Below are positions 1-64,000 of a DNA stretch of 64,000 nt, piece by piece (within the stretch, counting starts at the first letter, position 1; the number at the start of each line of letters is the position of its first letter). Made by a program: the position numbers and the translations under genes. The stretch lies in assembly GCA_041299705.1 (NCBI GenBank), contig JBGLNM010000001.1, positions 281,763 to 345,762 of the forward strand, written 5' to 3'. The stretch comes from Desulfobacterales bacterium (lineage in GTDB: Bacteria; Desulfobacterota; Desulfobacteria; Desulfobacterales; JBGLNM01). The notes under the pieces are model-generated. The model was not told where the DNA came from. It saw only the letters and a program-made list of their open reading frames with translations, and did no database searches.

Positions 1-96
1 ATCCAAATCGCCATCTGCCGGTGTCACCGCGAAGGGCAAGGTTTCACCACGAAGAGCACGAAGGCCGAGTCCGCCGGCTCAAAGCTAAAAGCCGCC

Positions 97-751
97 GACG
101 GCCGATGTCGATTCCGGAGTGGCCGCCGCGCATGCCGCCGGCGCCGACCCGCCAGAACCCCCAGCCTGCAGGGGGCGCCTCCGTTTCCAGCGCCAGGCGG
201 ATATGGGTGTCCCTGCCGCCCGCGCAGCCCGCGATGAAAACCCCCTCCTCCTCCGAGTCCAGGTTGAGGAGGATTTTTCCCCCGATCAGGCCGGGGTCGA
301 GCGCCTTGGCGCCGTTGAGGCCGGTCTCCTCGTCCACCGTGAAGAGCAGCTCCAGGGGGGGGTGGGCCACGGCCCCGTCTTCGGCCAGGACCATTCCCAT
401 GGCCACGGCCAGGCCGTTGTCGGCCCCCAGGGTCGTCCGGTCGGCCCGCAGCCAGTCCCCCTCGCGGACATGGCGGATGGGGTCACGGTCGAAATCGTGG
501 GGCGAATCCGGCGTCTTTTCGCACACCATGTCGACGTGGGCCTGGAAGACGACCCCCGGCGCGCCCTCGCAGCCGGGGGTCGCCGGCACCTTGACGGCCA
601 GGTTCCCGGCGGCGTCCGCTCTGCGGGAAAGGCCCCGGGAGTCGGCCCAGGCCGCCAGCCGCGCACAGACGCGCTGCTCCTTCCTCGAGCAGCGCGGGAT
701 CCGGTTGATCTCCTCGAAGGCATCCAGAATCCTGTCGACGGCCGATGGCAT
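97..751 (-). CDS. pepD: Aminoacyl-histidine dipeptidase (M20 family), N-terminal part only; cut at a junction near 97
   Basis: IPRCS..E, QAHVDMVCEK, TTLGADNG, LFTVDEETG, NLDSEEEG, GGHSGIDI motifs; ATG at 751. Similarity stops after GIDIG and the frame closes far short of a full-length PepD. Confidence 0.85.
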
Positions 752-839
752 GCGCTGACCCTCCCGGGGGTTCTTTGATTTGACAGCCCAGCGGACATCT
801 TTTATCATACCCCATCGACTCAAGGAAAGGAAGACGGGC

Positions 840-2000
840 ATGTCGGCATACGATCTGAACGAATTCTTGAAGCTGTCGTCGGTTCTCAACTACAACCTGA
901 GCGCGGCATCCCTGAACCGTTACAACGTCCTGATGTACATCCTGCGCGGCAAGAGCCTCGAGCCCGAGGCCAAGGACGGCCGCAAGCAGAGGGCCAAGGT
1001 CATGGACGCCCTCAACTACCTCTTCAGCGCTTACAGCAACAAGCGCCGCAGGCTGGGGCCGATGGCCGTCCTGCACCCCTTGCGGGCGACGGCCCTGTAT
1101 GCCCAGTCCCAGGAGCGCCTGTCCCTGGTCGACCTGCTGTCCACGATGTTTCACGACATCCTGGAGGACATCAAGCCGGTCGACTTCGACCCGTCCAAAT
1201 GGCAGGAAATGGAAAGCCTGCTCTTCGGGGTCTTCAAGGGGATGTCCAAAAGGGACGAACGTCTCCTGACGGCCAACCTCCTCGCCCTGACGCGTCTCAA
1301 GAGGGAATCCTATTATGAGTATATCGGCCGCCTCCTGGACTACGCCGAGGGAGCCCCGGCGCTGATCTCGGTCAAGCTGGCCGACCGCCTGGACAACACC
1401 CTGGACATGCGCATCGACCTCCAGGACCCCCTGGAAGGCATCGATTTCTTCCAGGACGTGTTCCAGATCCTTTTCGTCAACAATTTCCCCGGCTACCAGC
1501 CCAAGCTGGAACACCCCGTCGCCACGGTCCTGAACGGGGCGCGGCGCCTGCACCAGCTCTTCAAGAACGCCGTCCTCATGTCCCTGGTCCGCCAGAAGGC
1601 GGACACCGCCGGCGACGCCGGCCTCGACACCCTCTTCCATGCCCTGGCCGACGCGAGCCTGAGGGAGGCCCAGCGCACCCTGGTCCACCTGGTGGGCTAC
1701 CACTACCGGGACCGGTCCTTCCAGCGGGGGCTGCTCCTGGAGGCCATGGAGTACTGCTACAGCGGCCGCAGCGAGATGGTCACCAAGCCCGACAGCACCC
1801 ATGCCATGGACGGCCTGTTCTCCACCTATTTCGACCACGCCTCCAAGGAGATCCTGTCCCAGAAGCTCGATCTCCTCTACCAGGACAAGGCCCTCATGAT
1901 CCAGGCGTCCATCGCCTTCATCGTCATTTTCCTCAGCTTCCTCAACCGCGACGATTTCTATGTGCGCGGGATCAGCCCGCGCGGCATGGAACCCCGTTAG
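840..2000 (+). CDS. HD-domain protein with RelA/SpoT/Mesh1-hydrolase-like motifs and a long C-terminal extension
   Basis: AYSNKRRRLGPMAVLHP, HDILED, LALTR, VKLADRLDN; ATG at 840 after a purine-rich AGGAAAGGAAG. Confidence 0.65.
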   Translation: MSAYDLNEFLKLSSVLNYNLSAASLNRYNVLMYILRGKSLEPEAKDGRKQRAKVMDALNYLFSAYSNKRRRLGPMAVLHPLRATALYAQSQERLSLVDLLSTMFHDILEDIKPVDFDPSKWQEMESLLFGVFKGMSKRDERLLTANLLALTRLKRESYYEYIGRLLDYAEGAPALISVKLADRLDNTLDMRIDLQDPLEGIDFFQDVFQILFVNNFPGYQPKLEHPVATVLNGARRLHQLFKNAVLMSLVRQKADTAGDAGLDTLFHALADASLREAQRTLVHLVGYHYRDRSFQRGLLLEAMEYCYSGRSEMVTKPDSTHAMDGLFSTYFDHASKEILSQKLDLLYQDKALMIQASIAFIVIFLSFLNRDDFYVRGISPRGMEPR

Positions 2001-2021
2001 GCCGTCCGCGGCAAGGCGCGC

Positions 2022-2828
2022 ATGCACACGCAACCAGAGGCCCGGCACCCCATCCGCACGGAGACCTACCGCGTCCGCTCCTACGAGGTGGATGCCGACG
2101 GGCGCCTGTCGGTCCCCGCTCTGTTCAACCTGCTCCAGGACGCGGCCAGCAACCACGCCGAGGCCCTGGGCGTGTCGATCCGCCACCTCCGGTCCGAGAA
2201 CCTGACGTGGGTCCTCTCGCGCCTGCACCTGTCCATCGACGCCTGGCCGCGCTGGGGCGACACCCTCCAGGTCCAGACCTGGCCCTCGGGGGTCGACCGC
2301 CTCTTCGCCCTGCGCGACTTCCGGCTGCTGGACGGCGGCGGCACCCCGGTGGGTGCCGCGGTGTCGGCCTGGCTGGTCATCCGCACGGCCACCCGCCGGC
2401 CGGTGCGCATCTCCCCGTTCATCGAGCGCCTGCACCCCTTGGACGCCGGCCACGTTCTACCGCCAACCTTCGCAAAGCTTCCCCCCCTGGCGCCGCCCGC
2501 GCACGAAAAGCGCTTCCGGGTGCGCTACCGGGACCTGGACATCAACCGCCATGTCAACAACGTCAGCTACATCGAGTGGGCCGTGGAAGGCGTCCCCCGC
2601 GACCGGATGAGCCGGGCGGTGCTCACGGGGTTGGAAATCAGCTACATGGCGGAGGCCTTTCTCGATGACGGCATCCTGGCCTGCTGCCGAGCCGAAACCC
2701 GGGATCAGAGCCGCTTCCTGCACAGCATCCGCCAGGAGGCCTCGGGCCGCGAGCTGGCCCGCGCCCGCACCACCTGGAAACCCGTCGCGGACGCTTTTCC
2801 ACTTGCGCCCCAGGCGGGTTCTTTGTAA
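2022..2828 (+). CDS. Acyl-ACP thioesterase (FatA/FatB-like double hot-dog fold)
   Basis: YRVRSYEVD, LQDAASNHAEALG, WVLSRL, VRYRDLDINRHVNNVSYIEW. Confidence 0.9.
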   Translation: MHTQPEARHPIRTETYRVRSYEVDADGRLSVPALFNLLQDAASNHAEALGVSIRHLRSENLTWVLSRLHLSIDAWPRWGDTLQVQTWPSGVDRLFALRDFRLLDGGGTPVGAAVSAWLVIRTATRRPVRISPFIERLHPLDAGHVLPPTFAKLPPLAPPAHEKRFRVRYRDLDINRHVNNVSYIEWAVEGVPRDRMSRAVLTGLEISYMAEAFLDDGILACCRAETRDQSRFLHSIRQEASGRELARARTTWKPVADAFPLAPQAGSL

Positions 2829-2874
2829 GGTCTCGCGTGCGTTGTTTCCCGTGACGGAAAGGGCCTTTCGACCC

Positions 2875-3560
2875 ATGAACCTGAATCCTCTCAAGGCGAG
2901 GCGGGCGGCGGCGGTGGACGTGGATGCGATCTGCGCCCTCATCGCCGAGAACCAGTACGACAGCGGCGAGATCCCCTGGTGCCGGGGGGAAAAGACCGAT
3001 CCCTGGGACCACGTGGAGGCCGCCATGGCCCTCTCCGTGGGCGGCTGGTTCAGCCAGGCCCGGCGCGCCTTCGGCTGGCTGGCGCGCACCCAGCTCGAAG
3101 ACGGCAGCTGGTACGCCGCCTACCGCGAGGGGCGGCCCGAGGACAAAACCCGCGACGCCAACCTGTCCACCTACATCGCCGTCGGGCTCTATCACCACTA
3201 CCTGGTGTCCGGCGACCTCGGGTTTGTCCGCGGGCTGTGGCCGTCCATCGAGCGGGGGATCGGGTTCGCCCTGCGCCTCCAGGCCCCCGGGGGCGAAATC
3301 CACTGGGCCGTGAGCCCCGAGGGCCGGGTGGACCCCGTGGCCCTGCTGACCGGATCGAGTTCGATCTACATGAGCCTCAAGTGCGCCCTGGCCTGCGCCC
3401 GCCTCCTGGGCATCGAGCGCCCCGCCTGGCACCGGGCGCTGGAGCGGCTGGGGCGCGCCATCCAGGGCAAGCCGCACCTGTTCAACATGACCAAGGCGCG
3501 TTTTTCCATGGACTGGTTCTACCCGGTTCTCAGCGGGGCGGTGACCGGCGGGGCGGCTCA
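2875..3560 (+). CDS. Prenyltransferase/squalene-cyclase-repeat (alpha/alpha barrel) protein; C-terminus cut at a junction
   Basis: QW-like repeats NQYDSGEI, TQLEDGSW, LQAPGGEI; DPWDHVEAAMAL, FSMDWFYPVL. Similarity ends at about 3560. Confidence 0.7.
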
Positions 3561-3561
3561 G

Positions 3562-4123
<562 letters not shown>

Positions 4124-4149
4124 GCCCTCCGGACCCCCTTCCCCCTCAA

Positions 4150-4908
4150 TCACATATCAGAGCCTGCAAGCAGCCGCTCGATTTCGGGGATCAGCTTCTG
4201 GAAATCGGCCTGCATCTCCCTCCGGGGATCCGCCTTTTCACCTTCGGCGTAGACCGGGCCGAAGTGGCGGTCGATACCGATCCCTTCGCGGCTGCAATAG
4301 GCCGACAGGGAGGGTTTGGTCATGCTGGCCACGCGCCGGGCCCCTGCCCGGGAGGCCCAGGCGAAATGGGGGCCGTCGCCGCCGCTGTCGCCCATGACGA
4401 TCACCCTGGCTGCCGGGATCGCGTTGCGCCGGGCCTCCCTCTCGGTGTTGGGCCCCTTGCCGGTCGTTTCCAGCAGTTCGTAAACCATCGGGGGGTCGGT
4501 ATTCGACGGGGCGTAGCGGATCATGGGGTGGGCGGAAATCGCCGCCACCGGCGGCAGCAGCCCCAGGGCGAAGACGCGCTGGAAATAGCCGATCATGCCG
4601 GTGGTGTTGATCATGAAAAGGACGCCCTGCCGGCGGCACCACCGGATCAGCTCCGGCACACCCGTGTAGGCCGTGAAGGCTTCCTTTAGGTAGGCGTCCA
4701 TCTGTTCCGCGGACAAAGGGTCCGGCAGGAGGCCCCGGATTCTTTCCACGGCCACCGCCAGGGGCAGCCGGTTGCCGGTGTACTCCCTGAAAACCGCCTC
4801 CAGCGGCAGGCGCAGCTCCGGGTGATGGAAGGCGATGCAGTCAAAGGGCCCGCAGGGTGCCAGGCACTGGTTCCAGTCCGAGGAGAGGAGGGCGCGGGGG
4901 GCGGTCAT
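4150..4908 (-). CDS. HAD-superfamily-like hypothetical protein
   Basis: Motif-I-like LLSSDWNQC, INTTG and motif IV VMGDSGGD; ATG at 4908. Confidence 0.55.
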   Translation of the reverse strand: MTAPRALLSSDWNQCLAPCGPFDCIAFHHPELRLPLEAVFREYTGNRLPLAVAVERIRGLLPDPLSAEQMDAYLKEAFTAYTGVPELIRWCRRQGVLFMINTTGMIGYFQRVFALGLLPPVAAISAHPMIRYAPSNTDPPMVYELLETTGKGPNTEREARRNAIPAARVIVMGDSGGDGPHFAWASRAGARRVASMTKPSLSAYCSREGIGIDRHFGPVYAEGEKADPRREMQADFQKLIPEIERLLAGSDM

Positions 4909-5139
4909 GGCTCCGGCAGGCGCATGGGTGGAAGGGCTCATGGGGGGCACCATACCGGCAGGGCGGCCTGAAGGCAAGTCCAACCTTGTCTTCGATCCGC
5001 ATCGGAAGGGTCCCGGCCCTTCCACTTTGAATTCGCGGTTTACAAAGAGTGCCCGATGGGGTTAGATGGACGCTCCAGTCGTTGGGCAACCGTGGATCGG
5101 AAGGCCCGTGACCTTGCGGGCGGGAAGGGGATCGGTGCG

Positions 5140-5463
5140 ATGGGGGACTCTTCGGACAGGCGCGAGCAGACCCGGGTGGCGGTCCGCTGGCCGGTGAGCG
5201 TGGAAAGCGCTGACGGCGCGATCGAGGGGCAGACCGCCAACATCAGCCCTGTCGGCGCCTATATCCAGTGCCCGTCGACACCCGGGCCCGGGGAGGTCGT
5301 GCCCGTGACCATCTCGCCGCCGGATCACACCCCCATCCGGGTGATGGCGGAGGTGATCTGGGTCGCCACGGCGCCGCCGCTGGGAATGGGGGTCTCTTTC
5401 GCGGAGATCTCCCGGGGAGATGAAAGCTATCTTTGCGAGGTCGTCCGGCGGGCGACCGAATAG
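5140..5463 (+). CDS. PilZ-domain (c-di-GMP-binding) protein
   Basis: RREQTR (RxxxR) and NISPVG (D/NxSxxG), AEVIW, GMGVSF. Confidence 0.85.
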   Translation: MGDSSDRREQTRVAVRWPVSVESADGAIEGQTANISPVGAYIQCPSTPGPGEVVPVTISPPDHTPIRVMAEVIWVATAPPLGMGVSFAEISRGDESYLCEVVRRATE

Positions 5464-5484
5464 CCCGCGGCATCTATCGCCCGG

Positions 5485-6633
5485 TCAGGGGGCCTGCGCC
5501 GCGGGCAGACCGAGCTCCCCGGCGTTGAGGATGCTGGGGGCCGCGGCGGGGGCTTCGTCTCCCAGGAACCCTTCGATTTCAGGCCGGTTCCACACGGGGT
5601 GCCCCTCCAGGACGGCGGCCACGTTGGCGGCGGCGATGGCGGCCATGCCCTCGCGGGTCCAGCGGGTGGCCGAGGCGATGTGGGGCACGACGACCACGTT
5701 GTCCAGATCCTTCAGGCCCGGCGCCATGTCGGGCTCCCGTTCGAACACGTCCAGGCCGGCCCTGAAATCGGGATGGCTGCGGCAGTGGGTTACCAGGGCG
5801 GCCTCGTCGATCACGGGCCCGCGGCAGGTGTTCACCAGGACGGCCCGCGGTTTCATCAGGGCCAGGCTGCCGGCGTCGATCAGGTGGCGCGTGGACGCGT
5901 CGAGCACCGTGTGCAGGCTCACGCAGTCGGAATCCCTCAGCAGCTCCTCCAGGGTCCCGGCCCGCCGGCAGCTCACCGGGGTCATGCCCCGGGATGCGAG
6001 GAACCTCCCGTAGTCGGCCAGATGGGCTTCCAGTTCCGTGTTGGCGGCGATGTCGAAGTAGAGGAGGTTCATCTTGTGCCCCTCCACCATCATGCGCGCA
6101 TAGGCCGCGCCGATCCTCCCGGCGCCGACGATCCCCAGGGTCCGGCGCCACAGGAGTTCCCCCAGGAAAAGGTCTGGCAGCCAGCCCCGGTAGCGGCCCT
6201 GGCGCATGAAGCGCTCGGCCTCCCCGACCCGCCGGGCCGCCGCGAAGGTCAGGGCCACCGCCATCTCGGCCGTCGCCTCGGTCAGCACCCCCGGCGTGTT
6301 GCCCACCGCGATCGCGTGCCGTGTGGCGGCGCCTACGTCCACGTTGTTGTAGCCGACGGCGTAGTTGCTGTAGACCCTGCCGCCGGCGGCGGCCAGGGCC
6401 GCGAAGAGCGCCTCCCCCCAGGTCTCGGTGAGCTGGCCGATGGCCCCGTCGCAGCGCTCTCCGACGGCCGCCCGGATCTCCTCGGGCGGCAGGACTTCCC
6501 CCGAGGTGCAGACCTCCACCCGGCAGCCGGCGCGCCCCAGGATCTCCAGCCACCTTTCCCCCGGCAGGCGCTGGGTGACGATGACCCGGAACTTGCCCCC
6601 GGGATGGTGGGTTTCCCAGTCGAATTCAGTCAT
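5485..6633 (-). CDS. D-glycerate dehydrogenase / hydroxypyruvate reductase (D-2-hydroxyacid dehydrogenase)
   Basis: AVGYNNVD, GNTPGVLTE, GIVGAGRIG, RGPVIDE, GLDVFEREP, PHIASA. Confidence 0.9.
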   Translation of the reverse strand: MTEFDWETHHPGGKFRVIVTQRLPGERWLEILGRAGCRVEVCTSGEVLPPEEIRAAVGERCDGAIGQLTETWGEALFAALAAAGGRVYSNYAVGYNNVDVGAATRHAIAVGNTPGVLTEATAEMAVALTFAAARRVGEAERFMRQGRYRGWLPDLFLGELLWRRTLGIVGAGRIGAAYARMMVEGHKMNLLYFDIAANTELEAHLADYGRFLASRGMTPVSCRRAGTLEELLRDSDCVSLHTVLDASTRHLIDAGSLALMKPRAVLVNTCRGPVIDEAALVTHCRSHPDFRAGLDVFEREPDMAPGLKDLDNVVVVPHIASATRWTREGMAAIAAANVAAVLEGHPVWNRPEIEGFLGDEAPAAAPSILNAGELGLPAAQAP

Positions 6634-6674
6634 GGCCCCTCCGTCTGACCCTCCCTCGCAGTCCTCCCTGTTTC

Positions 6675-6850
6675 AATCGAGTCGTTGTCGTCATCGCCAT
6701 CGTTGTCGTAATCGTAATCCAAATCGAAATCGAAATCGAAATCGCGATCGAAATCCAAATCGAACCCGACCCCCTTCAGGCCGGATGGGACAGGCGCGAG
6801 GCGGCGAAGGGGATGACGATGACGATTTCGATTTCGATTACGACAACGAA
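6675..6850. repeat. Degenerate hexamer-repeat element (AATCGA/GTCGTT-type) with an inverted partner block at 6812-6850
   Basis: tcgttgtcgtaatcg at 6700-6714, (aaatcg)n at 6721-6762 and the reverse-complement core cgattacgacaacga at 6835-6849. Confidence 0.85.
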
Positions 6851-6851
6851 A

Positions 6852-7211
6852 CCCCCGCTGGCCGGGGACCTCGTCAGCCCCCAGGAACTCAAGGACGCCC
6901 GGTTTTTCCAGGGGCCCCACACCCTCCAAACCGAACCGCTCCTGCGCCGCTACGGCAAGGACCTGGAGGGGTTCGCCCGCGCGGCCCGGGAATTGGGCGG
7001 CCGGCCGCGGGCCCTGGCGGACGCCGCCTATGCCCTCTTCCCGTTTCCCAAGGTGCCCCTTTACTATCTCCTGTGGAAGGGCGACGACGAGTTCGGCGCC
7101 CACTTGTCCATTCTCTTCGACCGCAGCATCGAGATGCACCTGGCGGCCGACGCCATCTGGGGAACGGTCACCATGGTGTCGGCGCTGCTGGCGCAAGAGG
7201 CGGCGGGCTGA
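6852..7211 (+). CDS. DUF3786-family protein, C-terminal part (no start; begins right after the repeat)
   Basis: FFQGPH, FPKVPLYYLLWKGDDEF, ILFDRSIE.HL..DAIW pattern; no plausible ATG or RBS after the repeat. Confidence 0.7.
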   Translation, partial: PPLAGDLVSPQELKDARFFQGPHTLQTEPLLRRYGKDLEGFARAARELGGRPRALADAAYALFPFPKVPLYYLLWKGDDEFGAHLSILFDRSIEMHLAADAIWGTVTMVSALLAQEAAG

Positions 7212-7308
7212 TACGGGAACGGGACGATGGGGGTCACGCGCAGGGAATCCAGGCGCAGGAGGCCGGCCCCCGGAGGACCGCAGCACACGGCTGCGGCGCG
7301 GGTCAGGC

Positions 7309-7506
7309 TCAGGCGAACCCGCTGGAGGCCTTCGGGGTGCAGGAAGCCCCGACCCCCGAATCGCCGATGAAAGAGACGCAGCTGATGAGGCGCGTGACCT
7401 TCCCGCCCCTGCATTCCGGGCAGGTCACGCCCTCCTCCTCGCTGCCGAAGATCAGCCGTTCGAAACAGGCGCCGCAGGCCTCGCAACGGTACTCGTAGAT
7501 GGGCAT
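7309..7506 (-). CDS. FmdB-family zinc-ribbon protein
   Basis: [12 protein letters not shown]...CPECRG; RBS AGGAGGG upstream is seen as AAGGAGGG on the minus strand. Confidence 0.9.
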
Positions 7507-7675
7507 TCCACCCTCCTTGCGCAATGAACGCTTCCCTTTTTCAATTTTCAGACCGCAACGGGTCCATCCTGCCCATTGCCGTCAACGCCGCCCGGATGAG
7601 AAGACCGACAGGGCCGCCGCTCCCCGTCGTCAACCGCCCCGGCCCGCATTTCCCAACCCTCAGGAGGCATCCCCC

Positions 7676-8074
7676 ATGGAAATGGAGATCACCTTCCCCG
7701 GCAACAAGCGCGTCGACGCCGAGTACCGGGGATTGCGGATTCAAACCGACCAGTCCCGCGAGGAAGGCGGCGACGCCTCCGCGCCGGAGCCCTTCGACCT
7801 GTTTCTGGCCTCCATCGGCACCTGCGCGGGGATCTACGTGCTCTCCTTCTGCCGCGAGCGGGGCTTTTCAACCGACGGTCTCCGCCTGCGGCTTGCCTGG
7901 GAGCGCGACCAAAAGACCTGGATGATCGAAAAAATCCGCCTGGAAATAGCGCTTCCCCCCGGGGTCCCGCCGAAATACCACAAGGCGGTCGCCCGTGCGG
8001 CCGGGTTGTGCGCGGTCAAGAAACACCTCGAACGGCCTCCCGCCTTCGACATCGTCACGACCACCGCCGGATAG
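7676..8074 (+). CDS. OsmC-family protein
   Basis: TDQ..EGG..SAPEPFDLFLASIGTCAG ... LCAVKKHL; AGGAGG RBS upstream. Confidence 0.85.
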   Translation: MEMEITFPGNKRVDAEYRGLRIQTDQSREEGGDASAPEPFDLFLASIGTCAGIYVLSFCRERGFSTDGLRLRLAWERDQKTWMIEKIRLEIALPPGVPPKYHKAVARAAGLCAVKKHLERPPAFDIVTTTAG

Positions 8075-8208
8075 GCGCCCGGCGGCTACCCGAATGGCAA
8101 AAAAGCTCACGGGCCTGGGCGACGGGTAGCGGGGCCTGCCCTCTCCCCCGGCCCCGCGCAACGGCGGCCCGGGGCCCCATGCCCGCGCGCGGCCCCGGCC
8201 GGGGCGCA

Positions 8209-9054
8209 TCAGACCAGGGAGGCCATCCTGGCGGCGATGTCGTCGAAGGCCTTCGCCACCTGGGAATCGGCGTTGCGCTCGCTGTAGCAGGCACCGGTGT
8301 CGCCGCAGAGCACCACGTTGGGGTCGAAGGGGATCCGCCCCAGAAACCGCAGGCCCATGGCCTTGGCGGTTGCTTCCCCGCCGCCGGATCCGAACAGGCT
8401 GATGACCTGGTTGCAGTGGGGGCAGGTGAAGCCGCTCATGTTTTCGATCAGCCCGAAAATCTCCATGTGCAGGGTCCGGCAGAAGCTGATGGATTTGCGG
8501 ACATCGGCCAGGGCCACCTCCTGCGGGGTCGTGACGATGATGGCGCGGGCATCCTTGATGGTCTGGGCGACGGTCAGGGGCTCGTCCCCCGTGCCCGGCG
8601 GGGAGTCGATGACCAGGAAGTCGAGATCGCCCCAGTCGACGTCGCCGATGAACTGCTGGATCGCCGAGTACTTGATCGGCCCGCGCCAGATGATGGCGTC
8701 GTCCTTGCTGGGGGTCAGGCTCTCGATGGACACCGCCTTCAGGTTGTCGGAGTAGGCGGCCGGCTCCAGCTTCTGGTTCTTGCTGACCCCGAGCATGCCC
8801 TTGAGCCCGAGCATCCTGGGCACGTCCGGGCCGTGGAGGTCGACGTCCATGATGCCGACCTTATAGCCTTTCTTGGAAAGGGCGATGGAAAGGTTGACCG
8901 CGGTGCTGGTCTTGCCGACCCCGCCTTTGCCGCTCATGACGATGAACTTGTGCCGTATCCTGCTCAGAGACCCCTGGACCGCGGCATCCTGCTCCTCCTG
9001 GGCCTGCTTTTGCCGGGTCTTCTCCTGGGCCCCTTTCCCTCCGATGATTTCCAT
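8209..9054 (-). CDS. mrp: Mrp/NBP35 (ApbC) Fe-S cluster carrier ATPase
   Basis: SGKGGVGKT, DVDLHGP, IWRGP, DSPPGTGDE, VTTPQ, ENMSGFTCPHC. Confidence 0.92.
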   Translation of the reverse strand: MEIIGGKGAQEKTRQKQAQEEQDAAVQGSLSRIRHKFIVMSGKGGVGKTSTAVNLSIALSKKGYKVGIMDVDLHGPDVPRMLGLKGMLGVSKNQKLEPAAYSDNLKAVSIESLTPSKDDAIIWRGPIKYSAIQQFIGDVDWGDLDFLVIDSPPGTGDEPLTVAQTIKDARAIIVTTPQEVALADVRKSISFCRTLHMEIFGLIENMSGFTCPHCNQVISLFGSGGGEATAKAMGLRFLGRIPFDPNVVLCGDTGACYSERNADSQVAKAFDDIAARMASLV

Positions 9055-9084
9055 GGCTGTCCTCTTCCTTTCGTTAACGCGCCT

Positions 9085-9492
9085 CTACACCCGGTGGAGG
9101 CCTTCGTGGTTGCAGGAGGGGCACGCGGCCGGTCTCCCGGTGCCGCAAGGCTCCTCCCAGGAGTGGTTGCACCCCTCGCAGGTAAACACCCTGCGGGCGC
9201 CCACCATCTTGTAGCTGCCGCCCGCGACGTTGATGGCCTTGCCGTTGATCAGGGCATCCGCCACCACCTGGCGGGCCTTCTGGATGATCCGGCCGAAGGT
9301 CGCCCGGGAGACCCCCATGGCCCGGCCGGACTCCTCGTGGGAAAGCCCGTCCAGGTCGGCCAGACGCAGGGCCTCGCGCTCGTCAACGGTGAGGGCCACC
9401 TCCTCGAGGTCGATCATGGGGATCCCCCGCGGCTTGAAGTAGCTGACTTCCGGGTTGAACGCCACCAGGCGGTCCTTGCGGGGACGCACCAT
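9085..9492 (-). CDS. DUF134 HTH protein with a C-terminal zinc ribbon
   Basis: MVRPRK, FKPRGIP, EREALRLADLDGLSHEE..MGVSRATFGRI, CEGC...CPSC. Confidence 0.9.
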   Translation of the reverse strand: MVRPRKDRLVAFNPEVSYFKPRGIPMIDLEEVALTVDEREALRLADLDGLSHEESGRAMGVSRATFGRIIQKARQVVADALINGKAINVAGGSYKMVGARRVFTCEGCNHSWEEPCGTGRPAACPSCNHEGLHRV

Positions 9493-9530
9493 CCCATCCT
9501 CCTGTTATGGGCATATACTCGAAAGAAAAA

Positions 9531-9559
9531 AAATTAAGCAACCGCGATGACATTGTCAA
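9531..9559 (-). promoter_or_regulatory. Putative sigma70 promoter of the DUF134-mrp unit
   Basis: Minus strand: TTGACA (9559-9554), 17 bp spacer, TAATTT (9536-9531). Confidence 0.55.
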
Positions 9560-9975
9560 GGGAGCGCCTGGCTGGCATGGGACCCGGCAGGCAATAATTC
9601 CGAATGCGATAGGGAAACGCACCGACATGGCTTCAAATACCGAAACGACGAACAGGGCCGCGGCGGCGGACCCCTTCCGCCCCGACCCGGGCCCGCCCGG
9701 CGGGGTCCAGCTCTGCCAGGCGAACGCCCTCGTTTCCTGCGCCTGAAGCTCGACTGGCCTTACCGGGACCCGGCCCATCCTTCCCCGGGGCACTATTTTT
9801 TTCAAGGACCCCCTCTGCCCCAGGCCGCCCATCGACTAAGGAGCCATCGGCGCCCCCCGTCCCGGCACCACGGCGGGTTCCACGCCCTGGCCTCCGTTTT
9901 CCGCGACCTGCCGGAGCTGGCGCGGGCCGAGGCCCTGGTGGACGACCGGGGCCTCGGCCTGGAAAGGAAAAAGGG

Positions 9976-12900
9976 CTAGCAGGCCGGCCCACCGGCGGCC
10001 GGCCGGCCGGCGATCATCGCCCCGCGCGATGTCTTGCCGTCGACCTTGATGGTCATGGGGCCGTCGAGGCGGCAGTGCCTGAGGAAGGCGGTTTCCGACA
10101 CCGCCGGCAGGCTGCCGAGCCACTGCCAGTCCAGGAAGTCCGCATCGTTCCCGGTGACGGTGAGATAGCTGATCCCCAGGGAGGTGATGTTGTGAAAGAA
10201 GTGCGACCCCTGGGAGGGGTCCGCGCTCAGGTTTTTGAAGGAAGTCTCGACGATGGCGCCCACGCCGGAGATGTCGCTCCAGGTGACCGGTATGCCGAGC
10301 CACCGGTCCGAGGACCCCCAGCGCCCGGGCCCGATGAGGACGTACTTGCGGCCCGCGGCTTCCAGCTCCCGGTTCAGCCTTCCGATCTCCCCGGCGACGG
10401 CCACCGTCCGGGCCGGGTCGAAGGACTCCGGCTTGACGAAGACGATGTCCGCGATGTCGGTGCCCACCCCGTTGCCGAGGGACTTGGAAGAGAAGCAGAA
10501 GGCGTCGCCGATGTCGGCCGGGTAAAGGTCGACGTCGACCACGTGCAGGCCCCTGGCCATGGGCCGGATCTGAAGCAGGTCGAACCCCGCGACGGCATCC
10601 GGCCGGCCGGGGATATCCACGGCGAACTCGATCTCCACCGGTCCGCCCATCCCCTTGCGGCTCAGGGCCAGGACCTCGTTCAGGATCTCGGGCAAGGGGA
10701 CGATGCCGCGCTTCAGGATGCCGGCCCAGGTCAGCAGCGGCACGCCCCTGGGGCTCAGGACGTCGCGGATCCGGTCGTCCTGGGGATCGTAGGTGCTGAA
10801 CAGGGCGCCGAGCCCGGGCTGGCCGGCGGCCTCGCCCACCTCGAGGCGCACCAGGGTGGCCTCCTCCCCTTCCCTCCGCCCGCCCGCGACCAGGTCGATC
10901 TCCCCTTCCTCCATGCGCAGGGCATAGAAAATGCGCTGCGCATTCCTGAGAATGTCGGCCACGGTGGAAAACTGGGGCAGGAACCGGGCGTGGCGCGGGC
11001 AGAATCGCAGGCTGGCGCCGCCTTCCACGACGGTCTTGCCCAGCCCCAGGGCGATGTGGGCGATGCCCTCCTCGGGCAGCAGGAAGGCGAGGGGATAGAA
11101 GTTGTAGGATTCGGCGACGCCCGAAACCGCCGGGAAGTGGTAGCGCCCTCCGGCATAGGACGACCCGCTGATCCTCTGGATGATCACCGCCATTTTTTCG
11201 TCCTCGATCCGGTGGCGCGTGTTGCGCGCATAGGACCGCGGGGCCTCCAGGTAGGTCGAGGCGTAGACCAGCTTGACGGCGGTCTCCAGGCGCTGCAGCC
11301 GGATGTCGGGGTCGGGGTGGCTGTTGGGCAGCATGTAAGTGCGATAGATGCCCGCGAAAGGCTGGAACTGGGCGTCCTCCAGCAGGCTGGAGGAGCGCAC
11401 CGCCAGGGGGTAGTCGGCGTGGGCGCAGAAGGCCTCCAGGTCCCGGTGCAGCCACCCGGGCATCGGTGCGCGGGCAAAGGTGTCGAGGATGCGGGCGTCC
11501 TCCCAGCCGGTTCGGGCGACGGCGTGCAGGCGGTTCTCCTCGATGAAGGCGTCGAACCCCTCGGTGGAAACGACCAGGGTCCTGGGGACCGCGATCTGGA
11601 CCCCGGGAAACTTCTCGTGCAGGGCCTTGCTTTTCTGCAGTTCGGTCGCCATGAAGGCCAACCCCCGGGCCTTGCCGCCCAGGGACCCCTTGCCGATCCT
11701 GACGAAATCGGCATCGGGGTCAAAGACCCCCGAGAAGAACTGGGTGATCACGCCCCGCTGGCGCCCCCGGCGCCTGAGGCGGATGCACTCCACCAGGTAG
11801 TGCTTGATGTCGTTTGCGTCGGCGAAGTCGGTGGCCTTGACGGGCTTGAGCTTGGTGGCCAGCAGGATCTCGGAGCGCGCCATCAGCCAGCTCGAGAAAT
11901 CGTTTTTCTGGGCGTGGAAGTAGACCGACTCGCTGGGGACCAGGGGAAGGACCCTCTCCAGTTCGAGGAGGTTGGCTGCGCGGCCGACCTCCGTGCCGTC
12001 GGGCATGCGGAAGATGAAATCGCCGAACCCCAGGCGGCTCTTGAAAAAGCAGCGGATCTCCGCGTGAAGGGTGGGCGAGCCCTTGTTCAAGAACACCGCG
12101 TGGACCTTTTCCGCCAGGGCGCGGTTGGCCGGCTCCCGGCTGAACATCAGCGTCGGCAGGTCCGGCGTCTCGCGCCGGATCAGGGAGAGCAGATCGAAGC
12201 CGGCGGTCTCCTCGATCCGGCCGCCTTTGGGAAAGCGCACGTCGGAGAGCACCGAAAGAAGGTAGGGCTTGTAGCGGCGGTACAGGGCAAGGGCCTCCTC
12301 GTAGGTCTCCGCCACCAGGACCTTGGGCCGCGCCCGCATCCTGAATATCCGGTGCTCGTCGTTCAGGGACTCCTCCATGGCCGCCTGGGTCTGCAGCACG
12401 ATCTCCTTGTAGATCATCGGGACCAGGGTGGCGTAGTAGATGGGCGAGTCCTCGACCATGATGATGACCCGCACCCGGGCCCGGTGGGTGTCGTAGTCGA
12501 TGTTCATCCGGTCTTCGACGCTTTTGACCATGGCGAGCAGCAGGTCGGCGTTGCCCATCCAGACCAGCAGCTTGTCGATCCCACCCCTGGCCGGGCACGC
12601 CGGCTCCGTGAGGAGCCTGCCGGTGCCGTGGGCCAGGAGAAAGACCGGCAGGCTAGGGAAGCTGCGCTTGATGGTCCGGCCGAGGTCGTAAGGGGCCATG
12701 TCGTCGATGCTGGGCATGGTGATGACCAGGTCGAATTTTTTCGCGCTCAGGGCCTCGAGGGCCTCGTGGGCCGTCGAGACCCAGGTCAGCTTGGGGGGCC
12801 TGGAAAGGTTCAGGCCGCGGTACTCGTGGATGATGCGCTCCGCCAGGCGCCCCTCCTCCTCCATGATGAAGGCGTCGTAGGGGCTCGACACCAGGAGGAT

Positions 12901-12999
12901 GTCGCTGACCTTCCTGGCCATCAGTTCGTAGAACACCTTGAAGGACAGATCGAAATCGTCCCAGCCGGGAAGGGGCGGAGCGGTGGGGTCGGGCGTCAT
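9976..12999 (-). CDS. PEP/pyruvate-binding (PPDK_N ATP-grasp) domain protein with N-terminal receiver-like domains; no His-carrier or pyruvate-binding barrel seen
   Basis: ILLVSSPYDAFIMEE and IIMVEDSP (REC-like); GSLGGKARGL, LAVRSSSLLED, MAVIIQ, FEFAV-like IEFAVD, LLQIRP. No TSH motif. Confidence 0.8.
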   Translation of the reverse strand: MTPDPTAPPLPGWDDFDLSFKVFYELMARKVSDILLVSSPYDAFIMEEEGRLAERIIHEYRGLNLSRPPKLTWVSTAHEALEALSAKKFDLVITMPSIDDMAPYDLGRTIKRSFPSLPVFLLAHGTGRLLTEPACPARGGIDKLLVWMGNADLLLAMVKSVEDRMNIDYDTHRARVRVIIMVEDSPIYYATLVPMIYKEIVLQTQAAMEESLNDEHRIFRMRARPKVLVAETYEEALALYRRYKPYLLSVLSDVRFPKGGRIEETAGFDLLSLIRRETPDLPTLMFSREPANRALAEKVHAVFLNKGSPTLHAEIRCFFKSRLGFGDFIFRMPDGTEVGRAANLLELERVLPLVPSESVYFHAQKNDFSSWLMARSEILLATKLKPVKATDFADANDIKHYLVECIRLRRRGRQRGVITQFFSGVFDPDADFVRIGKGSLGGKARGLAFMATELQKSKALHEKFPGVQIAVPRTLVVSTEGFDAFIEENRLHAVARTGWEDARILDTFARAPMPGWLHRDLEAFCAHADYPLAVRSSSLLEDAQFQPFAGIYRTYMLPNSHPDPDIRLQRLETAVKLVYASTYLEAPRSYARNTRHRIEDEKMAVIIQRISGSSYAGGRYHFPAVSGVAESYNFYPLAFLLPEEGIAHIALGLGKTVVEGGASLRFCPRHARFLPQFSTVADILRNAQRIFYALRMEEGEIDLVAGGRREGEEATLVRLEVGEAAGQPGLGALFSTYDPQDDRIRDVLSPRGVPLLTWAGILKRGIVPLPEILNEVLALSRKGMGGPVEIEFAVDIPGRPDAVAGFDLLQIRPMARGLHVVDVDLYPADIGDAFCFSSKSLGNGVGTDIADIVFVKPESFDPARTVAVAGEIGRLNRELEAAGRKYVLIGPGRWGSSDRWLGIPVTWSDISGVGAIVETSFKNLSADPSQGSHFFHNITSLGISYLTVTGNDADFLDWQWLGSLPAVSETAFLRHCRLDGPMTIKVDGKTSRGAMIAGRPAAGGPAC

Positions 13000-13214
13000 C
13001 TGCCATCATCCTTTTTATGATTTTTCAATCAGTTAATCTGTTTATTGCCTGACGGCGCGCCTGTCAAGTCTTTTGTCCCCGGCCCATCCGGGAAAGGGGC
13101 CCCCTGCCCCCGCGGCCACTATTGTGTTGCCAGCCCTTCTCCCCTTTGATATGAATGTCGTTTTCAACTCATACCACAAAGTAACAGGGGCACCCGCCCC
13201 TTTCCACAACCGCC

Positions 13215-16200
13215 CTAAGGATGCGCGATGAACCCACCCCCGGCCCCGGAACGCGGTTCGAACCCGGTCTGGGAGAGCTCTTGATCTCGGTTGAAGGTGC
13301 AGGTCTTCTCGCGTTCGTTGCACACCAGGTCGCCGCACCCCACCACGCAGGTCCGGCCGAGGCGGTGGGCGACCACCGCGGCGTGGGAGGTGAGCCCCCC
13401 GCGTGCGGTCAGCAGGCCGTCGGCCGAGTAGATCTCCAGGATGTCGTCGGGGACCGTGTCGCCCCGCACGAGGACCAGGGCCGTGTCCGGCTCCGCCTGC
13501 CGCCAGCGGTCGATTTCCTCCAGGGTGAAGACGATGCGGCCGCCCATGGCGCCCCCGCTCACCCCGATCCCGTGGCCCAGGTAGCTGCCATCGGCCTCCT
13601 GCGGCTCGAATGCCAGCACGCTCTTGCGCTCGCGCATGGCCATGTCCCGGGTTTGGAGAATGTAGAGATTGTCGGCCTCGGGCCCCTCGAAGGTGAACTC
13701 GATCTCCTGGGGGCTCCAGCCCCTGCGATAGACCAGGATCTTGGACCATTCCCTGAGGGCGTTGAAAATCAGGGGGAAGTGGGTCTCGAGGGTGATGTCG
13801 GTCTCGCGCAGCTCGACCTCCTGCTGCCGGATGGAGATCGGCAGGGTCTGCACCAGGCCGGACACCACGTCCTCGCCCTGGTTTCCGATGGTGAAATCCC
13901 CCCACAGCCTCAGGCTGTCGGCCGACCAGCGGGGGTCGTGGGTGAAGATCACGCCGGTGCCGGACTGGCGCGACTTGTTGCCGAAAACCATGGCCTGCAC
14001 CGTCACGGCCGTGCCCCAGTCGTCCGAAATGCCCATGATCCGGCGGTAGGTGCGGGCCTTGGGGGACTCCCATGACGCCATGACCATCTTGATGACGGTG
14101 TGCAGCAGGGCGAAGGGGTCCTTTTCGACCGTGATGCCGGCATCGCCCAGCTGTCCCCGGTAGGCCAGCGCCACCTGCCGCATCTGGTCGCCGCTGAACC
14201 CGCGCTTCAGGGGAATCCCGGCCTTCTTCTTGTGGTGGCTGATGGTGGCGTCGAAACCGTCGCGGTGCAGCCCGAAGGCCATGCCGTAGCCCTGCAGGAA
14301 GCGCCGGTAGTTGTCCCAGGCAAACCAGGGGTTGCCCGTGGCGGAGGCGATCCCGGCGGCGATCTCCTCGTTGATGCCGACGTTGAGGAACGTGTCCATC
14401 ATGCCCGGCTGGGAGATGGAGGCGCCGCTGCGCACCGAAAAAAGCAGCGGGTTCCGGGGGTCTCCGAAAGCCTTGCCCGTGGCCGCCTCGAAGGCGGCCA
14501 CGTGGCGGGCCACCTGTTCCCTGAAGTTGGCTTCGGCCGGCCGGTACTGCTCGATGATCCGGCGAACCCGGAAAACCTCTGTCGTGATGATGAAGCCGGG
14601 GGGAACCGGCAGGCCGTACTCCTTGATCTTGACCAGGTTCTGGCCCTTGTTGCCCAGGTGGATGATGCTCGAAACCCGGTTGCTGGCATGATAGATGGGC
14701 GTCATGGCGTTTTCGGGATCGTAGAGCAGCAGCTGGTGGAGCTTGTCCTTGGGCAGCTCGCTGGACTGGCGGTAGAGGGTGTTCAGGATGCGGCCGATCA
14801 GCAGGTCGAGCTGTTGCAGCCCCAGCGAGAGGGCGATGCGGTCGCGGGCGAAGATTTCCGACACCCGCGGGACGAGCTTTTCCGGGTCCCGGTCCGCCCC
14901 ATGGGGAACGTACTTGGGCAGGATCGCGTCGCCGGGCATGACCGCCAGGACCCGGTTGAGGTTTTCGTCGTGGATGTTGTGAAAGTAGTCGTTGATGATG
15001 TTCCTGACCGCCGCCGAAAAGCCCTTGAAGATGTCGATGTACTGGGTGAAGGTGAACCCTTTGATCTCGAGGGAGTGGGCCAGGAAATCCAGCTGCCGCT
15101 CGATCTCGTTGGAATGGATCCCGTCCAGCCTGAGAGCCTTGTCGAAAAGCCTCAGGCTGGCGAAAATGTCGTAAAAGGTGGCCTTGGTGATCATCGACAG
15201 CTCGATGGCGTCGACCAGTTGCTCGAAAAGCACGTTGACCAGGCTCTCGATGCGGAACATGAGGCCCAGGGCATCGAACTTCATCTCGTGATAGCTGCCG
15301 TACATGGAAGGGATGTCCACGGTGATGTGGCGCTTCTTGTATATGTCCTCCCGTATCTCGAAGGTCCGGGGGGAAAGGACGATGCGCTTCAGCAGCTCGA
15401 GATATTCCAGCAGCATCAGGAGCTTCTTCTTGACGTCGCCCACCTCCAGGGCTTCCCGCAGGCGGTTGAGCTCCGGGAAGGCCTCGGCCCGCAACTGGCC
15501 GATGTAGGTGCCGAGCTCGGTGAACCCGATGGTGTATTTCTGGTTCAGCAGCTGGAAAAGGATCACCGCCAGCTCCACCCGCTCGGTATCCGCCGGGTCG
15601 GCATCCTCCAGACTTTCCCAGGCGGACTTGAAATCCGCTTCCCCTATGTCGGGCAATCCCTTGCCCCGGGCCGCGCCGCAGGCTTTCAGGTGGCGGATGG
15701 CGCGGTGAACCCCGTCGACATGGCGCCCGTCCTCGGATGTCTGCCGGTAGATGTCCGGCGGCACGAACGGCTCCAGGCCCGTCCTGTCTCGGGTCTCCCA
15801 GAACTTCAGGACCGCATCCATGAGGCAGACGATGCGGTTGCTGCTCTCCACGTGGCTCTGCTTGCGCAGGAAGTGGATCAGGGTGTCCTTGCGCCGCGAT
15901 ATCTCGTCTAAGCGGGTGGAGATGTCGCGCAGCCTTCCCTCCGCACCGATGTCGTTGAAGTAGACCGGGAAAAGCCGCGCCAGCTGTTTGGCCAGGTTGA
16001 ACACCGGCACGATGTCGCTGTTCAGAAACTGGGTGATGTCCCGCGGGAACAGGTCGACGTCCTTGATGAACACGCCGAAGAGCGCAAGGTGGATGATGAG
16101 GCCCGACAGGAGCCGGGTCGACCACTTGGGGTTCTGTTCGATGAGTTCCAGCCAGACCCGGATATTCTGGATATGGGCCTTGTTGACCCGGATCTGCCAG

Positions 16201-17408
16201 TCGTCGCCCACGCCGGTGATCATGGGGGTTTGGAAGCCGAGGTCGATGACGGAGTCGATGAAGAGGTTCACCAGCTCGCTGTCATCGGTTTTGTAAACCC
16301 CCCTTCCCATGTTGAGAACGCAGTTCAGGGCCGTTGCCGGAAACTTGCCGACCTGGAGCTTCAGGATGCCGAAGGTCTTGCGGATCAGGTTCTGGATACC
16401 GCGGTAGTGCTCGTTTTCGATGATCCAGGCCATGGTCCGGTTGATGCCCCGCAGGGTTTCCTCGTGAATCACGGCCAGGCCGGACATGTTCATGATGTGA
16501 AAGAGGAAAAGCACCTTCCAGTGGTTTCCCTCCAGTTCGGTCTTGCCGGTCTCCAGCAGCACCTGGGGCATGCGGCGGTAGACGTCCATGATCTGGTTGT
16601 GCCCGGGAAGCGTCAGCAGGCGCTCGGCGGTCCGTGCCGGATCGGACGCGGCGCCGTCGGCCAGCGCTGCCAGCTGCAGGCGCCACTGGGAGATGCGGGC
16701 GTGGGAGATGTCGCGGAAGATCTCCTCGAAGCGCTCCGGGCCGCTGACATCCTCGGCCCTGGCCAGAAACCACTCGAGGGGGTCGCGTTCCGAAAGCCAG
16801 TAGTCATAGACGGCATGGCAGTAGCGGATCAGCAGCCGGTTGACGGCCCCGAGGCCTTCACCGCCTGAACCCGCCCCGGCCACTGCGGCGCCCACCAGGG
16901 TCTTCAGGGAGTAGAAGCTGCTGATGAAGAGAAAAAATTCCGTGTCCGGCAAGGCTTCGATGCGCTCGAAGGCCTTCCAGAGCGCCGGGCTCAGCTTCAG
17001 GATGTCGGCGCCACCCTCCTGGGCGATTTTCTGCAGGAACAGCAGCAGGTTGTCGGCCGCATCGGCCCGGGTGGGAATGTCCTCCCCATTCTCGACGGCG
17101 TTGAGGAAAATTTCCGCGAACAGCCATGCGGCTTCGCCACCCAGGGGGTGCCGCCGAATCTGGTGGAAGTAATCGAGGCAGTAGCCGCGGGCCTCCTTGA
17201 TGATGAAGCGCCAGTTGCGGTAGGGATGCGACAGCTCCTCCAGGAAGGTGGTGAGGCTTTCGCGCAGGCCGAAATAGCGCGCCATCACCTCCTGGAGGGG
17301 GGCGTACTTGGGATCGACGGTCACCTCGACGTGGTAGTCGGCGAGGTTGACCTCCAGGGCCTTGGACTTGATCATGGCGCCGCTTTCAGGGGTCTTTGCC
17401 GGGGTCAC
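13215..17408 (-). CDS. Very large PPDK-like protein: about 900-aa helical N-terminal region, ATP-grasp domain and phospho-His swivel domain, with no C-terminal PEP/pyruvate barrel
   Basis: GNKGQNL, VPPGFIITT, LLFSVRSGA..SQPGMMDT.LNVG, VQAMVFGN, QGEDVVSG, LQTR, RGGLTSHAAVVA. The last ~25 aa look atypical (possible junction near 13290). Confidence 0.8.
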   Translation of the reverse strand: MTPAKTPESGAMIKSKALEVNLADYHVEVTVDPKYAPLQEVMARYFGLRESLTTFLEELSHPYRNWRFIIKEARGYCLDYFHQIRRHPLGGEAAWLFAEIFLNAVENGEDIPTRADAADNLLLFLQKIAQEGGADILKLSPALWKAFERIEALPDTEFFLFISSFYSLKTLVGAAVAGAGSGGEGLGAVNRLLIRYCHAVYDYWLSERDPLEWFLARAEDVSGPERFEEIFRDISHARISQWRLQLAALADGAASDPARTAERLLTLPGHNQIMDVYRRMPQVLLETGKTELEGNHWKVLFLFHIMNMSGLAVIHEETLRGINRTMAWIIENEHYRGIQNLIRKTFGILKLQVGKFPATALNCVLNMGRGVYKTDDSELVNLFIDSVIDLGFQTPMITGVGDDWQIRVNKAHIQNIRVWLELIEQNPKWSTRLLSGLIIHLALFGVFIKDVDLFPRDITQFLNSDIVPVFNLAKQLARLFPVYFNDIGAEGRLRDISTRLDEISRRKDTLIHFLRKQSHVESSNRIVCLMDAVLKFWETRDRTGLEPFVPPDIYRQTSEDGRHVDGVHRAIRHLKACGAARGKGLPDIGEADFKSAWESLEDADPADTERVELAVILFQLLNQKYTIGFTELGTYIGQLRAEAFPELNRLREALEVGDVKKKLLMLLEYLELLKRIVLSPRTFEIREDIYKKRHITVDIPSMYGSYHEMKFDALGLMFRIESLVNVLFEQLVDAIELSMITKATFYDIFASLRLFDKALRLDGIHSNEIERQLDFLAHSLEIKGFTFTQYIDIFKGFSAAVRNIINDYFHNIHDENLNRVLAVMPGDAILPKYVPHGADRDPEKLVPRVSEIFARDRIALSLGLQQLDLLIGRILNTLYRQSSELPKDKLHQLLLYDPENAMTPIYHASNRVSSIIHLGNKGQNLVKIKEYGLPVPPGFIITTEVFRVRRIIEQYRPAEANFREQVARHVAAFEAATGKAFGDPRNPLLFSVRSGASISQPGMMDTFLNVGINEEIAAGIASATGNPWFAWDNYRRFLQGYGMAFGLHRDGFDATISHHKKKAGIPLKRGFSGDQMRQVALAYRGQLGDAGITVEKDPFALLHTVIKMVMASWESPKARTYRRIMGISDDWGTAVTVQAMVFGNKSRQSGTGVIFTHDPRWSADSLRLWGDFTIGNQGEDVVSGLVQTLPISIRQQEVELRETDITLETHFPLIFNALREWSKILVYRRGWSPQEIEFTFEGPEADNLYILQTRDMAMRERKSVLAFEPQEADGSYLGHGIGVSGGAMGGRIVFTLEEIDRWRQAEPDTALVLVRGDTVPDDILEIYSADGLLTARGGLTSHAAVVAHRLGRTCVVGCGDLVCNEREKTCTFNRDQELSQTGFEPRSGAGGGFIAHP

Positions 17409-17544
17409 CCCGCGGCGGAATACCGCGTTTGAAAGGTATCGACCATAAAATTATACAATATTTCGCACCGAGACACCATTCGGCCCCAGGGCCGCCGGGC
17501 CACAGCGGGGCAAGCGGATAGGTCCTTCATTGCGCGCCGGAGCA

Positions 17545-17985
17545 CTAAACCCGCGCCAGGGCCGCCAGTCGGTAGACCAGCATCCCCGCCAGCCAGGCCC
17601 CATCCTCGGGCGAGAGAATCCGGCCGGCGCTGTCGTCGAAGAGGATGTTGGCCTCCGGGCCGAACTCGTCGTCCCCCTCCCAGAGGATCAGGCGCAGGGG
17701 GACCCTGGGGAAGACCGCGAACTCGAAGCCGGCGTCCCCTGCCGGGATTCCGACCCCGCCCAGCCTGCCGGCCGCGCGCCTGAACCCGGCCGCATCCCGG
17801 CCGAAGACGCTTTTCAGCGGGTCGACGGCCCGTTTGACAAAGGCGCTGAAATAAAAGGCGGCCCCGGGGAGCTCGCGGTAGGCGACCCAGTTGCCCGATG
17901 GGGCCGCTTCGGCCGCGCCCAGCAGGTAGTGCAGGATCAGTACCTGCTCCTGGATCGGCACCTCGCGCCCGGCGCCGTCCGCGCT
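17545..17985 (-). CDS. DUF3786-family protein, C-terminal part (N-terminus lost at a junction)
   Basis: QVLILHYLL, WVAYRELPGAAFY, FPRVPLRLILWEGDDEFGPEANILFD. Confidence 0.75.
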   Translation of the reverse strand, partial: SADGAGREVPIQEQVLILHYLLGAAEAAPSGNWVAYRELPGAAFYFSAFVKRAVDPLKSVFGRDAAGFRRAAGRLGGVGIPAGDAGFEFAVFPRVPLRLILWEGDDEFGPEANILFDDSAGRILSPEDGAWLAGMLVYRLAALARV

Positions 17986-19357
17986 CCTCGCGTTGTCGGC
18001 CTGCGCCACCCCATCCAGGGAGGAGGTGCGGGGGCAGCTCGCCCAAACGGTGGAGGAGCGCCTCCAGCTGCAGGTCGACTGGCAGGCCGGCTCCCCGGAA
18101 GAGCGCGCCGTGCGCGAGCGGATCCAGCGCCTCCTGGAGGGGGAGTTGACGGCCGAACAGGCGGTCGTCGTCGCCCTGGTCAACAACCGGGGCATGCGCG
18201 CCGACCTGGCGAAAACCGACGTGGCCCTGGCCGACCTGGTGCAGGCGGGGCTTCTGGAAAACCCCGCCTTCGGACTCGGCCTGCGGTACGGCGGCGGGGA
18301 CCACGAGAGCGAGGTGTCCCTGTTCGTCGCGCTTTTGAACCTGGCGACCCTGTCCGCCCGCCGGACCCTTGCCCGGGGAGACCTGGAGCGGGTGCGCCTG
18401 GAAGCGGCCCAGAGCGCCCTCGACCTGGCCGCGGAGGTGAAACGCGGCTATTACGCCCTGGTGGCGGACCGGCAGGCCCTGGAGCTCTACGGCCAGGTCG
18501 TCGACGCCACGGAGGCCGCCGCGCAGCTGGCCTCCCGGCAGGTCGCCGCCGGCACGCTGAGCCTGCGCGAACAGGCGCTGCACCAGTCCTTCTATGCCCG
18601 GGCGGCCCTGGAAGCCGCCGGGGCCGAGATGCGGTTCGCCTCCGACCGGGAAAAATTCAGCCGCCTCCTGGGGCTGTGGGACGGCAAGAGCGCCTGGCGC
18701 CTGCCTTCCCGCCTGCCGGAGGTGCCGGACACCCTCCCGGCCCTCGTCGACCTGGAACGCCGCGCCCTGGAGCGGCGCATCGATCTCGCGGCGCGGCGGG
18801 CCGCGGTCGACACCGCCCATGCCGCCCTGGAATATGCCCGCCGGACGGGCTGGCTGTCGCTCTTCGGGCTGGGGGTCACCCTGGAGCGCGACGGGGACGG
18901 CTCCCACTGGAGCGGGCCCGACCTGGCCGTCTCCCTGCCGCTCTTCGACCGCGGCCAGGGACGCATCCCCCGGCTGGAAGCCCAGCTCGCAGAGGCCGAA
19001 CACCGGTATGCCCAGCTGGCGGTGGAGGTGCGCAGCGAGGTGCGGGAAGCCGCCTCCCGGCTGGCCGCGACCCACGCGTCCGCGATCCACTACCGCGAGG
19101 CGATTCTGCCCCTGGCGCAGCGCATCGTGGATGAAACCCTGAAATTCTACAACGGGATGCTCGTGGGGGTCTACGAGCTGCTGGATGCCAAGCAGTCCCA
19201 AATCGACGCGGCCCGCGGGGCCATCGACGCATGGCGGGAGTTCTGGACCGCCTGGAGCGATCTGGAGCGCGCGCTGGGGGCTTCGGTCCCGGCGGCGCCG
19301 CCTTCCCCGCCGGCGCCCGCGGAGGCGGATTCCGCCCCGGCGGACCAGGAGAGGTGA
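17980..19357 (+). CDS. TolC/CusC-family outer-membrane lipoprotein of a copper-resistance cassette (start lost at a junction)
   Basis: Lipobox ALLALSAC; AVVVALVNNRGM, LPLFDRGQG, YNGMLVGVYELL. Confidence 0.8.
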
Positions 19358-19363
19358 GCGCTC

Positions 19364-20710
19364 ATGCTGACCCGCAGACAAATCCTGAAAGCAGGCGCCC
19401 TGACCCTGGCCGCCGGGGCGGTGAGGGCCACCTTCCGGGAGGCCAGCGCCGCGGAGAAAGCCTCGGCCGCCACCCGTCCGCCGCCGCCCCCTCCCCCGGG
19501 TTCCGCCTTGTCGCCGGTGGTCACCCTGAACGGCTGGACCCTGCCGCACCGGGTGGAAAAGGGGGTCAAGGTGTTTCACCTGGTGGCCGAACCGGTCAGG
19601 CGCGAGTTCGCCCCCGGTATGGTGGTCAACTGCTGGGGCTACAACGGCTCGACCCCGGGTCCCACCATCGAAGCCCGGGAAGGCGACCGGGTGCGCATCC
19701 TGGTCACCAACCGCCTGCCGGAGCACACCACCATCCACTGGCACGGCATCTTCCTGCCCAACGGCATGGACGGGGTCGGAGGGCTGACCCAGCCCCACAT
19801 CCAGCCGGGCGAGACCTACGTCTACGAGTTCACCCTGCGCCAGAACGGCACCTTCATGTACCACCCCCATGCCGACGAGATGCTGCAGATGGCCCTGGGG
19901 ATGTACGGCATGTTCATCGTTCACCCGCGCCGGCCCGAGGCGGTGCGCATCGACCGGGACTACGCCTTCATCCTGCACAACTTCGCGGTTCACGCCGGCA
20001 CCTCCGCCCCCGACCCGTCGGTGATGACCGATTTCAACCTCTGGACCTTCAACAGCCGCGTCTTCCCCGGAATCGACCCCCTGGTGGCGCGCACCGGCGA
20101 CCGGGTGCGGCTGCGCATCGCCAACCTCTCGATGCACGAGCACCCCATCCACATCCACGGCACCGCCTTCGAACTCACCGGAACCGACGCGGGATGGCTG
20201 CCGCCTTCGGCGCGCTACCACGAGACGACGCTCCTGGTGCCGGTGGGCAACATCCGCGTAGGCGAATTCGTCGCCAGCGAACCCGGCGACTGGGCCCTGC
20301 ACTGCCACAAGGCGCACCACACCATGAACGCCATGGGCCACGGGGTGCCCAACATGCTCGGGGTCAGGCACGACGACATCGCCCGGCGCATCCGCAAGCT
20401 CGTGCCGGGCTACATGGCCATGGGGGAAACCGGAATGGCCGAACACGCCGCCCACACCGCTCTCGGGCACATGGAGCTGCCCGACAACACCCTGCCCATG
20501 ATGATGGGCGCGGGGCCTTTCGGCCCCCTGGAGATGGGGGGCATGTTCACCGTGGTGAAGGTGCGCGACGGTCAGAAACCGGGGGACATCCGCGACCCGG
20601 GCTGGTATCGGCATCCCCCGGGCACGGTGGCCTGGAAACTCGAAGGGGAGCCGCCCGAGCCGGTGACCCAAGCCTTCAAAGCGATGCCTCCGGCGCACTC
20701 GGACGGCTGA
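19364..20710 (+). CDS. Tat-exported multicopper oxidase (copper-resistance type)
   Basis: Tat motif TRRQILK; Cu ligands IHWHG, MYHPH, HPIHIHG, HCHKAHHTMNAM; Met/His-rich tail. Confidence 0.9.
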   Translation: MLTRRQILKAGALTLAAGAVRATFREASAAEKASAATRPPPPPPPGSALSPVVTLNGWTLPHRVEKGVKVFHLVAEPVRREFAPGMVVNCWGYNGSTPGPTIEAREGDRVRILVTNRLPEHTTIHWHGIFLPNGMDGVGGLTQPHIQPGETYVYEFTLRQNGTFMYHPHADEMLQMALGMYGMFIVHPRRPEAVRIDRDYAFILHNFAVHAGTSAPDPSVMTDFNLWTFNSRVFPGIDPLVARTGDRVRLRIANLSMHEHPIHIHGTAFELTGTDAGWLPPSARYHETTLLVPVGNIRVGEFVASEPGDWALHCHKAHHTMNAMGHGVPNMLGVRHDDIARRIRKLVPGYMAMGETGMAEHAAHTALGHMELPDNTLPMMMGAGPFGPLEMGGMFTVVKVRDGQKPGDIRDPGWYRHPPGTVAWKLEGEPPEPVTQAFKAMPPAHSDG

Positions 20711-20769
20711 CAGCGGCGGCGATTCCGACCGAATGGCGCTGCCGCATTTCCACAAAAAGGAGACCGACG

Positions 20770-21090
20770 ATGAAAGCGAAAACATTCCTCCTGCCGGCCG
20801 TCGCTTGTCTGGCATGGCTGCTGGCGGCAGCCGTGGCGGCAGCCGACTCCAATCCTCCGGGCCGGAAGCACGAGGGCCGAGGGATCGTTGAGGCGATAGA
20901 CCCCGTCAAGGCAACGGTGACCCTCGAACACGAGCCCATCGCCTCGCTGCGCTGGCCCCGGATGGTGATGGATTTCAAGGTCGATGATCCTGCTCAGCTC
21001 GCGGATCTCCGGGAGGGTGACGCGGTGGTCTTCGAGCTGACAACGGCTGGAAAGGAATACACCATTACACGGATCTCCCCTGCGCCTTGA
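20770..21090 (+). CDS. cusF: CusF-like periplasmic Cu(I)/Ag(I) chaperone
   Basis: Signal peptide; TLEHEPIASLRWPRMVMDF (H..W..M.M); AAGGAG RBS. Confidence 0.85.
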   Translation: MKAKTFLLPAVACLAWLLAAAVAAADSNPPGRKHEGRGIVEAIDPVKATVTLEHEPIASLRWPRMVMDFKVDDPAQLADLREGDAVVFELTTAGKEYTITRISPAP

Positions 21091-21200
21091 CCGTGACAGG
21101 GCGATGAGCGCCCAGGATCCCGGACCGGAAAGCGCCCTTGCCCGCATGGGGCGACAGGGCTTGCAGGGACTTACCCATGATCAAACAAGGAGAACATACG

Positions 21201-21800
21201 ATGAAAAGAACCTTGCAGTGGGTGGCCGTATTGAGCGTGGTCGTCGGCCTGTCCGGCAGCGCCGAGGCGCGGATGCGCGGCAAATGGATGCAGGCGGGCA
21301 CAGACGCAGAGCCCCACGCCCGCCACGTCGCAGCCCTGAACCTGACCGAGGCCCAGCAGGAGGCCTTTGAAGGTATCTACAACAACCTGCAGAAAGAGAT
21401 GATCCGCAAAAGGGCCGACGTGGGCGTTGCCGAGGTCGAGCTGCGGGAAATCCTCACCCGCGACCCCGTGGACATGAAGGCCGCCGAGGACAAGGTCCGC
21501 CAGATCGCCTCGACCCAGGCCGACATCCGGATTCTGCACCTGAAGGCCGGCGAGGAATTCCGCGGCCAGCTGACCCCCGAACAGCAGGCCCGGTTCGACG
21601 ACCTGGATCATTCCGCTTTCCTCGGCATGGAGGGGGGCGCGGGCATGGGCCCCCGCGGCAGGATGGGCGCCGGCGGCAAGGGGATGATGGCTGGAAGGAG
21701 CGGCTGCCCCATGATGAAGGCGCCTGACACGGGCACGGACGCCAAGGAGGAGGCCAGGCCGGCCGAGGCCCCCGCCGCGGACAGCGCTCATCAGCACTAG
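21201..21800 (+). CDS. Spy/CpxP (ZraP-like) periplasmic chaperone / heavy-metal-binding protein
   Basis: Signal peptide; LNLTEAQ and LTPEQ (LTxxQ) motifs; Met/Gly-rich tail; AAGGAG RBS. Confidence 0.8.
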   Translation: MKRTLQWVAVLSVVVGLSGSAEARMRGKWMQAGTDAEPHARHVAALNLTEAQQEAFEGIYNNLQKEMIRKRADVGVAEVELREILTRDPVDMKAAEDKVRQIASTQADIRILHLKAGEEFRGQLTPEQQARFDDLDHSAFLGMEGGAGMGPRGRMGAGGKGMMAGRSGCPMMKAPDTGTDAKEEARPAEAPAADSAHQH

Positions 21801-21879
21801 GAAGGCAAAGCGGTGCCATCCCCGGTGCCGGTGCCGGGGAAAAACATCCTCCGATGGGAAGCCGGGGATGGCTGCCGCT

Positions 21880-23571
21880 TCAGAGATCGGCGCGCATCAA
21901 TGCCATAAAATCCGCGAAGCCCTCCGTTTGACGCACGCGCTCGGACATCAGCGGGTTCCGGAACAGGCGGGCGATTTCCGAGCCGATCTCCAGCTGCGCG
22001 CCCGGGTCATGGCTGGCGGTGAGAACCAGGAAGATCACGGTTGCGGGCTTGCCGTCCGGTGCGTCGAAATCGATCCCCTCCGGGGACACCCCGACCACGA
22101 CCAGCGACTCCCGCAGGCCCTCGACGCGGGCATGGGGGAGCGCCACCCCGTTGCCGATGCCGGTGCTCAGGGCTTCCTCGCGTCCAAGGACGGCCGCCTC
22201 CACCACGGACGCGTCCAGCGCCTCCGCGGCGCACGCCGCCGCCGTCATTTCGCGGATGGCCTCCGCCGGGGAGGCCGCCTTGAGCTTCCGCATGAAAAGT
22301 TTCGGGGAGAGCAGATCCTGCAGCCGCGACCGTCTTTCCGTGCGCAGAACCTGCCGCATGGCCGGACCGCTGACCGTCGAGGTGACGATGGCCATGACGA
22401 TCAGGGCGACGAACAGCCGCTGGCCGATGATCCCCGCTTCCAGGGCGATCATCCCGATGATGATTCCCATCGCGCCCACCGAAAGCATGGCAAAACCCAC
22501 CGCCCCGGCCTCCCTGCCGGGCAGCCCCCCCCACCGGGCCCCGATGGCGCCGCCGGCGAATTTGCACACGCAGGCGATCACCGTCACCAGACCTACCAGA
22601 GCCGGGTCGAAATGGGCCCAGAAGTTCACCTTGAGTCCGATTCCGGCAAAAAAGAGCGGCGCGAAGACCCATGAAACGAAATCTTCGATGATCACCCGGC
22701 TGCGCTCCCGCAGATGCGGCGAATCGCCCACGGCCGCTCCAACGACAAAGGCCCCGAAGATGGCATGGATGCCGATCCATTCCGTAAATGCGGCCCCGAG
22801 AAGGCCCAGGACGATGGCGAAACTCAGCTCGCCCCCCGGCCGGCGGGTGTAAGCCTGGATAATCGGCAGGGCCTTGTGAATCAGCCAGCGCCCTAAAGTG
22901 AGCATGGCGGCGGTGAATGCCAGCGTGGCTGAAACCGTCAAGGCAACGGGAAGGCCGCCGCCTGACGGCCGGCCGATAAGCCCCAGCAGGACGGCGAAAA
23001 CGATCCAGCCCACCAGATCGTTGAAAACCGCCGCGCTGACGACCACCATGCCCAGGTCGCTGCGGTAAAGGCCCAGGTCCATGAGGATCTTGACGATGAT
23101 GGGCAGGGCCGAAATCGACACGGCGACCGCCACGAAAATCGCGAACGTCCACGGGTCGGCACCCGAGTGGCGGCCCAGCACCTCGGGAAAGGCCAGGGCA
23201 ACGGCCAGGGCGACGGAAAAGGGGACGACCACGCTGGCGACCCCCACCTTGCAGCCGACCCGGCCCTGCTTCCAGACGGTCGACAGGTCGACTTCCATCC
23301 CCGCCGCCAGGAGGAAAAGCACGATCGCCAGGTTCCCGATGGCGTCCAGAACAGCGGCGTTCAGGCCCTGGAGGGGGAAGAGGTAGGCATTCAGACCCGG
23401 GGCGACGCTTCCCAGGACCGTCGGGCCGAGAAGAACCCCGGCGAGCAGTTCCCCCAGCACCGCCGGCTGCCGCAGGCGCCGGGCCGATTCGCCCAGCGCG
23501 CGCGCCGCAGCGAGCAGAACCCCCAGGGAAAGCAACAGCGCCACCATATGGTGGGAGGTCAGGGCTTGCAT
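21880..23571 (-). CDS. Cation:proton antiporter (CPA2) fused to a C-terminal PTS EIIA(Ntr)-like domain
   Basis: RQPAVLGELLAGVLLGP, multiple TM segments, VFNDLVGW, FAPLFFAGIG; EIIA motif REEALSTGIGNGVALPHAR. Confidence 0.88.
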   Translation of the reverse strand: MQALTSHHMVALLLSLGVLLAAARALGESARRLRQPAVLGELLAGVLLGPTVLGSVAPGLNAYLFPLQGLNAAVLDAIGNLAIVLFLLAAGMEVDLSTVWKQGRVGCKVGVASVVVPFSVALAVALAFPEVLGRHSGADPWTFAIFVAVAVSISALPIIVKILMDLGLYRSDLGMVVVSAAVFNDLVGWIVFAVLLGLIGRPSGGGLPVALTVSATLAFTAAMLTLGRWLIHKALPIIQAYTRRPGGELSFAIVLGLLGAAFTEWIGIHAIFGAFVVGAAVGDSPHLRERSRVIIEDFVSWVFAPLFFAGIGLKVNFWAHFDPALVGLVTVIACVCKFAGGAIGARWGGLPGREAGAVGFAMLSVGAMGIIIGMIALEAGIIGQRLFVALIVMAIVTSTVSGPAMRQVLRTERRSRLQDLLSPKLFMRKLKAASPAEAIREMTAAACAAEALDASVVEAAVLGREEALSTGIGNGVALPHARVEGLRESLVVVGVSPEGIDFDAPDGKPATVIFLVLTASHDPGAQLEIGSEIARLFRNPLMSERVRQTEGFADFMALMRADL

Positions 23572-23583
23572 GACCTTAACCGA

Positions 23584-23654
23584 CGATTACGATTACGATT
23601 ACGACAACGACAACGACAAAGACAACGACAACGACAACGACAACGAAAATGAAA
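23584..23654. repeat. Tandem hexamer array (CGATTA)x3 followed by (C/A)GACAA x7 and CGAAAA
   Basis: Read directly from the sequence. Confidence 0.92.
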
Positions 23655-23678
23655 CCCGGACGATGAAAGCTCAACGGG

Positions 23679-23762
23679 GAACCCTGAACCTTGAACCTTG
23701 AACCTTGAACCTCGAACCTCGAACCTTGAACCTTGAACCTTGAACCTCGAACCTTGAACCTT
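23679..23762. repeat. Tandem heptamer array GAACCT(T/C) x11 plus one degenerate copy
   Basis: 11 units counted from 23686 to 23762. Confidence 0.95.
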
Positions 23763-23768
23763 TTTTTT

Positions 23769-23797
23769 ACGATAGGCTACCCCCGCGGGCGTGTCAA
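23769..23797 (-). promoter_or_regulatory. Putative sigma70 promoter for the antiporter gene
   Basis: Minus strand: TTGACA (23797-23792), 17 bp spacer, TATCGT (23774-23769). Confidence 0.5.
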
Positions 23798-23868
23798 GGA
23801 TTCGGACGCGGCCGCCGATTCCCCCTGCATCTTGCCAAGGGCGGCCGTATGCGCTATGAATGCGGTCC

Positions 23869-24903
23869 ATGAGCGCCTATTTCCTGCGAAGGCTGATCCT
23901 GGTCGTCCCCACGTTTCTCGGCATCACCGTCATGGTGTTCGTCATCACCCGGTTCGTGCCCGGCGGTCCCATCGAGCGCATGATCGCCCAGGCCCAGCAG
24001 GCCAGGAGCGCGGGGCTGGGCAAAGCCACGGTCGGGACGATGACCGAACAGCAGAGCCAGCCCCTTTCAGAGGACCAGCTGGAGGAGCTGAAGGCCTACT
24101 ACGGGTTCGACCGGCCCGTGCTGGCAAGCTATTTCCTGTGGCTGGGCAAAGTGCTGCGCGGCGACCTGGGAACCTCCACCCGCTACTACGACCCGGTCTG
24201 GGACATGATCCGCGAGCGGATCCCCATCTCCCTCTATTTCGGGGCGATCTCGCTTTTCCTGGTCTACGCCATCTGCATCCCCCTGGGGATCGCCAAGGCG
24301 GTGAAGCACAAGAGCGCCTTCGACAACGTCTCCTCGGTGGTCGTGTTCGTCGGTTATGCCGTCCCGGGCTGGGTGGTGGGCGTCCTGCTGCTGGTCCTCT
24401 TCGCCTCCCACTGGGAAATCCTGCCCCTGGGCGGCCTGGTGAGCGACGACTTCGAGGACTTCACCGCCCTGGGCAAGCTGGCCGACCTGGCGCGTCACAC
24501 GATACTGCCCCTCACCGCCTACGTGCTCGGATCGTTCACCGTCATGACCTTCCTGATGAAAAACACCCTGATGGACAACCTTTCCGCGGATTACGTCCGC
24601 ACGGCCATCGCCAAGGGGCTGCCGTTCCGCAGGGCGGTGTTCCGGCACGCCCTGCGCAACAGCCTGATCCCCATCGCCACCAGCTTCGGCAACAACATCT
24701 CCATCGTCCTGTCCGGGTCGTTCCTGGTAGAAAAGGTCTTCAACATCAACGGCATGGGCCTGCTGGGGTACGAATCGGTGGTCGAGCGCGACTACCCGGT
24801 GGTGATGGGCATCCTCGTGATCTCCTCGCTGCTCTTCATGATCGGCAACATCCTCTCGGACATCTGCGTGGCCCTCGTCGACCCGCGGGTCAAGTTCCAA
24901 TGA
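23869..24903 (+). CDS. yejB: Peptide ABC transporter permease, YejB/OppB-like
   Basis: YFLRRL, FVPGGPIERM, YGFDRP, DLGTS, DYVRTAIAKGL, RDYPVVMG. Confidence 0.85.
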   Translation: MSAYFLRRLILVVPTFLGITVMVFVITRFVPGGPIERMIAQAQQARSAGLGKATVGTMTEQQSQPLSEDQLEELKAYYGFDRPVLASYFLWLGKVLRGDLGTSTRYYDPVWDMIRERIPISLYFGAISLFLVYAICIPLGIAKAVKHKSAFDNVSSVVVFVGYAVPGWVVGVLLLVLFASHWEILPLGGLVSDDFEDFTALGKLADLARHTILPLTAYVLGSFTVMTFLMKNTLMDNLSADYVRTAIAKGLPFRRAVFRHALRNSLIPIATSFGNNISIVLSGSFLVEKVFNINGMGLLGYESVVERDYPVVMGILVISSLLFMIGNILSDICVALVDPRVKFQ

Positions 24904-25952
24904 GACGCCTCTTGCTCGACCCCCTGACCCGCAGAAAGATCCGGCGCTTCCGCTCCATCCGCCGGGGGTACTACAGCTTCGTGCTTTTTTCCCTCGCGGT
25001 GGCGCTGTCCCTGGCGGCCGAGGTGCTCATCAACAGCCGCGCCCTGATCGTTCACTACCAGGGCCGCTATTACTTCCCCACCTACGGCGCCATCCTGCCG
25101 GGGAGCGTTTTCGGCCTGGGCTACGACTACGAGACCGACTACCGCCAGCTGGCCCGCCGCCTGGCCGAGGAGGATCGCGGGGACTGGGTCCTGATGCCCC
25201 CGGTGCCTTACAGCGCCTACGAGATCGACCTGAAAACCGACGCCTACCCCCCCTTCCCCCCCTCGTGGGAGGACCGCCACTACCTGGGCACCGACAACGT
25301 GGGGCGCGACATCCTGGCGCGCCTGGTCTACGGCTTCCGGATCGCCATCCTCTTTTCCCTTCTCCTGCTGGGGGTCAACTACATCGTCGGGGTGAGCATC
25401 GGCAGCGCCATGGGGTACTGGGGCGGGCGCTTCGACCTGTTTTTTCAGCGGGTCATCGAAATCTGGTCCAACGTGCCCTTCCTCTACGTGATCATCATCA
25501 TCTCCTCCATCGTGGTACCCAGCTTTCTCATGCTCATCGCCATCATGGCCGCCTTCGGCTGGATGGGGATGACCTGGACCATGCGCACGGTCACCTACAG
25601 GGAGAAGGAGCGCGACTACGTCATGGCCGCCAGGGCGCTGGGGGCCTCCGACAGCCGGATCATCTTCCGGCATGTCATCCCCAACACCATCGCCGTGATC
25701 GTCACCTTCGCCCCCTTTTCCGTGTCCGGCGGCATCGTTGCCCTGACCTCCCTCGATTACCTCGGCTTCGGCCTGCCGCCCCCGACGCCGAGCTGGGGGG
25801 AACTCCTGTCCCAGGGCTGGAGCAACATGGACGCGTGGTGGATCGCGGCCTCGGTCATCGGCGCCATGACGGCCACGCTCATCTCCGTCACCTTCGTGGG
25901 TGAAGCCGTGCGCGAAGCCTTCGACCCGAAGCTGCACACGGTGTACGAGTAG
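24900..25952 (+). CDS. yejE: Peptide ABC transporter permease, YejE/OppC-like
   Basis: RRFRSIRRGYYS, HYLGTDNVGRDILARL, YVMAARALGAS, SLDYLGFGLPPPTPSWGELL; ATGA overlap with the upstream gene. Confidence 0.85.
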   Translation: MRRLLLDPLTRRKIRRFRSIRRGYYSFVLFSLAVALSLAAEVLINSRALIVHYQGRYYFPTYGAILPGSVFGLGYDYETDYRQLARRLAEEDRGDWVLMPPVPYSAYEIDLKTDAYPPFPPSWEDRHYLGTDNVGRDILARLVYGFRIAILFSLLLLGVNYIVGVSIGSAMGYWGGRFDLFFQRVIEIWSNVPFLYVIIIISSIVVPSFLMLIAIMAAFGWMGMTWTMRTVTYREKERDYVMAARALGASDSRIIFRHVIPNTIAVIVTFAPFSVSGGIVALTSLDYLGFGLPPPTPSWGELLSQGWSNMDAWWIAASVIGAMTATLISVTFVGEAVREAFDPKLHTVYE

Positions 25953-25994
25953 CGGGGGGCGAAAAAGGGAAAAAACCGTTCGCAGCGCAGCGGT

Positions 25995-26092
25995 AAGCGT
26001 CCCCGTCCCCGTTCACGGGACAGAAAAGCCGGGAACGCTTACGGGAACGCGAACGATTACGAAAAGGGCAAGGGGCAAGGGGACGAGGGGGA
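25995..26092. repeat. Degenerate short-period intergenic repeats (cgtccc, gggaacgc, aagggg)
   Basis: cgtccccgtccccgttcacggg...cgggaacgcttacgggaacgcgaacga...aagggcaaggggcaagggg. Confidence 0.5.
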
Positions 26093-26124
26093 ACCGAATG
26101 ACAACCGACATTTTCCGGATCCCC

Positions 26125-27501
26125 CTTGCAGAATGCGCCCTGGTGGCCGGCATGCCCCAGGCGCCGTCGCGTTACTCCCCCCTGGTCAATCCCGCTCTGG
26201 CCCTCCAGCGGCGCAACCTCGTTCTCAAACAGATGCGGCAGACCGGCCTCGTTTCCGAGGCCGAATACCTAAAGGCCCATGCAGAGCCCCTGGCGCTCTC
26301 CCCCGGCGAAGAGCCGGCGGAGGCCGCCCCTTACTTTGCCGCTTATATCCGGCCGGTTCTGGAGGAGGCGGTCGGGTCATCCCTGCTCTACCAGGGAGGC
26401 CTGGAGGTGCGCACCACCCTTTCCTGGGAGCTTCAGCAGGCCGCCGAGGAAGCGGTCGCCGCCGGCCTCGCCGCGCTGGATGCACGCCTGCTGCCCGGGG
26501 GCGGCGGCTCTCCGGCCCCGGAGGCGGCCCTGATCTGCCTGGATGTCCACAGCGGCGGGATCCTGGCGATGGTGGGGGGAAGGGATTTTTACCGCAGCGC
26601 CTTCAACCGCGCGGTAGACGCCCGCCGGCAGCCGGGGTCGGCCTTCAAGCCGCTGCTCTACGCCCTGGCCGTGGAACAGGGGGCTTCCCAGGCCCAGCTT
26701 CTTCTGGACGCTCCCCTCGTGCTCAAGGGGGGCGATGGCCGCGGAGAGTGGCGGCCGCAGAACTTTTCCCACACCTACGACGGGGAGATGACGATGCGCT
26801 CCGCCCTGGCGCATTCCAAGAACATCCCCGCGGTCCGGCTCATCGAACAGCTGGGGCCCTCGTCCGTGGCCGGTTTCGCCCACCGCCTGGGGGTCGCCTC
26901 GCCTCTGTCACCCGGCCTTTCCCTGGCCCTGGGGGCTTCGGAGGTGTCGCTCCTGGAGCTGACTTCGGCCTACGCCGTTTTCGCCAACCAGGGGCGGCGG
27001 GTTCAGCCCGGCGGGGTCGCCGAGATCCGCGACCGCGACCGGCGGGTGATCTGGCGGGCGGCCGTGCGCAAGGAAGTGGTCATGTCGCGGGCGGCGGCGG
27101 CCATCGTCACCGACATGCTGGCGGCCGTGATCGGGGAAGGCACGGGGCGGGCGGCCCTGGAAGCGGGCCGCCCGCTGGCCGGAAAGACCGGCACCACCGA
27201 CCGCTTCCGGGATGCCCTCTTCGTGGGCTTTTCGCCCAATATCGCCGCCGGTGTCTGGGTGGGAAACGACGGTGGGGAACCCCTCGGCAAAGGGGAAACC
27301 GGCGCCTGGGCGGCCCTGCCCATCTGGAGCGCATTCATGCGGCGCGCTCTGGCCGGCGGGCCCCAGGGCGGCTTCGATCTCCCCGACAGCGTCGTGTCGG
27401 TGCGCATCGATCCGGCCGACGGCCGGCGCCTTTCCGACAGCTCGCCGGCCGGCGTCGCGGCCCTTTTCGTCCGGGGAACCGAACCGCGCCACGGGGGGTG
27501 A
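26125..27501 (+). CDS. mrcA: Class A penicillin-binding protein (PBP1A), end of the transglycosylase domain plus transpeptidase; N-terminus lost at a junction
   Basis: LAECALVAGMPQAPSRYSP, RQPGSAFK (SxxK), SKN (SxN), AGKTGTT. Confidence 0.85.
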   Translation, partial: LAECALVAGMPQAPSRYSPLVNPALALQRRNLVLKQMRQTGLVSEAEYLKAHAEPLALSPGEEPAEAAPYFAAYIRPVLEEAVGSSLLYQGGLEVRTTLSWELQQAAEEAVAAGLAALDARLLPGGGGSPAPEAALICLDVHSGGILAMVGGRDFYRSAFNRAVDARRQPGSAFKPLLYALAVEQGASQAQLLLDAPLVLKGGDGRGEWRPQNFSHTYDGEMTMRSALAHSKNIPAVRLIEQLGPSSVAGFAHRLGVASPLSPGLSLALGASEVSLLELTSAYAVFANQGRRVQPGGVAEIRDRDRRVIWRAAVRKEVVMSRAAAAIVTDMLAAVIGEGTGRAALEAGRPLAGKTGTTDRFRDALFVGFSPNIAAGVWVGNDGGEPLGKGETGAWAALPIWSAFMRRALAGGPQGGFDLPDSVVSVRIDPADGRRLSDSSPAGVAALFVRGTEPRHGG

Positions 27502-27564
27502 AGAAGACAGGCTCGAAGCTGAAAGGCCGCAAAGCGTGCCAGTTCACGGAAGACGGGGGGAGAC

Positions 27565-27594
27565 AACATCGAACATCCAACGTCCGACATCCGA
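27565..27594. repeat. Short degenerate heptamer array (AACATCG/AACATCC/AACGTCC/GACATCC)
   Basis: aacatcgaacatccaacgtccgacatccga, intergenic. Confidence 0.6.
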
Positions 27595-27613
27595 TAGGGA
27601 GTAGGGAAAAGCC

Positions 27614-29333
27614 ATGCCACTGCGCGGAAAAGCTCCCCGCCTGGCGGTTTCTTGCGCCATCGCGGTCGTGACGGTCTGCCTCGGGATACTGGCCTACTTC
27701 CACGGGGTGGCTTTCCTCGACCTGATGGAACTCAAGACCGTCGACCTGCGCTTTAAGTCGCGGGGCCCGCTTCCTGCCGGGTCCCAGGTGGTCCTGGCGG
27801 TGATCGACGAGAAGAGCATCGCCCGGGAGGGCAAGTGGATCTGGCCGCGGTCCAAGATCGCCGAGCTGGTCGCGCGCCTGTCGGCGGCCGGGGCGCGGGT
27901 GATCGCCTTCGACATCGGTTTCCTGGAGGCCGACGACCGCCGGGTGATCCAGGCCCTGGGGCAGGTGGCGGCAGCCGGCGGCCGGCTGCTGGCTGACAGC
28001 CGCGAGCTGGAAACCTTCCTGCAGCGGCTGCAGGCCGAGTCGGACCATGACAGGCGCCTGGCGGCCGCCATCGCCGACTCGCGCGCCCAGGTCGTTTTGG
28101 GCTACTTCTTCCAGATGGAGCCGCCGGGGCCTTCCGACGGGGATGCGGAACAGAAGCGCCGCAACCTGGAAAACATCGCCGGTTCGCGCTATTCCCAGGT
28201 GCACTCCCAGGCCGGCCGGGCCGGTCCCCAGGGGCTGATCAGCGCCGCGGCGGCTCAGGCCACCATCGACGAGATCGCCCCCGCCGGGCGACTCTCGGGC
28301 TACTTCAACATGCTCCCCGACGCGGACGGCGTGGTGCGCTGGCTGCCTGCCGTGGTGCACTGCGGTGAGGACTACTATGCCCCTCTGGCCCTCGTGGCCG
28401 CGGGCGCTTACCTGGACCGGCCCCTGGCGCTGCACCTCGGCCCCCTGGGGGTCGAAACCCTGACCATGGGGGAGAGGGTGATTCCCACCGATGCCCTGGG
28501 CCGCTTCCTGATCAACTACCGCGGCGGACCCAAGTCCTTCATCCACATCCCGGTCACCGACATCCTGGGAGGCACGGTGGCCGGCGATCTTCTCCGGGAC
28601 CGCATCGTGGTGGTCGGGGCGACGGCCCTGGGGATTTTCGACTACCAGGTCAGCCCCGTTGCAAGCGTCTTTCCCGGGGTCGAGATCCACGCCAATGCCA
28701 TCGATATGTTGCTGGCCGGGGATTTCCTGCGCCAGCCGTCCTGGGCCGCGGCCTTCGACCTGGCCGCCATGGCCTCGATGGGGTTTTTTCTGGGCCTGGC
28801 CCTTCCCGCCGTCGGCGTGATCTCCGGGGCGATCGTCGCCCTCGCCGCCCTGTCCGGCTACCTCTTCTTCTGCCAGTACCTGTTCACCCACCAGGGGTGG
28901 ATCCTGAACCTCGTCTATCCGCTCTCCGTGGCCGCCCTGGTCTACGTCCTGGTCACGGCCTACCAGTACCGGATGGAATCCAAGCAGCGGCGCTTCATCC
29001 GCGAGGTGTTCGCCACCTACCTGGCTCCCGCGGTGGTAGAGGAACTCATCGACAGCGGCCAGAGGTTAGAACTGGGAGGCGAGGAGCGCGAGATCACGGC
29101 CTTTTTCTCCGACGTGCAAGGGTTTACGAGCATATCCGAGCGCCTCTCGCCCCGGGAGCTGGTGGATCTGCTCAACGAGTTTCTGACCGAGATGACCGAC
29201 ATCATCCTGGCCCACAAGGGGACGGTGGACAAGTTCGAGGGGGACGCCATCATCGCATTTTTCGGCGCCCCGGCGGCGCAGCCGGACCACGCCGCGGCCG
29301 CCTGCCGGGCGGCCGCGCGCATGCAGCGGCGGC
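27614..29333 (+). CDS. CHASE2-domain class III adenylate/guanylate cyclase; catalytic domain cut at a junction
   Basis: IDEKSI...WPRS, AFDIGF, PDADGVVR, FPGVEIHA, three TM segments, FSDVQGFT, DKFEGDAIIAFFG. Confidence 0.88.
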
Positions 29334-29714
29334 TTGGTGGCCTTCCGCGCCACGCTGGAAGAACTCGAGGGCGCGGACGTGCTGCTGCACGTGATCGACG
29401 TCAGCAACCCGCGCTGCCGGGAGCAGACCCGGTCGGTGGAAAGGATCCTGGCCGAGCTGGCCCTGGATCACATCCCCGAAGTGAGGGTCCTGAACAAACA
29501 GGACCGGGCCGACGCGGAAACCGTCGCCCGGCTCCAGGCGCAGCTCGGCGGGATTCCCGCCTGCTCACTGGAGGCGGCGACCCTGCGCCCCCTCATCGCG
29601 GCTCTGGCCGACACCGTGGAACGGCTCCAGGCCGAAATCGAAGCCCCCGACGGGCCCGCGCAAGCCCGGCCCGGCCCCGACAACCCCGGTGCCGGCGACT
29701 CCCATCGGGATTGA
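29334..29714 (+). CDS. hflX: GTPase HflX, C-terminal fragment
   Basis: AFRATLEEL..ADVLLHVID.S, VLNKQD. Confidence 0.85.
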   Translation: MVAFRATLEELEGADVLLHVIDVSNPRCREQTRSVERILAELALDHIPEVRVLNKQDRADAETVARLQAQLGGIPACSLEAATLRPLIAALADTVERLQAEIEAPDGPAQARPGPDNPGAGDSHRD

Positions 29715-29749
29715 CAAGGGCAAGCCGGGAACGGTAAAAGGCGAACCTC

Positions 29750-30547
29750 ATGGACATCGATCGACTGTTGCGAACCGGGATCGCCGCGGCCTACAAGGGA
29801 GGCGAGGTCCTGAACCGACTGCGGGGACGGGTCGCGAACATCCGGGAAAAGGGGCGCGCGGACCTGGTCACCGAAGCGGACACGGCCTCCGAGGCGGCCG
29901 TCATCGCGGCGATCCGGCGCGTGTTCCCGGATCACGGTTTCCTGGCCGAGGAAAGCGGGGCCACGGGGCCGGAGGCCGGCTGCCTCTGGATCATCGACCC
30001 CCTGGACGGCACCACCAACTTCGCCCACGGCCTCGACCTGTTCTGCGTCTCCATCGCCGCGGCCCTCGAGGGCGAGGTGCTGGCGGGGGTCGTGCTCAAC
30101 CCGGCGTCCGGAGAGCTTTTCAGCGCCGCCAGGGGCAAGGGGGCGCACCTCAACGGGGAACCCATCCGGGTGTCGTCGGTTGCCGCCCTCCGGGACAGCC
30201 TCCTGGTGACAGGCTTCCCTTACAACTTCAGGGGGATCGCCGCCACGGTGATGGACCGCTTCGCCCGCTGCGCAGGCGCCGCCCAGGGCGTCCGACGCCT
30301 GGGGGCCGCCGCCCTGGATCTCTGCTTCGTGGCCTGCGGCCGCTTCGATGCTTTCTGGGAGCAGAATCTCCAGCCCTGGGACACGGCCGCGGGGGCCATC
30401 ATCGCCCGCGAGGCCGGCGCCAGCCTCAGCGATTTCAGCAACGGGCCGTTCACGACGGAAAAAAAGGAACTGCTGGCGACCAACGGCAAAGTTCACGCCG
30501 AAATGCTCGCCCTGCTGGCAGTCAGGGATGCGGATGGGAAGGCATAG
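29750..30547 (+). CDS. suhB: Inositol monophosphatase
   Basis: DLVTEAD, FLAEES, WIIDPLDGTTNFAHG, GAAALDLC, WDTAAG. Confidence 0.93.
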   Translation: MDIDRLLRTGIAAAYKGGEVLNRLRGRVANIREKGRADLVTEADTASEAAVIAAIRRVFPDHGFLAEESGATGPEAGCLWIIDPLDGTTNFAHGLDLFCVSIAAALEGEVLAGVVLNPASGELFSAARGKGAHLNGEPIRVSSVAALRDSLLVTGFPYNFRGIAATVMDRFARCAGAAQGVRRLGAAALDLCFVACGRFDAFWEQNLQPWDTAAGAIIAREAGASLSDFSNGPFTTEKKELLATNGKVHAEMLALLAVRDADGKA

Positions 30548-30594
30548 GGCAGCGGGCCGAGGGGGCTTCGCCGGGGGTCTTCGACGGCGGTTGC

Positions 30595-30690
30595 GATCCG
30601 GATTTGAAATGCGATTGCGACAACGACCGATTACGATTGCGATTACGACAACGACAACGAGAAAGAGAACGACAACGAGGACGGGAGAAG
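30595..30690. repeat. Degenerate hexamer repeat element of the same family as 6675 and 23584
   Basis: cgattacgacaacgacaacga at 30640-30660 with flanking cgattg/cgacaa/gagaaa variants. Confidence 0.85.
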
Positions 30691-30731
30691 AACACGCCCC
30701 CCGTTACCAGCGAAAGGTGCTTGAACCAGCG

Positions 30732-30929
30732 ATGAACAAAGCCGCCGATAGGAGCCGCAGGTTGGAAGCGTACATGGGGTGCTTCGGCAATTTCCGGATG
30801 GAGGACCTGGTCTGCAGAAACCGCTGCGCCCTGCGGCTGCGCTGCGCCATCGAGCGTGACCAGAAAGACCGGATGGAGATCATGGCCGAGATGGCGTCCG
30901 GCGAGGAGATCCCCATCACCATCCACTGA
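30732..30929 (+). CDS. Small four-Cys hypothetical protein
   Basis: MNKAADRSRRLEAYMGCFGNF...CRNRC.....C; clean 65-aa ORF converging on the dnaA-like gene. Confidence 0.6.
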   Translation: MNKAADRSRRLEAYMGCFGNFRMEDLVCRNRCALRLRCAIERDQKDRMEIMAEMASGEEIPITIH

Positions 30930-31055
30930 CGCCTTTAGCGTCCGGTAGATTCCCCCCGCGGACGCTGTCCGCGGAAACGACCGGTCCCCGGGACAACCCG
31001 GGGGCCGGTCATTTTTTCAGGCGGGGGGGCGCTCAGGCCTGCGGCTGCCCGGCGG

Positions 31056-32396
31056 TCAGATCCTGCCGCTTTCGATTTTCCCGCACAGGTACTGCAGCTG
31101 CTTGTAGAGCGTACCCTTGTTCTTGGCCTCCTTTTCCACGGCGCTGATGGAATGCAGAACGGTCGCATGGTAACGGTTGAAACTCCGGCCGATCATCTGC
31201 AGGGGGGAATCGGTGTAGCGCCTGGCCAGGAACATGGCGATCTGCCGCGGGCGGACAATGGCATGTTTGCGCGAACGCGAGACCAGGTCCTTGGCCGACA
31301 CCTGGAACTCCTTGCAGACCAGCTTCTTCAGCTGGTCGATGGTGATGTTTTCGCGCTGGCTGACGATCGTCTGCACCACGCTTTCGGCAAGGCCCAGGTC
31401 GATGGGCGTGCCCATGAGGCGCGACTTGGCCGCCACGTGGTTCATTCCGCTCTCCAGCTGGCGGACGTCTTCGGTCAGCTCGCTGGCCAGGTATTCGACG
31501 ACCTCGTCCGGGAAGGCATACCCGCCGGCCTTGGCCTTGGCATTGAGGATGCGCACCCGCGTCCGGAAGGTGGGCGGGTCGATGCGCGACACCAGGCTCG
31601 AGGAGAGCCTGGACCGCAGCTTTTCATCGAGACCGGGAATCTCGGCCGGCGCGAAGGTGCTGGAGAAGATGATCTTCTTTCCCATCTCCATAAGGGAATC
31701 GAGGCTGAAGGCCAGCTCTACCTGGGTGCGGTTCTTGCCGCTCAGGTAGTGGATGTCTTCCAGCAGGAGGACGTCGCACCCGTTGCGGTATTTTTCCTTG
31801 AACTGGTGGATGGCCTTGCGCTGGTAGGCATCGACCATTTCCTGGCTGAAATCGTCGGCGGTGGTGTAATAGACCCGCTGGCCGGGGAACTCCTCGAGGA
31901 CGTGGTTGCCCACCGCCTGGGTGAGGTGGCTTTTGCCCAACCCGGTCTTGGACAGGAGGAACAGGGCGTTCTGGGACCGTTTCCTGGAGGAGGCCAGCGA
32001 CAGGGCGGCCGAAAAGGCGAAATCGTTGCTTCCGGCCACCACGAAGCGCTCGAAGGTGAAGTCCCGGCACAGCAGCCGTCCGTTGCCGGGGCCCCTTCCG
32101 GCCTGGGGCAGACGGAGCTGCTCGCCGGCGGGCGTCTTTCTTTGGCCGGCCTCGGGGCAGGAATCGATTTCGAACGCCACCCGGCATGCCTCGCCCAAGG
32201 CGGTGCCGAAAGCCGCCTCTATCAGCGCGGCATAATGCTCCTGCACCCGCTTGCGCGAAAAAAAGTTCGGGCAGGTCAGGGTGACCTGCTCCCCCTCGCG
32301 CCCGATGCATTTGATGGACTCGATCCACATCCGAAAGCTGTGAAGTGGGATTTGGCCCTTCAGCGCGGCTTTGACTTCCTTCCAGATCGCTTCCAT
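31056..32396 (-). CDS. dnaA: DnaA-like replication initiator (divergent paralogue)
   Basis: SFRMWI, CPNFF, FTFERFVV...NDFA, KTGLGKSHL, LLLEDIH, RLSSSL, DVRQLES, SRKHAIVRPRQIAMFLAR, RYHATVLHS. Confidence 0.85.
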   Translation of the reverse strand: MEAIWKEVKAALKGQIPLHSFRMWIESIKCIGREGEQVTLTCPNFFSRKRVQEHYAALIEAAFGTALGEACRVAFEIDSCPEAGQRKTPAGEQLRLPQAGRGPGNGRLLCRDFTFERFVVAGSNDFAFSAALSLASSRKRSQNALFLLSKTGLGKSHLTQAVGNHVLEEFPGQRVYYTTADDFSQEMVDAYQRKAIHQFKEKYRNGCDVLLLEDIHYLSGKNRTQVELAFSLDSLMEMGKKIIFSSTFAPAEIPGLDEKLRSRLSSSLVSRIDPPTFRTRVRILNAKAKAGGYAFPDEVVEYLASELTEDVRQLESGMNHVAAKSRLMGTPIDLGLAESVVQTIVSQRENITIDQLKKLVCKEFQVSAKDLVSRSRKHAIVRPRQIAMFLARRYTDSPLQMIGRSFNRYHATVLHSISAVEKEAKNKGTLYKQLQYLCGKIESGRI

Positions 32397-32965
32397 AAAA
32401 CCGATCGCCCTCGTCTGCGGAACAATGAAATACGGACTCAACGCCCCGTGGGGGCGCTAAAAAATCAGTGAGATGAGATCTGTAAGGAAAATTTGGGTTG
32501 AGTGGAAAATACAAATAACCCGCGAGATGATGCCAGCCTGATTATGGGATTGCCCGGGGGGTGTCAAATCGAATACCGAGGGATCAGGCGGGTTTTTCCG
32601 GGGTGGTTTTCGACAGCATGCATCCTGTTGTTATAAAGACCTTTTTATTCAGGAGGGCCACAAGTGCCTCTCCTCACGACTTTTTCCGATTATTCGGTTT
32701 GTGTAAGCATTCTAAGGGCATCCATGGGGTCCGGACCGTTTTCGACAAAAATTTTTCCTTCGATAATCTCGCAAAAACCGCCTCGTTCTGCAAAAATCGC
32801 TTTTGCCCGCATGGGGCCGCCGGCCGCCCCGGGGTGGCGCCCGGCGGGCGCGATGGGGCTAGGCCCCGCTGAAAATGTTTGAAAAATTCCGGGCTGGCAG
32901 GTATGGTCAGCAGTTGCAGGGACCGCGTCAGGCAGAGACCCCCAGCCATCCCGAAACGGCAGCTT

Positions 32966-33187
32966 ATGGAATCCGACCGCATCATCGTCCGGGGCGCCCG
33001 GCAGCACAATCTGAAAAACATCGACGTCTCCCTTCCCCGCAACCGCCTGGTGGTGGTGACCGGCCTGTCCGGCTCGGGAAAATCCTCCCTGGCGTTCGAC
33101 ACGCTCTATGCCGAAGGCCAGCGCCGATACGTCGAGTCGCTGTCGAGCTACGCGCGGCAGTTCCTCGGCAGCATGGACAAGCCGGAG
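32966..33187 (+). CDS. uvrA: Excinuclease ABC subunit A, N-terminal fragment cut at a junction
   Basis: [55 protein letters not shown]. Confidence 0.95.
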
Positions 33188-33207
33188 CTTCCGATCTCTT
33201 CCGATCT
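33188..33207. other. Illumina adapter remnant(s) at a contig junction
   Basis: CTTCCGATCT occurs twice in tandem. The minus strand reads AGATCGGAAGAG (33207-33196), the start of the TruSeq read-through adapter. Confidence 0.85.
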
Positions 33208-33640
33208 GCCGCAGCATCGGGGAAGGCACTCCGGCGTAGTAGCGCACCGGCCGCACGCAGGCATACAGGTCGAGTTCCTGGCGCAGCGACACGTTGAGGG
33301 ACCGGAACCCGCCGCCCACCGGCGTGGTCAGGGGGCCCTTGATGGAGACGACCAGGTCCCTCATGGCCGCGAGGGTTTCGGCCGGGAAGCAGTCGCCGTC
33401 GTAGGTCGCGGCGGCCTTTTCACCCATGTAAAGCTCGCACCAGCGAATCTTCCTCCTTCCGCCGTAAGCCTTTTCCACGGCGGCGTCCCAGACCCTGAGA
33501 CTGGCCCGGGTGATGTCGGGCCCGATGCCGTCACCCTCCACAAACCCGACGATGGGACGGTCGGGAACCGACAGCCTGCCCCCGGCGACGCGAATCTTCT
33601 CGCCGTCGGCAGGCAGGCGCACACGCTGGTATGCGGTCAT
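33208..33640 (-). CDS. icd: NADP-dependent isocitrate dehydrogenase, N-terminal fragment
   Basis: [57 protein letters not shown]. Confidence 0.93.
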
Positions 33641-33816
33641 CTTTTTCTCCTGCGGTGGGCCGGTTCCGCGCGCCGCCCGGGGGCTCTGAAGCGGCGGCGG
33701 CAGGTCCGGCATTGGTGGTTGACATTGGCGCATGCCTACGCTTAAATAGCGACGAAAAACAAGCATATCACAAGGTCTGGCGCGGAACAACAGATCCAGC
33801 TGCGGACAGGTGACCG

Positions 33817-36546
33817 ATGGATTTGCCCGAAACGCTCAACATGGACTACATCGATGCCCAGTACCGGCTCTGGAAGGATGACCCGGAGGCGGTGCCGCGC
33901 GACTGGCGCTTTTTCTTCAGAGGCTTCGAGACGGCCGCCGGCGCGGCGCCCGCGCCCCCCGGGGAGGACCCCCACGAGGCGGCCGTTCGGCAGTCGCGGG
34001 TGGATGCGTTGATCCACCGCCACCGGGATCTCGGGCACCTGCTGTCGTGCCTCGACCCCCTGGCGGCCTGCCCCAGCGCCCACCCGCTGCTGGACCTGGA
34101 AGCCTTCGACCTCGAGCCGCGGGACCTGGAGCGGGAGTTTTTCTCCCACGGGTTGACGGGCTCCTCCCGGGCACCCCTGAAAGAGATCCTCAAAGCCCTC
34201 CGGGAGACCTACTGCCGGGCGGTGGGCGTGGAGTACATGCACCTCCAGGACCCGGGCGAACGGCGCTGGCTTCAGGCGCGCATGGAGCCCGCCCGCAACC
34301 GGCCGGACCCGGAGGGGCCGCTGCGCCTGGACATATTGAGGAAAATCTGCCGCGCGGCGCGCTTCGAACAGTTCCTGCACCGGCAGTACGCCGGCCAGAC
34401 GCGGTTCTCCCTCGAGGGCGCAGAGGCCCTCATCCCCCTGCTCGGCACCCTTGTCCAGGCGGCCGCGGACCACGGGGGGCGCGAGATCATTTTGGGCACC
34501 GCGCACCGCGGCCGCCTGAACATCCAGGCCCACGTCCTCGAAAAACCCTACGCCGACATCTTCGGCGAGTTCGAGTACTGCCACGACCCGGAGCACTACG
34601 TCGGCGCCGGGGACGTCAAGTACCACAACGGCTACCTGGCGGACCTGGCCTCCGGCGGGGGGCGCCGCTTGCGGATCCTGCTGATGAGCAACCCCAGCCA
34701 CCTGGAATCGGTCGACCCGGTGGTGGAGGGGTTTGCGCGCGCGCGCCAGGAAATGCAGGCGGCCGACGGGTTCCGGCGGGTGGTCCCCCTGCTCATCCAC
34801 GGGGATGCGGCCTTCGCCGGCCAGGGGATCGTGGCCGAGACCCTCAACATGTCCCAGCTGGACGGCTACGGCACCGGCGGCACGCTGCACGTCATCATCA
34901 ACAACCAGATCGGCTACACCACCCTGCCCGAGGACGCCCGGTCCTCGCGCTACTCCACGGACGTGGCCAAGATGATCATGGTCCCCATATTCCACGTCCA
35001 CGGGGAGGATCCCGACGCCGTGGTGCACGCCGCCCGCCTGGCTGCGGACTACCGGGCGGCCTTCGGCAAGGACGTCGTCATCGACCTGGTCTGCTATCGG
35101 CGCCACGGCCACAACGAGGGCGACGAGCCCTACTTCACCCAGCCGCGGATGTACGACCGCATCCGCGACCGACCCCCCCTTTACCGGGTCTACGCCCAAG
35201 AACTGATCGGCGCGGGGCTGCTGACCGAGGGCGATCTGGCGCGGATGGAGGAGCGGATCGACGGCGAGCTGCAGGGGGCCCACCGGGAAGCCCTGGAAGG
35301 CACCTGCCGCCTGGTCGACCGGGGGTTCTTCGAAAACTGGGAGGGCTATCACGGCCATTATTCCCACGACCCCTTCGACAGCGGCGTGGCGCAGGCGGCC
35401 CTGGTCGACCTGGCCCGGCGCCTGAACCGTGTCCCCGAGGGGTTCAACCTGCACCCCAAGCTCAAGCGCCTGTTGGACAAGCGCCTCGACTGCGTGGAAA
35501 AGGGGGCGGGGATCGACTGGGCCAACGCCGAAAGCCTGGCCTTCGCCACGCTTCTGGCCGAGGGGCACCCGGTCCGGCTGAGCGGCCAGGACAGCCAGCG
35601 GGGCACCTTCAGCCAGCGGCACAGCGTCCTGAGCGACACGCAAAGCGGCGGGCACTTTGCGCCCCTGTCCCACCTGTCGGCCGGGCAGGCGGCCTTCGGC
35701 GTTCACAACAGCCTGCTGTCGGAGGCCGGGGTCCTCGGTTTCGAATACGGCTATGCGGCGGCCCAGCCCCGGGGGTTGACCCTGTGGGAGGCCCAGTTCG
35801 GCGATTTCGTCAACAACGCCCAGGCGGCCTTCGACCTGTACATCGCCAGCGGGGAGGCCAAGTGGCAGCGCCTCAACGGCCTGGTGCTGCTGCTGCCCCA
35901 CGGCTGGGAAGGGCTCGGCCCGGAACACTCCAGCGCGCGCCTGGAGCGTTTCCTGCAGCTGTGCGCCGGGGACAACATCCAGGTCTGCAACGCCACCACC
36001 CCGGCGCAGTATTTTCACCTCCTGCGGCGCCAGGCCCTGCGTTCCGTGCGCAAGCCCCTGGTGGTGATGGCGCCCAAAAGCCTGCTGCGGCACCCCCTGG
36101 CGGTGTCGTCCCTCGAGGAGCTGGTCTCCGGGCGGTTCCGCGAGGTCCTCGACGACCCCCTGCCCCTGGAGGCGCCCGAGCGGGTTCTCTTCTGCAGCGG
36201 CAAGATCTTTTTCGACCTCCACCAGCGGCGCGAGGCGCTCGGGAAGTCCGACATCGCCCTGGTCCGCCTGGAGCAGTGCTATCCGTTTCCCTACGCCCAG
36301 GTCGAAGCCCTGCTGGGAAACTACCGCGACATCCGCCAGTGGTGCTGGGTGCAGGAGGAGCCGGTCAACATGGGCGCGGGCGGCTTCGTGCTGCCGCGCC
36401 TGGAAAATCTCATCGGCCGGCCGGTGCGCCTCGTCGGGCGCAAGGCCTCCGCCAGCCCGGCCACAGGGTTTCCGCCGGTCTACCGCCGGGAGCAGGCCGA
36501 TATCGTCGAACAGGCCGTGGGGCCGCCTGGCGCCGCGCAGGGTTAG
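33817..36546 (+). CDS. sucA: 2-oxoglutarate dehydrogenase E1
   Basis: [73 protein letters not shown]. Confidence 0.97.
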
Positions 36547-36601
36547 CCGGCGCCGGAAGCGGACGCACGAAAACAACGTCACACAGAGAGGTGGAGCCGC
36601 C

Positions 36602-37870
36602 ATGGCGCTCGAGATCAAGGTCCCCAGCGTGGGGGAATCGGTCAAGGAGGCGGTCCTGGCCCAATGGTTCAAAACGGACGGCGACCGGGTCCGGAAGGAC
36701 GAACCCCTTTTCGTGATCGAGACCGACAAGGTCACCCTCGAAGTGGTGGCACCGGCCGACGGCACCCTCAGGATCATGGCCGCCGAGGGGGAGACGGTGG
36801 CCATCGGTGCGGTGGTGGCCACCATCGACGCGGCGGCCGGGAGCGCGGCCAAGGCTCCCGAGGCGAAGAAACCCGAGCGGCTGGAAGCCCCCGGGGACGT
36901 GAAGCCCGGGCAGCCCGAGGCCCCGGAGTCGCCGGCACCGGCTTCCGGGGGGCGTGAAACCGGGACCCGGCCGGGCGAAGCGGCCCCGGCCCCCCCGGGC
37001 ACGGGTCGTATTCTGTCCCCGGCGGTCCGGCGCCTGGTGGCCGAAAGGGGGCTGGACGCCCAAGGGATCCCTGCCAGCGGACCCGGCGGGCGCCTGACCA
37101 AGATGGACGTGCTGCTTTACCTGGAGCAGGCCGGGGCCGCGCCGCCGGCCGCCGCGCGGGAGGCGGTCCGGGAAGGCGTGCGCCGCAAGCCCATGAGCCC
37201 CATCCGGCGGCGGATCGCGGCCCGGCTGCTGGAAGCCCGGCAGAACACGGCGATGCTGACCACCTTCAACGAAATCGACATGAGCCATGCCATGGCCCTG
37301 CGCAGCCGGTACAAGGACGCTTTCAAAAAGCGGCACGGCGTCGGCCTCGGCTACATGTCGTTTTTCATCAAGGCGTGCGTCCCGGCCCTCGGGGAGTTTC
37401 CCGCCATCAACGCCTTCATCGACGGCGAGGACATCGTCTACCACGACTACTGCCACATCGGGGTGGCCGTCGGGTCCGGGCGCGGGCTGGTGGTGCCGGT
37501 GATCCGCCACGCGGAGGCGCTCGGCTTCGCCGAGCTGGAGCGGGCCATCGTCGACTTCGTTTCCAAGGTCGAGGAAAACCGGCTGGAACTGGCGGACCTG
37601 GAAGGGGGCACCTTCACCGTGACCAACGGCGGGGTCTTCGGGTCGCTCCTGAGCACCCCCATTCTCAATACCCCCCAGAGCGGCATCCTCGGAATGCACA
37701 AGATCGAGAAGCGGCCGGTGGTCGTCGACGACGCCATCGTCGTGCGCCCCATGATGTACGTGGCCCTGAGCTACGACCACCGCATCGTCGACGGCCGGGA
37801 AGCGGTCACCTGCCTGCTGCGGATCAAGGAATTGGTCGAGAACCCCGAACGGATGATGATGGAGGTTTGA
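36602..37870 (+). CDS. sucB: Dihydrolipoamide succinyltransferase E2
   Basis: Lipoyl motif IETDKV, SPAVRRL binding domain, MLTTFNEIDM, TFTVTNGG.FGS..STPI, SYDHRIVDG. Confidence 0.96.
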   Translation: MALEIKVPSVGESVKEAVLAQWFKTDGDRVRKDEPLFVIETDKVTLEVVAPADGTLRIMAAEGETVAIGAVVATIDAAAGSAAKAPEAKKPERLEAPGDVKPGQPEAPESPAPASGGRETGTRPGEAAPAPPGTGRILSPAVRRLVAERGLDAQGIPASGPGGRLTKMDVLLYLEQAGAAPPAAAREAVREGVRRKPMSPIRRRIAARLLEARQNTAMLTTFNEIDMSHAMALRSRYKDAFKKRHGVGLGYMSFFIKACVPALGEFPAINAFIDGEDIVYHDYCHIGVAVGSGRGLVVPVIRHAEALGFAELERAIVDFVSKVEENRLELADLEGGTFTVTNGGVFGSLLSTPILNTPQSGILGMHKIEKRPVVVDDAIVVRPMMYVALSYDHRIVDGREAVTCLLRIKELVENPERMMMEV

Positions 37871-37872
37871 TC

Positions 37873-39300
37873 ATGGCCAGGACGGAAACCTTCGACCTGA
37901 TCATTGTGGGCGCGGGTCCCGGAGGGTACGTGGCGGCGGTGCGCGGTGCGCAGCTCGGGCTCAAGGTGGCCTGCATCGAAAAAGAGGCGCGCCTGGGAGG
38001 GGTGTGCCTCAACGTCGGCTGCATCCCCAGCAAGGCCCTCCTCGACTCCAGCGAATACTTCCACCTGGCGCGGGATCACTTTGGCGCCCACGGGATCCAG
38101 ACCGGCAAGGTGACCTTCGACCTGGCGGCCATGATGGCCCGCAAGGACAGGGTCGTCGCGGAGCTCACCGCCAACGTGCAAAAGCTGCTGGAAGGCAACG
38201 GCGTGCGCATCGTCCGCGGGACGGCCCGGCTGGAGGCCAGGGACCGGGTGGCGGTGGAGGAAGGCGAAGGGTCTTCGCCCGGGCGGCCCGCCTCCATCTA
38301 CGAAGCCAAGTCGATCCTCCTGGCCACCGGCAGCGAACCGGCGGCCCTGCCCGGGCTGGCGTTCGACGGGGAGCGGATCGTCAGCTCCAGCGAGGCGCTG
38401 GCCTTCGATGCGGTTCCCAAGGCGCTGGGGGTCGTGGGAGGCGGTTACATCGGCCTCGAGCTGGGGTCGGTCTGGCAGCGGCTGGGAAGCCGGGTGACCG
38501 TCGTCGAGGCGCTGCCCAGGGCCGCCTCCACGCTGGACGGGCAGGTGGGCCGGGCCCTGGAGCGGCTCCTCAGGAAGCAGGGCCTCGAGCTGCGGCTGCA
38601 GACCCGGGTCGTGGGCGCCGAGGTCGACGGCCGCACGGTCGCGGTGACCCTGGAGGCCGGGGGCGGGACGGAGACCGTGCGCTTCGACCGCCTCCTGGTG
38701 GCCGTGGGGCGGCGGCCCCTGACGCGCGGTCTCGGCCTGGAGGAACTGGGGGTGGAGACCGACCCCAAAAGCGGGCATCTGGTCGTGGACGCCAACTACC
38801 GCACCAGCGTTCCCGGGATCTACGCCATCGGCGACCTGGTACCGGGCCCGATGCTGGCCCACAAGGCCTCGGCCGAGGGGGTAGCGGCGGTGGAGGCGAT
38901 CGCCGGCCTGCCCGGCGAGGTGAACTACGACACCCTGCCGGCGGTCATCTACACCTGGCCCGAGGTCGCCAGCGTGGGGCTCACCGAGGAGGAGGTCAAG
39001 GCCCGCAACATTCCTTACTGCGTGGGCAGCTACCCTTTCACCGGGGCCGGCCGTGCCCGCTGCATGGGCGAGACCGAGGGTTTCGTCAAGCTCATCGCCC
39101 ACGGCCGCAGCGACCGGGTTCTCGGGGTTCACATCATCGGCCCGCGGGCCGCGGACATGATCGCCGAATGCGTCCTGGCCATGGAGTTCGGGGCCAGCTC
39201 GGAAGACATCGCCCGCACCGTCCACGGCCACCCCACCTTTGCCGAGGCGCTGCAGGAGGCGGCCATGGCGGTCAGGAAGTGTTCCATCTACGCATCTTAA
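37873..39300 (+). CDS. lpdA: Dihydrolipoamide dehydrogenase E3
   Basis: GAGPGGYVAA, GGVCLNVGCIPSK, GGGYIGLE, MLAHKA, HGHPTFAE. Confidence 0.96.
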   Translation: MARTETFDLIIVGAGPGGYVAAVRGAQLGLKVACIEKEARLGGVCLNVGCIPSKALLDSSEYFHLARDHFGAHGIQTGKVTFDLAAMMARKDRVVAELTANVQKLLEGNGVRIVRGTARLEARDRVAVEEGEGSSPGRPASIYEAKSILLATGSEPAALPGLAFDGERIVSSSEALAFDAVPKALGVVGGGYIGLELGSVWQRLGSRVTVVEALPRAASTLDGQVGRALERLLRKQGLELRLQTRVVGAEVDGRTVAVTLEAGGGTETVRFDRLLVAVGRRPLTRGLGLEELGVETDPKSGHLVVDANYRTSVPGIYAIGDLVPGPMLAHKASAEGVAAVEAIAGLPGEVNYDTLPAVIYTWPEVASVGLTEEEVKARNIPYCVGSYPFTGAGRARCMGETEGFVKLIAHGRSDRVLGVHIIGPRAADMIAECVLAMEFGASSEDIARTVHGHPTFAEALQEAAMAVRKCSIYAS

Positions 39301-39346
39301 AATGGCTCATGCAGGAAACGCCTCCACACTCCCCGGTGATCCTGGA

Positions 39347-39712
39347 TCACGCAAAGATGTTCTGCGGGATGTACGGGTGGGAACCTTCGACCACTTCGAC
39401 GCCCGCCTTGGCCTTGATCTTGGCGACGATCGTGTCCCGGTAGGGGCAGTGGTCCACCAGGCAGGCGGCCACATGCACCCTGGTGGGCTTCTCGTTGAGG
39501 GGCGCATTCCAGAGCTTCACCTGGGCCAGGCGCGGCACGATGCCGGCCCCCGGGCAGTCGCCGCAGCTGAGCAGGGCCATGAGTTCCGCCTCCTGGCCCT
39601 TGTAGCGGGCGAACTCGCCTTCGCGCCGGTTGAAGGCCACCAGGCAGCGCGAGCAGCCGATACAGACATCATCCATGACCCGCTTGCATCCCACGATCAA
39701 CACCTTTTCCAT
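39347..39712 (-). CDS. CGGC-domain protein
   Basis: VGC, CIGCSRC, SCGDCPG, C...HCPY, EGSH; AAGGAGGG RBS upstream. Confidence 0.85.
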   Translation of the reverse strand: MEKVLIVGCKRVMDDVCIGCSRCLVAFNRREGEFARYKGQEAELMALLSCGDCPGAGIVPRLAQVKLWNAPLNEKPTRVHVAACLVDHCPYRDTIVAKIKAKAGVEVVEGSHPYIPQNIFA

Positions 39713-39975
39713 GATTCCCTCCTTTCTGAATAGAAAGCGCTGTCCCGGACCCTGCACACGGTATCCTATTTCTGATATGGCTTCCATAGCCTGAAAGCGG
39801 ATGGCATGTCAAAGCCCTTCAGGGCAGGTCCGCCGGGCGAGGACTCCGCGGCAGCCTCGCGTGCGGCGGTTGCAATTCGTGGCCGAATGTTCGATAAGAG
39901 ACAACCGGGAACGCCCTTTTTCCCCGGGCGAAACGCTGGAGACAAACAGATGCCGCCTGATTCCGACGCGATGCC

Positions 39976-41769
39976 ATGACCGCCATGACTTCAACAAAGG
40001 GACCGCCTGCGCCGTCCGCAACCTCGCGGCGGGACGCCCCCAGCCTGCTGCCGTTTTACGGCATCGGGATCTTGGCCACCACCATCGGCATCGCCGTGGT
40101 GATCCTGTTGAACTTGTTCACCCCGCTGGAAGTCATCCCGAAGCACATCGCTGGACTCCGCCGCCTTTCCGATTGGGACGCCGATGCCTACGGCGTTTTC
40201 GGGCTGCGCTTTGCCGCGATTCTGGCGGCTGCCTACGGCCCCGTGATCGCCGCCCTCCGGCTGGCGCTCCGGCCGGTGGCCGCCTGCCTGAGGCGCTTTG
40301 CCCTCGGGCAGGACCCGCCGCCGGGGCTCCTGGCCCGGGGCCGGCGCCGGCTTCTCAACCTGCCGTTCATCTTCATCCCCGTCAGCATCGGGTTCTGGGT
40401 CGCCATCCCGGGTGCCATCGCGGCCGGGGCGTTCGCGGCCGGGGACCTGGGCGGCCGGACCGCCGCCATCCTCGCGTTCCGGGCCAGCATGATCGGCCTG
40501 ATCGTTTCCACGGTCTGTTTCCACCGCATGGAGTCCTATTCCCGCCGGCGCTTGATCCCGCTTTTTTTCCCGGCCGGGGGACTGAGCACCCTCGACGGTG
40601 TCGCGCGGATTTCCATCGACCGGCGCATCCGGCTCCTGTTCCGCCTGGGCGGGGTCGTGCCGATGCTGATCCTGATCGTGACGCTCCTGACCCTGCAGTG
40701 GGAGGTCGGCTCCGCCGCCATCACGGCCGAGGAGTACGGCCGCGGCATCCTGGTGTTCACCCTGGTGCTGGGGGCCTATTTTTTCGTCGCCGGGGGGGTG
40801 ATCCACCGTGCGGTGAGCCGCAGCATCGCCCGCCCCCTGGGGGAGATCATCCGCGTCCTGCGGCGTGTAGCGGGCGGAGAGTTCGACCAGCAGGTGCGCG
40901 TGGTTTCCAACGACGAGATCGGCTACACCGGGGACGTGATCAACCAGATGACGGCCGGGCTGCAGGAGCGCGAGCGGCTGCGCCGCTCCCTGGAGCTGGC
41001 CATGACGGTTCAGCAGCGCCTGCTGCCGGCGGCCGATCCGCGGATCGAGGGCCTGGACATCGCGGGGCGAAGCGTTTACTGTGACGAAACCGGGGGGGAC
41101 TATTTCGATTACCTGGCTTTGGACGACGCCGGCCGGCAGGGGCTCGGCATCGTCGTGGGCGACGTGTCGGGTCACGGGATATCGTCCGCCCTGCTGATGG
41201 CCAGCGCCAGGGGATTCCTGCGCCAGCGGGCCGTTCTCGGAGGCGGCCCGGCCGACATCGTGGCCGACGTCAACCGCCAGCTCTGCCTCGATGTCGCCGA
41301 CTCGGGCAGCTTCATGACCCTCTTTCTCCTGCTGCCGGACCCTTCCGGCGGGCGGCTGCGCTGGGTGCGGGCCGGACACGAACCGGCCATCTGCTACGAA
41401 CCGTCCGCCGACCGCTTCACCGAGCTCAGAGGCGCCGGCGCCGCCCTGGGGATCGACGCGGCGGCTCTTTTCGAAGACTGCACACGGGAGGCGGTCACCG
41501 GCGGCACCATCGTCCTGGTTTGCACGGACGGCATTTTCGAGGCCCGCAGTCCCGGGGGCGAGTTTTTCGGGCGGTCCCGCGTGCAGGCGCTCATGCGCCG
41601 CCATGCCGGCAGGCCGTCCCGCGACCTCGTGGAGGCGGTGACGGCGGCGGTGGCCGCATTCCGCGGCCGGGACGCCGCGGAGGACGACCTCACCCTGGTG
41701 GCGCTCAGGTTCCAACCCAAGGAGGCGAAACCTTGCTGCACCCGAATCCGGACTACGTCCAGGAACTGA
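39976..41769 (+). CDS. Membrane HAMP + SpoIIE (PP2C/RsbU-like) phosphatase
   Basis: Several TM segments, VSNDEIG (HAMP), TGGDYFD, VGDVSGHG, RAGHEP, TDGIFE, EDDLT. Confidence 0.88.
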   Translation: MTAMTSTKGPPAPSATSRRDAPSLLPFYGIGILATTIGIAVVILLNLFTPLEVIPKHIAGLRRLSDWDADAYGVFGLRFAAILAAAYGPVIAALRLALRPVAACLRRFALGQDPPPGLLARGRRRLLNLPFIFIPVSIGFWVAIPGAIAAGAFAAGDLGGRTAAILAFRASMIGLIVSTVCFHRMESYSRRRLIPLFFPAGGLSTLDGVARISIDRRIRLLFRLGGVVPMLILIVTLLTLQWEVGSAAITAEEYGRGILVFTLVLGAYFFVAGGVIHRAVSRSIARPLGEIIRVLRRVAGGEFDQQVRVVSNDEIGYTGDVINQMTAGLQERERLRRSLELAMTVQQRLLPAADPRIEGLDIAGRSVYCDETGGDYFDYLALDDAGRQGLGIVVGDVSGHGISSALLMASARGFLRQRAVLGGGPADIVADVNRQLCLDVADSGSFMTLFLLLPDPSGGRLRWVRAGHEPAICYEPSADRFTELRGAGAALGIDAAALFEDCTREAVTGGTIVLVCTDGIFEARSPGGEFFGRSRVQALMRRHAGRPSRDLVEAVTAAVAAFRGRDAAEDDLTLVALRFQPKEAKPCCTRIRTTSRN

Positions 41770-42185
41770 TGGAAGTGGTCAACGCCAGCCCCTATCCCCG
41801 CCACATGGGCATGCGCCTGGCCGCCATCGACCTGGACCGGGCCGCCGTCGAGCTGGCAACCGCCCGCTGCCACCTGCAGCCCTACGGCATCGTCCACGGG
41901 GGCGTGCTGGCCACCCTGGTGGACACGGCCACCTTCTGGTCGGTTTTCATGCGCCTTCCCCAGGACGCGGGCCTGGTCAACATCGACCTCAAACTCAACT
42001 ACCTGCGCCCGGTGGAAAGCGGGCTCCTGAAGGCCGAGGGCCGCGCGATCCGCTCCGGAAAGTCCATCAGCTACGCCGAGGCGCGGGTGGTGTCGGCCGA
42101 CGGGGAACTGGTCGCCCACGGCACCTCAACCCTCATGGTTCTGCCGGGCAAGGGCCTGGGCCTGCGGCACGCAAAATTCCGATGA
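41733..42185 (+). CDS. PaaI-family thioesterase
   Basis: QPYGIVHGGVLATLVDTA, IDLKLNYLRP; TTG start after AAGGAGG. Confidence 0.88.
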   Translation: MLHPNPDYVQELMEVVNASPYPRHMGMRLAAIDLDRAAVELATARCHLQPYGIVHGGVLATLVDTATFWSVFMRLPQDAGLVNIDLKLNYLRPVESGLLKAEGRAIRSGKSISYAEARVVSADGELVAHGTSTLMVLPGKGLGLRHAKFR

Positions 42186-42196
42186 CCTGGGCGGCG

Positions 42197-43375
42197 TCAC
42201 CGGCCCCGTTCCCATTCCCGCATGAGTGCCCCCAGAAGGGCGAGATCCCCCTTTCCCAGCCCCTGGTGGACCGGCAGCACCACCGTGCTGTCGCGCAGCC
42301 AGGACGCCCCGCCGAAGCGCTCCCGGGGAAAGGCGGGATGCAGGCCGCGCCACAGGGTGCGGGCCGCCACCCCGCGGCGGCGGCAATGGGCGACGAAGCG
42401 CTCGGCGCCGCCGGGCACGGCCACGGGGAAGAAGAGCGGGCACGCCCCGGGCGCCGGCGCCTCCACGAGGGGGTGGAGACGCCGGCCGCCGGAGGCGCTT
42501 TCCAGGAGGGCGGCGAAGTTCCCGCGGCGCCTGGAGGCGACATCCTCGGCCGGGAGCCGCGCGAGGAGTTCCAGGGACAGCCGGGGAGCGGCGCTGTCGC
42601 GCCATCGGCGCAGGAAGGCCCTCGGGCCGGGGCCGCTTTCCAGGGCGTGTTTTTCGGCGGCGCCCGTGGCCGCCAGGCGCACCCACCCGGAGAGCGCCTT
42701 CCTGAACCTCACCCCCGGGGCGGAGTTCAGCACCGCCAGGCCGGCGAGGTTCCGGCCCAGGAGGTCGACCGCCTGGCGCAGGACGAATCCGGGCGGCGGC
42801 GCGGCAGCCGCCACGCCCGGCGCACGGCCCGCGGCCGCCTTGACCAGGAGCGCCCCGCAGCAGGGAATCGGCAGGAACTTGTGGAGGCTGAAAATCCCGA
42901 GGTCCCCCAGGGTGCCGGCCGGCACCCCCTCGCAGCGGGCGAACAGGGCCTGGGCGCAGTCCTCGATGAGGTGCCAGCCCCTGGAGGCGCAGAGCCGCAG
43001 GAGGTCCTCCATGGGGTGGGGAAACCCGAAGTAGTGGATGACGTACAGGGCGGCCATGCCGGGTCCGGCCAGGCGGACGATTTCATCGGGGTCGATGCGC
43101 AGCCTGCGGTCGATTCCGTAGAACACGATTTCGAGCCCCGCCTGGCGCAGGACCTCCAGTTCCACGCCGCAGTGGTAGGCCGGAAAGAGAACCCTCCGGC
43201 CAGGCTCCAGGTTCAGGTGCCGCAGCCCCTGCCACAGGGCGGTGGAGCCCCGCAGGAAGAAAAGCGCCTCCTTCCGGCCGAGAGGATCGGGCAGCGCGCG
43301 GCGGGGCTTTTTCAAGAGCGTTCCCCAGGCCGCGCCGGGGTCGCAGAAGATCCGTTCCGGGTTCAGATCGGCCAT
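42197..43375 (-). CDS. DegT/DnrJ/EryC1/StrS-like PLP-dependent aminotransferase
   Basis: RGSTAL, PAYHCG, IHYFGFP, LIEDCAQA, FSLHK, VLPVHQ. Confidence 0.75.
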   Translation of the reverse strand: MADLNPERIFCDPGAAWGTLLKKPRRALPDPLGRKEALFFLRGSTALWQGLRHLNLEPGRRVLFPAYHCGVELEVLRQAGLEIVFYGIDRRLRIDPDEIVRLAGPGMAALYVIHYFGFPHPMEDLLRLCASRGWHLIEDCAQALFARCEGVPAGTLGDLGIFSLHKFLPIPCCGALLVKAAAGRAPGVAAAAPPPGFVLRQAVDLLGRNLAGLAVLNSAPGVRFRKALSGWVRLAATGAAEKHALESGPGPRAFLRRWRDSAAPRLSLELLARLPAEDVASRRRGNFAALLESASGGRRLHPLVEAPAPGACPLFFPVAVPGGAERFVAHCRRRGVAARTLWRGLHPAFPRERFGGASWLRDSTVVLPVHQGLGKGDLALLGALMREWERGR

Positions 43376-43381
43376 CCGTTT

Positions 43382-44134
43382 CTAATCCCATTCAGCCGGC
43401 GCGGGGGCGCGGCGGAAACCCGCGGCGGGTCCGCCGGGGCGGCGGAAAGGCAGCGCGTCGGGGGGCAGCCGGTAATTCCTTATCGGCAGGCAGACCCAGA
43501 AGCGCCTCGCCTCCACGCTCAGCCACAGGCCCAGGGCCTTCGCGTTCAATTTCTCGTGCGCACGGATCGAGGGCCGGTTGAAGCGCATGACATGGCTGTA
43601 GAGGATCTCCCGGCCCAATTTCTTCAGTTCGGCATAGGCGTGGCATTTCAGGCGCAGCGCCAGGTTCCGGCCCCTGAAATGAGCGGCGATGGAGGTCTGG
43701 AAAAAATAGGCCTCGTGCGGTTTGAGGCCGAAGCGGCCGAACCTCGATTCGCAGCGCCTGAGGCATATCCAGGTGTACCCCGCCGCCTCCCCCCCGCAGC
43801 GCAGGACGTAGCCCAGTTCGTCCGCCCCCAGGCGGGCAAGGCGTTCAGGGGATGGAAGCCGTATGCCGGGAGCGGCCCCGAGGTCGCGCAGGTCGCTGCC
43901 CGCCAGGCGGCCGATTTCGCATGCGCCGGGTGCCTGCCGGGGATGCGGGCCATCGAAGAAGGAGAGCTTTTCCAGGAAGAGGTAGTAGGGGGTCACCCGG
44001 ACCCCGGCCGTGTCGAGCAGCCTCCTGACCGGCGGGCAGGTGCTGATCCGGTTCCAGAGAAGTTCGGAGTGCGGCATCGGCGGAGCCTCCGTCCCGGCGG
44101 CATGCGGCGCGTGCAAGATCCCGGTGCCCGGCAT
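43382..44134 (-). CDS. GNAT-like protein (start uncertain, 44134 or 44077)
   Basis: FRGRNLA acetyl-CoA-binding-like motif, NRPSIRAHEKL. Confidence 0.6.
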   Translation of the reverse strand: MPGTGILHAPHAAGTEAPPMPHSELLWNRISTCPPVRRLLDTAGVRVTPYYLFLEKLSFFDGPHPRQAPGACEIGRLAGSDLRDLGAAPGIRLPSPERLARLGADELGYVLRCGGEAAGYTWICLRRCESRFGRFGLKPHEAYFFQTSIAAHFRGRNLALRLKCHAYAELKKLGREILYSHVMRFNRPSIRAHEKLNAKALGLWLSVEARRFWVCLPIRNYRLPPDALPFRRPGGPAAGFRRAPAPAEWD

Positions 44135-44275
44135 GCACTCGTTTTCGGTAGCGGCCTTCCCCGCGTTCCGGTATGTGGAGACGACCCCTTACATCTCACG
44201 GCGGGAAAAGGACCGGCGGGTGTCCGCCATCCTGTCGTCCTGAAGCGCGGGTGTCCGCCGGGTCGGGCTCCATCT

Positions 44276-44683
44276 TCACCCCCCCTTCAGGGTGCGCTTC
44301 ACCAGGAAATAGGCGCCGGCAATGGCCAGGATGAGGGCCGCGATGCCGAAAAGGGCCAGGCTCGGAAGATCCTTGACGTCCAGGATGATGACCTTGCGCG
44401 CGACGGCGATCAGGGCGACCATGAGCACCACCTCCACGTGCACGACGCCTTCGTTGAGGTAGGCCTTGATGGTCTCCAGCAGTTCCACGCCGATCAGGAT
44501 CAGGAGGAAGAAGCCGAAAATTTCCAGCAGCTCCTCGATTTCAAGGAGAATCACCGGCGGCGTAAGGATGTCCTTGACGATGATCCAGCCCAGCTCCACC
44601 GTGGCCAGGAGAACCACCGTGACCATCATGGTGATGAGGCAGAGGACGACCAGGCGTTCGAATTTCTTGAGCAAGACTCTCAT
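44276..44683 (-). CDS. Phosphate-starvation-inducible PsiE-family membrane protein
   Basis: LILIGVELLETI..Y, VALIAVARKVI, four TM segments; ATGA overlap with the kinase stop codon. Confidence 0.85.
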   Translation of the reverse strand: MRVLLKKFERLVVLCLITMMVTVVLLATVELGWIIVKDILTPPVILLEIEELLEIFGFFLLILIGVELLETIKAYLNEGVVHVEVVLMVALIAVARKVIILDVKDLPSLALFGIAALILAIAGAYFLVKRTLKGG

Positions 44684-47319
44684 GTGGCGCTCTCCTTCCC
44701 CGCCCCCGCGTCCAGCACCTCCCGGACGGTCCGGGCGAGGTCTCTTCTGACCACGGGTTTCATCAGGAAGGCCCCGATGCCCAGCTCGGCGGCGCGCTCG
44801 GCCGACATCGTTCGGCTGAACCCGGTGCACAGAATGACGGGCAGGCCGGGACGCAGGCGCATCATTTCCCGGGCGAGACGATCGCCCGTCATGTGCGGCA
44901 TGGTCATGTCGGTGATCACGAGATCGAAGCGCTCCGGCTGCGCCCGGAAGAGGTCCAGGGCCTCGATGCTCCCGGTCCGCGTGGTCACCCGGTATCCCAG
45001 TTGCTCCAGCAGCTTCCCGCCGATTTCGGCCAGGCCCGGCTCGTCGTCCACGAGGAGCACGTGCTCCGTTCCCCGCGGGTCGGTTTCGGCCGGTTCCTCC
45101 AGGGAGCCGGTCAGCTTCTGGATCGCCGGCAGAAACACGTGGAAGCGGGAGCCCTTTCCCGGCTCGCTTTCCACGAGGATGGCGCCGCCGTGGCCCTTGA
45201 CGATGCCGTCGACCACGGCCAGCCCCAGCCCGGTCCCTTCCCCCTTTTTCTTGGTCGTGAAATAGGGGTCGAAGATGCGGTCCATCGTCTCGGGCCCCAT
45301 GCCGTGCCCGGTGTCGCCGACGCTCAGCTTCAGGTAGCGCCCGGGAGCCAGGGGCGCGTGACGCCCCCCCGGGGTGCCGTCCAGTTCGACGCCCGCCAGG
45401 ACCACTTCAAGGACGCCGCCCGATTCCGCCATGGCGTGGGCCGCATTGGCGCAGAGGTTCATCATGACCTGGTGGACCTGGGTCGGGTCCGCCTCCACCG
45501 GCCGGGTGTCGGTCTCGATGCGCTGCCGGATCCGGATGCTGCTGGGCAGGGAGGCGCGGATCAGCTTGAGGGTCTCCTTGACGACCGGCCCGAGGTACAT
45601 GGGCTTGCGCTCCTGGTCGGCCTGGCGGCTGAAGGCCAGGATCTGCTGCACCAGGTCCCGGGCCCTGTGGCTGGCCTTCAGCAGCTGGGAGAGGTTGTCG
45701 CGGGCCCTGGAGTGCGCCGGGATATCCATGGCCGCAATCTCGGCATAGCCCATGATGACGGCCAGGATGTTGTTGAAATCGTGGGCGATGCCGCCTGCCA
45801 GGGTGCCGATCGCCTCCAGTTTCTGGGCCTGGCGCAGCTGCAGTTCCATCCGCTTCTGCGCCGTGACGTCCCGCAGGGCGATGACGCTGCCCCGGGGGGT
45901 GCCGGCCTGGTCGCGGAACACCGCGGCGCTCAGGCTCACGTCCACGACCGCACCCGACTTGGTGCGCCGCCGGGTGTGAACGCCGCTGAAGCTTTCACCC
46001 GCCAGGACCTTGGCGATCATCCCTTGCAACTGGGTCCGCTCGTCCCCGGGGACGAAGTCGATGGTCTTTCCGAGGACCTCCTCCGGCTCCCAGCCGAACA
46101 CCCGCGTGAACGCCGGGTTGATATAGGTGGCCAGGCCTTCCATGTCGTAGGTCACCATGGGGTCCGGCGAGGCTTCCAGGGCGATGCGGTAGCGCGCCTG
46201 GCTCTCCCCCAGGGCCACCTGGGCCTGCCGGCGGTCGCTGACGTCCCGGCTGACGCCCAGGATGCCGACGGCCTGTCCGCCGCCGTCGCGGATGAACGTC
46301 AGGTTGACCTCGCTCCAGAAGGTGGAGCCGTCCCTGCGGACGAACTCGAGTTCCAGCTTTCGGGAGCGCCCCGGGTCCTTGTCCGCCCGGGCCTCGACGG
46401 CGAGCTCTTCCTGGAGAACCCGGAAAGCCTCGGCTTTCGCCTCCGCTGTCATGAGCTTGTCGGGACTTTGGCCCAGCAGCTCTTCGGGCCGATAGCCGCG
46501 CGTGCGGACCACCGAGGGGCTGACATAGGTCAGGTTGAGGGCCATGTCCGTGGTCCAGATGACGTCCGTGGCGTTCTCGGCCAGCAGACGGTATTGGGCC
46601 TCGCTGTCGACCAGGGCCTTTTCGGCCGCCGAACGCTGCGCCATCTCCTGCCGGATCTGGAGGTAGGCGCTCTCGAGTTCCCCGCCGCGCTTGCGCAGGG
46701 TGTCGGCCGCCTCCCGCTGGTCGCGCAGGGAGCGGTCCAGCCTGGACAGGAGGAACCCGACCGCCATGCCGCCCGCCAGTGACAGCAGGGTGGTGTTGCA
46801 GACGAAGATGAGCCAGTCGCCGGGCGGTGCGGCGCGGACCGGGGACCACTCCTGGCTTTCCGGGCCCAGGAATGCGTGCAAGCCCATGAGGAGCGACAGG
46901 TTGACAAGGGCGCCGGCGGCCGCGCCGGGAAGGCCGAAAAGGGCGGCGCAAAAGACCGTGCAGGTCATGAGCCAGGCGGGCCGAGCGCCGAAGGGGCCCA
47001 GGGCGGCCAGGAAAGCCAGGGTCATGGCGTACAGGGCGCCGACGGCCAGCCAGCGGCTGTAGCGGGCCGGAAGCCTGAAGAAGGTCAGCTGGCCCACCAG
47101 GAGCAGCCAGACCGCCGCGTCCAGGGCGATGAGGGCGTACCGCCCCCGGGCGATGTAAACGGGGACGATGTAGACCATGGCCAGGGGCATGGCGACGGCC
47201 CCGTAGGCGAATATCAGCCGGGCCAGCCGGTCGCGCCACAGGGGGAGGGAGTCGGTGGCGTCGATCGCCATCGGCGGCCACAGGCCCCTCAGCCAGCGCA
47301 AGCGCACCGGGAGAACCAT
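44680..47319 (-). CDS. Membrane PAS-PAS hybrid sensor histidine kinase with receiver domain (CckA-like)
   Basis: LAGGIAHDFNN (H box), NLCANA, DTGHGM, PYFTTK, GTGLGL, LLVDDE, ITDMTMP; AGGAGAGG RBS before 47319. Confidence 0.93.
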   Translation of the reverse strand: MVLPVRLRWLRGLWPPMAIDATDSLPLWRDRLARLIFAYGAVAMPLAMVYIVPVYIARGRYALIALDAAVWLLLVGQLTFFRLPARYSRWLAVGALYAMTLAFLAALGPFGARPAWLMTCTVFCAALFGLPGAAAGALVNLSLLMGLHAFLGPESQEWSPVRAAPPGDWLIFVCNTTLLSLAGGMAVGFLLSRLDRSLRDQREAADTLRKRGGELESAYLQIRQEMAQRSAAEKALVDSEAQYRLLAENATDVIWTTDMALNLTYVSPSVVRTRGYRPEELLGQSPDKLMTAEAKAEAFRVLQEELAVEARADKDPGRSRKLELEFVRRDGSTFWSEVNLTFIRDGGGQAVGILGVSRDVSDRRQAQVALGESQARYRIALEASPDPMVTYDMEGLATYINPAFTRVFGWEPEEVLGKTIDFVPGDERTQLQGMIAKVLAGESFSGVHTRRRTKSGAVVDVSLSAAVFRDQAGTPRGSVIALRDVTAQKRMELQLRQAQKLEAIGTLAGGIAHDFNNILAVIMGYAEIAAMDIPAHSRARDNLSQLLKASHRARDLVQQILAFSRQADQERKPMYLGPVVKETLKLIRASLPSSIRIRQRIETDTRPVEADPTQVHQVMMNLCANAAHAMAESGGVLEVVLAGVELDGTPGGRHAPLAPGRYLKLSVGDTGHGMGPETMDRIFDPYFTTKKKGEGTGLGLAVVDGIVKGHGGAILVESEPGKGSRFHVFLPAIQKLTGSLEEPAETDPRGTEHVLLVDDEPGLAEIGGKLLEQLGYRVTTRTGSIEALDLFRAQPERFDLVITDMTMPHMTGDRLAREMMRLRPGLPVILCTGFSRTMSAERAAELGIGAFLMKPVVRRDLARTVREVLDAGAGKESAT

Positions 47320-47339
47320 CTGCCTCTCCTGATATGGCC

Positions 47340-48443
47340 TCAAAAGGGGATGAGCAGGATCGCCGTCATACCGCCCGGAGCCGGACCGATGGTCAGCACC
47401 GGCCGGGTACCGGCTTTCAACCCCTCGATATAGTCCCGCTGCAGGGACCGGTTGTGCTTGTGGGCGCTGCCCACGGCGCTGTAGATGCTGCCGCTGTAAA
47501 ACCCCAGGCCGACGGCGGAGATGACTCCCCCCAGGACCGGAAGATCGTTATCGAACGATTCCACCGCGGCGGCGATCAGCGCCGCGTTGACCGTGAAGGC
47601 GATGAGCGCGTCGCGGTATCGTCCGCAGTAAACGTGACCGGCTCCGGGGATCAGGGCCAGGAGACCGGCGACGGCCGGGTTCTTTTCGGCAAGGTCCGGG
47701 ACCCTCTCGAGCTCCTCCGACAGCTGCCGGAGCCGGTAGGCTTCGCGACTCTCGGGACGGATGCGGTCGAATGCCTGCCGGGCCCGGTCCCAGTCGGCCG
47801 CCTCCAGGTGGATCCAGCCGATGCGGTAGTTGGCCTCGTCGATGACCCGGGGGTCGCCGCCCTCCGCGGCGAGGCGCTCCAGCAGCGCCACGGCCTGCCC
47901 CGGCGCGGCGTTACGCTGATGGGCGTCGGCCGCGGCCAGGGTGGCGGGCACGGCCAGGGGGCTGTCGGGAAAGCGCTCCACGAGGGCCAGGAAGGCCTCG
48001 ATCGCCTGGTTGAAGCGCTGCGCGTCGAACCAGGACCGGCCCACCGCGTACATGGCCGCCTCAACCCGCGGGTCTTCGGGGAAAAAGTGGGCGAAGCGCC
48101 GGTACTCGACGACCGCCCCCTGGAAGTCGCCGGCGGCGTAAAGCGACTGCGCCAGGGCGAACTGTGCATCCGGTTCGACGACCAGCGCCTCGCCGGCCCC
48201 CACCCCCCGGGAAAGGATGACCACGGCCGCGGCTGCCGCCACGACGAGGCGGGCGATGGCCGGCTGTCCGCGTCCGGCCCCGCGGCGGGAAAAACCCGCT
48301 ATGGGGTTGGGCTGTGCATGAATCGCGGCTCCCCCTCTCGTTGCAGTTGTCGTTGTCGTTGTTGCAATCGTTGTCGTAATCGTTGTCGTTGTCGTAACCG
48401 TCATCGCAATCTGGATCGCTGCCGGAATCGCCCCTGCGCTCAA
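47340..48443 (-). CDS. TPR-repeat exported protein with a C-terminal TM2-like hydrophobic region (true start uncertain, probably near 48240)
   Basis: TPR-like helices; NPAVAGLLALIPGAGHVYCGRY. The ORF's first ~45 aa are read-through of a repeat. Confidence 0.7.
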   Translation of the reverse strand: MSAGAIPAAIQIAMTVTTTTTITTTIATTTTTTATRGGAAIHAQPNPIAGFSRRGAGRGQPAIARLVVAAAAAVVILSRGVGAGEALVVEPDAQFALAQSLYAAGDFQGAVVEYRRFAHFFPEDPRVEAAMYAVGRSWFDAQRFNQAIEAFLALVERFPDSPLAVPATLAAADAHQRNAAPGQAVALLERLAAEGGDPRVIDEANYRIGWIHLEAADWDRARQAFDRIRPESREAYRLRQLSEELERVPDLAEKNPAVAGLLALIPGAGHVYCGRYRDALIAFTVNAALIAAAVESFDNDLPVLGGVISAVGLGFYSGSIYSAVGSAHKHNRSLQRDYIEGLKAGTRPVLTIGPAPGGMTAILLIPF

Positions 48444-48470
48444 TCCGGATGCCGATGCCGATTTCGAGGG
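48335..48470. repeat. Degenerate hexamer repeat element (reverse orientation of the CGATTA/CGACAA family)
   Basis: tcgttgtcgtaatcg at 48368-48382, (gttgtc)n, ccgatg/ccgatt variants. Confidence 0.85.
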
Positions 48471-48540
48471 GGAAACCCGGCCAGGCCCGCAGGGTGAGCC
48501 CGGCCGGTTTCTTCCATGGCCTGCCCGGCCGGCGGCAGCG

Positions 48541-48803
48541 TCACCCCTGGGTGACGCGGATCACTTCCTCGATGGTCGTGGTCCCCTCCAGGACCTTGCG
48601 GATCCCGTCCCGGCGCAGGGTGGCCATCCCCTGGGAGAGGGCCTCGCTCTTGATCTGGTTGGCGTCGTAGGTTTCCAGGATCCGGTGCCGGATCCCCTCG
48701 CCGAGCACCATGATCTCGAAGATGCCCATCCGCCCGCGGTAGCCCGTCTGGAGGCATTCCGGGCACCCGCGGGCGCGGTAAAGGGTGCGGCCCGCCGCCT
48801 CCT
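48541..48803 (-). CDS. Type II secretion / type IV pilus ATPase (GspE/PilB), C-terminal fragment
   Basis: YRARGCPECLQTGYRGRMGIFE, GMATLRRDG.RKV..G.TT.EEV.RV. Confidence 0.88.
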
Positions 48804-48805
48804 AA

Positions 48806-50366
48806 GGGTGACATTTTCCTGGGCGGTGGCGATGCCGGCCTCGAATATGTCGCGCAGCGACTCCGAAATGGCCTCCTCCTTGAGGCGCTCCAGGCGGGTG
48901 AGCTCGCTGGCGAGGGTCTTGCGCCGGATGGCGTACCCGCTGACGGATTCGGCCGTGTAGATGCCGCTCAGGACGACCCCCCTGGCCGCCTGGGCCGTCT
49001 GCACGGCCAGCTGCATGCCGTTGCTCTTGATGAGGTCGCGCAGGAAGGTGATATCCGCTTTGCGGGCGTCGTCCGGCACCCCTGCCGAAAGAGCCTCCAG
49101 AACGGCCATGGGATCCCGGGGGGGCGGGGCGTCGTCCGCCCGGGGCGGCGGGGGCGCGCCAGGCGGCGCCTGGGGGAACTGGCGGCTGACGGCCTGCCAG
49201 CTTTCCTCCAGGGCTTGCGCGTGGTCGGCGGGGGTCACGATCCCCGAAAGCGCCAGGCGGAAACCGAGGTCCCGCGCGCCGAAAGGCCCGTCGTCTATGT
49301 AAAAGGGCATCTCCTCGCGGCGCCCCGGCATGATCCCGTTCTGGTCCTTGAGGTAGCTGCCGCCCTTGGCCACGAAACCGCCGGCGCTGCCGTGCAGGCG
49401 CCAGCCGGTGGTGTAGCGGAACAGGTCGAAAACGATCTCCGCCGCATTGCCGGCCGTGTCGTAAAGGCCAAGGGGATTGGGGCACTTCGAGCCGATCCAG
49501 GCCAGGGTTTCGGGCGGCTTGGCGGCGGCCGTGTCGGTGAAAACGGCAAAGTCGTGGATGCTCCGGCCGTCGAGGGGGAAGAAATCGTTGCTGCCCATGA
49601 AGGACTCGGGGACCATGTGCCCGCCTCTGGCCGCGAACTCCCACTCCTCCTCGGTGGGCAGGCGCAGATAGGCGAACCGCCCCCCGGAGAAGACCGGCAG
49701 GGAGTCCGGGGCGTTGTGCACCAGCCACTGGGTGTAGCGCCGTGAAAACTCGACCGCGTCGAACCAGGAAACGCCGGTTTTGGGGCGGGGGTCTTCACTG
49801 TTCAGGGGCCTGACCTCCCCCGGGCAGTGCTCTTCCATGACGGCCTGCCACTGGAAATTCGTCACCTCGTACTTGCCGATGAAATAGTAAAGGCCGGTGA
49901 AGGCGCCCGCTTCCGGTCCCGGGCAGTACCCGTCCCCGCTGCGGGCCAATTCCGTGAGCAGGGCGCGCCACTTCCCGGGCAGGTCGGCCAGCAGGAAGGG
50001 GCCGGAGATGGCCGCCTGGCGCCGCTCCTCCATGAACCGCCGCTCGCTGCTGCCGCAGTTGATGCACCCGGGCTCAAAAGGCAGGTCGCCGAGCAGGCCG
50101 GCGGCCGGCACGCACACGTGGCGCAGCACCATCTTCGCGCCGCAGGGCATGGGCAGTTCCAGGTCCCCGTCGGCCGGAACCGGGTTGAAGGGCTCGGAGG
50201 GGGCGGGGATGGTCTGCGGCAGCCTGCTGCGCGAGCGGGGGCACTCCTGGGAACCGGCCGGAGCGGGCATCAGGCCCCACAGGGCGGCGGCGATGCCCAG
50301 CACGAAACACAACACCCCTGACGCCCCCCGGCGGGCGGCACCCTCGGCCCGCGCCCTTTCACACAT
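48806..50366 (-). CDS. FGE-sulfatase (SUMF1) domain exported protein, TagR-like; C-terminus probably cut at a junction
   Basis: Signal-like N-terminus, LPMPCG, FIGKYEVT, RLPTEEEWEFAARGG, NPLGLYD.AGNAAE, GFRL. Confidence 0.8.
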
Positions 50367-51597
50367 CTCGAATCACCTCCGACGGCTCGATCCTGGACAC
50401 CCGGTACGCGGCGAAAGCGGAGGCCGCAGCCCCCATGGCCGCGGTCAGGGCGACCGCCAGGACGAGGTGGCCCGGGGCCAGGCGGCAGACGTATTCGCCT
50501 TCGGAAAGGTACCGGCCGAACAGCCCGTTGATGGCAAGCGCCACGACCCCGTAAAGGGCGAAGGCGGAAAAGGTCCCCAGCAGGCTGGTGGCCAGGGACT
50601 GGACGATGGGAAAGCAGACGATGCTGCCGGTGGAAAACCCTATCAGGCGGATGATCCCCAGGTAGCGGCTCTTGCGGTTGACGTTGGCCAGGGCGCTGCT
50701 GGCCATGGAGGCGAAGTAGCCCGCAACGGCCACCAGGGCGATGAGGCCGAATATCAGGCCGAGGGAGCGGTCCAGGCTCCGGACCACTTCGATCTCCTCG
50801 GCCCGGGTGTAGATTTCCAGCCCCTGCCCGTTCAAGAGGTCCCGCAGCCGGGCGACGTCGTGGACCCCGCGGGCATACAGGCGGAAGCTGGGGTAGACGC
50901 GCTCCCCCTCCGGGAGCACGGGTCCGGGCCACCCGTAGGCGGGCACGCCGAACCCGTCGCGGTAGTCCTCGGTCGCCTGGAGCAGTTCCAGGCGCACGAA
51001 AGCCGCTTCGCGCTGAAACGCCTCGAGAGGCAGGACGGCGACGACATCCAGCTCCACCTGCACCTGCTCCTTGACCCCCTTCACCGCGCGGCCCACCAGC
51101 CCGAAGACTTTCCCGCCCTCGGAGGCCCCGAGCTTCCGGGCAGCCGGCTCGGTGAGGACCAGGTCCGCGCGGGCGGCCGGGACCCGGGCCCATTTGAGCA
51201 GCAGCGGGTCTCCCTCGGCGGTGGGGATCAGGTCGACCGCCACGGTGCTGGACCGGTCCCCCAGGCCCGCGCGCAGCACCATGTTGGCGGCGATGGAGCG
51301 GGTCTGGAAGATCACGAACGCCGTTTCGGGCCGGCGCGAGAGGGTGTCGAGCCAGGCCGCGTCGAAGCGGCCGGAGCCCACCGGCGAAATTTCGAGGTTG
51401 CGCGGGTCCCGCAGGAGGCGCTCGGTCATGGTGTCGATGATGCCGCTCTTGAGGCCGAAGAGCACCAGCAGGGGCGCCAGCACCGCCGCCAGGCCCATGA
51501 CCGCGCAGGCGGACAGCAGGCGTTCGTGCAGGTAGTCGCTCAGAGACAGGCGCGCCACCGTTTCGACGCCGGCGCGCTGGCTTCGGTCAGCGCTCAC
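50359..51597 (-). CDS. FtsX/MacB-like ABC permease, TagS-like
   Basis: APLLVLFGLKSG...RLLRDPRNLEI, FRLYA..VHDV, IIRLIG, RIEPSE; GTG start overlapping an upstream TGA. Confidence 0.8.
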   Translation of the reverse strand: MSADRSQRAGVETVARLSLSDYLHERLLSACAVMGLAAVLAPLLVLFGLKSGIIDTMTERLLRDPRNLEISPVGSGRFDAAWLDTLSRRPETAFVIFQTRSIAANMVLRAGLGDRSSTVAVDLIPTAEGDPLLLKWARVPAARADLVLTEPAARKLGASEGGKVFGLVGRAVKGVKEQVQVELDVVAVLPLEAFQREAAFVRLELLQATEDYRDGFGVPAYGWPGPVLPEGERVYPSFRLYARGVHDVARLRDLLNGQGLEIYTRAEEIEVVRSLDRSLGLIFGLIALVAVAGYFASMASSALANVNRKSRYLGIIRLIGFSTGSIVCFPIVQSLATSLLGTFSAFALYGVVALAINGLFGRYLSEGEYVCRLAPGHLVLAVALTAAMGAAASAFAAYRVSRIEPSEVIRDV

Positions 51598-51635
51598 GCA
51601 GCCTCCCCGCCCACCGTCGCCCGAACACATCCGCA
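51594..51635 (-). other. Probable last codons of an upstream ABC ATPase gene (TagT-like)
   Basis: VRATVGGEAA* ends in a GTGA overlap with the permease start; recalled to resemble TagT C-termini. Confidence 0.3.
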
Positions 51636-51639
51636 GCCG

Positions 51640-51975
51640 TATCGAAAAGAGGTCACGAAATTCCACCCCCCGTGGCTCACGGCGACGGACCATCCCTTCG
51701 CGCGGCGCGCCATGTCCGCGCTCCGGCGCATCGGGCAGAGCCCGGAGGTGCGATACTGGAAATTCGGCACCGACGGCAGCATGAGCGCCGCGCTCCTGGG
51801 AATCCCCACCATCGGGTACTCCGGGACCGAGGAAAAATATGCCCACACGCCCGAGGAGCGGGTCAGCATCGACATGATGGTAAAGTCCCTCGAGGGATAC
51901 CACGCCATCCTGGCCGATCTGCTGGCGGCTGACCCGTCATGCGGATGGAGTGCCGCCCCCCCTGCCCGGGTCTGA
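51640..51975 (+). CDS. M20-family (YgeY/ArgE-like) hydrolase, C-terminal fragment
   Basis: KFHPPW, YWKFGTDG, GIPTIGY, AHTPEERVS. Confidence 0.75.
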   Translation, partial: YRKEVTKFHPPWLTATDHPFARRAMSALRRIGQSPEVRYWKFGTDGSMSAALLGIPTIGYSGTEEKYAHTPEERVSIDMMVKSLEGYHAILADLLAADPSCGWSAAPPARV

Positions 51976-52004
51976 TCCCCGGCCGCGACAGAAGGAATCC
52001 GGCG

Positions 52005-52877
52005 ATGCCCGAGAGAGAGAACTCACTGCTCATCATCCGGCGCCTGCTGCCCTATCTCAACCCGGCCCTCAGGCGGGTGGGCCAGTATGCCCTGGCCAAC
52101 CCGGATGAGATCAAGACGCTCAAGATCCGCGAGCTGGCGGCCCTCTGCGGCGTCTCCGAGGCCACGGTGACGCGCTTCGTCAGGGAAATCGGCCTCAACA
52201 GCTACCAGAACTTCAAGATCAGCATGGCGCAAATCGCGCCCGAGACCGCCCTGGAGGCCAAGAGCGAGAAAAAGCTGGTGTACGACGACGTCAACAAGGA
52301 CGACAGCATCGCGCAGATCGTGGACAAGATCGCCTTTCGCAACATCGAGGCCATGCGGGACACGCGCGGGGCCATCAACCCGGCCGAAATCGAGCGCGCG
52401 GTGGCGGCCATCCACCGGGCCGACTTCGTGGTGCTCTACTGCGTGGGGACATCCACCATCGCCGCGGAAAGCGCCAAGATGAGGTTTTACCGGATCGGCA
52501 AGCAATGCAGCGTCTACAACGACCCGGCCCACCTGGCCGTGAGTTCCGCTCTTTTGAAGAAAGGCGACGTCGCCATCGGCATCAGCAATTCGGGCAGCAC
52601 GCTTTTCACGGTGAACGCCCTGAAGATCTCGAAGGAAAACGGGGCCACCACCATCTGCATCACCAACTACGACGACTCGCCCATCACCCTTTTCAGCGAC
52701 ATCCGGCTGTTCACCGCCGCAAAGGAATCCTCCTTTTTCGAGGAATCCCTGCTGTCCCGCGTGGCCCAGATCCTGATGGTCGACATCCTCTATGCCTGCT
52801 GCGCCTCCAGGAACTACGACAACTCCATCCGCCTCCTGGAAAAGTCCGCCGCCGCCATCAAAAAAGCCCTGCATTGA
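52005..52877 (+). CDS. RpiR/MurR-family transcriptional regulator (HTH + SIS)
   Basis: ELAALCGVSEATVTRF..IG..SYQ.FK, GISNSGST, ITNY.DSPI, SRVAQ. Confidence 0.93.
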   Translation: MPERENSLLIIRRLLPYLNPALRRVGQYALANPDEIKTLKIRELAALCGVSEATVTRFVREIGLNSYQNFKISMAQIAPETALEAKSEKKLVYDDVNKDDSIAQIVDKIAFRNIEAMRDTRGAINPAEIERAVAAIHRADFVVLYCVGTSTIAAESAKMRFYRIGKQCSVYNDPAHLAVSSALLKKGDVAIGISNSGSTLFTVNALKISKENGATTICITNYDDSPITLFSDIRLFTAAKESSFFEESLLSRVAQILMVDILYACCASRNYDNSIRLLEKSAAAIKKALH

Positions 52878-53087
52878 CCCCCCCGTCCGCATTCGGGCGC
52901 CGGGAAACGGCTCAGGGGAACCTCTCCGCCGTCGATGCCGGACCCCTTCAAGCCAATGGATCCGGCTGTTGGAATCGCCTGTCAAAAATGGCTTCGCTGG
53001 GGTATAATCACAAATCAAGGAGTTGACGCAACCTGCGTCGGCCGCCCCGGTCCGCGACGGTCCGCGCGCGGACGCATGGAAGGGCCC

Positions 53088-53438
53088 ATGGATCAGGACG
53101 TCTTCACGGTTAGAATCCCGGCCGAGCTCTACCGCGAACTGCGCGAGTACTGCGACCGGATCGGCGTGGCTTTCGTCGATTTCGTCGAGGACGCCCTCGA
53201 AAAGGCCACCTACCGCGACGAGATGGAGCTGCTGCTGCGCGATGAGGCCGAAATGAAAAAAAAGATCGCCTCCGAGCGGGCCTCGTCCCTCAATCGCGGG
53301 TTCAGCCTGGGGGTGATGGCCGCGACCCTGTCGATCCAGGGCGTTGCGGCCCTCGGCGAATCCCTCACGCCGGAGGGGGCCGGGGAGGTTCTTTTTTTCC
53401 GCCAGGCCGTCGGCGAGCAGATGAAGCTGTTCGAGTGA
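53088..53438 (+). CDS. Hypothetical protein with an N-terminal ribbon-helix-helix-like motif
   Basis: FTVRIPAELYRELREYC (beta-alpha pattern); TATAAT at 53003-53008 upstream. Confidence 0.55.
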   Translation: MDQDVFTVRIPAELYRELREYCDRIGVAFVDFVEDALEKATYRDEMELLLRDEAEMKKKIASERASSLNRGFSLGVMAATLSIQGVAALGESLTPEGAGEVLFFRQAVGEQMKLFE

Positions 53439-53667
53439 GGGGGGCTATTCCCCCCGGCTGAGACGCCGGGGTTCAGGGACCGTCGGTTTACGGTCCTGAC
53501 CGTCTGCCGGCTTCCAACCCAGTCCGCCCCCATTCCTCCGCTGCGCCCCCCTTGCCTTTCGGGCTTCCACGGTGGATAACTTTTGGTTATTGCAAGCTTA
53601 ACGGCATGCCGGCAGGCGCAATTTCAACCCCCTTGAAAAATATTTTTCAAAAAACCAAATATTTAGC

Positions 53668-53696
53668 TTGCCTTGTGCGCCAAGCGGGATTACATT
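53668..53696 (+). promoter_or_regulatory. Putative sigma70 promoter of the cold-shock gene (about 115-nt 5' UTR)
   Basis: TTGCCT, 17 bp spacer, TACATT, preceded by an AT-rich UP-like tract. Confidence 0.6.
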
Positions 53697-53819
53697 GTCT
53701 TCATCAATCAAGCCCCCTTCTCGATCCGGGGCGGTTTCTTCGTGAAGGGATTATCCATTTGCGAAAGTGGCATCCTCCAGGAAGTGACGTTGAAATTCTA
53801 AAGAAAGGAGGATGTTAAC

Positions 53820-54020
53820 ATGGCAACTGGAACTGTCAAGTGGTTCAACGATCACAAAGGGTTCGGATTCATTGAGCAGGAAACCGGATCGGACGTGTTT
53901 GTCCATCATTCGGCGATCAACGCGTCCGGGTTCAAGTCCCTCAAGGAAGGCGACAAGGTTTCCTTCGAAGTCACTCAGGGGCAAAAAGGCCCTGCGGCGG
54001 CGAACGTCACCGTGATCTAG
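53820..54020 (+). CDS. cspA: Cold-shock protein
   Basis: [35 protein letters not shown]; AAGGAGG RBS. Confidence 0.97.
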
Positions 54021-54031
54021 GCACCGGTTTC

Positions 54032-54070
54032 AAAAAAGGGCATCCCCTGCACAGGGGATGCCTTTTTTTT
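54032..54070. terminator. Bidirectional intrinsic terminator
   Basis: AAAAAA-GGGCATCCCCTG-CA-CAGGGGATGCC-TTTTTTTT between convergent genes. Confidence 0.92.
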
Positions 54071-54109
54071 GGCCGTTCGTCCCGCCCCCCGCACCGCCCC
54101 GGGAGGAAC

Positions 54110-55351
54110 TCAGCCGGCCGGCTCACCGGGCGCGCAAGCGCCTCCGGTATACTCGATCGCCAGCAGGCTCATGTCGTCCTCCGGCGGGGTCGCGCCGCGA
54201 AGCGTCCTGGCGCGCTCGAACAGCGCGTCGACCCAATCCTGAAGCCCGGGCCGGCGGGCATCCCCCAAGTGCCGGTAAAACCTCTCCTTGCACTCCCCCC
54301 CGCTGCCCACGCCGAAATTGTCGATCAGCCCGTCGGTGCAGAGAATGAAGCGGTCGCCGCGTTCCAGCCGGCGCTCCTCCTGGCCGAAGGGCGTGCCGAA
54401 GCCCGCGCCGATCACCGTCCCGTGGCGTTCCAGGACCTCCAGCCGCCCGTCGGACCTCAGGATCAGGGGCGGAACGTGGCCGGCATTGCTGTAGACCAGC
54501 CGGCCGGTGCCGGTGTCGAGCGTGGCGCAGGCGATGGTGAAGTAGCAGTCGAAACGGTCCAGGGGGAATGCGCTGTCCAGGCGGCCCATGACCTCCTCGG
54601 GGCTGAACGGCCTGCCTGTCTGGCGCATGCGGCTGTGCAGGCTGTGGAGGAACTGGGAGACGGTCACCGCCACCAGGGCCGCGGAGACCCCGTGGCCGCA
54701 AACATCCAGCACGTAGAGGCTGAGCCGGTCCTCGGCGTTGAGGTAGATCTGGAAAATGTCGCCGCCGATCCGGCTGCAGGGCTCGAAACGCCAGGCGGCG
54801 CGGGTGCCGGGGAGGCTGGGCGCCTTGTCGGGCAGAAGGCTTTTCTGGATCTCGTAGGCGGCGGCGAGATCCCGGTCGATCTGCTCCTTTTTCTTTTCCA
54901 GCTCTCGCTTCTGCCTTTCCCTCTCTGTGAGGTCGTAGATGATCACCAGGGTCATGCGGCGGCCCCTGAACCGAATGCGCCGGGCGCTGAACTCCAGAAA
55001 TTTCGTGACCGGCCGGCCGTCGATGTAAAAGACCCGTTCCAGGCGCCTGCGGTCCACGGGGGCAGCTTCCATCAGGGTCTGGATCAGGGTTTTCTTGAGC
55101 ACGCAGTTAGCGCACTGGGACGTCTCGCCGCAGGACTTTTTTTCCAGCACCGCATTGACGCAGCCCGCGACCCGGCCGAAGGAACCTCCGCCCTGGAACC
55201 CGCCGGCACGGTCGAACAGCCCCAGGAAGCTCCTGTTGAACTGGTGGATCTGCAGTTTTTCGTCGGCGACCAGCACGGCGGCATCGATGTTGTCCAGCAG
55301 CAGGTTCAGAAATTCGCTCGATTCCTTCAGGTCGTCGAGTTCGATGGGCAT
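54110..55351 (-). CDS. Cytoplasmic PAS-like + SpoIIE (PP2C) phosphatase
   Basis: IGGDIF, LDVCGHGV, NAGH.PP, TDGL, EDDMS; Cys cluster in GCVNA...CGETSQCANC. Confidence 0.87.
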   Translation of the reverse strand: MPIELDDLKESSEFLNLLLDNIDAAVLVADEKLQIHQFNRSFLGLFDRAGGFQGGGSFGRVAGCVNAVLEKKSCGETSQCANCVLKKTLIQTLMEAAPVDRRRLERVFYIDGRPVTKFLEFSARRIRFRGRRMTLVIIYDLTERERQKRELEKKKEQIDRDLAAAYEIQKSLLPDKAPSLPGTRAAWRFEPCSRIGGDIFQIYLNAEDRLSLYVLDVCGHGVSAALVAVTVSQFLHSLHSRMRQTGRPFSPEEVMGRLDSAFPLDRFDCYFTIACATLDTGTGRLVYSNAGHVPPLILRSDGRLEVLERHGTVIGAGFGTPFGQEERRLERGDRFILCTDGLIDNFGVGSGGECKERFYRHLGDARRPGLQDWVDALFERARTLRGATPPEDDMSLLAIEYTGGACAPGEPAG

Positions 55352-55737
55352 GGGACCTCGCTTTGCCGTGTCACCGTTTCCGGGATTGACTTGCCCCGGC
55401 TGCCGCGGCGGGAATGGGCGAAGCCTTCCCCCGCGCTCCCGGGGCATGCTAACCGCCGGGCCCCGGAAAAGCCTTGACCCAAGTCAAGCAGGCGTGCGCG
55501 CCGCACCGCTTCCATCATTGTGCCCATCCCCGGCAGCCTGTCAAGTCCTGGTTGCGGATGGCTTTTCCCCAAACCCCCGCGCGAAAAATGCTGAAAATGC
55601 CGATTCACTTGACGCCGCGACGGCTATCGGGTATGGGGATCATCGTCGGGCAAAAGACAGCCGGGCCGGGTTCGCCTTCACGGGGAAAGCGGTTGCGCCC
55701 GGGGGCACGGGGATGCGGCACGACCGCCAGGGTGCAT

Positions 55738-58044
55738 ATGCTGCGCAACAGACACCTGATCTTTTTCTCCCTTGCCCTCGTGCTGTTTGCGCACCCGGCC
55801 CACGGGCAGGACGGCGACCGGCTCGGCAAAAAGCACGTGCTGCTGCTCAACTCCTACAACAAGGGCTACACGTGGACCGATGCGGAGACCGCCGGCGTCG
55901 AGGCCGTTTTCGCGCCTCACCCGGACATCGTCCTGCGCGTCGAGTACATGGACGCCAAAATCCTGAACAGCGATGCCTATTACCAACGCCTCAAGGACCT
56001 CTACGCCCTCAAGTACGCCCGGCACCCCTTCGACGTGATCGTCTCCACCGACGACGACGCCTTCAATTTTCTCGTCCGCTACCGCGACGAGGTCTTCGCC
56101 AACACCCCGGTGGTGTTCTGCGGGGTCAACGACTTCGACCCCTCCAGGGTCGCCGGCTTTCCCCTCTGCACCGGCGTGAATGAATCCGCGGACTTCAGGG
56201 CCAACCTGGCCCTCATGGCACGGCTGCACCCGGGCGGCAGGCGCGTCGTCGTCATCAACGACAGCCTGACGACGGCGCGCTCCCTGCGGGCCGAATTCGA
56301 CGCGGCGGCGGCCGGGTTCAAGGAGCGCTTCGAATTCGTCCACGTCGACGACATCCCGATGGAGGATCTTCTCGACCGGCTCAAACGCCTCCCCGGCGAC
56401 AGCCTGGCCTTCTACCTTTCCTTTTTCAGGGACGGCGCCGGCCGGGCCTACGCGCCGGAGGAGGCCCTGCCGGCCATAGCGGCCGCCGCGCCCGTGCCGG
56501 TTTACGGCGCCGTGGACTACATGCTCGGAAACGGCATCGTCGGCGGCATGCTCAAGAGCAGCCGCTACCAGGGGGAGACCGCAGCCAGGCTGGCCCTCAG
56601 GATCCTGCGGGGCGAACCGGTGGGCGCAATCCCGGTGGTCACCGCCAGCCCCAACCAGTACATGTTCGATTACCGCCGGCTGAAGCCCTTCGGCATCCGC
56701 CTCTCGGAGCTGCCCGCAGGCAGCCTCATCGTCAACGAGCCCCAGACTTTCTACTACAAGTACAGGAAGATGATCTGGGCCGCCTTCGGCGTCTTCTCCA
56801 CCATGGCGCTCTACATCGTCTTCCTGCTGTTCAACATCCGCAAGCGCATCCGCGCCCAGCGGGGCCTGCAGTCCATCATCGGCATGACGGCGTCCATTTT
56901 CGACTACCACTCCCTCAAGGGCTTCAAGGCGGAACTGGTGGCCCGCCTGAGCACCCTTCTGCCCCTGAAGTCCGATCTGCGCCTCTTCAAATGCGTCTCG
57001 AACCCTGGGGGCCGGGAAAAGACCCTGGTCCCGGTGGATGCGGAGCCGGAGACCGATGCCGCTGCCGCCGATGCCGGGCTTTCACCCCAGGCCGAGGAGC
57101 TGATCGCGTGCTCCATGCGCGAGGAAAGGTGCCTGGTGAAGCGCAGGGACGCCGTGGCCTTCATCCGCAGCGACTACTCGCCCGGCAGGCTGGTGTTTTT
57201 CAGGGGCAGGAAATATTTCGACGCCCTCGACCGGGACCTGCTTGAAATCTTCGCCAACACCATCTCCATGTCCATCGAAAACCTCCAGAAGCTCAGGATC
57301 GAGGAATCGCTGGAAACCGCCCGGCGCATCCAGATGAGCATGCTGCCGACATCCTTCGGGGAGTTTTCACGAAAATTCGACCTGGACCTGTTCGCCTATC
57401 TCCTGCCGGCCAGGGAGGTGGGGGGGGACTTCTACGATTTTTTCGCCATCGACGAAACCCGCCTCTGCGTCACCGTGGGGGATGTGTCTGACAAGGGCAT
57501 ACCGGCGGCGCTCTTCATGTCCATGACCAAGAGTCTGATCCGGGTGGCGGCGGAGGGCAACCCCTGCCCCGAAAGGATCCTGGCCAGGGTCAACGACGAG
57601 CTGAGCCGGGAGAACGAACAGTCCATGTTCGTGACGGTTTTCGTGGCCGTCCTGGACCTGGGAACCGGGAGGCTGGCCTACGCCACCGCCGGCCACTCCC
57701 CGCCCTACATCATGGAGGCCGGGGGCGGTTTCCGCAAGCTCACCACCCCAACGGACGTCGCCCTGGGAATCGTCGAGGGGGCGGCGTATCGCTCCCGCGA
57801 AACCCGCCTGGGCCCGGGCGAGGGGCTCTTCCTCTATACCGACGGGGTGACCGAGGCCGCCAACGGCACAGGTGAGTTTTTCGACGAGAAGAACCTGGAA
57901 GCGGTGCTGGGCGTCAACGGCGGCGGCGCCTCCAAGGCCCTGATCGAAGCGGTCACGGACTCGCTGCGCGGGTTTGTCGCCGATGCGCCCCAGTCGGACG
58001 ACATCACGATGCTCTGCATCCGGAGAAACGGCCATGCCCGCTGA
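55738..58044 (+). CDS. Membrane sensor phosphatase: periplasmic ABC-substrate-binding-like domain, TM, DUF3369-like linker, SpoIIE (PP2C)
   Basis: Signal peptide; VLLLNSY, PVVFCGVN; TM MIWAAFG...; DRDLLEIF...ENL; VGGDFYD, GDVSDKG, AGHSPP, TDGVTEA, QSDDIT. Confidence 0.87.
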   Translation: MLRNRHLIFFSLALVLFAHPAHGQDGDRLGKKHVLLLNSYNKGYTWTDAETAGVEAVFAPHPDIVLRVEYMDAKILNSDAYYQRLKDLYALKYARHPFDVIVSTDDDAFNFLVRYRDEVFANTPVVFCGVNDFDPSRVAGFPLCTGVNESADFRANLALMARLHPGGRRVVVINDSLTTARSLRAEFDAAAAGFKERFEFVHVDDIPMEDLLDRLKRLPGDSLAFYLSFFRDGAGRAYAPEEALPAIAAAAPVPVYGAVDYMLGNGIVGGMLKSSRYQGETAARLALRILRGEPVGAIPVVTASPNQYMFDYRRLKPFGIRLSELPAGSLIVNEPQTFYYKYRKMIWAAFGVFSTMALYIVFLLFNIRKRIRAQRGLQSIIGMTASIFDYHSLKGFKAELVARLSTLLPLKSDLRLFKCVSNPGGREKTLVPVDAEPETDAAAADAGLSPQAEELIACSMREERCLVKRRDAVAFIRSDYSPGRLVFFRGRKYFDALDRDLLEIFANTISMSIENLQKLRIEESLETARRIQMSMLPTSFGEFSRKFDLDLFAYLLPAREVGGDFYDFFAIDETRLCVTVGDVSDKGIPAALFMSMTKSLIRVAAEGNPCPERILARVNDELSRENEQSMFVTVFVAVLDLGTGRLAYATAGHSPPYIMEAGGGFRKLTTPTDVALGIVEGAAYRSRETRLGPGEGLFLYTDGVTEAANGTGEFFDEKNLEAVLGVNGGGASKALIEAVTDSLRGFVADAPQSDDITMLCIRRNGHAR

Positions 58045-58825
58045 GAACGACGCGACCGAAGCCGGCCGCGCATCGGGGAAGGTTCTCGACCTGCCCTGGC
58101 GCAGCGCCAAGCCGAGGCGATCCGGGCTGACGGCCATCACCGACAACGGCATCCCGGCCGGCGAGCTGGCCCTGATCCTGGAAAGCTACCACCTGTTCAT
58201 CGACCTGGCCAAGATCGGGGTCGGGTCGGCGTACCTGGAGCCCAGGCTCGGCCAGAAGCTGCGTCTCTACGGGGACTTCGGCATCCCGGTCTATTTCGGC
58301 GGCACCCTCTTCGAGAAATACCACGCCCAGGGGCGCCTGGACGCTTACCTGCGGTGGCTCGAGTCCCTGAAGGTTTCGTGGCTCGAGGCATCCAACGGCA
58401 TCACCGCCGTCGCCACCGAGGAGATGGCCGGCCTGATCGGGAAGGTCGCCCGCCATTTCAACGTCCTGGCCGAGGTGGGGAAAAAAAAGGCCCGCGAGGG
58501 GCTGTCCCCGGGCGAATGGGTCGCGGCGGGCCGCGCCTACCTCCAGGCCGGCTGCCGCTACGTCGTGCTGGAGGGGCGCCACACGGCGGATGTCGGCATC
58601 TACGACGCGGGCGGAACCCTGCTGACCGGCCTGGTCAAGCGCATCACCGCGGACATCGACCCGGTCAGGATCATCTTCGAGGCCCCCACGGCCCACAGCC
58701 AGAACCAGCTCATCAACCTCATGGGAACCAACGTCAACCTCGGCAACGTCTTTGTCCGCGACCTCCTCCTGCTCGAATCCCAGCGCCGGGGGCTGCGGGA
58801 GGAAACGTTCTTCATTGGCGGATAG
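58034..58825 (+). CDS. comA: Phosphosulfolactate synthase (ComA/CoM-biosynthesis protein A family)
   Basis: KPR..GLT...D.G, IDLAKIG.GS, GGTLFE, EASNG, EVGKK, LEGR, IIFEAP, NVNLGNV, LESQRRGLR.ETF. Confidence 0.85.
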   Translation: MPAENDATEAGRASGKVLDLPWRSAKPRRSGLTAITDNGIPAGELALILESYHLFIDLAKIGVGSAYLEPRLGQKLRLYGDFGIPVYFGGTLFEKYHAQGRLDAYLRWLESLKVSWLEASNGITAVATEEMAGLIGKVARHFNVLAEVGKKKAREGLSPGEWVAAGRAYLQAGCRYVVLEGRHTADVGIYDAGGTLLTGLVKRITADIDPVRIIFEAPTAHSQNQLINLMGTNVNLGNVFVRDLLLLESQRRGLREETFFIGG

Positions 58826-59345
58826 CAAAACGGCCCTGGTGCGGCATTTTTCGACCCGCTACAACCGCGAGGGGCGGCTGCAGGGCCGGCGCGACATCCC
58901 CATCGCGGGCCCCGACCCGGGGGAAAAGGCGGCCATGGCCCGCAACCGGGACCTGCTGGCCCGCATCGGGCCCTTCGAGCGCGTGCTGGCCAGTTCACTG
59001 CAGCGCACCCGGATGACCGCCGCCTGCTACGGCTTGGCTTACCGGGTCGAGCCGCTCCTGGACGAACTGGATTTCGGCCCCTACGAGGGCTGGTCCCGGG
59101 CCGACTTCATCCGCGCCGTGGGGCCCCTCTGGTACCAGGCCCCCCAGCGCCTGACCCTGGGCGAGCCGCTGACCGCGCTCCAGGAACGCATAGAACGCTT
59201 CGCAGCCCGCTACAGGGCCGACGCCCGGGTCCTGGCCTTCGGCCACGGGGCCTGGATCCGGGCCTTTGTCAGCCTGCACCGTTTCGGCACCATCGCCCGC
59301 ATGAACCGGTTGCGGGTGGACAACAACGACATCGTGGTGGTCTGA
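58815..59345 (+). CDS. Histidine phosphatase (phosphoglycerate-mutase-like family)
   Basis: LVRHFST..N...RLQG..DIP, SSLQRT..TA, LDELDFG.YEG, FGHGAWIR; TTG start overlaps the comA stop. Confidence 0.85.
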   Translation: MADSKTALVRHFSTRYNREGRLQGRRDIPIAGPDPGEKAAMARNRDLLARIGPFERVLASSLQRTRMTAACYGLAYRVEPLLDELDFGPYEGWSRADFIRAVGPLWYQAPQRLTLGEPLTALQERIERFAARYRADARVLAFGHGAWIRAFVSLHRFGTIARMNRLRVDNNDIVVV

Positions 59346-59384
59346 CCGCGCGGCCCCGTTCCCCGCCCCATCCAAGGAGTCGAC

Positions 59385-60809
59385 ATGACGGCAATTCCGC
59401 CCGGCCCGGCGGGCCTGATCGCCAACAAGCCCCTGGCCTGGCTCCTGGCCCTGACCGTGCCGCCGGCCTTCTTCCTTGCGGCCCTGCACCTGGGCGTCAC
59501 CCGCAGCACCGCCCTTTTCCTCTCCATTGTCAGCGTGACCCTCGTCCTGTGGATGTTTTCCCTGATGGCCGACTTCATCCCGGCCCTGATCGCCCTCCTC
59601 CTGCTGCTGCTCTTCGGCCTGGCGCCCGGCGAGGTGGTGCTGTCCGGTTTTTCCTCCGGCACCTTCCTCATCGCTTTCAGCGTGATGGGCCTGGGGGCGG
59701 TCATCACGGCTTCCGGGCTCGCGCGGCGCTACACCCTTTGGCTGCTCAAGACGATCCCGCCCTCCGCCGCCTCCTACCAGGCCGCGCTGTTCTTCACCGG
59801 CTTCGTGTTCAACCCCGTGGTCCCCGCCATCACCGGCCGGGCCGTGATCGTCGGCCCGATCCTGAACCACATCGTCCAGTCGCTGGATGAAAAGACCCGC
59901 CGGCAATCCTCCACCCTGCTTTACCTCGGCGGGCTGGACAGCCTCAATTACCTCTCCCCGGTCTTTTTGACCGCGGCCCCGGCCAACCTCATGCTCTTCG
60001 GCCTCTTCCCGCCCCAGGAGCAGCAGACCTTCCAGTTTCTCTTCTGGCTGTATGCGGCCTCCATCACCGGCGCGGTCATGCTGGTCCTCTACTTCGCCGC
60101 CTCCGCCGCCTTTTTCCGCCCCTTCGGCAGGGTCGAGGTCGACCGCCAGGCCGTCGAGCGGGCCTGGAAGGGGCTGGGAAAAATGAGCTGGCAGGAGCGG
60201 GCCGCCCTTTTCGGGATCGCCCTGCTGGCGGCAGGCGTGGCCACCGCCGGGCTGCACAAGATCCCCATCCCCCTGGTCACCTTCGGCGTGATCTGCTCCC
60301 TGCTGACGGTGGGGGCCCTGCCCAGGGAGGAGTTCGTGCGGGGGATCGACTGGGCCTTCCTGTTCCTGCTGGCCAGCATGATCGGCATCCTGGAGGGCAT
60401 GAAGTACCTGGGCCTCGACGCGCAGCTGGTCCAGCGCCTCGGCTGGCTGCAGGGCTACATGCGCCAGGACTTCGCGCTCTTCGTGCCGGTCCTGTCCGCC
60501 GCCATCCTCGTGGTGCGCCTGTTCGTCCCCCTCAACTCCGCCATCCTGATCTTTGCCGCGACCCTGATCCCCCTGGCGTCCGGGGCCGGGATCAGCCCCT
60601 GGGTGGTGGGCTTCGTGATCCTCATCATGGCGGAAACCGCCTTTTTCGGCTACCAGTCGCCCTATATCCTCTTTTTCAGAAACCTGACCGCGGCCTGGGT
60701 CCCCTACAACGAGACCCGGGTGCGGATGTTTCACGCCATCCTGGTGGCGGTGAAGCTGCTCGCCATCTACGCTTCCATCCCCTTCTGGCGGGCGATCGGG
60801 GTGCTATGA
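59385..60809 (+). CDS. SLC13/DASS (ion transporter superfamily) anion permease
   Basis: About 12 or more TM segments, SGFSS.TF, LTAAPANL, IDWAFLFL; AAGGAG RBS. Confidence 0.8.
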   Translation: MTAIPPGPAGLIANKPLAWLLALTVPPAFFLAALHLGVTRSTALFLSIVSVTLVLWMFSLMADFIPALIALLLLLLFGLAPGEVVLSGFSSGTFLIAFSVMGLGAVITASGLARRYTLWLLKTIPPSAASYQAALFFTGFVFNPVVPAITGRAVIVGPILNHIVQSLDEKTRRQSSTLLYLGGLDSLNYLSPVFLTAAPANLMLFGLFPPQEQQTFQFLFWLYAASITGAVMLVLYFAASAAFFRPFGRVEVDRQAVERAWKGLGKMSWQERAALFGIALLAAGVATAGLHKIPIPLVTFGVICSLLTVGALPREEFVRGIDWAFLFLLASMIGILEGMKYLGLDAQLVQRLGWLQGYMRQDFALFVPVLSAAILVVRLFVPLNSAILIFAATLIPLASGAGISPWVVGFVILIMAETAFFGYQSPYILFFRNLTAAWVPYNETRVRMFHAILVAVKLLAIYASIPFWRAIGVL

Positions 60810-61852
60810 GAAAGGAACGGCTCAGCCAAGCCCTGTGCCTGGTCTTCCTGGCGGCCATCCTGGTGGCCGGGGTGGCCTTCAATGCGTCCAAGCCCCGGGT
60901 GATGATCCTTCACAGCTACGACCCGGAGTATGCCTGGAGCCGGGACATCGACGTGGGGCTGCACCGCGTCGTCGACAAGTGGCACGACTGTTCCGTCTCG
61001 TGGCACTACATGGACACCAAGAAACACCCCGACCCGCAGTGGCTGCGGCGCGCGGGGATCATCGCCCGCAGGGCCGTCGCCCGCAACTCCCCGCACGTGC
61101 TCATCGCCGTCGACGACCTGGCCCAGGAACTGGCCGCCCGGCACTTCGTCGACGATCCGCGCATGGACATCGTTTTCGCCGGCGTCAACGCCGGCATCGA
61201 GCCCTACGGCTACCACCGGGCCGGCAACGTGACCGGGATCCTGGAGCACAAGGTTCTCAAGGCCGTGCAGGAAACCATCCTGGCCATCAGATCCCGGGGC
61301 CGCCCCCCCCTGGAAGCCCCCCGGATGCTCTACATCCTCGACACGTCCGAGTCGCTGCTCTCGGACCGGCGGCTGGTCGACGCCTTCGACTGGTCCCCCG
61401 TCGACTACCGGGGCTCCCACGTCGCCGGGAGCTTCGAACACTGGAAAGAGATCGTCCGGACCCACGGCCCCTCGGTGGATTACATCCTGGTGGCCAACTA
61501 CCGCAAGCTGCCGCGATCCGACGGCGACCCGACCCTCGCCGACCCCGGGGAGGTCATGGCCTGGACCGACCGCCATTCGCCCGCCCCGGTCATCGGCATC
61601 AACGCCTTCAACGTCGAGGACGGCGCCATGCTCGCGGTGGGGCCCTCGCCCTTCGAGCAGGGCGAGGTGGCCGCCACGCTGGCGCGGCGCATCATCGACG
61701 AGGGCATCCGCGGCGGCCGGATCCCCGTTCAGGAAAACAGGCAGTACATCGTGGCCATGCGCCAGGAGGCCATGAGCCGGCGCGGCCTGAGGCTGCCCAT
61801 GATCTACGAGGCCTACGCCTACTTCCTGAGCCTGACGCCGCAGGGCGACTAG
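60806..61852 (+). CDS. Exported ABC-substrate-binding-like protein, homologous to the sensor domain of 55738
   Basis: N-terminal anchor; VMILHSYDPEYAWS, IAVDD.A, IVFAGVN, SPFEQGE.A; ATGA overlap with the permease. Confidence 0.75.
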   Translation: MRKERLSQALCLVFLAAILVAGVAFNASKPRVMILHSYDPEYAWSRDIDVGLHRVVDKWHDCSVSWHYMDTKKHPDPQWLRRAGIIARRAVARNSPHVLIAVDDLAQELAARHFVDDPRMDIVFAGVNAGIEPYGYHRAGNVTGILEHKVLKAVQETILAIRSRGRPPLEAPRMLYILDTSESLLSDRRLVDAFDWSPVDYRGSHVAGSFEHWKEIVRTHGPSVDYILVANYRKLPRSDGDPTLADPGEVMAWTDRHSPAPVIGINAFNVEDGAMLAVGPSPFEQGEVAATLARRIIDEGIRGGRIPVQENRQYIVAMRQEAMSRRGLRLPMIYEAYAYFLSLTPQGD

Positions 61853-61875
61853 CCCCTGCGCGACGCCCCCAGGCC

Positions 61876-61905
61876 GGACATATAGGGGACGGACATATTG
61901 GGGAC
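61876..61905. repeat. 15-bp tandem duplication (GGACATAT(A/T)GGGGAC x2) followed by an AT-rich tract
   Basis: 61876-61890 and 61891-61905 differ at one position; located between convergent genes. Confidence 0.7.
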
Positions 61906-62049
61906 GTCCATTTATTATTCATTTAAACGGGTCTTTCGCGAGGGGACTCGGAATTCTTGCAGCGGGTGCCCGCGGCCCCTTGCAGCTCTCGCCCGCGCGG
62001 AGGGAGGCGGGAAAGGCGGCGCGGGCGCTTGCGCCCGCCCGGGAGCGCC

Positions 62050-63069
62050 TCACGCCAGCCTTGCGTCGAAGGGCGCCAGCCGTCGGAGCAGCTGCGCGGA
62101 CTCCTCGGCTTCGAAGTACGGGTAATCGATCAGCGCCTTCAGCTTGCCCCGGAACCCGGGGTAGGACCGGCGGGCGTCCGCGCCGTAGTAGAGGCGCCGG
62201 TGCCGGCCTTCCAGGGCGCGCACGAACCCCGCGTAGGACGGCAGCGCGCAGGGTCCGTCGCCGTGGCCGAACAGGTCGAGCAGCAGGCGTGTGAGCAGCA
62301 GGATGCAGCCCACGTCCTCGATGCGCCGGGAGGACCTCTCGAACTGCCGGTAGCGGGACACGACGTGGCCGAAGTGGACGATACTGCCGCCGGCATCCAG
62401 GCACCGGATGCGGCCGGGCGAAGTCCGGCGCTGGGCGTAGAGGAAGGTGTCCATCACGCAGCGTCTGCCGTCGATCACGTCCGCCCGCGGGCGCAGGTCG
62501 CTGGGGGAAAACGACCTGGCCCAGGCCACGTCGACCATCATCTCCCAGGTCGCCACCAGGTGGCCCGTTCCGGGCAGGCCGCTCCAGTCGTATCCGCTCC
62601 AGGGCCGCGCGATGCCGCACGCAGCCAGCCGATGCCGCATCTGCCGGTGGATGCCGCACAAAAAGTCCGGCTTTAAAGGGAAAAGGTCGACATCGTGAAG
62701 AAGGGCCGCCCGACTCGCGACGGACTCGATCGCGTTGACGATCTGGAGGAAGTGGATCGTGCTCGGCGAACCCAGCATCCGGCGCACCAGGCGATCCCGG
62801 GGCTTCATTCGAACCAGCCTCAGAGCGATGCCGCCGCGCGTGCGGGCCTTCCCGCGCACGTAACGCTCGAAACGCGGCAATACGGCGTCGGGGACGACCA
62901 GGATCTCACGCAGGCCGGCCTTCTCCTGCCGATCGAGCACCCGCAGGGAGAGGTCGAGCCAGCAGGGAAGATCCGGCGGGGTCAGGATGAGAAAGGCGTA
63001 GCCCCCCGCGGACAGGGGCGCAGGTTTCCGCCAGCGGGGGTATGCCAGCGACCAGAGCCTCTCCCTCAT
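62050..63069 (-). CDS. Hypothetical protein, possible GT-A glycosyltransferase-like fold
   Basis: ILVVPD, ALLHDVDLF (DxD-like). Confidence 0.5.
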   Translation of the reverse strand: MRERLWSLAYPRWRKPAPLSAGGYAFLILTPPDLPCWLDLSLRVLDRQEKAGLREILVVPDAVLPRFERYVRGKARTRGGIALRLVRMKPRDRLVRRMLGSPSTIHFLQIVNAIESVASRAALLHDVDLFPLKPDFLCGIHRQMRHRLAACGIARPWSGYDWSGLPGTGHLVATWEMMVDVAWARSFSPSDLRPRADVIDGRRCVMDTFLYAQRRTSPGRIRCLDAGGSIVHFGHVVSRYRQFERSSRRIEDVGCILLLTRLLLDLFGHGDGPCALPSYAGFVRALEGRHRRLYYGADARRSYPGFRGKLKALIDYPYFEAEESAQLLRRLAPFDARLA

Positions 63070-63108
63070 CCCTTACCTCCAGCGACCGGGTTTTTCCCGG
63101 AATCCGGG

Positions 63109-64000
63109 CTAGGCCAGGCCGGCCATGGGCAGCAGGATGTAAAGGCCGGCCCAGATGACCAGCGCGCCCAGGATGTCGAAGAAAATGCCGGCCCGGATCA
63201 TGGCCGTTATCGGCACCATCCCCGAGCCGTAGACAATCGCGTTGGGCGGCGTGGAGACCGGCAGCATGAAACCCCAGCTGGCTCCGAAGGTCGCACCGAT
63301 GGCCGGGGGGACGGGGTTGACGCCCGCCGCCTGGGCGAGGGCTATCATGACCGGGATGACCATGTTGGCCGAGGCGGTGTTGGAGGAGGTTTCACTGACG
63401 AGGATGGCGATGAATATCGCTCCCAGGGTGATGCCCCAGACCGAGGTCGCACCGCTCATCTTCAGGAGGCCGGCACCGATGGCCTCGGCCAGCCGGGTCT
63501 GGAACATCATCGAGCCGAGGGTGAGGCCGCCGCCGAAGAGCAGCAGGGTCCCCCAGTCGATCCTGGCCGCCTGTTTCCAGGAAATGGTGAACTCGCGCTT
63601 CTTCCAGTCCACGGGGAGCAGAAAGAGCAATGCGGCGCCGATGACGGCGGCAACCCCCTCCGGGATCCTGCTGCTGTAAGCCCCGGCCAGCGGCGACGCC
63701 TCCCCGTAAACGAGGGCCAGGATGCCGGGAACCAGCCAGAGGACCACGGTGACCAGGAAACAGAAAAGCGCATTCTTCTGCCCCCGCGTCCACTTGCCGA
63801 GCTGCGCGCGCTGCGCGGCCACGAACCCGGTGCCGCCCTCGACCCTGGCGACTTCGGGCCTGTGGAGGAAGTACATCAGGAAGTAAAGGAGCGCAAAGAG
63901 CAGGACCAGCAGCGGGAGGGAAAAGCTCATCCAGTGGAAAAATGCGATCTTTACGCCGCAGAGCTTCTCGATCATGGCGATGCCGATCAGGTTCGGCGGG
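63109..64000 (-). CDS. DASS/SLC13 sodium-coupled anion symporter; runs off the window end
   Basis: PPNLIG at the window edge, IDWGTLLLFGGG, ETSSNTAS, FMLPVSTPPNAIVYG. Confidence 0.9.
   Translation of the reverse strand, partial: PPNLIGIAMIEKLCGVKIAFFHWMSFSLPLLVLLFALLYFLMYFLHRPEVARVEGGTGFVAAQRAQLGKWTRGQKNALFCFLVTVVLWLVPGILALVYGEASPLAGAYSSRIPEGVAAVIGAALLFLLPVDWKKREFTISWKQAARIDWGTLLLFGGGLTLGSMMFQTRLAEAIGAGLLKMSGATSVWGITLGAIFIAILVSETSSNTASANMVIPVMIALAQAAGVNPVPPAIGATFGASWGFMLPVSTPPNAIVYGSGMVPITAMIRAGIFFDILGALVIWAGLYILLPMAGLA

Follow-up and report, generated by a model that had tools for sequence, protein, structure and literature searches.

Why should a gene for a ComA-family (2R)-phospho-3-sulfolactate synthase lie between a membrane sensor and a transporter? 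The question is raised by five co-oriented genes in the 64-kb stretch of DNA analysed here (hereinafter referred to as the window). We infer that they form one operon of two conserved modules under one sensor, and consider it about an even chance (probability roughly 0.5) that a sulfolactate synthesis module is combined there with a carrier for uptake or recapture of sulfolactate and a sensor acting by PP2C partner switching.

Layout and conservation of the gene cluster

The cluster comprises the following features.

55448-55737, no strand: intergenic region (290 bp) separating gene 1 from a divergent PAS-PP2C gene; presumed promoter region
55738-58044, + strand: gene 1, membrane sensor PP2C phosphatase, 768 aa (Pfam, motifs, PDB sequence matches)
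58034-58825, + strand: gene 2, ComA-family (2R)-phospho-3-sulfolactate synthase, 263 aa (PF02679)
58815-59345, + strand: gene 3, histidine-phosphatase-superfamily enzyme, 176 aa, TTG start (PF00300)
59385-60809, + strand: gene 4, divergent permease of the DASS/SLC13 fold, 474 aa (PF00939, AF2/Foldseek)
60806-61852, + strand: gene 5, membrane-anchored PF04392-type substrate-binding protein, 348 aa (AF2/Foldseek)

Genes 1 and 2 as well as genes 2 and 3 overlapped by 11 bp, and genes 4 and 5 by 4 bp (ATGA). The TTG start of gene 3 was preceded by GGAGG, and the ATG of gene 4 by AAGGAG. Two NCBI MAG contigs, annotated independently, carried the same five products (768, 263, 176, 474, and 348 aa). 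Positions, orientation, overlaps, and all five protein assignments agreed with an earlier sequence-only reading of this DNA, with Pfam supporting the assignments; only the gap between genes 3 and 4, given there as 40 bp, was corrected to 39 nt. GC content was even over the cluster (0.65-0.68). No convincing internal terminator was found in the cluster, where the weak matches were in total within shuffle expectation, and no Rfam element was found in the cluster or the 290-bp upstream region. No promoter was identified in that region (55448-55737), the sole sigma-70-like match being on the minus strand.

The five-gene set was found together at 16 other loci from several phyla, with hosts among Desulfobacterota, sulfur-oxidizing Gammaproteobacteria, and one Nitrospirae MAG. 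It occurred in at least four gene orders, as follows.

PP2C, ComA, histidine phosphatase, DASS, binding protein: window, L001-L003, L086, L092, L094, L095, and L090 (with a truncated DASS ORF)
PP2C, ComA, DASS, binding protein, histidine phosphatase: L024
PP2C, DASS, binding protein, ComA, histidine phosphatase: L085
ComA, PP2C, DASS, binding protein, histidine phosphatase: L096, L099

At L088, no phosphatase gene was adjacent. The sequence-only reading had regarded a gene order conserved in no relative as evidence against itself; the survey of comA neighbourhoods showed instead that the gene set is kept in relatives. Recurrence at 16 loci in at least four orders therefore indicates that the linkage is functional and goes beyond chance. 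That the five genes are chance neighbours with unrelated functions is scarcely credible, as their start and stop codons overlap and the set has survived at least four rearrangements across phyla while its flanking genes differ between loci without conservation; this conservation already contradicts such an explanation.

The ComA-phosphatase pair

Gene 2 matched PF02679 over its full length (210 bits in Pfam). Its best solved-structure match was YitD of Bacillus subtilis (1U83, E = 9.5e-39), and ComA of Methanocaldococcus jannaschii was also matched (1QWG, E = 8e-31). In an alignment of 21 relatives that included gene 2, 43 columns were invariant in all. The expected first step, the formation of phosphosulfolactate from phosphoenolpyruvate and sulfite by a ComA/XcbB enzyme, is common to the archaeal ComABCDE and Xanthobacter XcbABCDE pathways (PMC9457059), although gene 2 scored below the archaeal ComA equivalog cut-off (173 vs. 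280 bits, NCBIfam).

Gene 3 belonged to PF00300 (His_Phos_1, 81 bits) and retained the catalytic positions (R9-H10, as RHF; R64/R66; E84/E91; H144). Its best matches were phosphatases of the CobC/dPGM type, with which it has the catalytic Arg-His, Arg, Glu, and His in common; structures of the Thermus thermophilus 1V37 type were matched at about E = 1e-12. Unlike CobC, it scored far under the CobC cut-off (66 vs. 163 bits, TIGR03162), the near-universal RHG was replaced in its family by the signature RH[L/F/M]xT, and its genomic partner was ComA, not cobalamin genes. Database names for this family were generic only.

ComA adjoined a histidine phosphatase in 77 of the 80 ComA loci, with the pair ranging over Bacillota, Bacteroidota, Verrucomicrobiota, Myxococcota, and Pseudomonadota. 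In Bacillaceae, the pair headed an operon that continued with co-directional genes for PAPS reductase (54 loci), ATP sulfurylase (47), and APS kinase (46). This arrangement mirrors the B. subtilis spore sulfolactate genes, in which yitCD (ComB, ComA) stand with yitBA-yisZ for sulfate activation and reduction and ComB occupies the place of the phosphatase (PMC517825). Because of this adjacency and the sulfate-to-sulfite context in Bacillaceae, gene 3 most likely encodes a phosphosulfolactate phosphatase, an analogue of ComB that would stand in for it without homology. Neither this stand-in nor the partner switch described below had been noticed in the sequence-only reading.

Synthesis of sulfolactate by ComA and the phosphatase is thus well supported by genomic context. 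ComA would convert phosphoenolpyruvate and sulfite to (2R)-phosphosulfolactate, and the gene 3 enzyme would dephosphorylate it to (R)-sulfolactate. Since the five-gene cluster lacks the sulfate-activation genes found beside the pair in Bacillaceae, the sulfite is assumed to be supplied by sulfur metabolism of the host itself. As in B. subtilis, a bacterial ComA-family synthase is combined with a phosphatase, and there the sulfolactate is accumulated, not destined for coenzyme M (CoM) (PMC517825). The cluster differs from the B. subtilis genes in the superfamily of its phosphatase and its lack of sulfate-activation genes, and nothing in B. subtilis corresponds to its carrier, its binding protein, or its PP2C sensor. 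Of the earlier proposal that the operon makes and moves sulfolactate, the making was upheld by the adjacency and the Bacillaceae context, whereas the permease need not be what moves it.

The permease, its binding protein and the sensor

Gene 4 matched Na_sulph_symp (PF00939, 72.5 bits) and CitMHS (58 bits) in Pfam, with no PDB sequence match at E <= 0.01. Its AF2 model (pLDDT 85.6) gave query-normalized Foldseek TM-scores of 0.77-0.85 to NaDC3, AtDiT2.1 (the best, 0.85), NaCT, NaS1, and VcINDY, and weaker matches to the TRAP proteins SiaQM and IseQM. Gene 5 matched PF04392 weakly, at 23.6 bits, just under the 25.9-bit cut-off. In its AF2 model (pLDDT 89), a helix was present at the N-terminus (aa 2-27), and the top Foldseek matches, which confirmed the assignment, were the PF04392 binding proteins 3LKV, 3LFT (Trp-bound), and 6HNI/6HNJ. 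A DASS gene was located directly upstream in 71 of 76 gene 5 homologues, mostly with stop/start overlap.

Outside this cluster, the PF04392 family is known from sensors and ABC systems. Pairing of such a binding protein with a DASS permease was not found in the searched literature, and the two may represent a new kind of binding-protein-dependent transporter, a coupling suggested by gene order. From the coupling and the folds, the elevator-type permease and its anchored partner would form a secondary carrier for a divalent anion. Elevator-type secondary carriers with a binding protein as partner are an emerging theme; binding proteins as such are known from uptake systems only and confer uptake directionality (PMC12344293). 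Like TRAP (DctPQM, TAXI), TTT, and the proposed TAXI-GltS systems, the cluster has a binding protein translationally coupled to an elevator-type permease driven by ion gradients, and the membrane domain of TRAP has the DASS fold (PMC12344293). In contrast to these systems, the permease of the cluster lacks a DctQ-like part, being a plain DASS protein, and the binding protein is of PF04392, not DctP, TAXI, or TctC. Because gene 5 is anchored and translationally coupled to the permease, we favour uptake over excretion: sulfolactate may be taken up or recaptured and accumulated as a solute or reserve. Sulfolactate is a sulfonate analogue of malate, and in B. subtilis spores it accounts for about 5% of dry weight, a parallel for the proposed accumulation.

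Regulation of the permease was found in two forms. In class A, it carried a fused cNMP-binding domain and formed a stand-alone pair with the binding protein (about 50 loci), with no conserved sulfur-metabolism neighbour. In class B, a PP2C sensor accompanied it, in many cases along with RsbW and STAS genes; the further partners were ComA and the phosphatase in one variant and a sulfotransferase (Sulfotransfer_3; 6 loci) in the other. Permeases of related class B loci were 52-66% identical to gene 4. The cNMP and sulfotransferase variants indicate that the transporter is a module of its own, whose substrate need not be the product of the synthesis pair. In the class B binding protein, 106 positions were at least 90% conserved, and at 67 of these the same residue was present in at least 80% of class A binding proteins; the carrier may therefore have a common ligand, e.g., a sulfur oxyanion, instead of sulfolactate. 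The conserved residues of the binding protein included the acidic D103, D104, E147, and D179, which are unexpected for a purely anionic ligand.

The sensor encoded by gene 1 is divided as follows.

aa 1-22, + strand: signal peptide
about aa 30-335, nt 55825-56742, + strand: periplasmic PF04392-type binding domain (Pfam)
aa 345-367, nt 56770-56838, + strand: TM helix
aa 372-517, nt 56851-57288, + strand: DUF3369 (Pfam)
aa 573-763, nt 57454-58026, + strand: SpoIIE/PP2C (Pfam, 173.6 bits)

The PP2C motifs GGDFYD, GDVSDKG, TDG, and SDD were present, and PDB sequence matches were to the PP2C domains of RssB, Rv1364c, and SiaA. Judged by sequence, the periplasmic domain is a paralogue of the gene 5 binding protein (26% identity over 318 aa, E = 2e-9), and it was 46-52% identical in related loci. 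It may read the same external ligand as the binding protein, or a related one. At L088, this type of sensor domain was carried by a histidine kinase that adjoined a receiver-DUF3369-PP2C protein.

RsbW-like and/or STAS genes were located next to 12 related loci, and the STAS proteins contained the phospho-serine motif DY[IVM]SSAGL. Gene 1 is thus probably part of an RsbU/RsbW/RsbV-type partner switch, of which the general scheme has been described (PMC11619594, PMC8256260). Its dephosphorylation target would be an RsbV-type STAS protein, with an RsbW-type kinase as the counterpart in the switch. The whole 64-kb window yielded no homologue of either RsbV or RsbW; these partners would be located elsewhere in this genome, or be missing. 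The SpoIIE/PP2C sensor phosphatase, and the kinase and STAS genes of its relatives, resemble the chlamydial RsbU and Pseudomonas SiaABCD systems with their membrane sensor phosphatases, as do the sequence matches to the PP2C domains of SiaA and RssB. Unlike in these systems, the sensor has the PF04392 fold and is related to a co-encoded transporter subunit, and neither a sigma factor nor a diguanylate cyclase output is encoded close by; the permease is one possible target of the switch.

Alternative readings

It is possible, but rather unlikely, that the core of PP2C sensor, DASS permease, and binding protein imports a sulfur oxyanion (sulfate, thiosulfate, or sulfite) with high affinity and under regulation, with sulfolactate made and not transported. 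ComA and the phosphatase, or elsewhere the sulfotransferase, would then be interchangeable enzymes that consume the imported sulfur. One core is indeed joined to two enzymes that add sulfur groups; the binding proteins of the two variants were about as close to that of the window (50-54%) as ComA-type ones were among themselves (53-60%). The DASS family includes sulfate carriers, with NaS1 among the top structural matches, and the sulfate-to-sulfite genes within Bacillaceae ComA operons suggest that a dedicated sulfur supply is a recurring theme. Against this, the named carriers of the cluster, Endothiovibrio diazotrophicus and Desulfobacter vibrioformis among them, are dissimilatory sulfur bacteria, mostly from marine settings. 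Such bacteria have sulfate and internal sulfite or APS in plenty and would seem to have no need of a binding-protein importer dedicated to a side pathway. The class A pairs, lacking a conserved sulfur neighbour, also fit poorly, and the PF04392 proteins that ranked highest in the structural comparison have aromatic amino acids, not oxyanions, as their known ligands (3LFT, Trp).

Less probable still is the sulfite sink or excreted organosulfonate of the sequence-only reading, in which sulfolactate is exported or exchanged by the DASS protein on an external cue. In sulfur bacteria of the kinds in which the cluster occurs, sulfite is a toxic intermediate. The DASS family contains some exchangers, AtDiT2.1 gave the best TM-score, and MFS and TauE-type carriers adjoin the Bacillaceae ComA operons. 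The coupled, anchored binding protein, of a type restricted to uptake systems, points the other way and makes excretion or overflow less likely, and the sulfotransferase and stand-alone cNMP-gated variants do not fit a sulfite valve. Compared with recapture of sulfolactate, it is very doubtful that the cluster begins a pathway to CoM or another sulfolactate-derived product (cysteate, sulfonolipid) whose remaining genes are located elsewhere. Action of ComA followed by dephosphorylation does start the archaeal CoM route (PMC9457059). Nevertheless, what is conserved beside the pair is a carrier and a sensor instead of additional enzymes, and the dephosphorylating enzyme is unrelated to ComB. As the sequence-only reading had noted for comB, comC, and comDE, the ComB, ComC, ComDE, XcbC, XcbD, and XcbE families were absent from the approximately 49 window ORFs scanned with Pfam, and CoM families (ComB, ComC, ComDE, Xcb) likewise from the Pfam-annotated conserved neighbours in related loci. 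In Bacteroidota and one Rhodospirillales MAG, ATP-grasp or AMP-ligase genes followed the ComA-phosphatase pair, suggesting that sulfolactate is processed further in some lineages.

Structure and conservation of the five-gene cluster

Five co-oriented genes were identified at 55738-61852 of the forward strand:

55738-58044 (+), gene 1, PP2C sensor phosphatase of 768 aa (Pfam: PF04392-like domain, DUF3369, SpoIIE)
58034-58825 (+), gene 2, ComA of 263 aa (Pfam: ComA, 210 bits)
58815-59345 (+), gene 3, histidine phosphatase of 176 aa (Pfam: His_Phos_1)
59385-60809 (+), gene 4, DASS permease of 474 aa (Pfam: Na_sulph_symp and CitMHS)
60806-61852 (+), gene 5, membrane-anchored binding protein of 348 aa (Pfam: sub-threshold match to PF04392)

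The genes were joined, in order, by an 11-bp overlap, a second 11-bp overlap, a 39-nt gap with the ribosome-binding site AAGGAG, and an ATGA overlap. The sequence-only reading, which had described five co-oriented genes here, was borne out: the open reading frames lie at these coordinates, and independent gene calls on two NCBI MAG contigs, 99.9% identical to this stretch, gave the same five products (768, 263, 176, 474, and 348 aa). Base composition was even throughout the cluster, and the GC content of the source organism is 67%. The whole window was compared with Rfam and no RNA element was found, and a search for promoters and terminators gave neither a usable promoter nor a convincing terminator inside the operon.

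The neighboring genes were considered as further members of the operon and rejected. The divergent upstream gene for a PAS-containing PP2C phosphatase (54110-55447, -) is not conserved beside the cluster, and matches to it in relatives were only to the paralogous PP2C domain. Neither of the two convergent downstream genes, which encode a second DASS permease and a 339-aa protein, is conserved beside the cluster in relatives, and the 339-aa protein has no relationship to the gene 5 binding protein. These two genes occupy 62050-63069 (-) and 63109-64000 (-); on the forward strand, the permease, which is more canonical (517 aa in the related locus L081; Na_sulph_symp, 120 bits), comes after the 339-aa protein, which has no Pfam match. 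Three SpoIIE-type PP2C sensor phosphatases are encoded within 18 kb, namely a HAMP type (39976-41769, +), the PAS type (54110-55447, -), and the binding-protein type of gene 1 (55738-58044, +). The MAG contigs match the window at 99.9% from 51639 to its end and diverge upstream of that position (window 49897-51975, +; L081 100-1371), where an M20 peptidase gene is full-length in the MAGs and represented in the window by its last ~110 aa only. The divergence at 51639 stems from a rearrangement, an insertion, or a break in the assembly.

A ComA alignment was scanned against one genome per species, which yielded 80 loci, and further loci were collected by searches started with gene 5. The sequence-only reading had counted a gene order conserved in no relative as its refutation; that condition is defeated, as all five genes were found together in 16 loci besides the window. 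These were from MAGs labelled Desulforhopalus, Desulfobacula, and Desulfotalea, from Candidatus Thiodiazotropha and Endothiovibrio diazotrophicus, and from several metagenome contigs. The version in a Nitrospirae MAG (locus L088) has four genes and lacks the adjacent phosphatase. The genes were arranged in at least four orders: PP2C-ComA-HisPhos-DASS-SBP, PP2C-ComA-DASS-SBP-HisPhos, PP2C-DASS-SBP-ComA-HisPhos, and ComA-PP2C-DASS-SBP-HisPhos (HisPhos, gene 3; SBP, gene 5). The flanking genes differed in each lineage. Because gene content was kept through rearrangement, there is good evidence that the five genes share a function. The operon is real, conserved, and previously undescribed. The description of the host of the window as a sulfur-cycling anaerobe is an extrapolation from the other carriers.

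ComA and the adjacent histidine phosphatase

Gene 2 gave a full-length match to the ComA family (PF02679; 210.4 bits, cut-off 25.2; profile positions 3-242 of 243). It scored below the equivalog level of archaeal ComA (TIGR03849; 172.9 bits vs. cut-off 280) and fell in a bacterial subfamily nearer to YitD of Bacillus subtilis. Relatives at 43-48% identity share operons with the genes for PAPS reductase, ATP sulfurylase, and APS kinase, and this genomic context supports the addition of sulfite to PEP, giving (2R)-phosphosulfolactate, as the predicted reaction of gene 2.

In 77 of the 80 loci, the gene immediately after ComA was a gene 3 homolog, and one of the three exceptions had another histidine phosphatase two genes away. 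The pair occurred in Bacillaceae, Saprospiraceae, Flavobacteriales, Verrucomicrobiota, Myxococcales, and other lineages. In Bacillaceae, same-strand genes behind the pair encoded PAPS reductase (54 loci), ATP sulfurylase (47), and APS kinase (46); judged by gene content, these operons would encode a complete route from sulfate via sulfite to phosphosulfolactate and its dephosphorylation. A reverse, desulfonating role of ComA was also considered and rejected, since the pair in the Bacillaceae operons stands downstream of enzymes that produce sulfite and a kinase is lacking.

Gene 3 showed no membership of the ComB family: it matched PF00300 alone in Pfam and histidine-phosphatase models alone in NCBIfam, with a score far under the CobC cut-off. 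The residues of histidine phosphatase branch 1 (PF00300) were all found (R9-H10, R64/R66, E84/E91, and H144, aligned with a Thermus thermophilus phosphatase). The glycine of the RHG motif, which is the norm in the superfamily, is replaced by phenylalanine in gene 3 and by leucine in 62 of 78 family members, so that the family signature is RH[L/F/M]xT. Taken together, the adjacency to ComA, the sulfate-to-sulfite operon context, the lack of kinship with ComB, and the intact catalytic residues argue strongly that this family is a non-homologous replacement of ComB, that is, a putative phosphosulfolactate phosphatase. A literature search found no paper joining ComA to a histidine phosphatase, which, in an incomplete library, is absence of evidence only.

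The synthesis half of the operon has the same logic as the sulfolactate route of B. subtilis, in which sulfolactate makes up ~5% of the dry weight of spores, but the phosphatase there is ComB (PMC517825) and here belongs to the histidine phosphatase family. The operon also differs from coenzyme M clusters. Members of the ComC, ComDE, and XcbC, XcbD, and XcbE families were absent from the ~49 window ORFs scanned and from the annotated conserved neighbors in related loci, in agreement with the earlier view that this is not a standard coenzyme M cluster.

In databases, proteins of the gene 3 family are named just "histidine phosphatase family protein," "PhoE," or "phosphoglycerate mutase"; if the assignment is right, it would name an enzyme so labelled in hundreds of genomes. 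It would also explain how sulfolactate is made in the surveyed Bacillaceae and other bacteria that have no ComB-family gene among the conserved neighbors of comA. Sulfolactate is known to originate from the breakdown of sulfoquinovose and DHPS, and sulfate reducers and sulfur oxidizers would become candidate producers.

Other genes were also found beside the pair. In eight loci, Bacteroidota among them, an ATP-grasp gene follows ComA and the phosphatase (e.g., Saprospiraceae locus L041, 11375-12559), and in a Rhodospirillales MAG (L063, 10744-12794) an AMP-ligase-like gene separates ComA from a histidine phosphatase of the RHG type; these neighbors hint at sulfolactate-derived products. In a record titled Bacillus subtilis strain DE0224 (L068), comA is accompanied by a histidine phosphatase gene and not by yitC, but the species label looks doubtful since this phosphatase clusters at ≥90% identity with a protein of Lederbergia ruris.

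The permease, its binding protein, and the sensor phosphatase

Gene 4 belongs to the DASS/SLC13 family by both family-model match (PF00939; 72.5 bits, cut-off 27) and elevator fold. A search of the PDB by sequence gave no match, and a structure model was used in its place (pLDDT 85.6); Foldseek comparison gave query-normalized TM-scores of 0.77-0.85 to NaDC3, AtDiT2.1, NaCT, NaS1, and VcINDY. The hairpin-tip asparagine motifs were found as APANL at residue 198 and PLNSA at residue 382. Because it lacked a PDB sequence match and scored under the TIGR00785 subfamily cut-off (78.5 vs. 198.6), gene 4 is regarded as a divergent DASS member. In the AlphaFold2 model of gene 5 (pLDDT 89), a membrane helix at the N-terminus leads into a binding-protein fold of two lobes, with PF04392 proteins (3LKV, 3LFT, and 6HNI/6HNJ) as the best Foldseek matches.

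Among gene 5 homologs with enough upstream sequence, a DASS gene was directly upstream on the same strand in 71 of 76 cases, mostly with a stop/start overlap. Of the other five, two were sensor domains as opposed to free binding proteins; in one the permease gene was broken, in one the order was inverted, and one was a true exception. On the basis of this genetic coupling, gene 4 is a candidate for a DASS permease that needs a binding protein for transport. No report of a DASS-PF04392 pair was found in the literature search (incomplete library; absence of evidence only), and a search on PF04392 likewise gave no prior description of this kind of system within that incomplete library.

The DASS-SBP pairs took two forms. 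In class A (about 50 loci), the permease is ~610-635 aa long with an N-terminal cyclic-nucleotide-binding domain, no PP2C is present, and identity to gene 4 is at most 41%. Metagenome loci L104-L169 include class A pairs in which a cNMP-domain permease gene is followed by a PF04392 gene (e.g., L108, 1524-3368), with two pairs in tandem in L159. In class B, the permease is ~465-475 aa long and is preceded by a PP2C sensor wherever upstream sequence exists (17 loci and the window). The class B partner enzymes were either ComA plus phosphatase (16 loci and the window) or a Sulfotransfer_3 protein (six loci: L087, 10082-10978; L101, L103, L105, L106, and L107), the latter usually with RsbW-like and STAS genes behind it. 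The Sulfotransfer_3 variant was carried by, among others, the purple sulfur bacterium Lamprobacter modestohalophilus, and further class B permeases came from Desulfobacter vibrioformis, Desulfobacula phenolica, Halochromatium, Rhabdochromatium, and other Chromatiaceae; the named class B carriers were consistently sulfate reducers or sulfur oxidizers. In a rough neighbor-joining tree of ComA, most class B sequences formed one clade and the Thiodiazotropha-type sequences stood apart, so that more than one recruitment of the ComA-phosphatase pair may have taken place.

Two DASS proteins of 750-806 aa (P0306 and P0305; L096, 7722-10004, and L099, 7530-10004) were considered as fusions with a binding protein, a finding that would have carried much weight. 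This was rejected because their N-terminal extension reads as a signal peptide that precedes a long, repeat-rich, charged stretch (coiled-coil-like) and one additional transmembrane segment.

Gene 1 carries a periplasmic domain that is paralogous to gene 5 (26% identity over 318 residues, E = 2e-9). Of 106 positions conserved at ≥90% in class B binding proteins, 31 had the same residue in ≥80% of the sensor domains. The PP2C assignment was supported by a PF07228 match (173.6 bits) and by the metal-binding motifs GGDFYD, GDVSDKG, TDG, and SDD. Gene 1 is an RsbU-type sensor phosphatase with an unusual sensor domain. In the Nitrospirae locus L088, the sensor domain is located on a histidine kinase and the PP2C protein carries a receiver domain instead, an arrangement that is a split version of the fused sensor.

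In 12 related loci, the cluster had genes for an RsbW-type kinase, an RsbV-type STAS protein, or both next to it, and the STAS proteins carried the phosphorylatable-serine motif. A sensor phosphatase, a kinase, and a STAS protein make up a standard partner switch (PMC11619594, PMC8256260). In the 64-kb window, tblastn detected no STAS (RsbV) or RsbW homolog, and no sigma factor or other output gene was conserved near the cluster. In place of a sigma factor, the switch may have a transporter or a metabolic pathway as its output.

Proposed function and further features of the window

The analysis shows how the genes are built, the folds and domains of their products, their conservation, and the two sub-module associations. 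In the mechanism proposed here, ComA and the phosphatase would convert PEP and endogenous sulfite to (R)-sulfolactate, the permease and binding protein would act as a binding-protein-dependent secondary carrier, and gene 1 would sense an external ligand through its copy of the binding protein and signal via a partner switch. The operon would then combine a known reaction with a probable new ComB analog and a candidate new regulated carrier.

For the substrate of the carrier, we tentatively prefer uptake or recapture of sulfolactate, since binding proteins confer uptake directionality (PMC12344293), sulfolactate is a sulfonate analog of the C4-dicarboxylates moved by DASS carriers, and the Bacillaceae ComA operons likewise keep adjoining transporters. 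Supply of an oxyanion by the carrier, instead of movement of sulfolactate, is nearly as likely: the same PP2C-DASS-SBP core occurs with a sulfotransferase in other bacteria, the DASS-SBP pair stands alone in class A, and most conserved binding-protein positions are common to classes A and B. Export of the product by the permease, as the sequence-only reading had it, is the poorest fit to a binding protein beside the permease.

In its logic, the transport half is akin to TRAP, TTT, and TAXI-GltS systems. It differs from TRAP transporters in that no Q-like part was found and the binding protein is of PF04392, a family other than DctP/TAXI; a DctM match was weak and present in some relatives only, and structural matches of gene 4 to TRAP SiaQM and IseQM were weaker than those to DASS proteins. 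A further-reaching reading would be that DASS permeases with anchored PF04392 proteins form an unrecognized class of binding-protein-dependent secondary transporter, post-translationally gated by a fused cNMP-binding domain or by a PP2C/RsbW/STAS switch whose sensor domain is a copy of the transporter's own binding protein, and here wired to a sulfolactate pathway with a new, ComB-unrelated phosphosulfolactate phosphatase that occurs across many phyla; we give it roughly one chance in three. If true, the pair would extend a topic newly opened with TAXI-GltS by a further transporter class, bringing two built-in regulatory designs.

Elsewhere in the window, the genes at 9976-12999 (-) and 13215-17408 (-) encode very large proteins (1007 and 1397 aa) with PPDK_N or PEP-utilizing domains; one of these proteins also matched a response-regulator receiver domain, but weakly and below threshold. 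In addition, the gene at 21880-23571 (-) encodes a fusion of a Na+/H+ exchanger and a PTS EIIA-2 domain.

Follow-up and report, generated by a model that had tools for sequence, protein, structure and literature searches.

A comA-linked histidine phosphatase family as a candidate replacement for ComB in sulfolactate biosynthesis

Sulfolactate serves as a precursor of coenzyme M, is abundant as a solute in Bacillus subtilis spores and is a widely traded sulfonate, and to our knowledge the second step of its biosynthesis is at present annotated through ComB only. ComB is said, with Graham et al. 2001 as the reputed source, to be a Mg2+-dependent acid phosphatase. Two ways of processing the ComA product are known: ComB hydrolyses it, and XcbC, an enzyme of the aspartase/fumarase family, eliminates its phosphate, converting the ComA/XcbB product to sulfoacrylate during bacterial coenzyme M synthesis (PMC9457059). 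In the stretch of DNA analysed here (64,000 nucleotides of a Desulfobacterales genome, hereafter the window), the stop codon of a comA-family gene is overlapped by the start of a gene for a histidine phosphatase, which raises the question of whether this protein takes the place of ComB and removes the phosphate from the ComA product, as the initial annotation had proposed.

The phosphatase gene (58815–59345, plus strand) starts with TTG at 58815, stops with TGA at 59343–59345 and encodes 176 amino acids (aa). The comA stop codon (TAG, 58823–58825) falls within its first codons, giving an 11-nt overlap, and a purine-rich, Shine–Dalgarno-like GGGAGGA read from the sequence (58797–58803, plus strand) lies within the 3′ end of comA, 11–12 nt 5′ of the TTG. 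Pfam places the protein in His_Phos_1 (PF00300, branch 1; E = 9.9e-23, 81 bits against a cut-off of 21.7, residues 8–175), and the branch-1 catalytic core is complete: R10 and H11 belong to the nucleophile motif R10-H11-F12 (codons at 58842–58850, plus strand), R64 and E84 are encoded at 59004–59006 and 59064–59066 (both plus strand), and H144 (59244–59246) is the centre of the second catalytic histidine motif, G143-H144-G145 (59241–59249, plus strand). The AlphaFold model (pLDDT 96.2) has a dPGM-like alpha/beta fold, with a TM score of 0.84 to Rv3214 (2A6P) and 0.83 to 9MMH in Foldseek comparisons. Because an identical 176-aa protein is already on record, homologues extend down to E = 1e-86 and the model reaches a pLDDT of 96, the open reading frame is real, far beyond chance. 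A promoter and terminator scan of positions 54800–62400 gave counts not above those of shuffled sequences and hence no operon boundaries, and a complex prediction for ComA and the phosphatase, run with alignments, scored 0.00, which weighs on neither side of the question of binding.

Homologues of the window protein form a sharply bounded family. Among 5.8 billion proteins searched, about 70 proteins of 172–202 aa match at E values between 1e-21 and 1e-86, and beyond them there is a gap down to 1e-6. When 1.84 billion cluster representatives were searched with a profile, 134 reached E <= 1e-30, compared with 26,367 generic superfamily matches; the family comprises about 134 clusters at 50% identity. 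Across the 44 members of alignment A1, R10, R64, E84 and H144 are invariant and H11 nearly so, and the shared motifs comprise RHLPT..N, LQG, S.L.RT..TA, LLDELDFGPYEG, W...P, FGHGAWIRA and a C-terminal MN pair. The three motifs that define the family, along with a length of about 175–195 aa, are RH[L/M/F]xT, LLDELDFG.[YFW]E and FGHG[AS]W[IM]RA, and all are present in the window phosphatase. The description offered by the initial annotation, a gene overlapping the comA stop that encodes an RH(G>F) histidine phosphatase with both catalytic histidine motifs, is therefore correct as to the open reading frame, the overlap, RHF and GHG. As a distinguishing mark, the change from RHG to RHF stands in part only: the phenylalanine is present here, but the glycine of the textbook RHG is replaced throughout the family, the hallmark being RHL (RHL in 79, RHM in 3 and RHF in 1, the window copy, among 83 loci), and the closest solved relatives PspA and 9MMH likewise lack the glycine, both having RHA.

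The closest solved proteins are 9MMH, PspA (4IJ5) and CobC (6NRU), at E values of 1e-15 to 1e-18. PspA, CobC, the riboflavin-pathway phosphatase HFP (9MMH) and Rv3214 share the fold and catalytic core of the window protein and are comparable in size (about 175–210 aa), but their identity to it is just 20–25%; the ComA-partner family has motifs of its own, and its genes sit with comA rather than with cob, ser or rib genes. No NCBIfam equivalog assignment was reached, as the CobC, PspA, GpmB and acid-phosphatase models all score far under their cut-offs. Identity with the CobC alpha-ribazole phosphatase (TIGR03162) was rejected at 66.4 bits against a cut-off of 162.9, with cobalamin genes absent nearby, as was identity with the phosphoserine phosphatase PspA (NF045917), at 21.2 bits against 350. 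Membership in the ComB family (PF04029) was likewise rejected, since a Pfam scan of the window phosphatase returns PF00300 only; ComB is indeed a different family, as first suggested, and judged by its sequence the window protein is a functional analogue of ComB at most.

In the window, the phosphatase belongs to a cassette of five co-oriented genes (55738–61852). The first encodes a membrane sensor phosphatase (55738–58044, plus strand) with a periplasmic ABC_sub_bind-like domain, DUF3369 and a PP2C (SpoIIE) domain, as assigned by Pfam and by relatives, and is followed by the ComA-family, phosphosulfolactate synthase-like gene (58034–58825, plus strand), the phosphatase, a DASS/SLC13-type anion transporter recognized from profiles and relatives (59385–60809, plus strand, 40 nt 3′ of the phosphatase) and an exported or anchored ABC_sub_bind-like binding protein (60806–61852, plus strand; Pfam and homology). 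The binding protein and the sensor domain of the PP2C protein are homologues that align across the full length of the former (26% identity, E = 2e-9). The whole cassette is common to the window genome, four Desulfobacterota genera and Endothiovibrio (loci L014, L016, L020/L028, L021, L023, L047 and L087), and in relatives it adjoins genes for partner switching (STAS and HATPase_c_2) or for a guanylate cyclase; the window itself contains no STAS gene. The Endothiovibrio order is shuffled (sensor, DASS transporter, binding protein, ComA, phosphatase), with ComA and the phosphatase still side by side.

The window ComA scores 210 bits with PF02679 and 173 bits with TIGR03849, the latter under the cut-off of 280, and can be aligned over its entire length with B. 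subtilis YitD (1U83) and Methanocaldococcus jannaschii ComA (1QWG). Its motif VVLEGRHTAD has EGRH where canonical ComA has EGRE. All seven cassette-type ComAs carry EGR[N/H/A] at this site, against E[G/A]R[E/D] in Bacillaceae, myxobacterial and comB-linked ComAs, and the lysine after FEAP is variable among them. These altered residues may change metal or substrate handling and, because the acidic residue after EGR is missing and the FEAP lysine varies, the product of the cassette-type ComAs, that of the window included, might differ from the canonical one.

We examined 80 genome loci of the family, mostly from Bacillaceae and allies, with others from Desulfobacula, Desulfobacter, Desulforhopalus and Desulfotalea, from Chromatiales and other Gammaproteobacteria, and from Myxococcales, Gaiellaceae and Solibacteraceae. 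In 74 of them comA immediately precedes the phosphatase on the same strand, ending within a few dozen bases of it; in the remaining 6 the two are not neighbours. Loci with comA upstream span Bacillota, Thermodesulfobacteriota, Pseudomonadota, Myxococcota and Actinomycetota. A sixth phylum, Acidobacteriota, is represented by one locus (L098), in the vicinity of which comA is missing. Two of the phosphatase-adjacent comA genes are interrupted: that of a Gaiellaceae MAG (L040:6076-6874) is split by a stop or frameshift, with an intact second comA and a comB also present, and that of Siminovitchia sediminis (L061, G071:C17:25164-25868) has an in-frame TGA.

The pair is kept in three operon architectures. 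One is the cassette of Desulfobacterota and Endothiovibrio, with five genes as in the window. Another, found in most Bacillaceae loci, is an operon headed by the pair, comA-HP-cysH(PAPS reductase)-sat-cysC, flanked by a divergent MFS transporter gene, a TauE gene and a convergent YitT gene; judging from its gene content, it would provide a complete route from sulfate through sulfite to a sulfonated C3 acid (sulfolactate). This operon parallels the B. subtilis yitCD and yitBA-yisZ genes, inferred makers of the sulfolactate that amounts to 5% of spore dry weight (PMC517825), with the phosphatase in the place of ComB, and the comB-type locus L109 has the same neighbours as the Bacillaceae operon, with comB at the position of the phosphatase. 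The third is a nonulosonic-acid (pseudaminic/legionaminic-type) sugar locus with NeuB, a DegT-type aminotransferase and CTP_transf_3, in which comA overlaps by 4 nt the start of the next gene, which encodes a 609-aa fusion of the family phosphatase to an ATP-grasp carboxylate ligase (L121:5255-7830), an arrangement that fits a free carboxylic acid as the predicted phosphatase product.

A replacement of ComB should leave the two phosphatases mutually exclusive beside comA, and this is the pattern that emerged. We compared the coordinates of comA, PF04029 and family-profile matches in an even sample of 251 genomes of the order Bacillales. The phosphatase adjoins comA in 30 of the 41 comA-bearing genomes and comB does so in 10, with neither in 1 (G314) and both in none. 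Within the phylum of the window, comA occurs in 36 of 351 sampled genomes; among the 35 other than the window genome, comB is adjacent in 10, present only as an unlinked gene in 10 and absent in 15, and the present family occurs in none. Relatives from the same order (40 genomes searched) likewise yielded no orthologue of the phosphatase and only generic His_Phos matches at E >= 5e-8, and in this order the comA–phosphatase pair is probably an acquisition or has a patchy distribution.

In a quick IQ-TREE analysis, all phosphatase-linked ComAs form one clade apart from the comB-linked ones (SH-aLRT 96, branch length 1.3), within which the cassette ComAs are a subclade (support 95); the phosphatase tree shows a split between Bacillaceae and Gram-negative members that matches the ComA tree. 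Because exclusivity follows the ComA clades, it reflects a few old partnerships and not 40 independent events, and the independent element is the pair itself, retained in three unrelated operon contexts. ComB (YitC; PF04029, EC 3.1.3.71) catalyses the reaction that is proposed here for the window protein and has the same genomic role next to comA, in Bacillales even within the same island of cysH-sat-cysC, MFS and YitT genes. It differs in its unrelated fold and chemistry, the window protein being a predicted metal-independent phospho-histidine enzyme without PF04029 signal, and in pairing with a different ComA clade. The Bacillales genome with neither partner, G314, has a locus with the usual MFS, TauE and YitT neighbours (L117, G314:C11:60000-69000) that reads comA-cysH-sat-cysC without the phosphatase, and no ComB-family gene; since its ComA belongs to the phosphatase-linked clade and directly precedes cysH-sat-cysC, the phosphatase has been lost there.

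The initial annotation had held that a comB elsewhere in the same genomes would speak against replacement. By count such genes exist, a ComB-family gene lying elsewhere, always far from comA, in 15 of 50 phosphatase-bearing genomes, but in substance the objection does not carry, the paralogue being shared by both genome types. In the Bacillales sample it is present in 14 of 30 phosphatase-type and 6 of 10 comB-type genomes; its score is about 200 bits, whereas most comA-linked ComBs reach about 130 bits. Because it is about as frequent in comB-type as in phosphatase-type genomes, the unlinked paralogue probably has another job. One example is G087:C1:5068601-5069275, and 13 other Bacillales genomes are alike. 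PF04029 matches also occur in ComA-less control genomes (Synechococcus, Thermus, Deinococcus and Thermotoga).

The window genome itself has a single comA in its 2.54-Mb assembly, and PF04029 has no match there (61% marker completeness). At the same completeness, neither PAPS reductase, DsrA nor Sulfotransfer_3 was found in the 2.54 Mb, and no source of sulfite was identified there; for DsrA, PAPS reductase and ComC/Ldh_2, which was also not found, such non-detections are not proof of absence. That ComC/Ldh_2 was not found fits sulfolactate as the end product, as far as an incomplete genome allows. An APS kinase domain lies in a 581-aa open frame (G000:C1:955316-955774).

Our inference of the substrate and the chemistry draws on the sequence, a complete catalytic core, the fold, conserved linkage to comA and the exclusivity with comB beside it. 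The reading we favour, with a probability of roughly 0.6, is that the window gene specifies the enzyme that dephosphorylates phosphosulfolactate in a sulfolactate route independent of ComB, and the earlier proposal that it dephosphorylates the ComA product in place of ComB is thus supported at the level of comparative genomics. ComA would join sulfite and phosphoenolpyruvate to give (2R)-2-phospho-3-sulfolactate, and the phosphatase, whose translation would begin within the last codons of comA, would take off the 2-phosphate by the usual histidine-phosphatase cycle. His11 would attack the phosphate, held by Arg10, Asn17, Arg64 and His144, and Glu84 would protonate the leaving alkoxide and then activate a water molecule for hydrolysis of the phospho-histidine. 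This cycle would be metal-free, unlike that of the Mg2+-dependent ComB, and the product would be handed to the adjacent DASS transporter. The native ligand of the dPGM-like fold is 2,3-bisphosphoglycerate. Phosphosulfolactate can be regarded as its analogue, with a sulfonate for the 3-phosphate, and on these chemical grounds would be a natural ligand for the fold. XcbC resembles the window phosphatase in removing phosphate from the ComA/XcbB product, but it eliminates to sulfoacrylate where the histidine phosphatase would hydrolyse to sulfolactate; a Pfam scan of the window cassette found no lyase-type gene.

Several observations speak against this reading: the altered motif of the cassette ComAs, the sulfite source not found in the incomplete window genome, the loss of the phosphatase in G314, and loci that keep the phosphatase without comA. 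In three gammaproteobacterial loci (L024, L097 and L120), the cassette has Sulfotransfer_3 at the position of comA and retains the phosphatase with unchanged active-site motifs; the phosphatase is translationally coupled on both sides and followed by a HATPase_c_2 (anti-sigma kinase-like) gene and two STAS genes. In L120 this variant spans L120:3169-10875. Retention of the phosphatase without comA means that the family cannot act on phosphosulfolactate everywhere, and its members either accept C3 phospho-acids of a related kind or share some other role, for instance the removal of 3′-phosphoadenosine-5′-phosphate (PAP). In a gammaproteobacterial MAG (L031:3375-12838), the gene order is P-type ATPase, enolase-like, GAPDH-like, phosphatase and PstS-like ABC transporter, and no comA was found in that genome.

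A different or broader range of small C3 phospho-acids (2- or 3-phosphoglycerate, or an altered ComA product) as substrate, with the cassette making some other sulfated or sulfonated anion, is possible but in our view unlikely. The substitution of a sulfotransferase for ComA beside the same phosphatase motifs points that way, as do the cassette ComAs without the acidic residue after EGR, the position of the L031 phosphatase 3′ of enolase-like and GAPDH-like genes, and the substrates of the closest solved relatives (phosphoserine, 3-phosphoglycerate derivatives and ribazole phosphate). The phosphatases of Bacillaceae and of the glycan locus, however, pair with canonical-motif ComAs and sit with sulfite-making genes, and strict alternation with comB beside comA is hard to explain unless the two enzymes do the same job.

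We hold it to be quite improbable that the protein is instead a PAP phosphatase, clearing the by-product of PAPS reductase or of PAPS-dependent sulfotransferases. Both enzymes release PAP, and the family adjoins PAPS reductase, ATP sulfurylase and APS kinase genes in most Bacillaceae loci and a sulfotransferase gene in the gammaproteobacterial variant; the window genome, too, has an APS kinase domain. Where these genes separate, however, the phosphatase follows comA and not cysH, and it also occurs in PAP-free contexts, which weakens this explanation: it stays with comA without cysH-sat-cysC in Siminovitchia and Robertmurraya, in the Desulfobacterota cassettes and in the glycan locus, none of which makes PAP, whereas G314 lost the phosphatase yet keeps cysH. 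Neither PAPS reductase nor Sulfotransfer_3 was found in the 2.54 Mb (61% complete) of the window genome, and a role in PAP removal would leave 16 of the 30 sampled phosphatase-type genomes without any candidate phosphosulfolactate phosphatase. Least probable of all is a signalling enzyme acting on a phospho-protein of the partner-switching circuit associated with the cassette, for although a PP2C sensor opens the cassette, relatives adjoin STAS and HATPase_c_2 genes and some histidine phosphatases, reportedly SixA among them, act on proteins, the same family occurs in Bacillaceae and glycan loci without signalling genes, the phosphatase of the shuffled cassette adjoins ComA and not PP2C, and the window has no STAS gene.

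The preferred assignment, a phosphosulfolactate phosphatase, lends itself to a bolder and rather doubtful extension, in which the family would be a metal-independent phosphosulfolactate phosphatase replacing ComB for a whole ComA clade in several phyla, and the window cassette would make and export a sulfonated C3 acid and sense that acid or its precursor outside the cell, feeding a partner-switching (STAS/anti-sigma) circuit. If this were true, the cassette would constitute a self-made sulfonate signal or a sensed route of sulfite disposal.

We found no paper that ties a histidine phosphatase to the phosphosulfolactate step, the papers recovered with related terms being unrelated genome and microbiome surveys; a mention of comB in the GeCoViz paper concerns cyanobacteria. 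The misNOPQ cassette comprises an ACP, a ligase, ComA and a glyoxalase, and no phosphatase (PMC9136965), and ComA-made phosphosulfolactate is easily prepared by a published method (PMC9457059). A known reaction would here be assigned to a new enzyme family with different predicted chemistry. If the assignment is true, many Bacillaceae, sulfate reducers, sulfur oxidisers and glycan loci that appear to lack ComB would gain a complete sulfolactate route, and a function could be given to about 134 clusters whose present label is ‘histidine phosphatase family protein’ or ‘probable phosphoglycerate mutase’. The two phosphatases would then represent a clean case of non-orthologous displacement, with phospho-histidine catalysis on one side and Mg2+ catalysis on the other.
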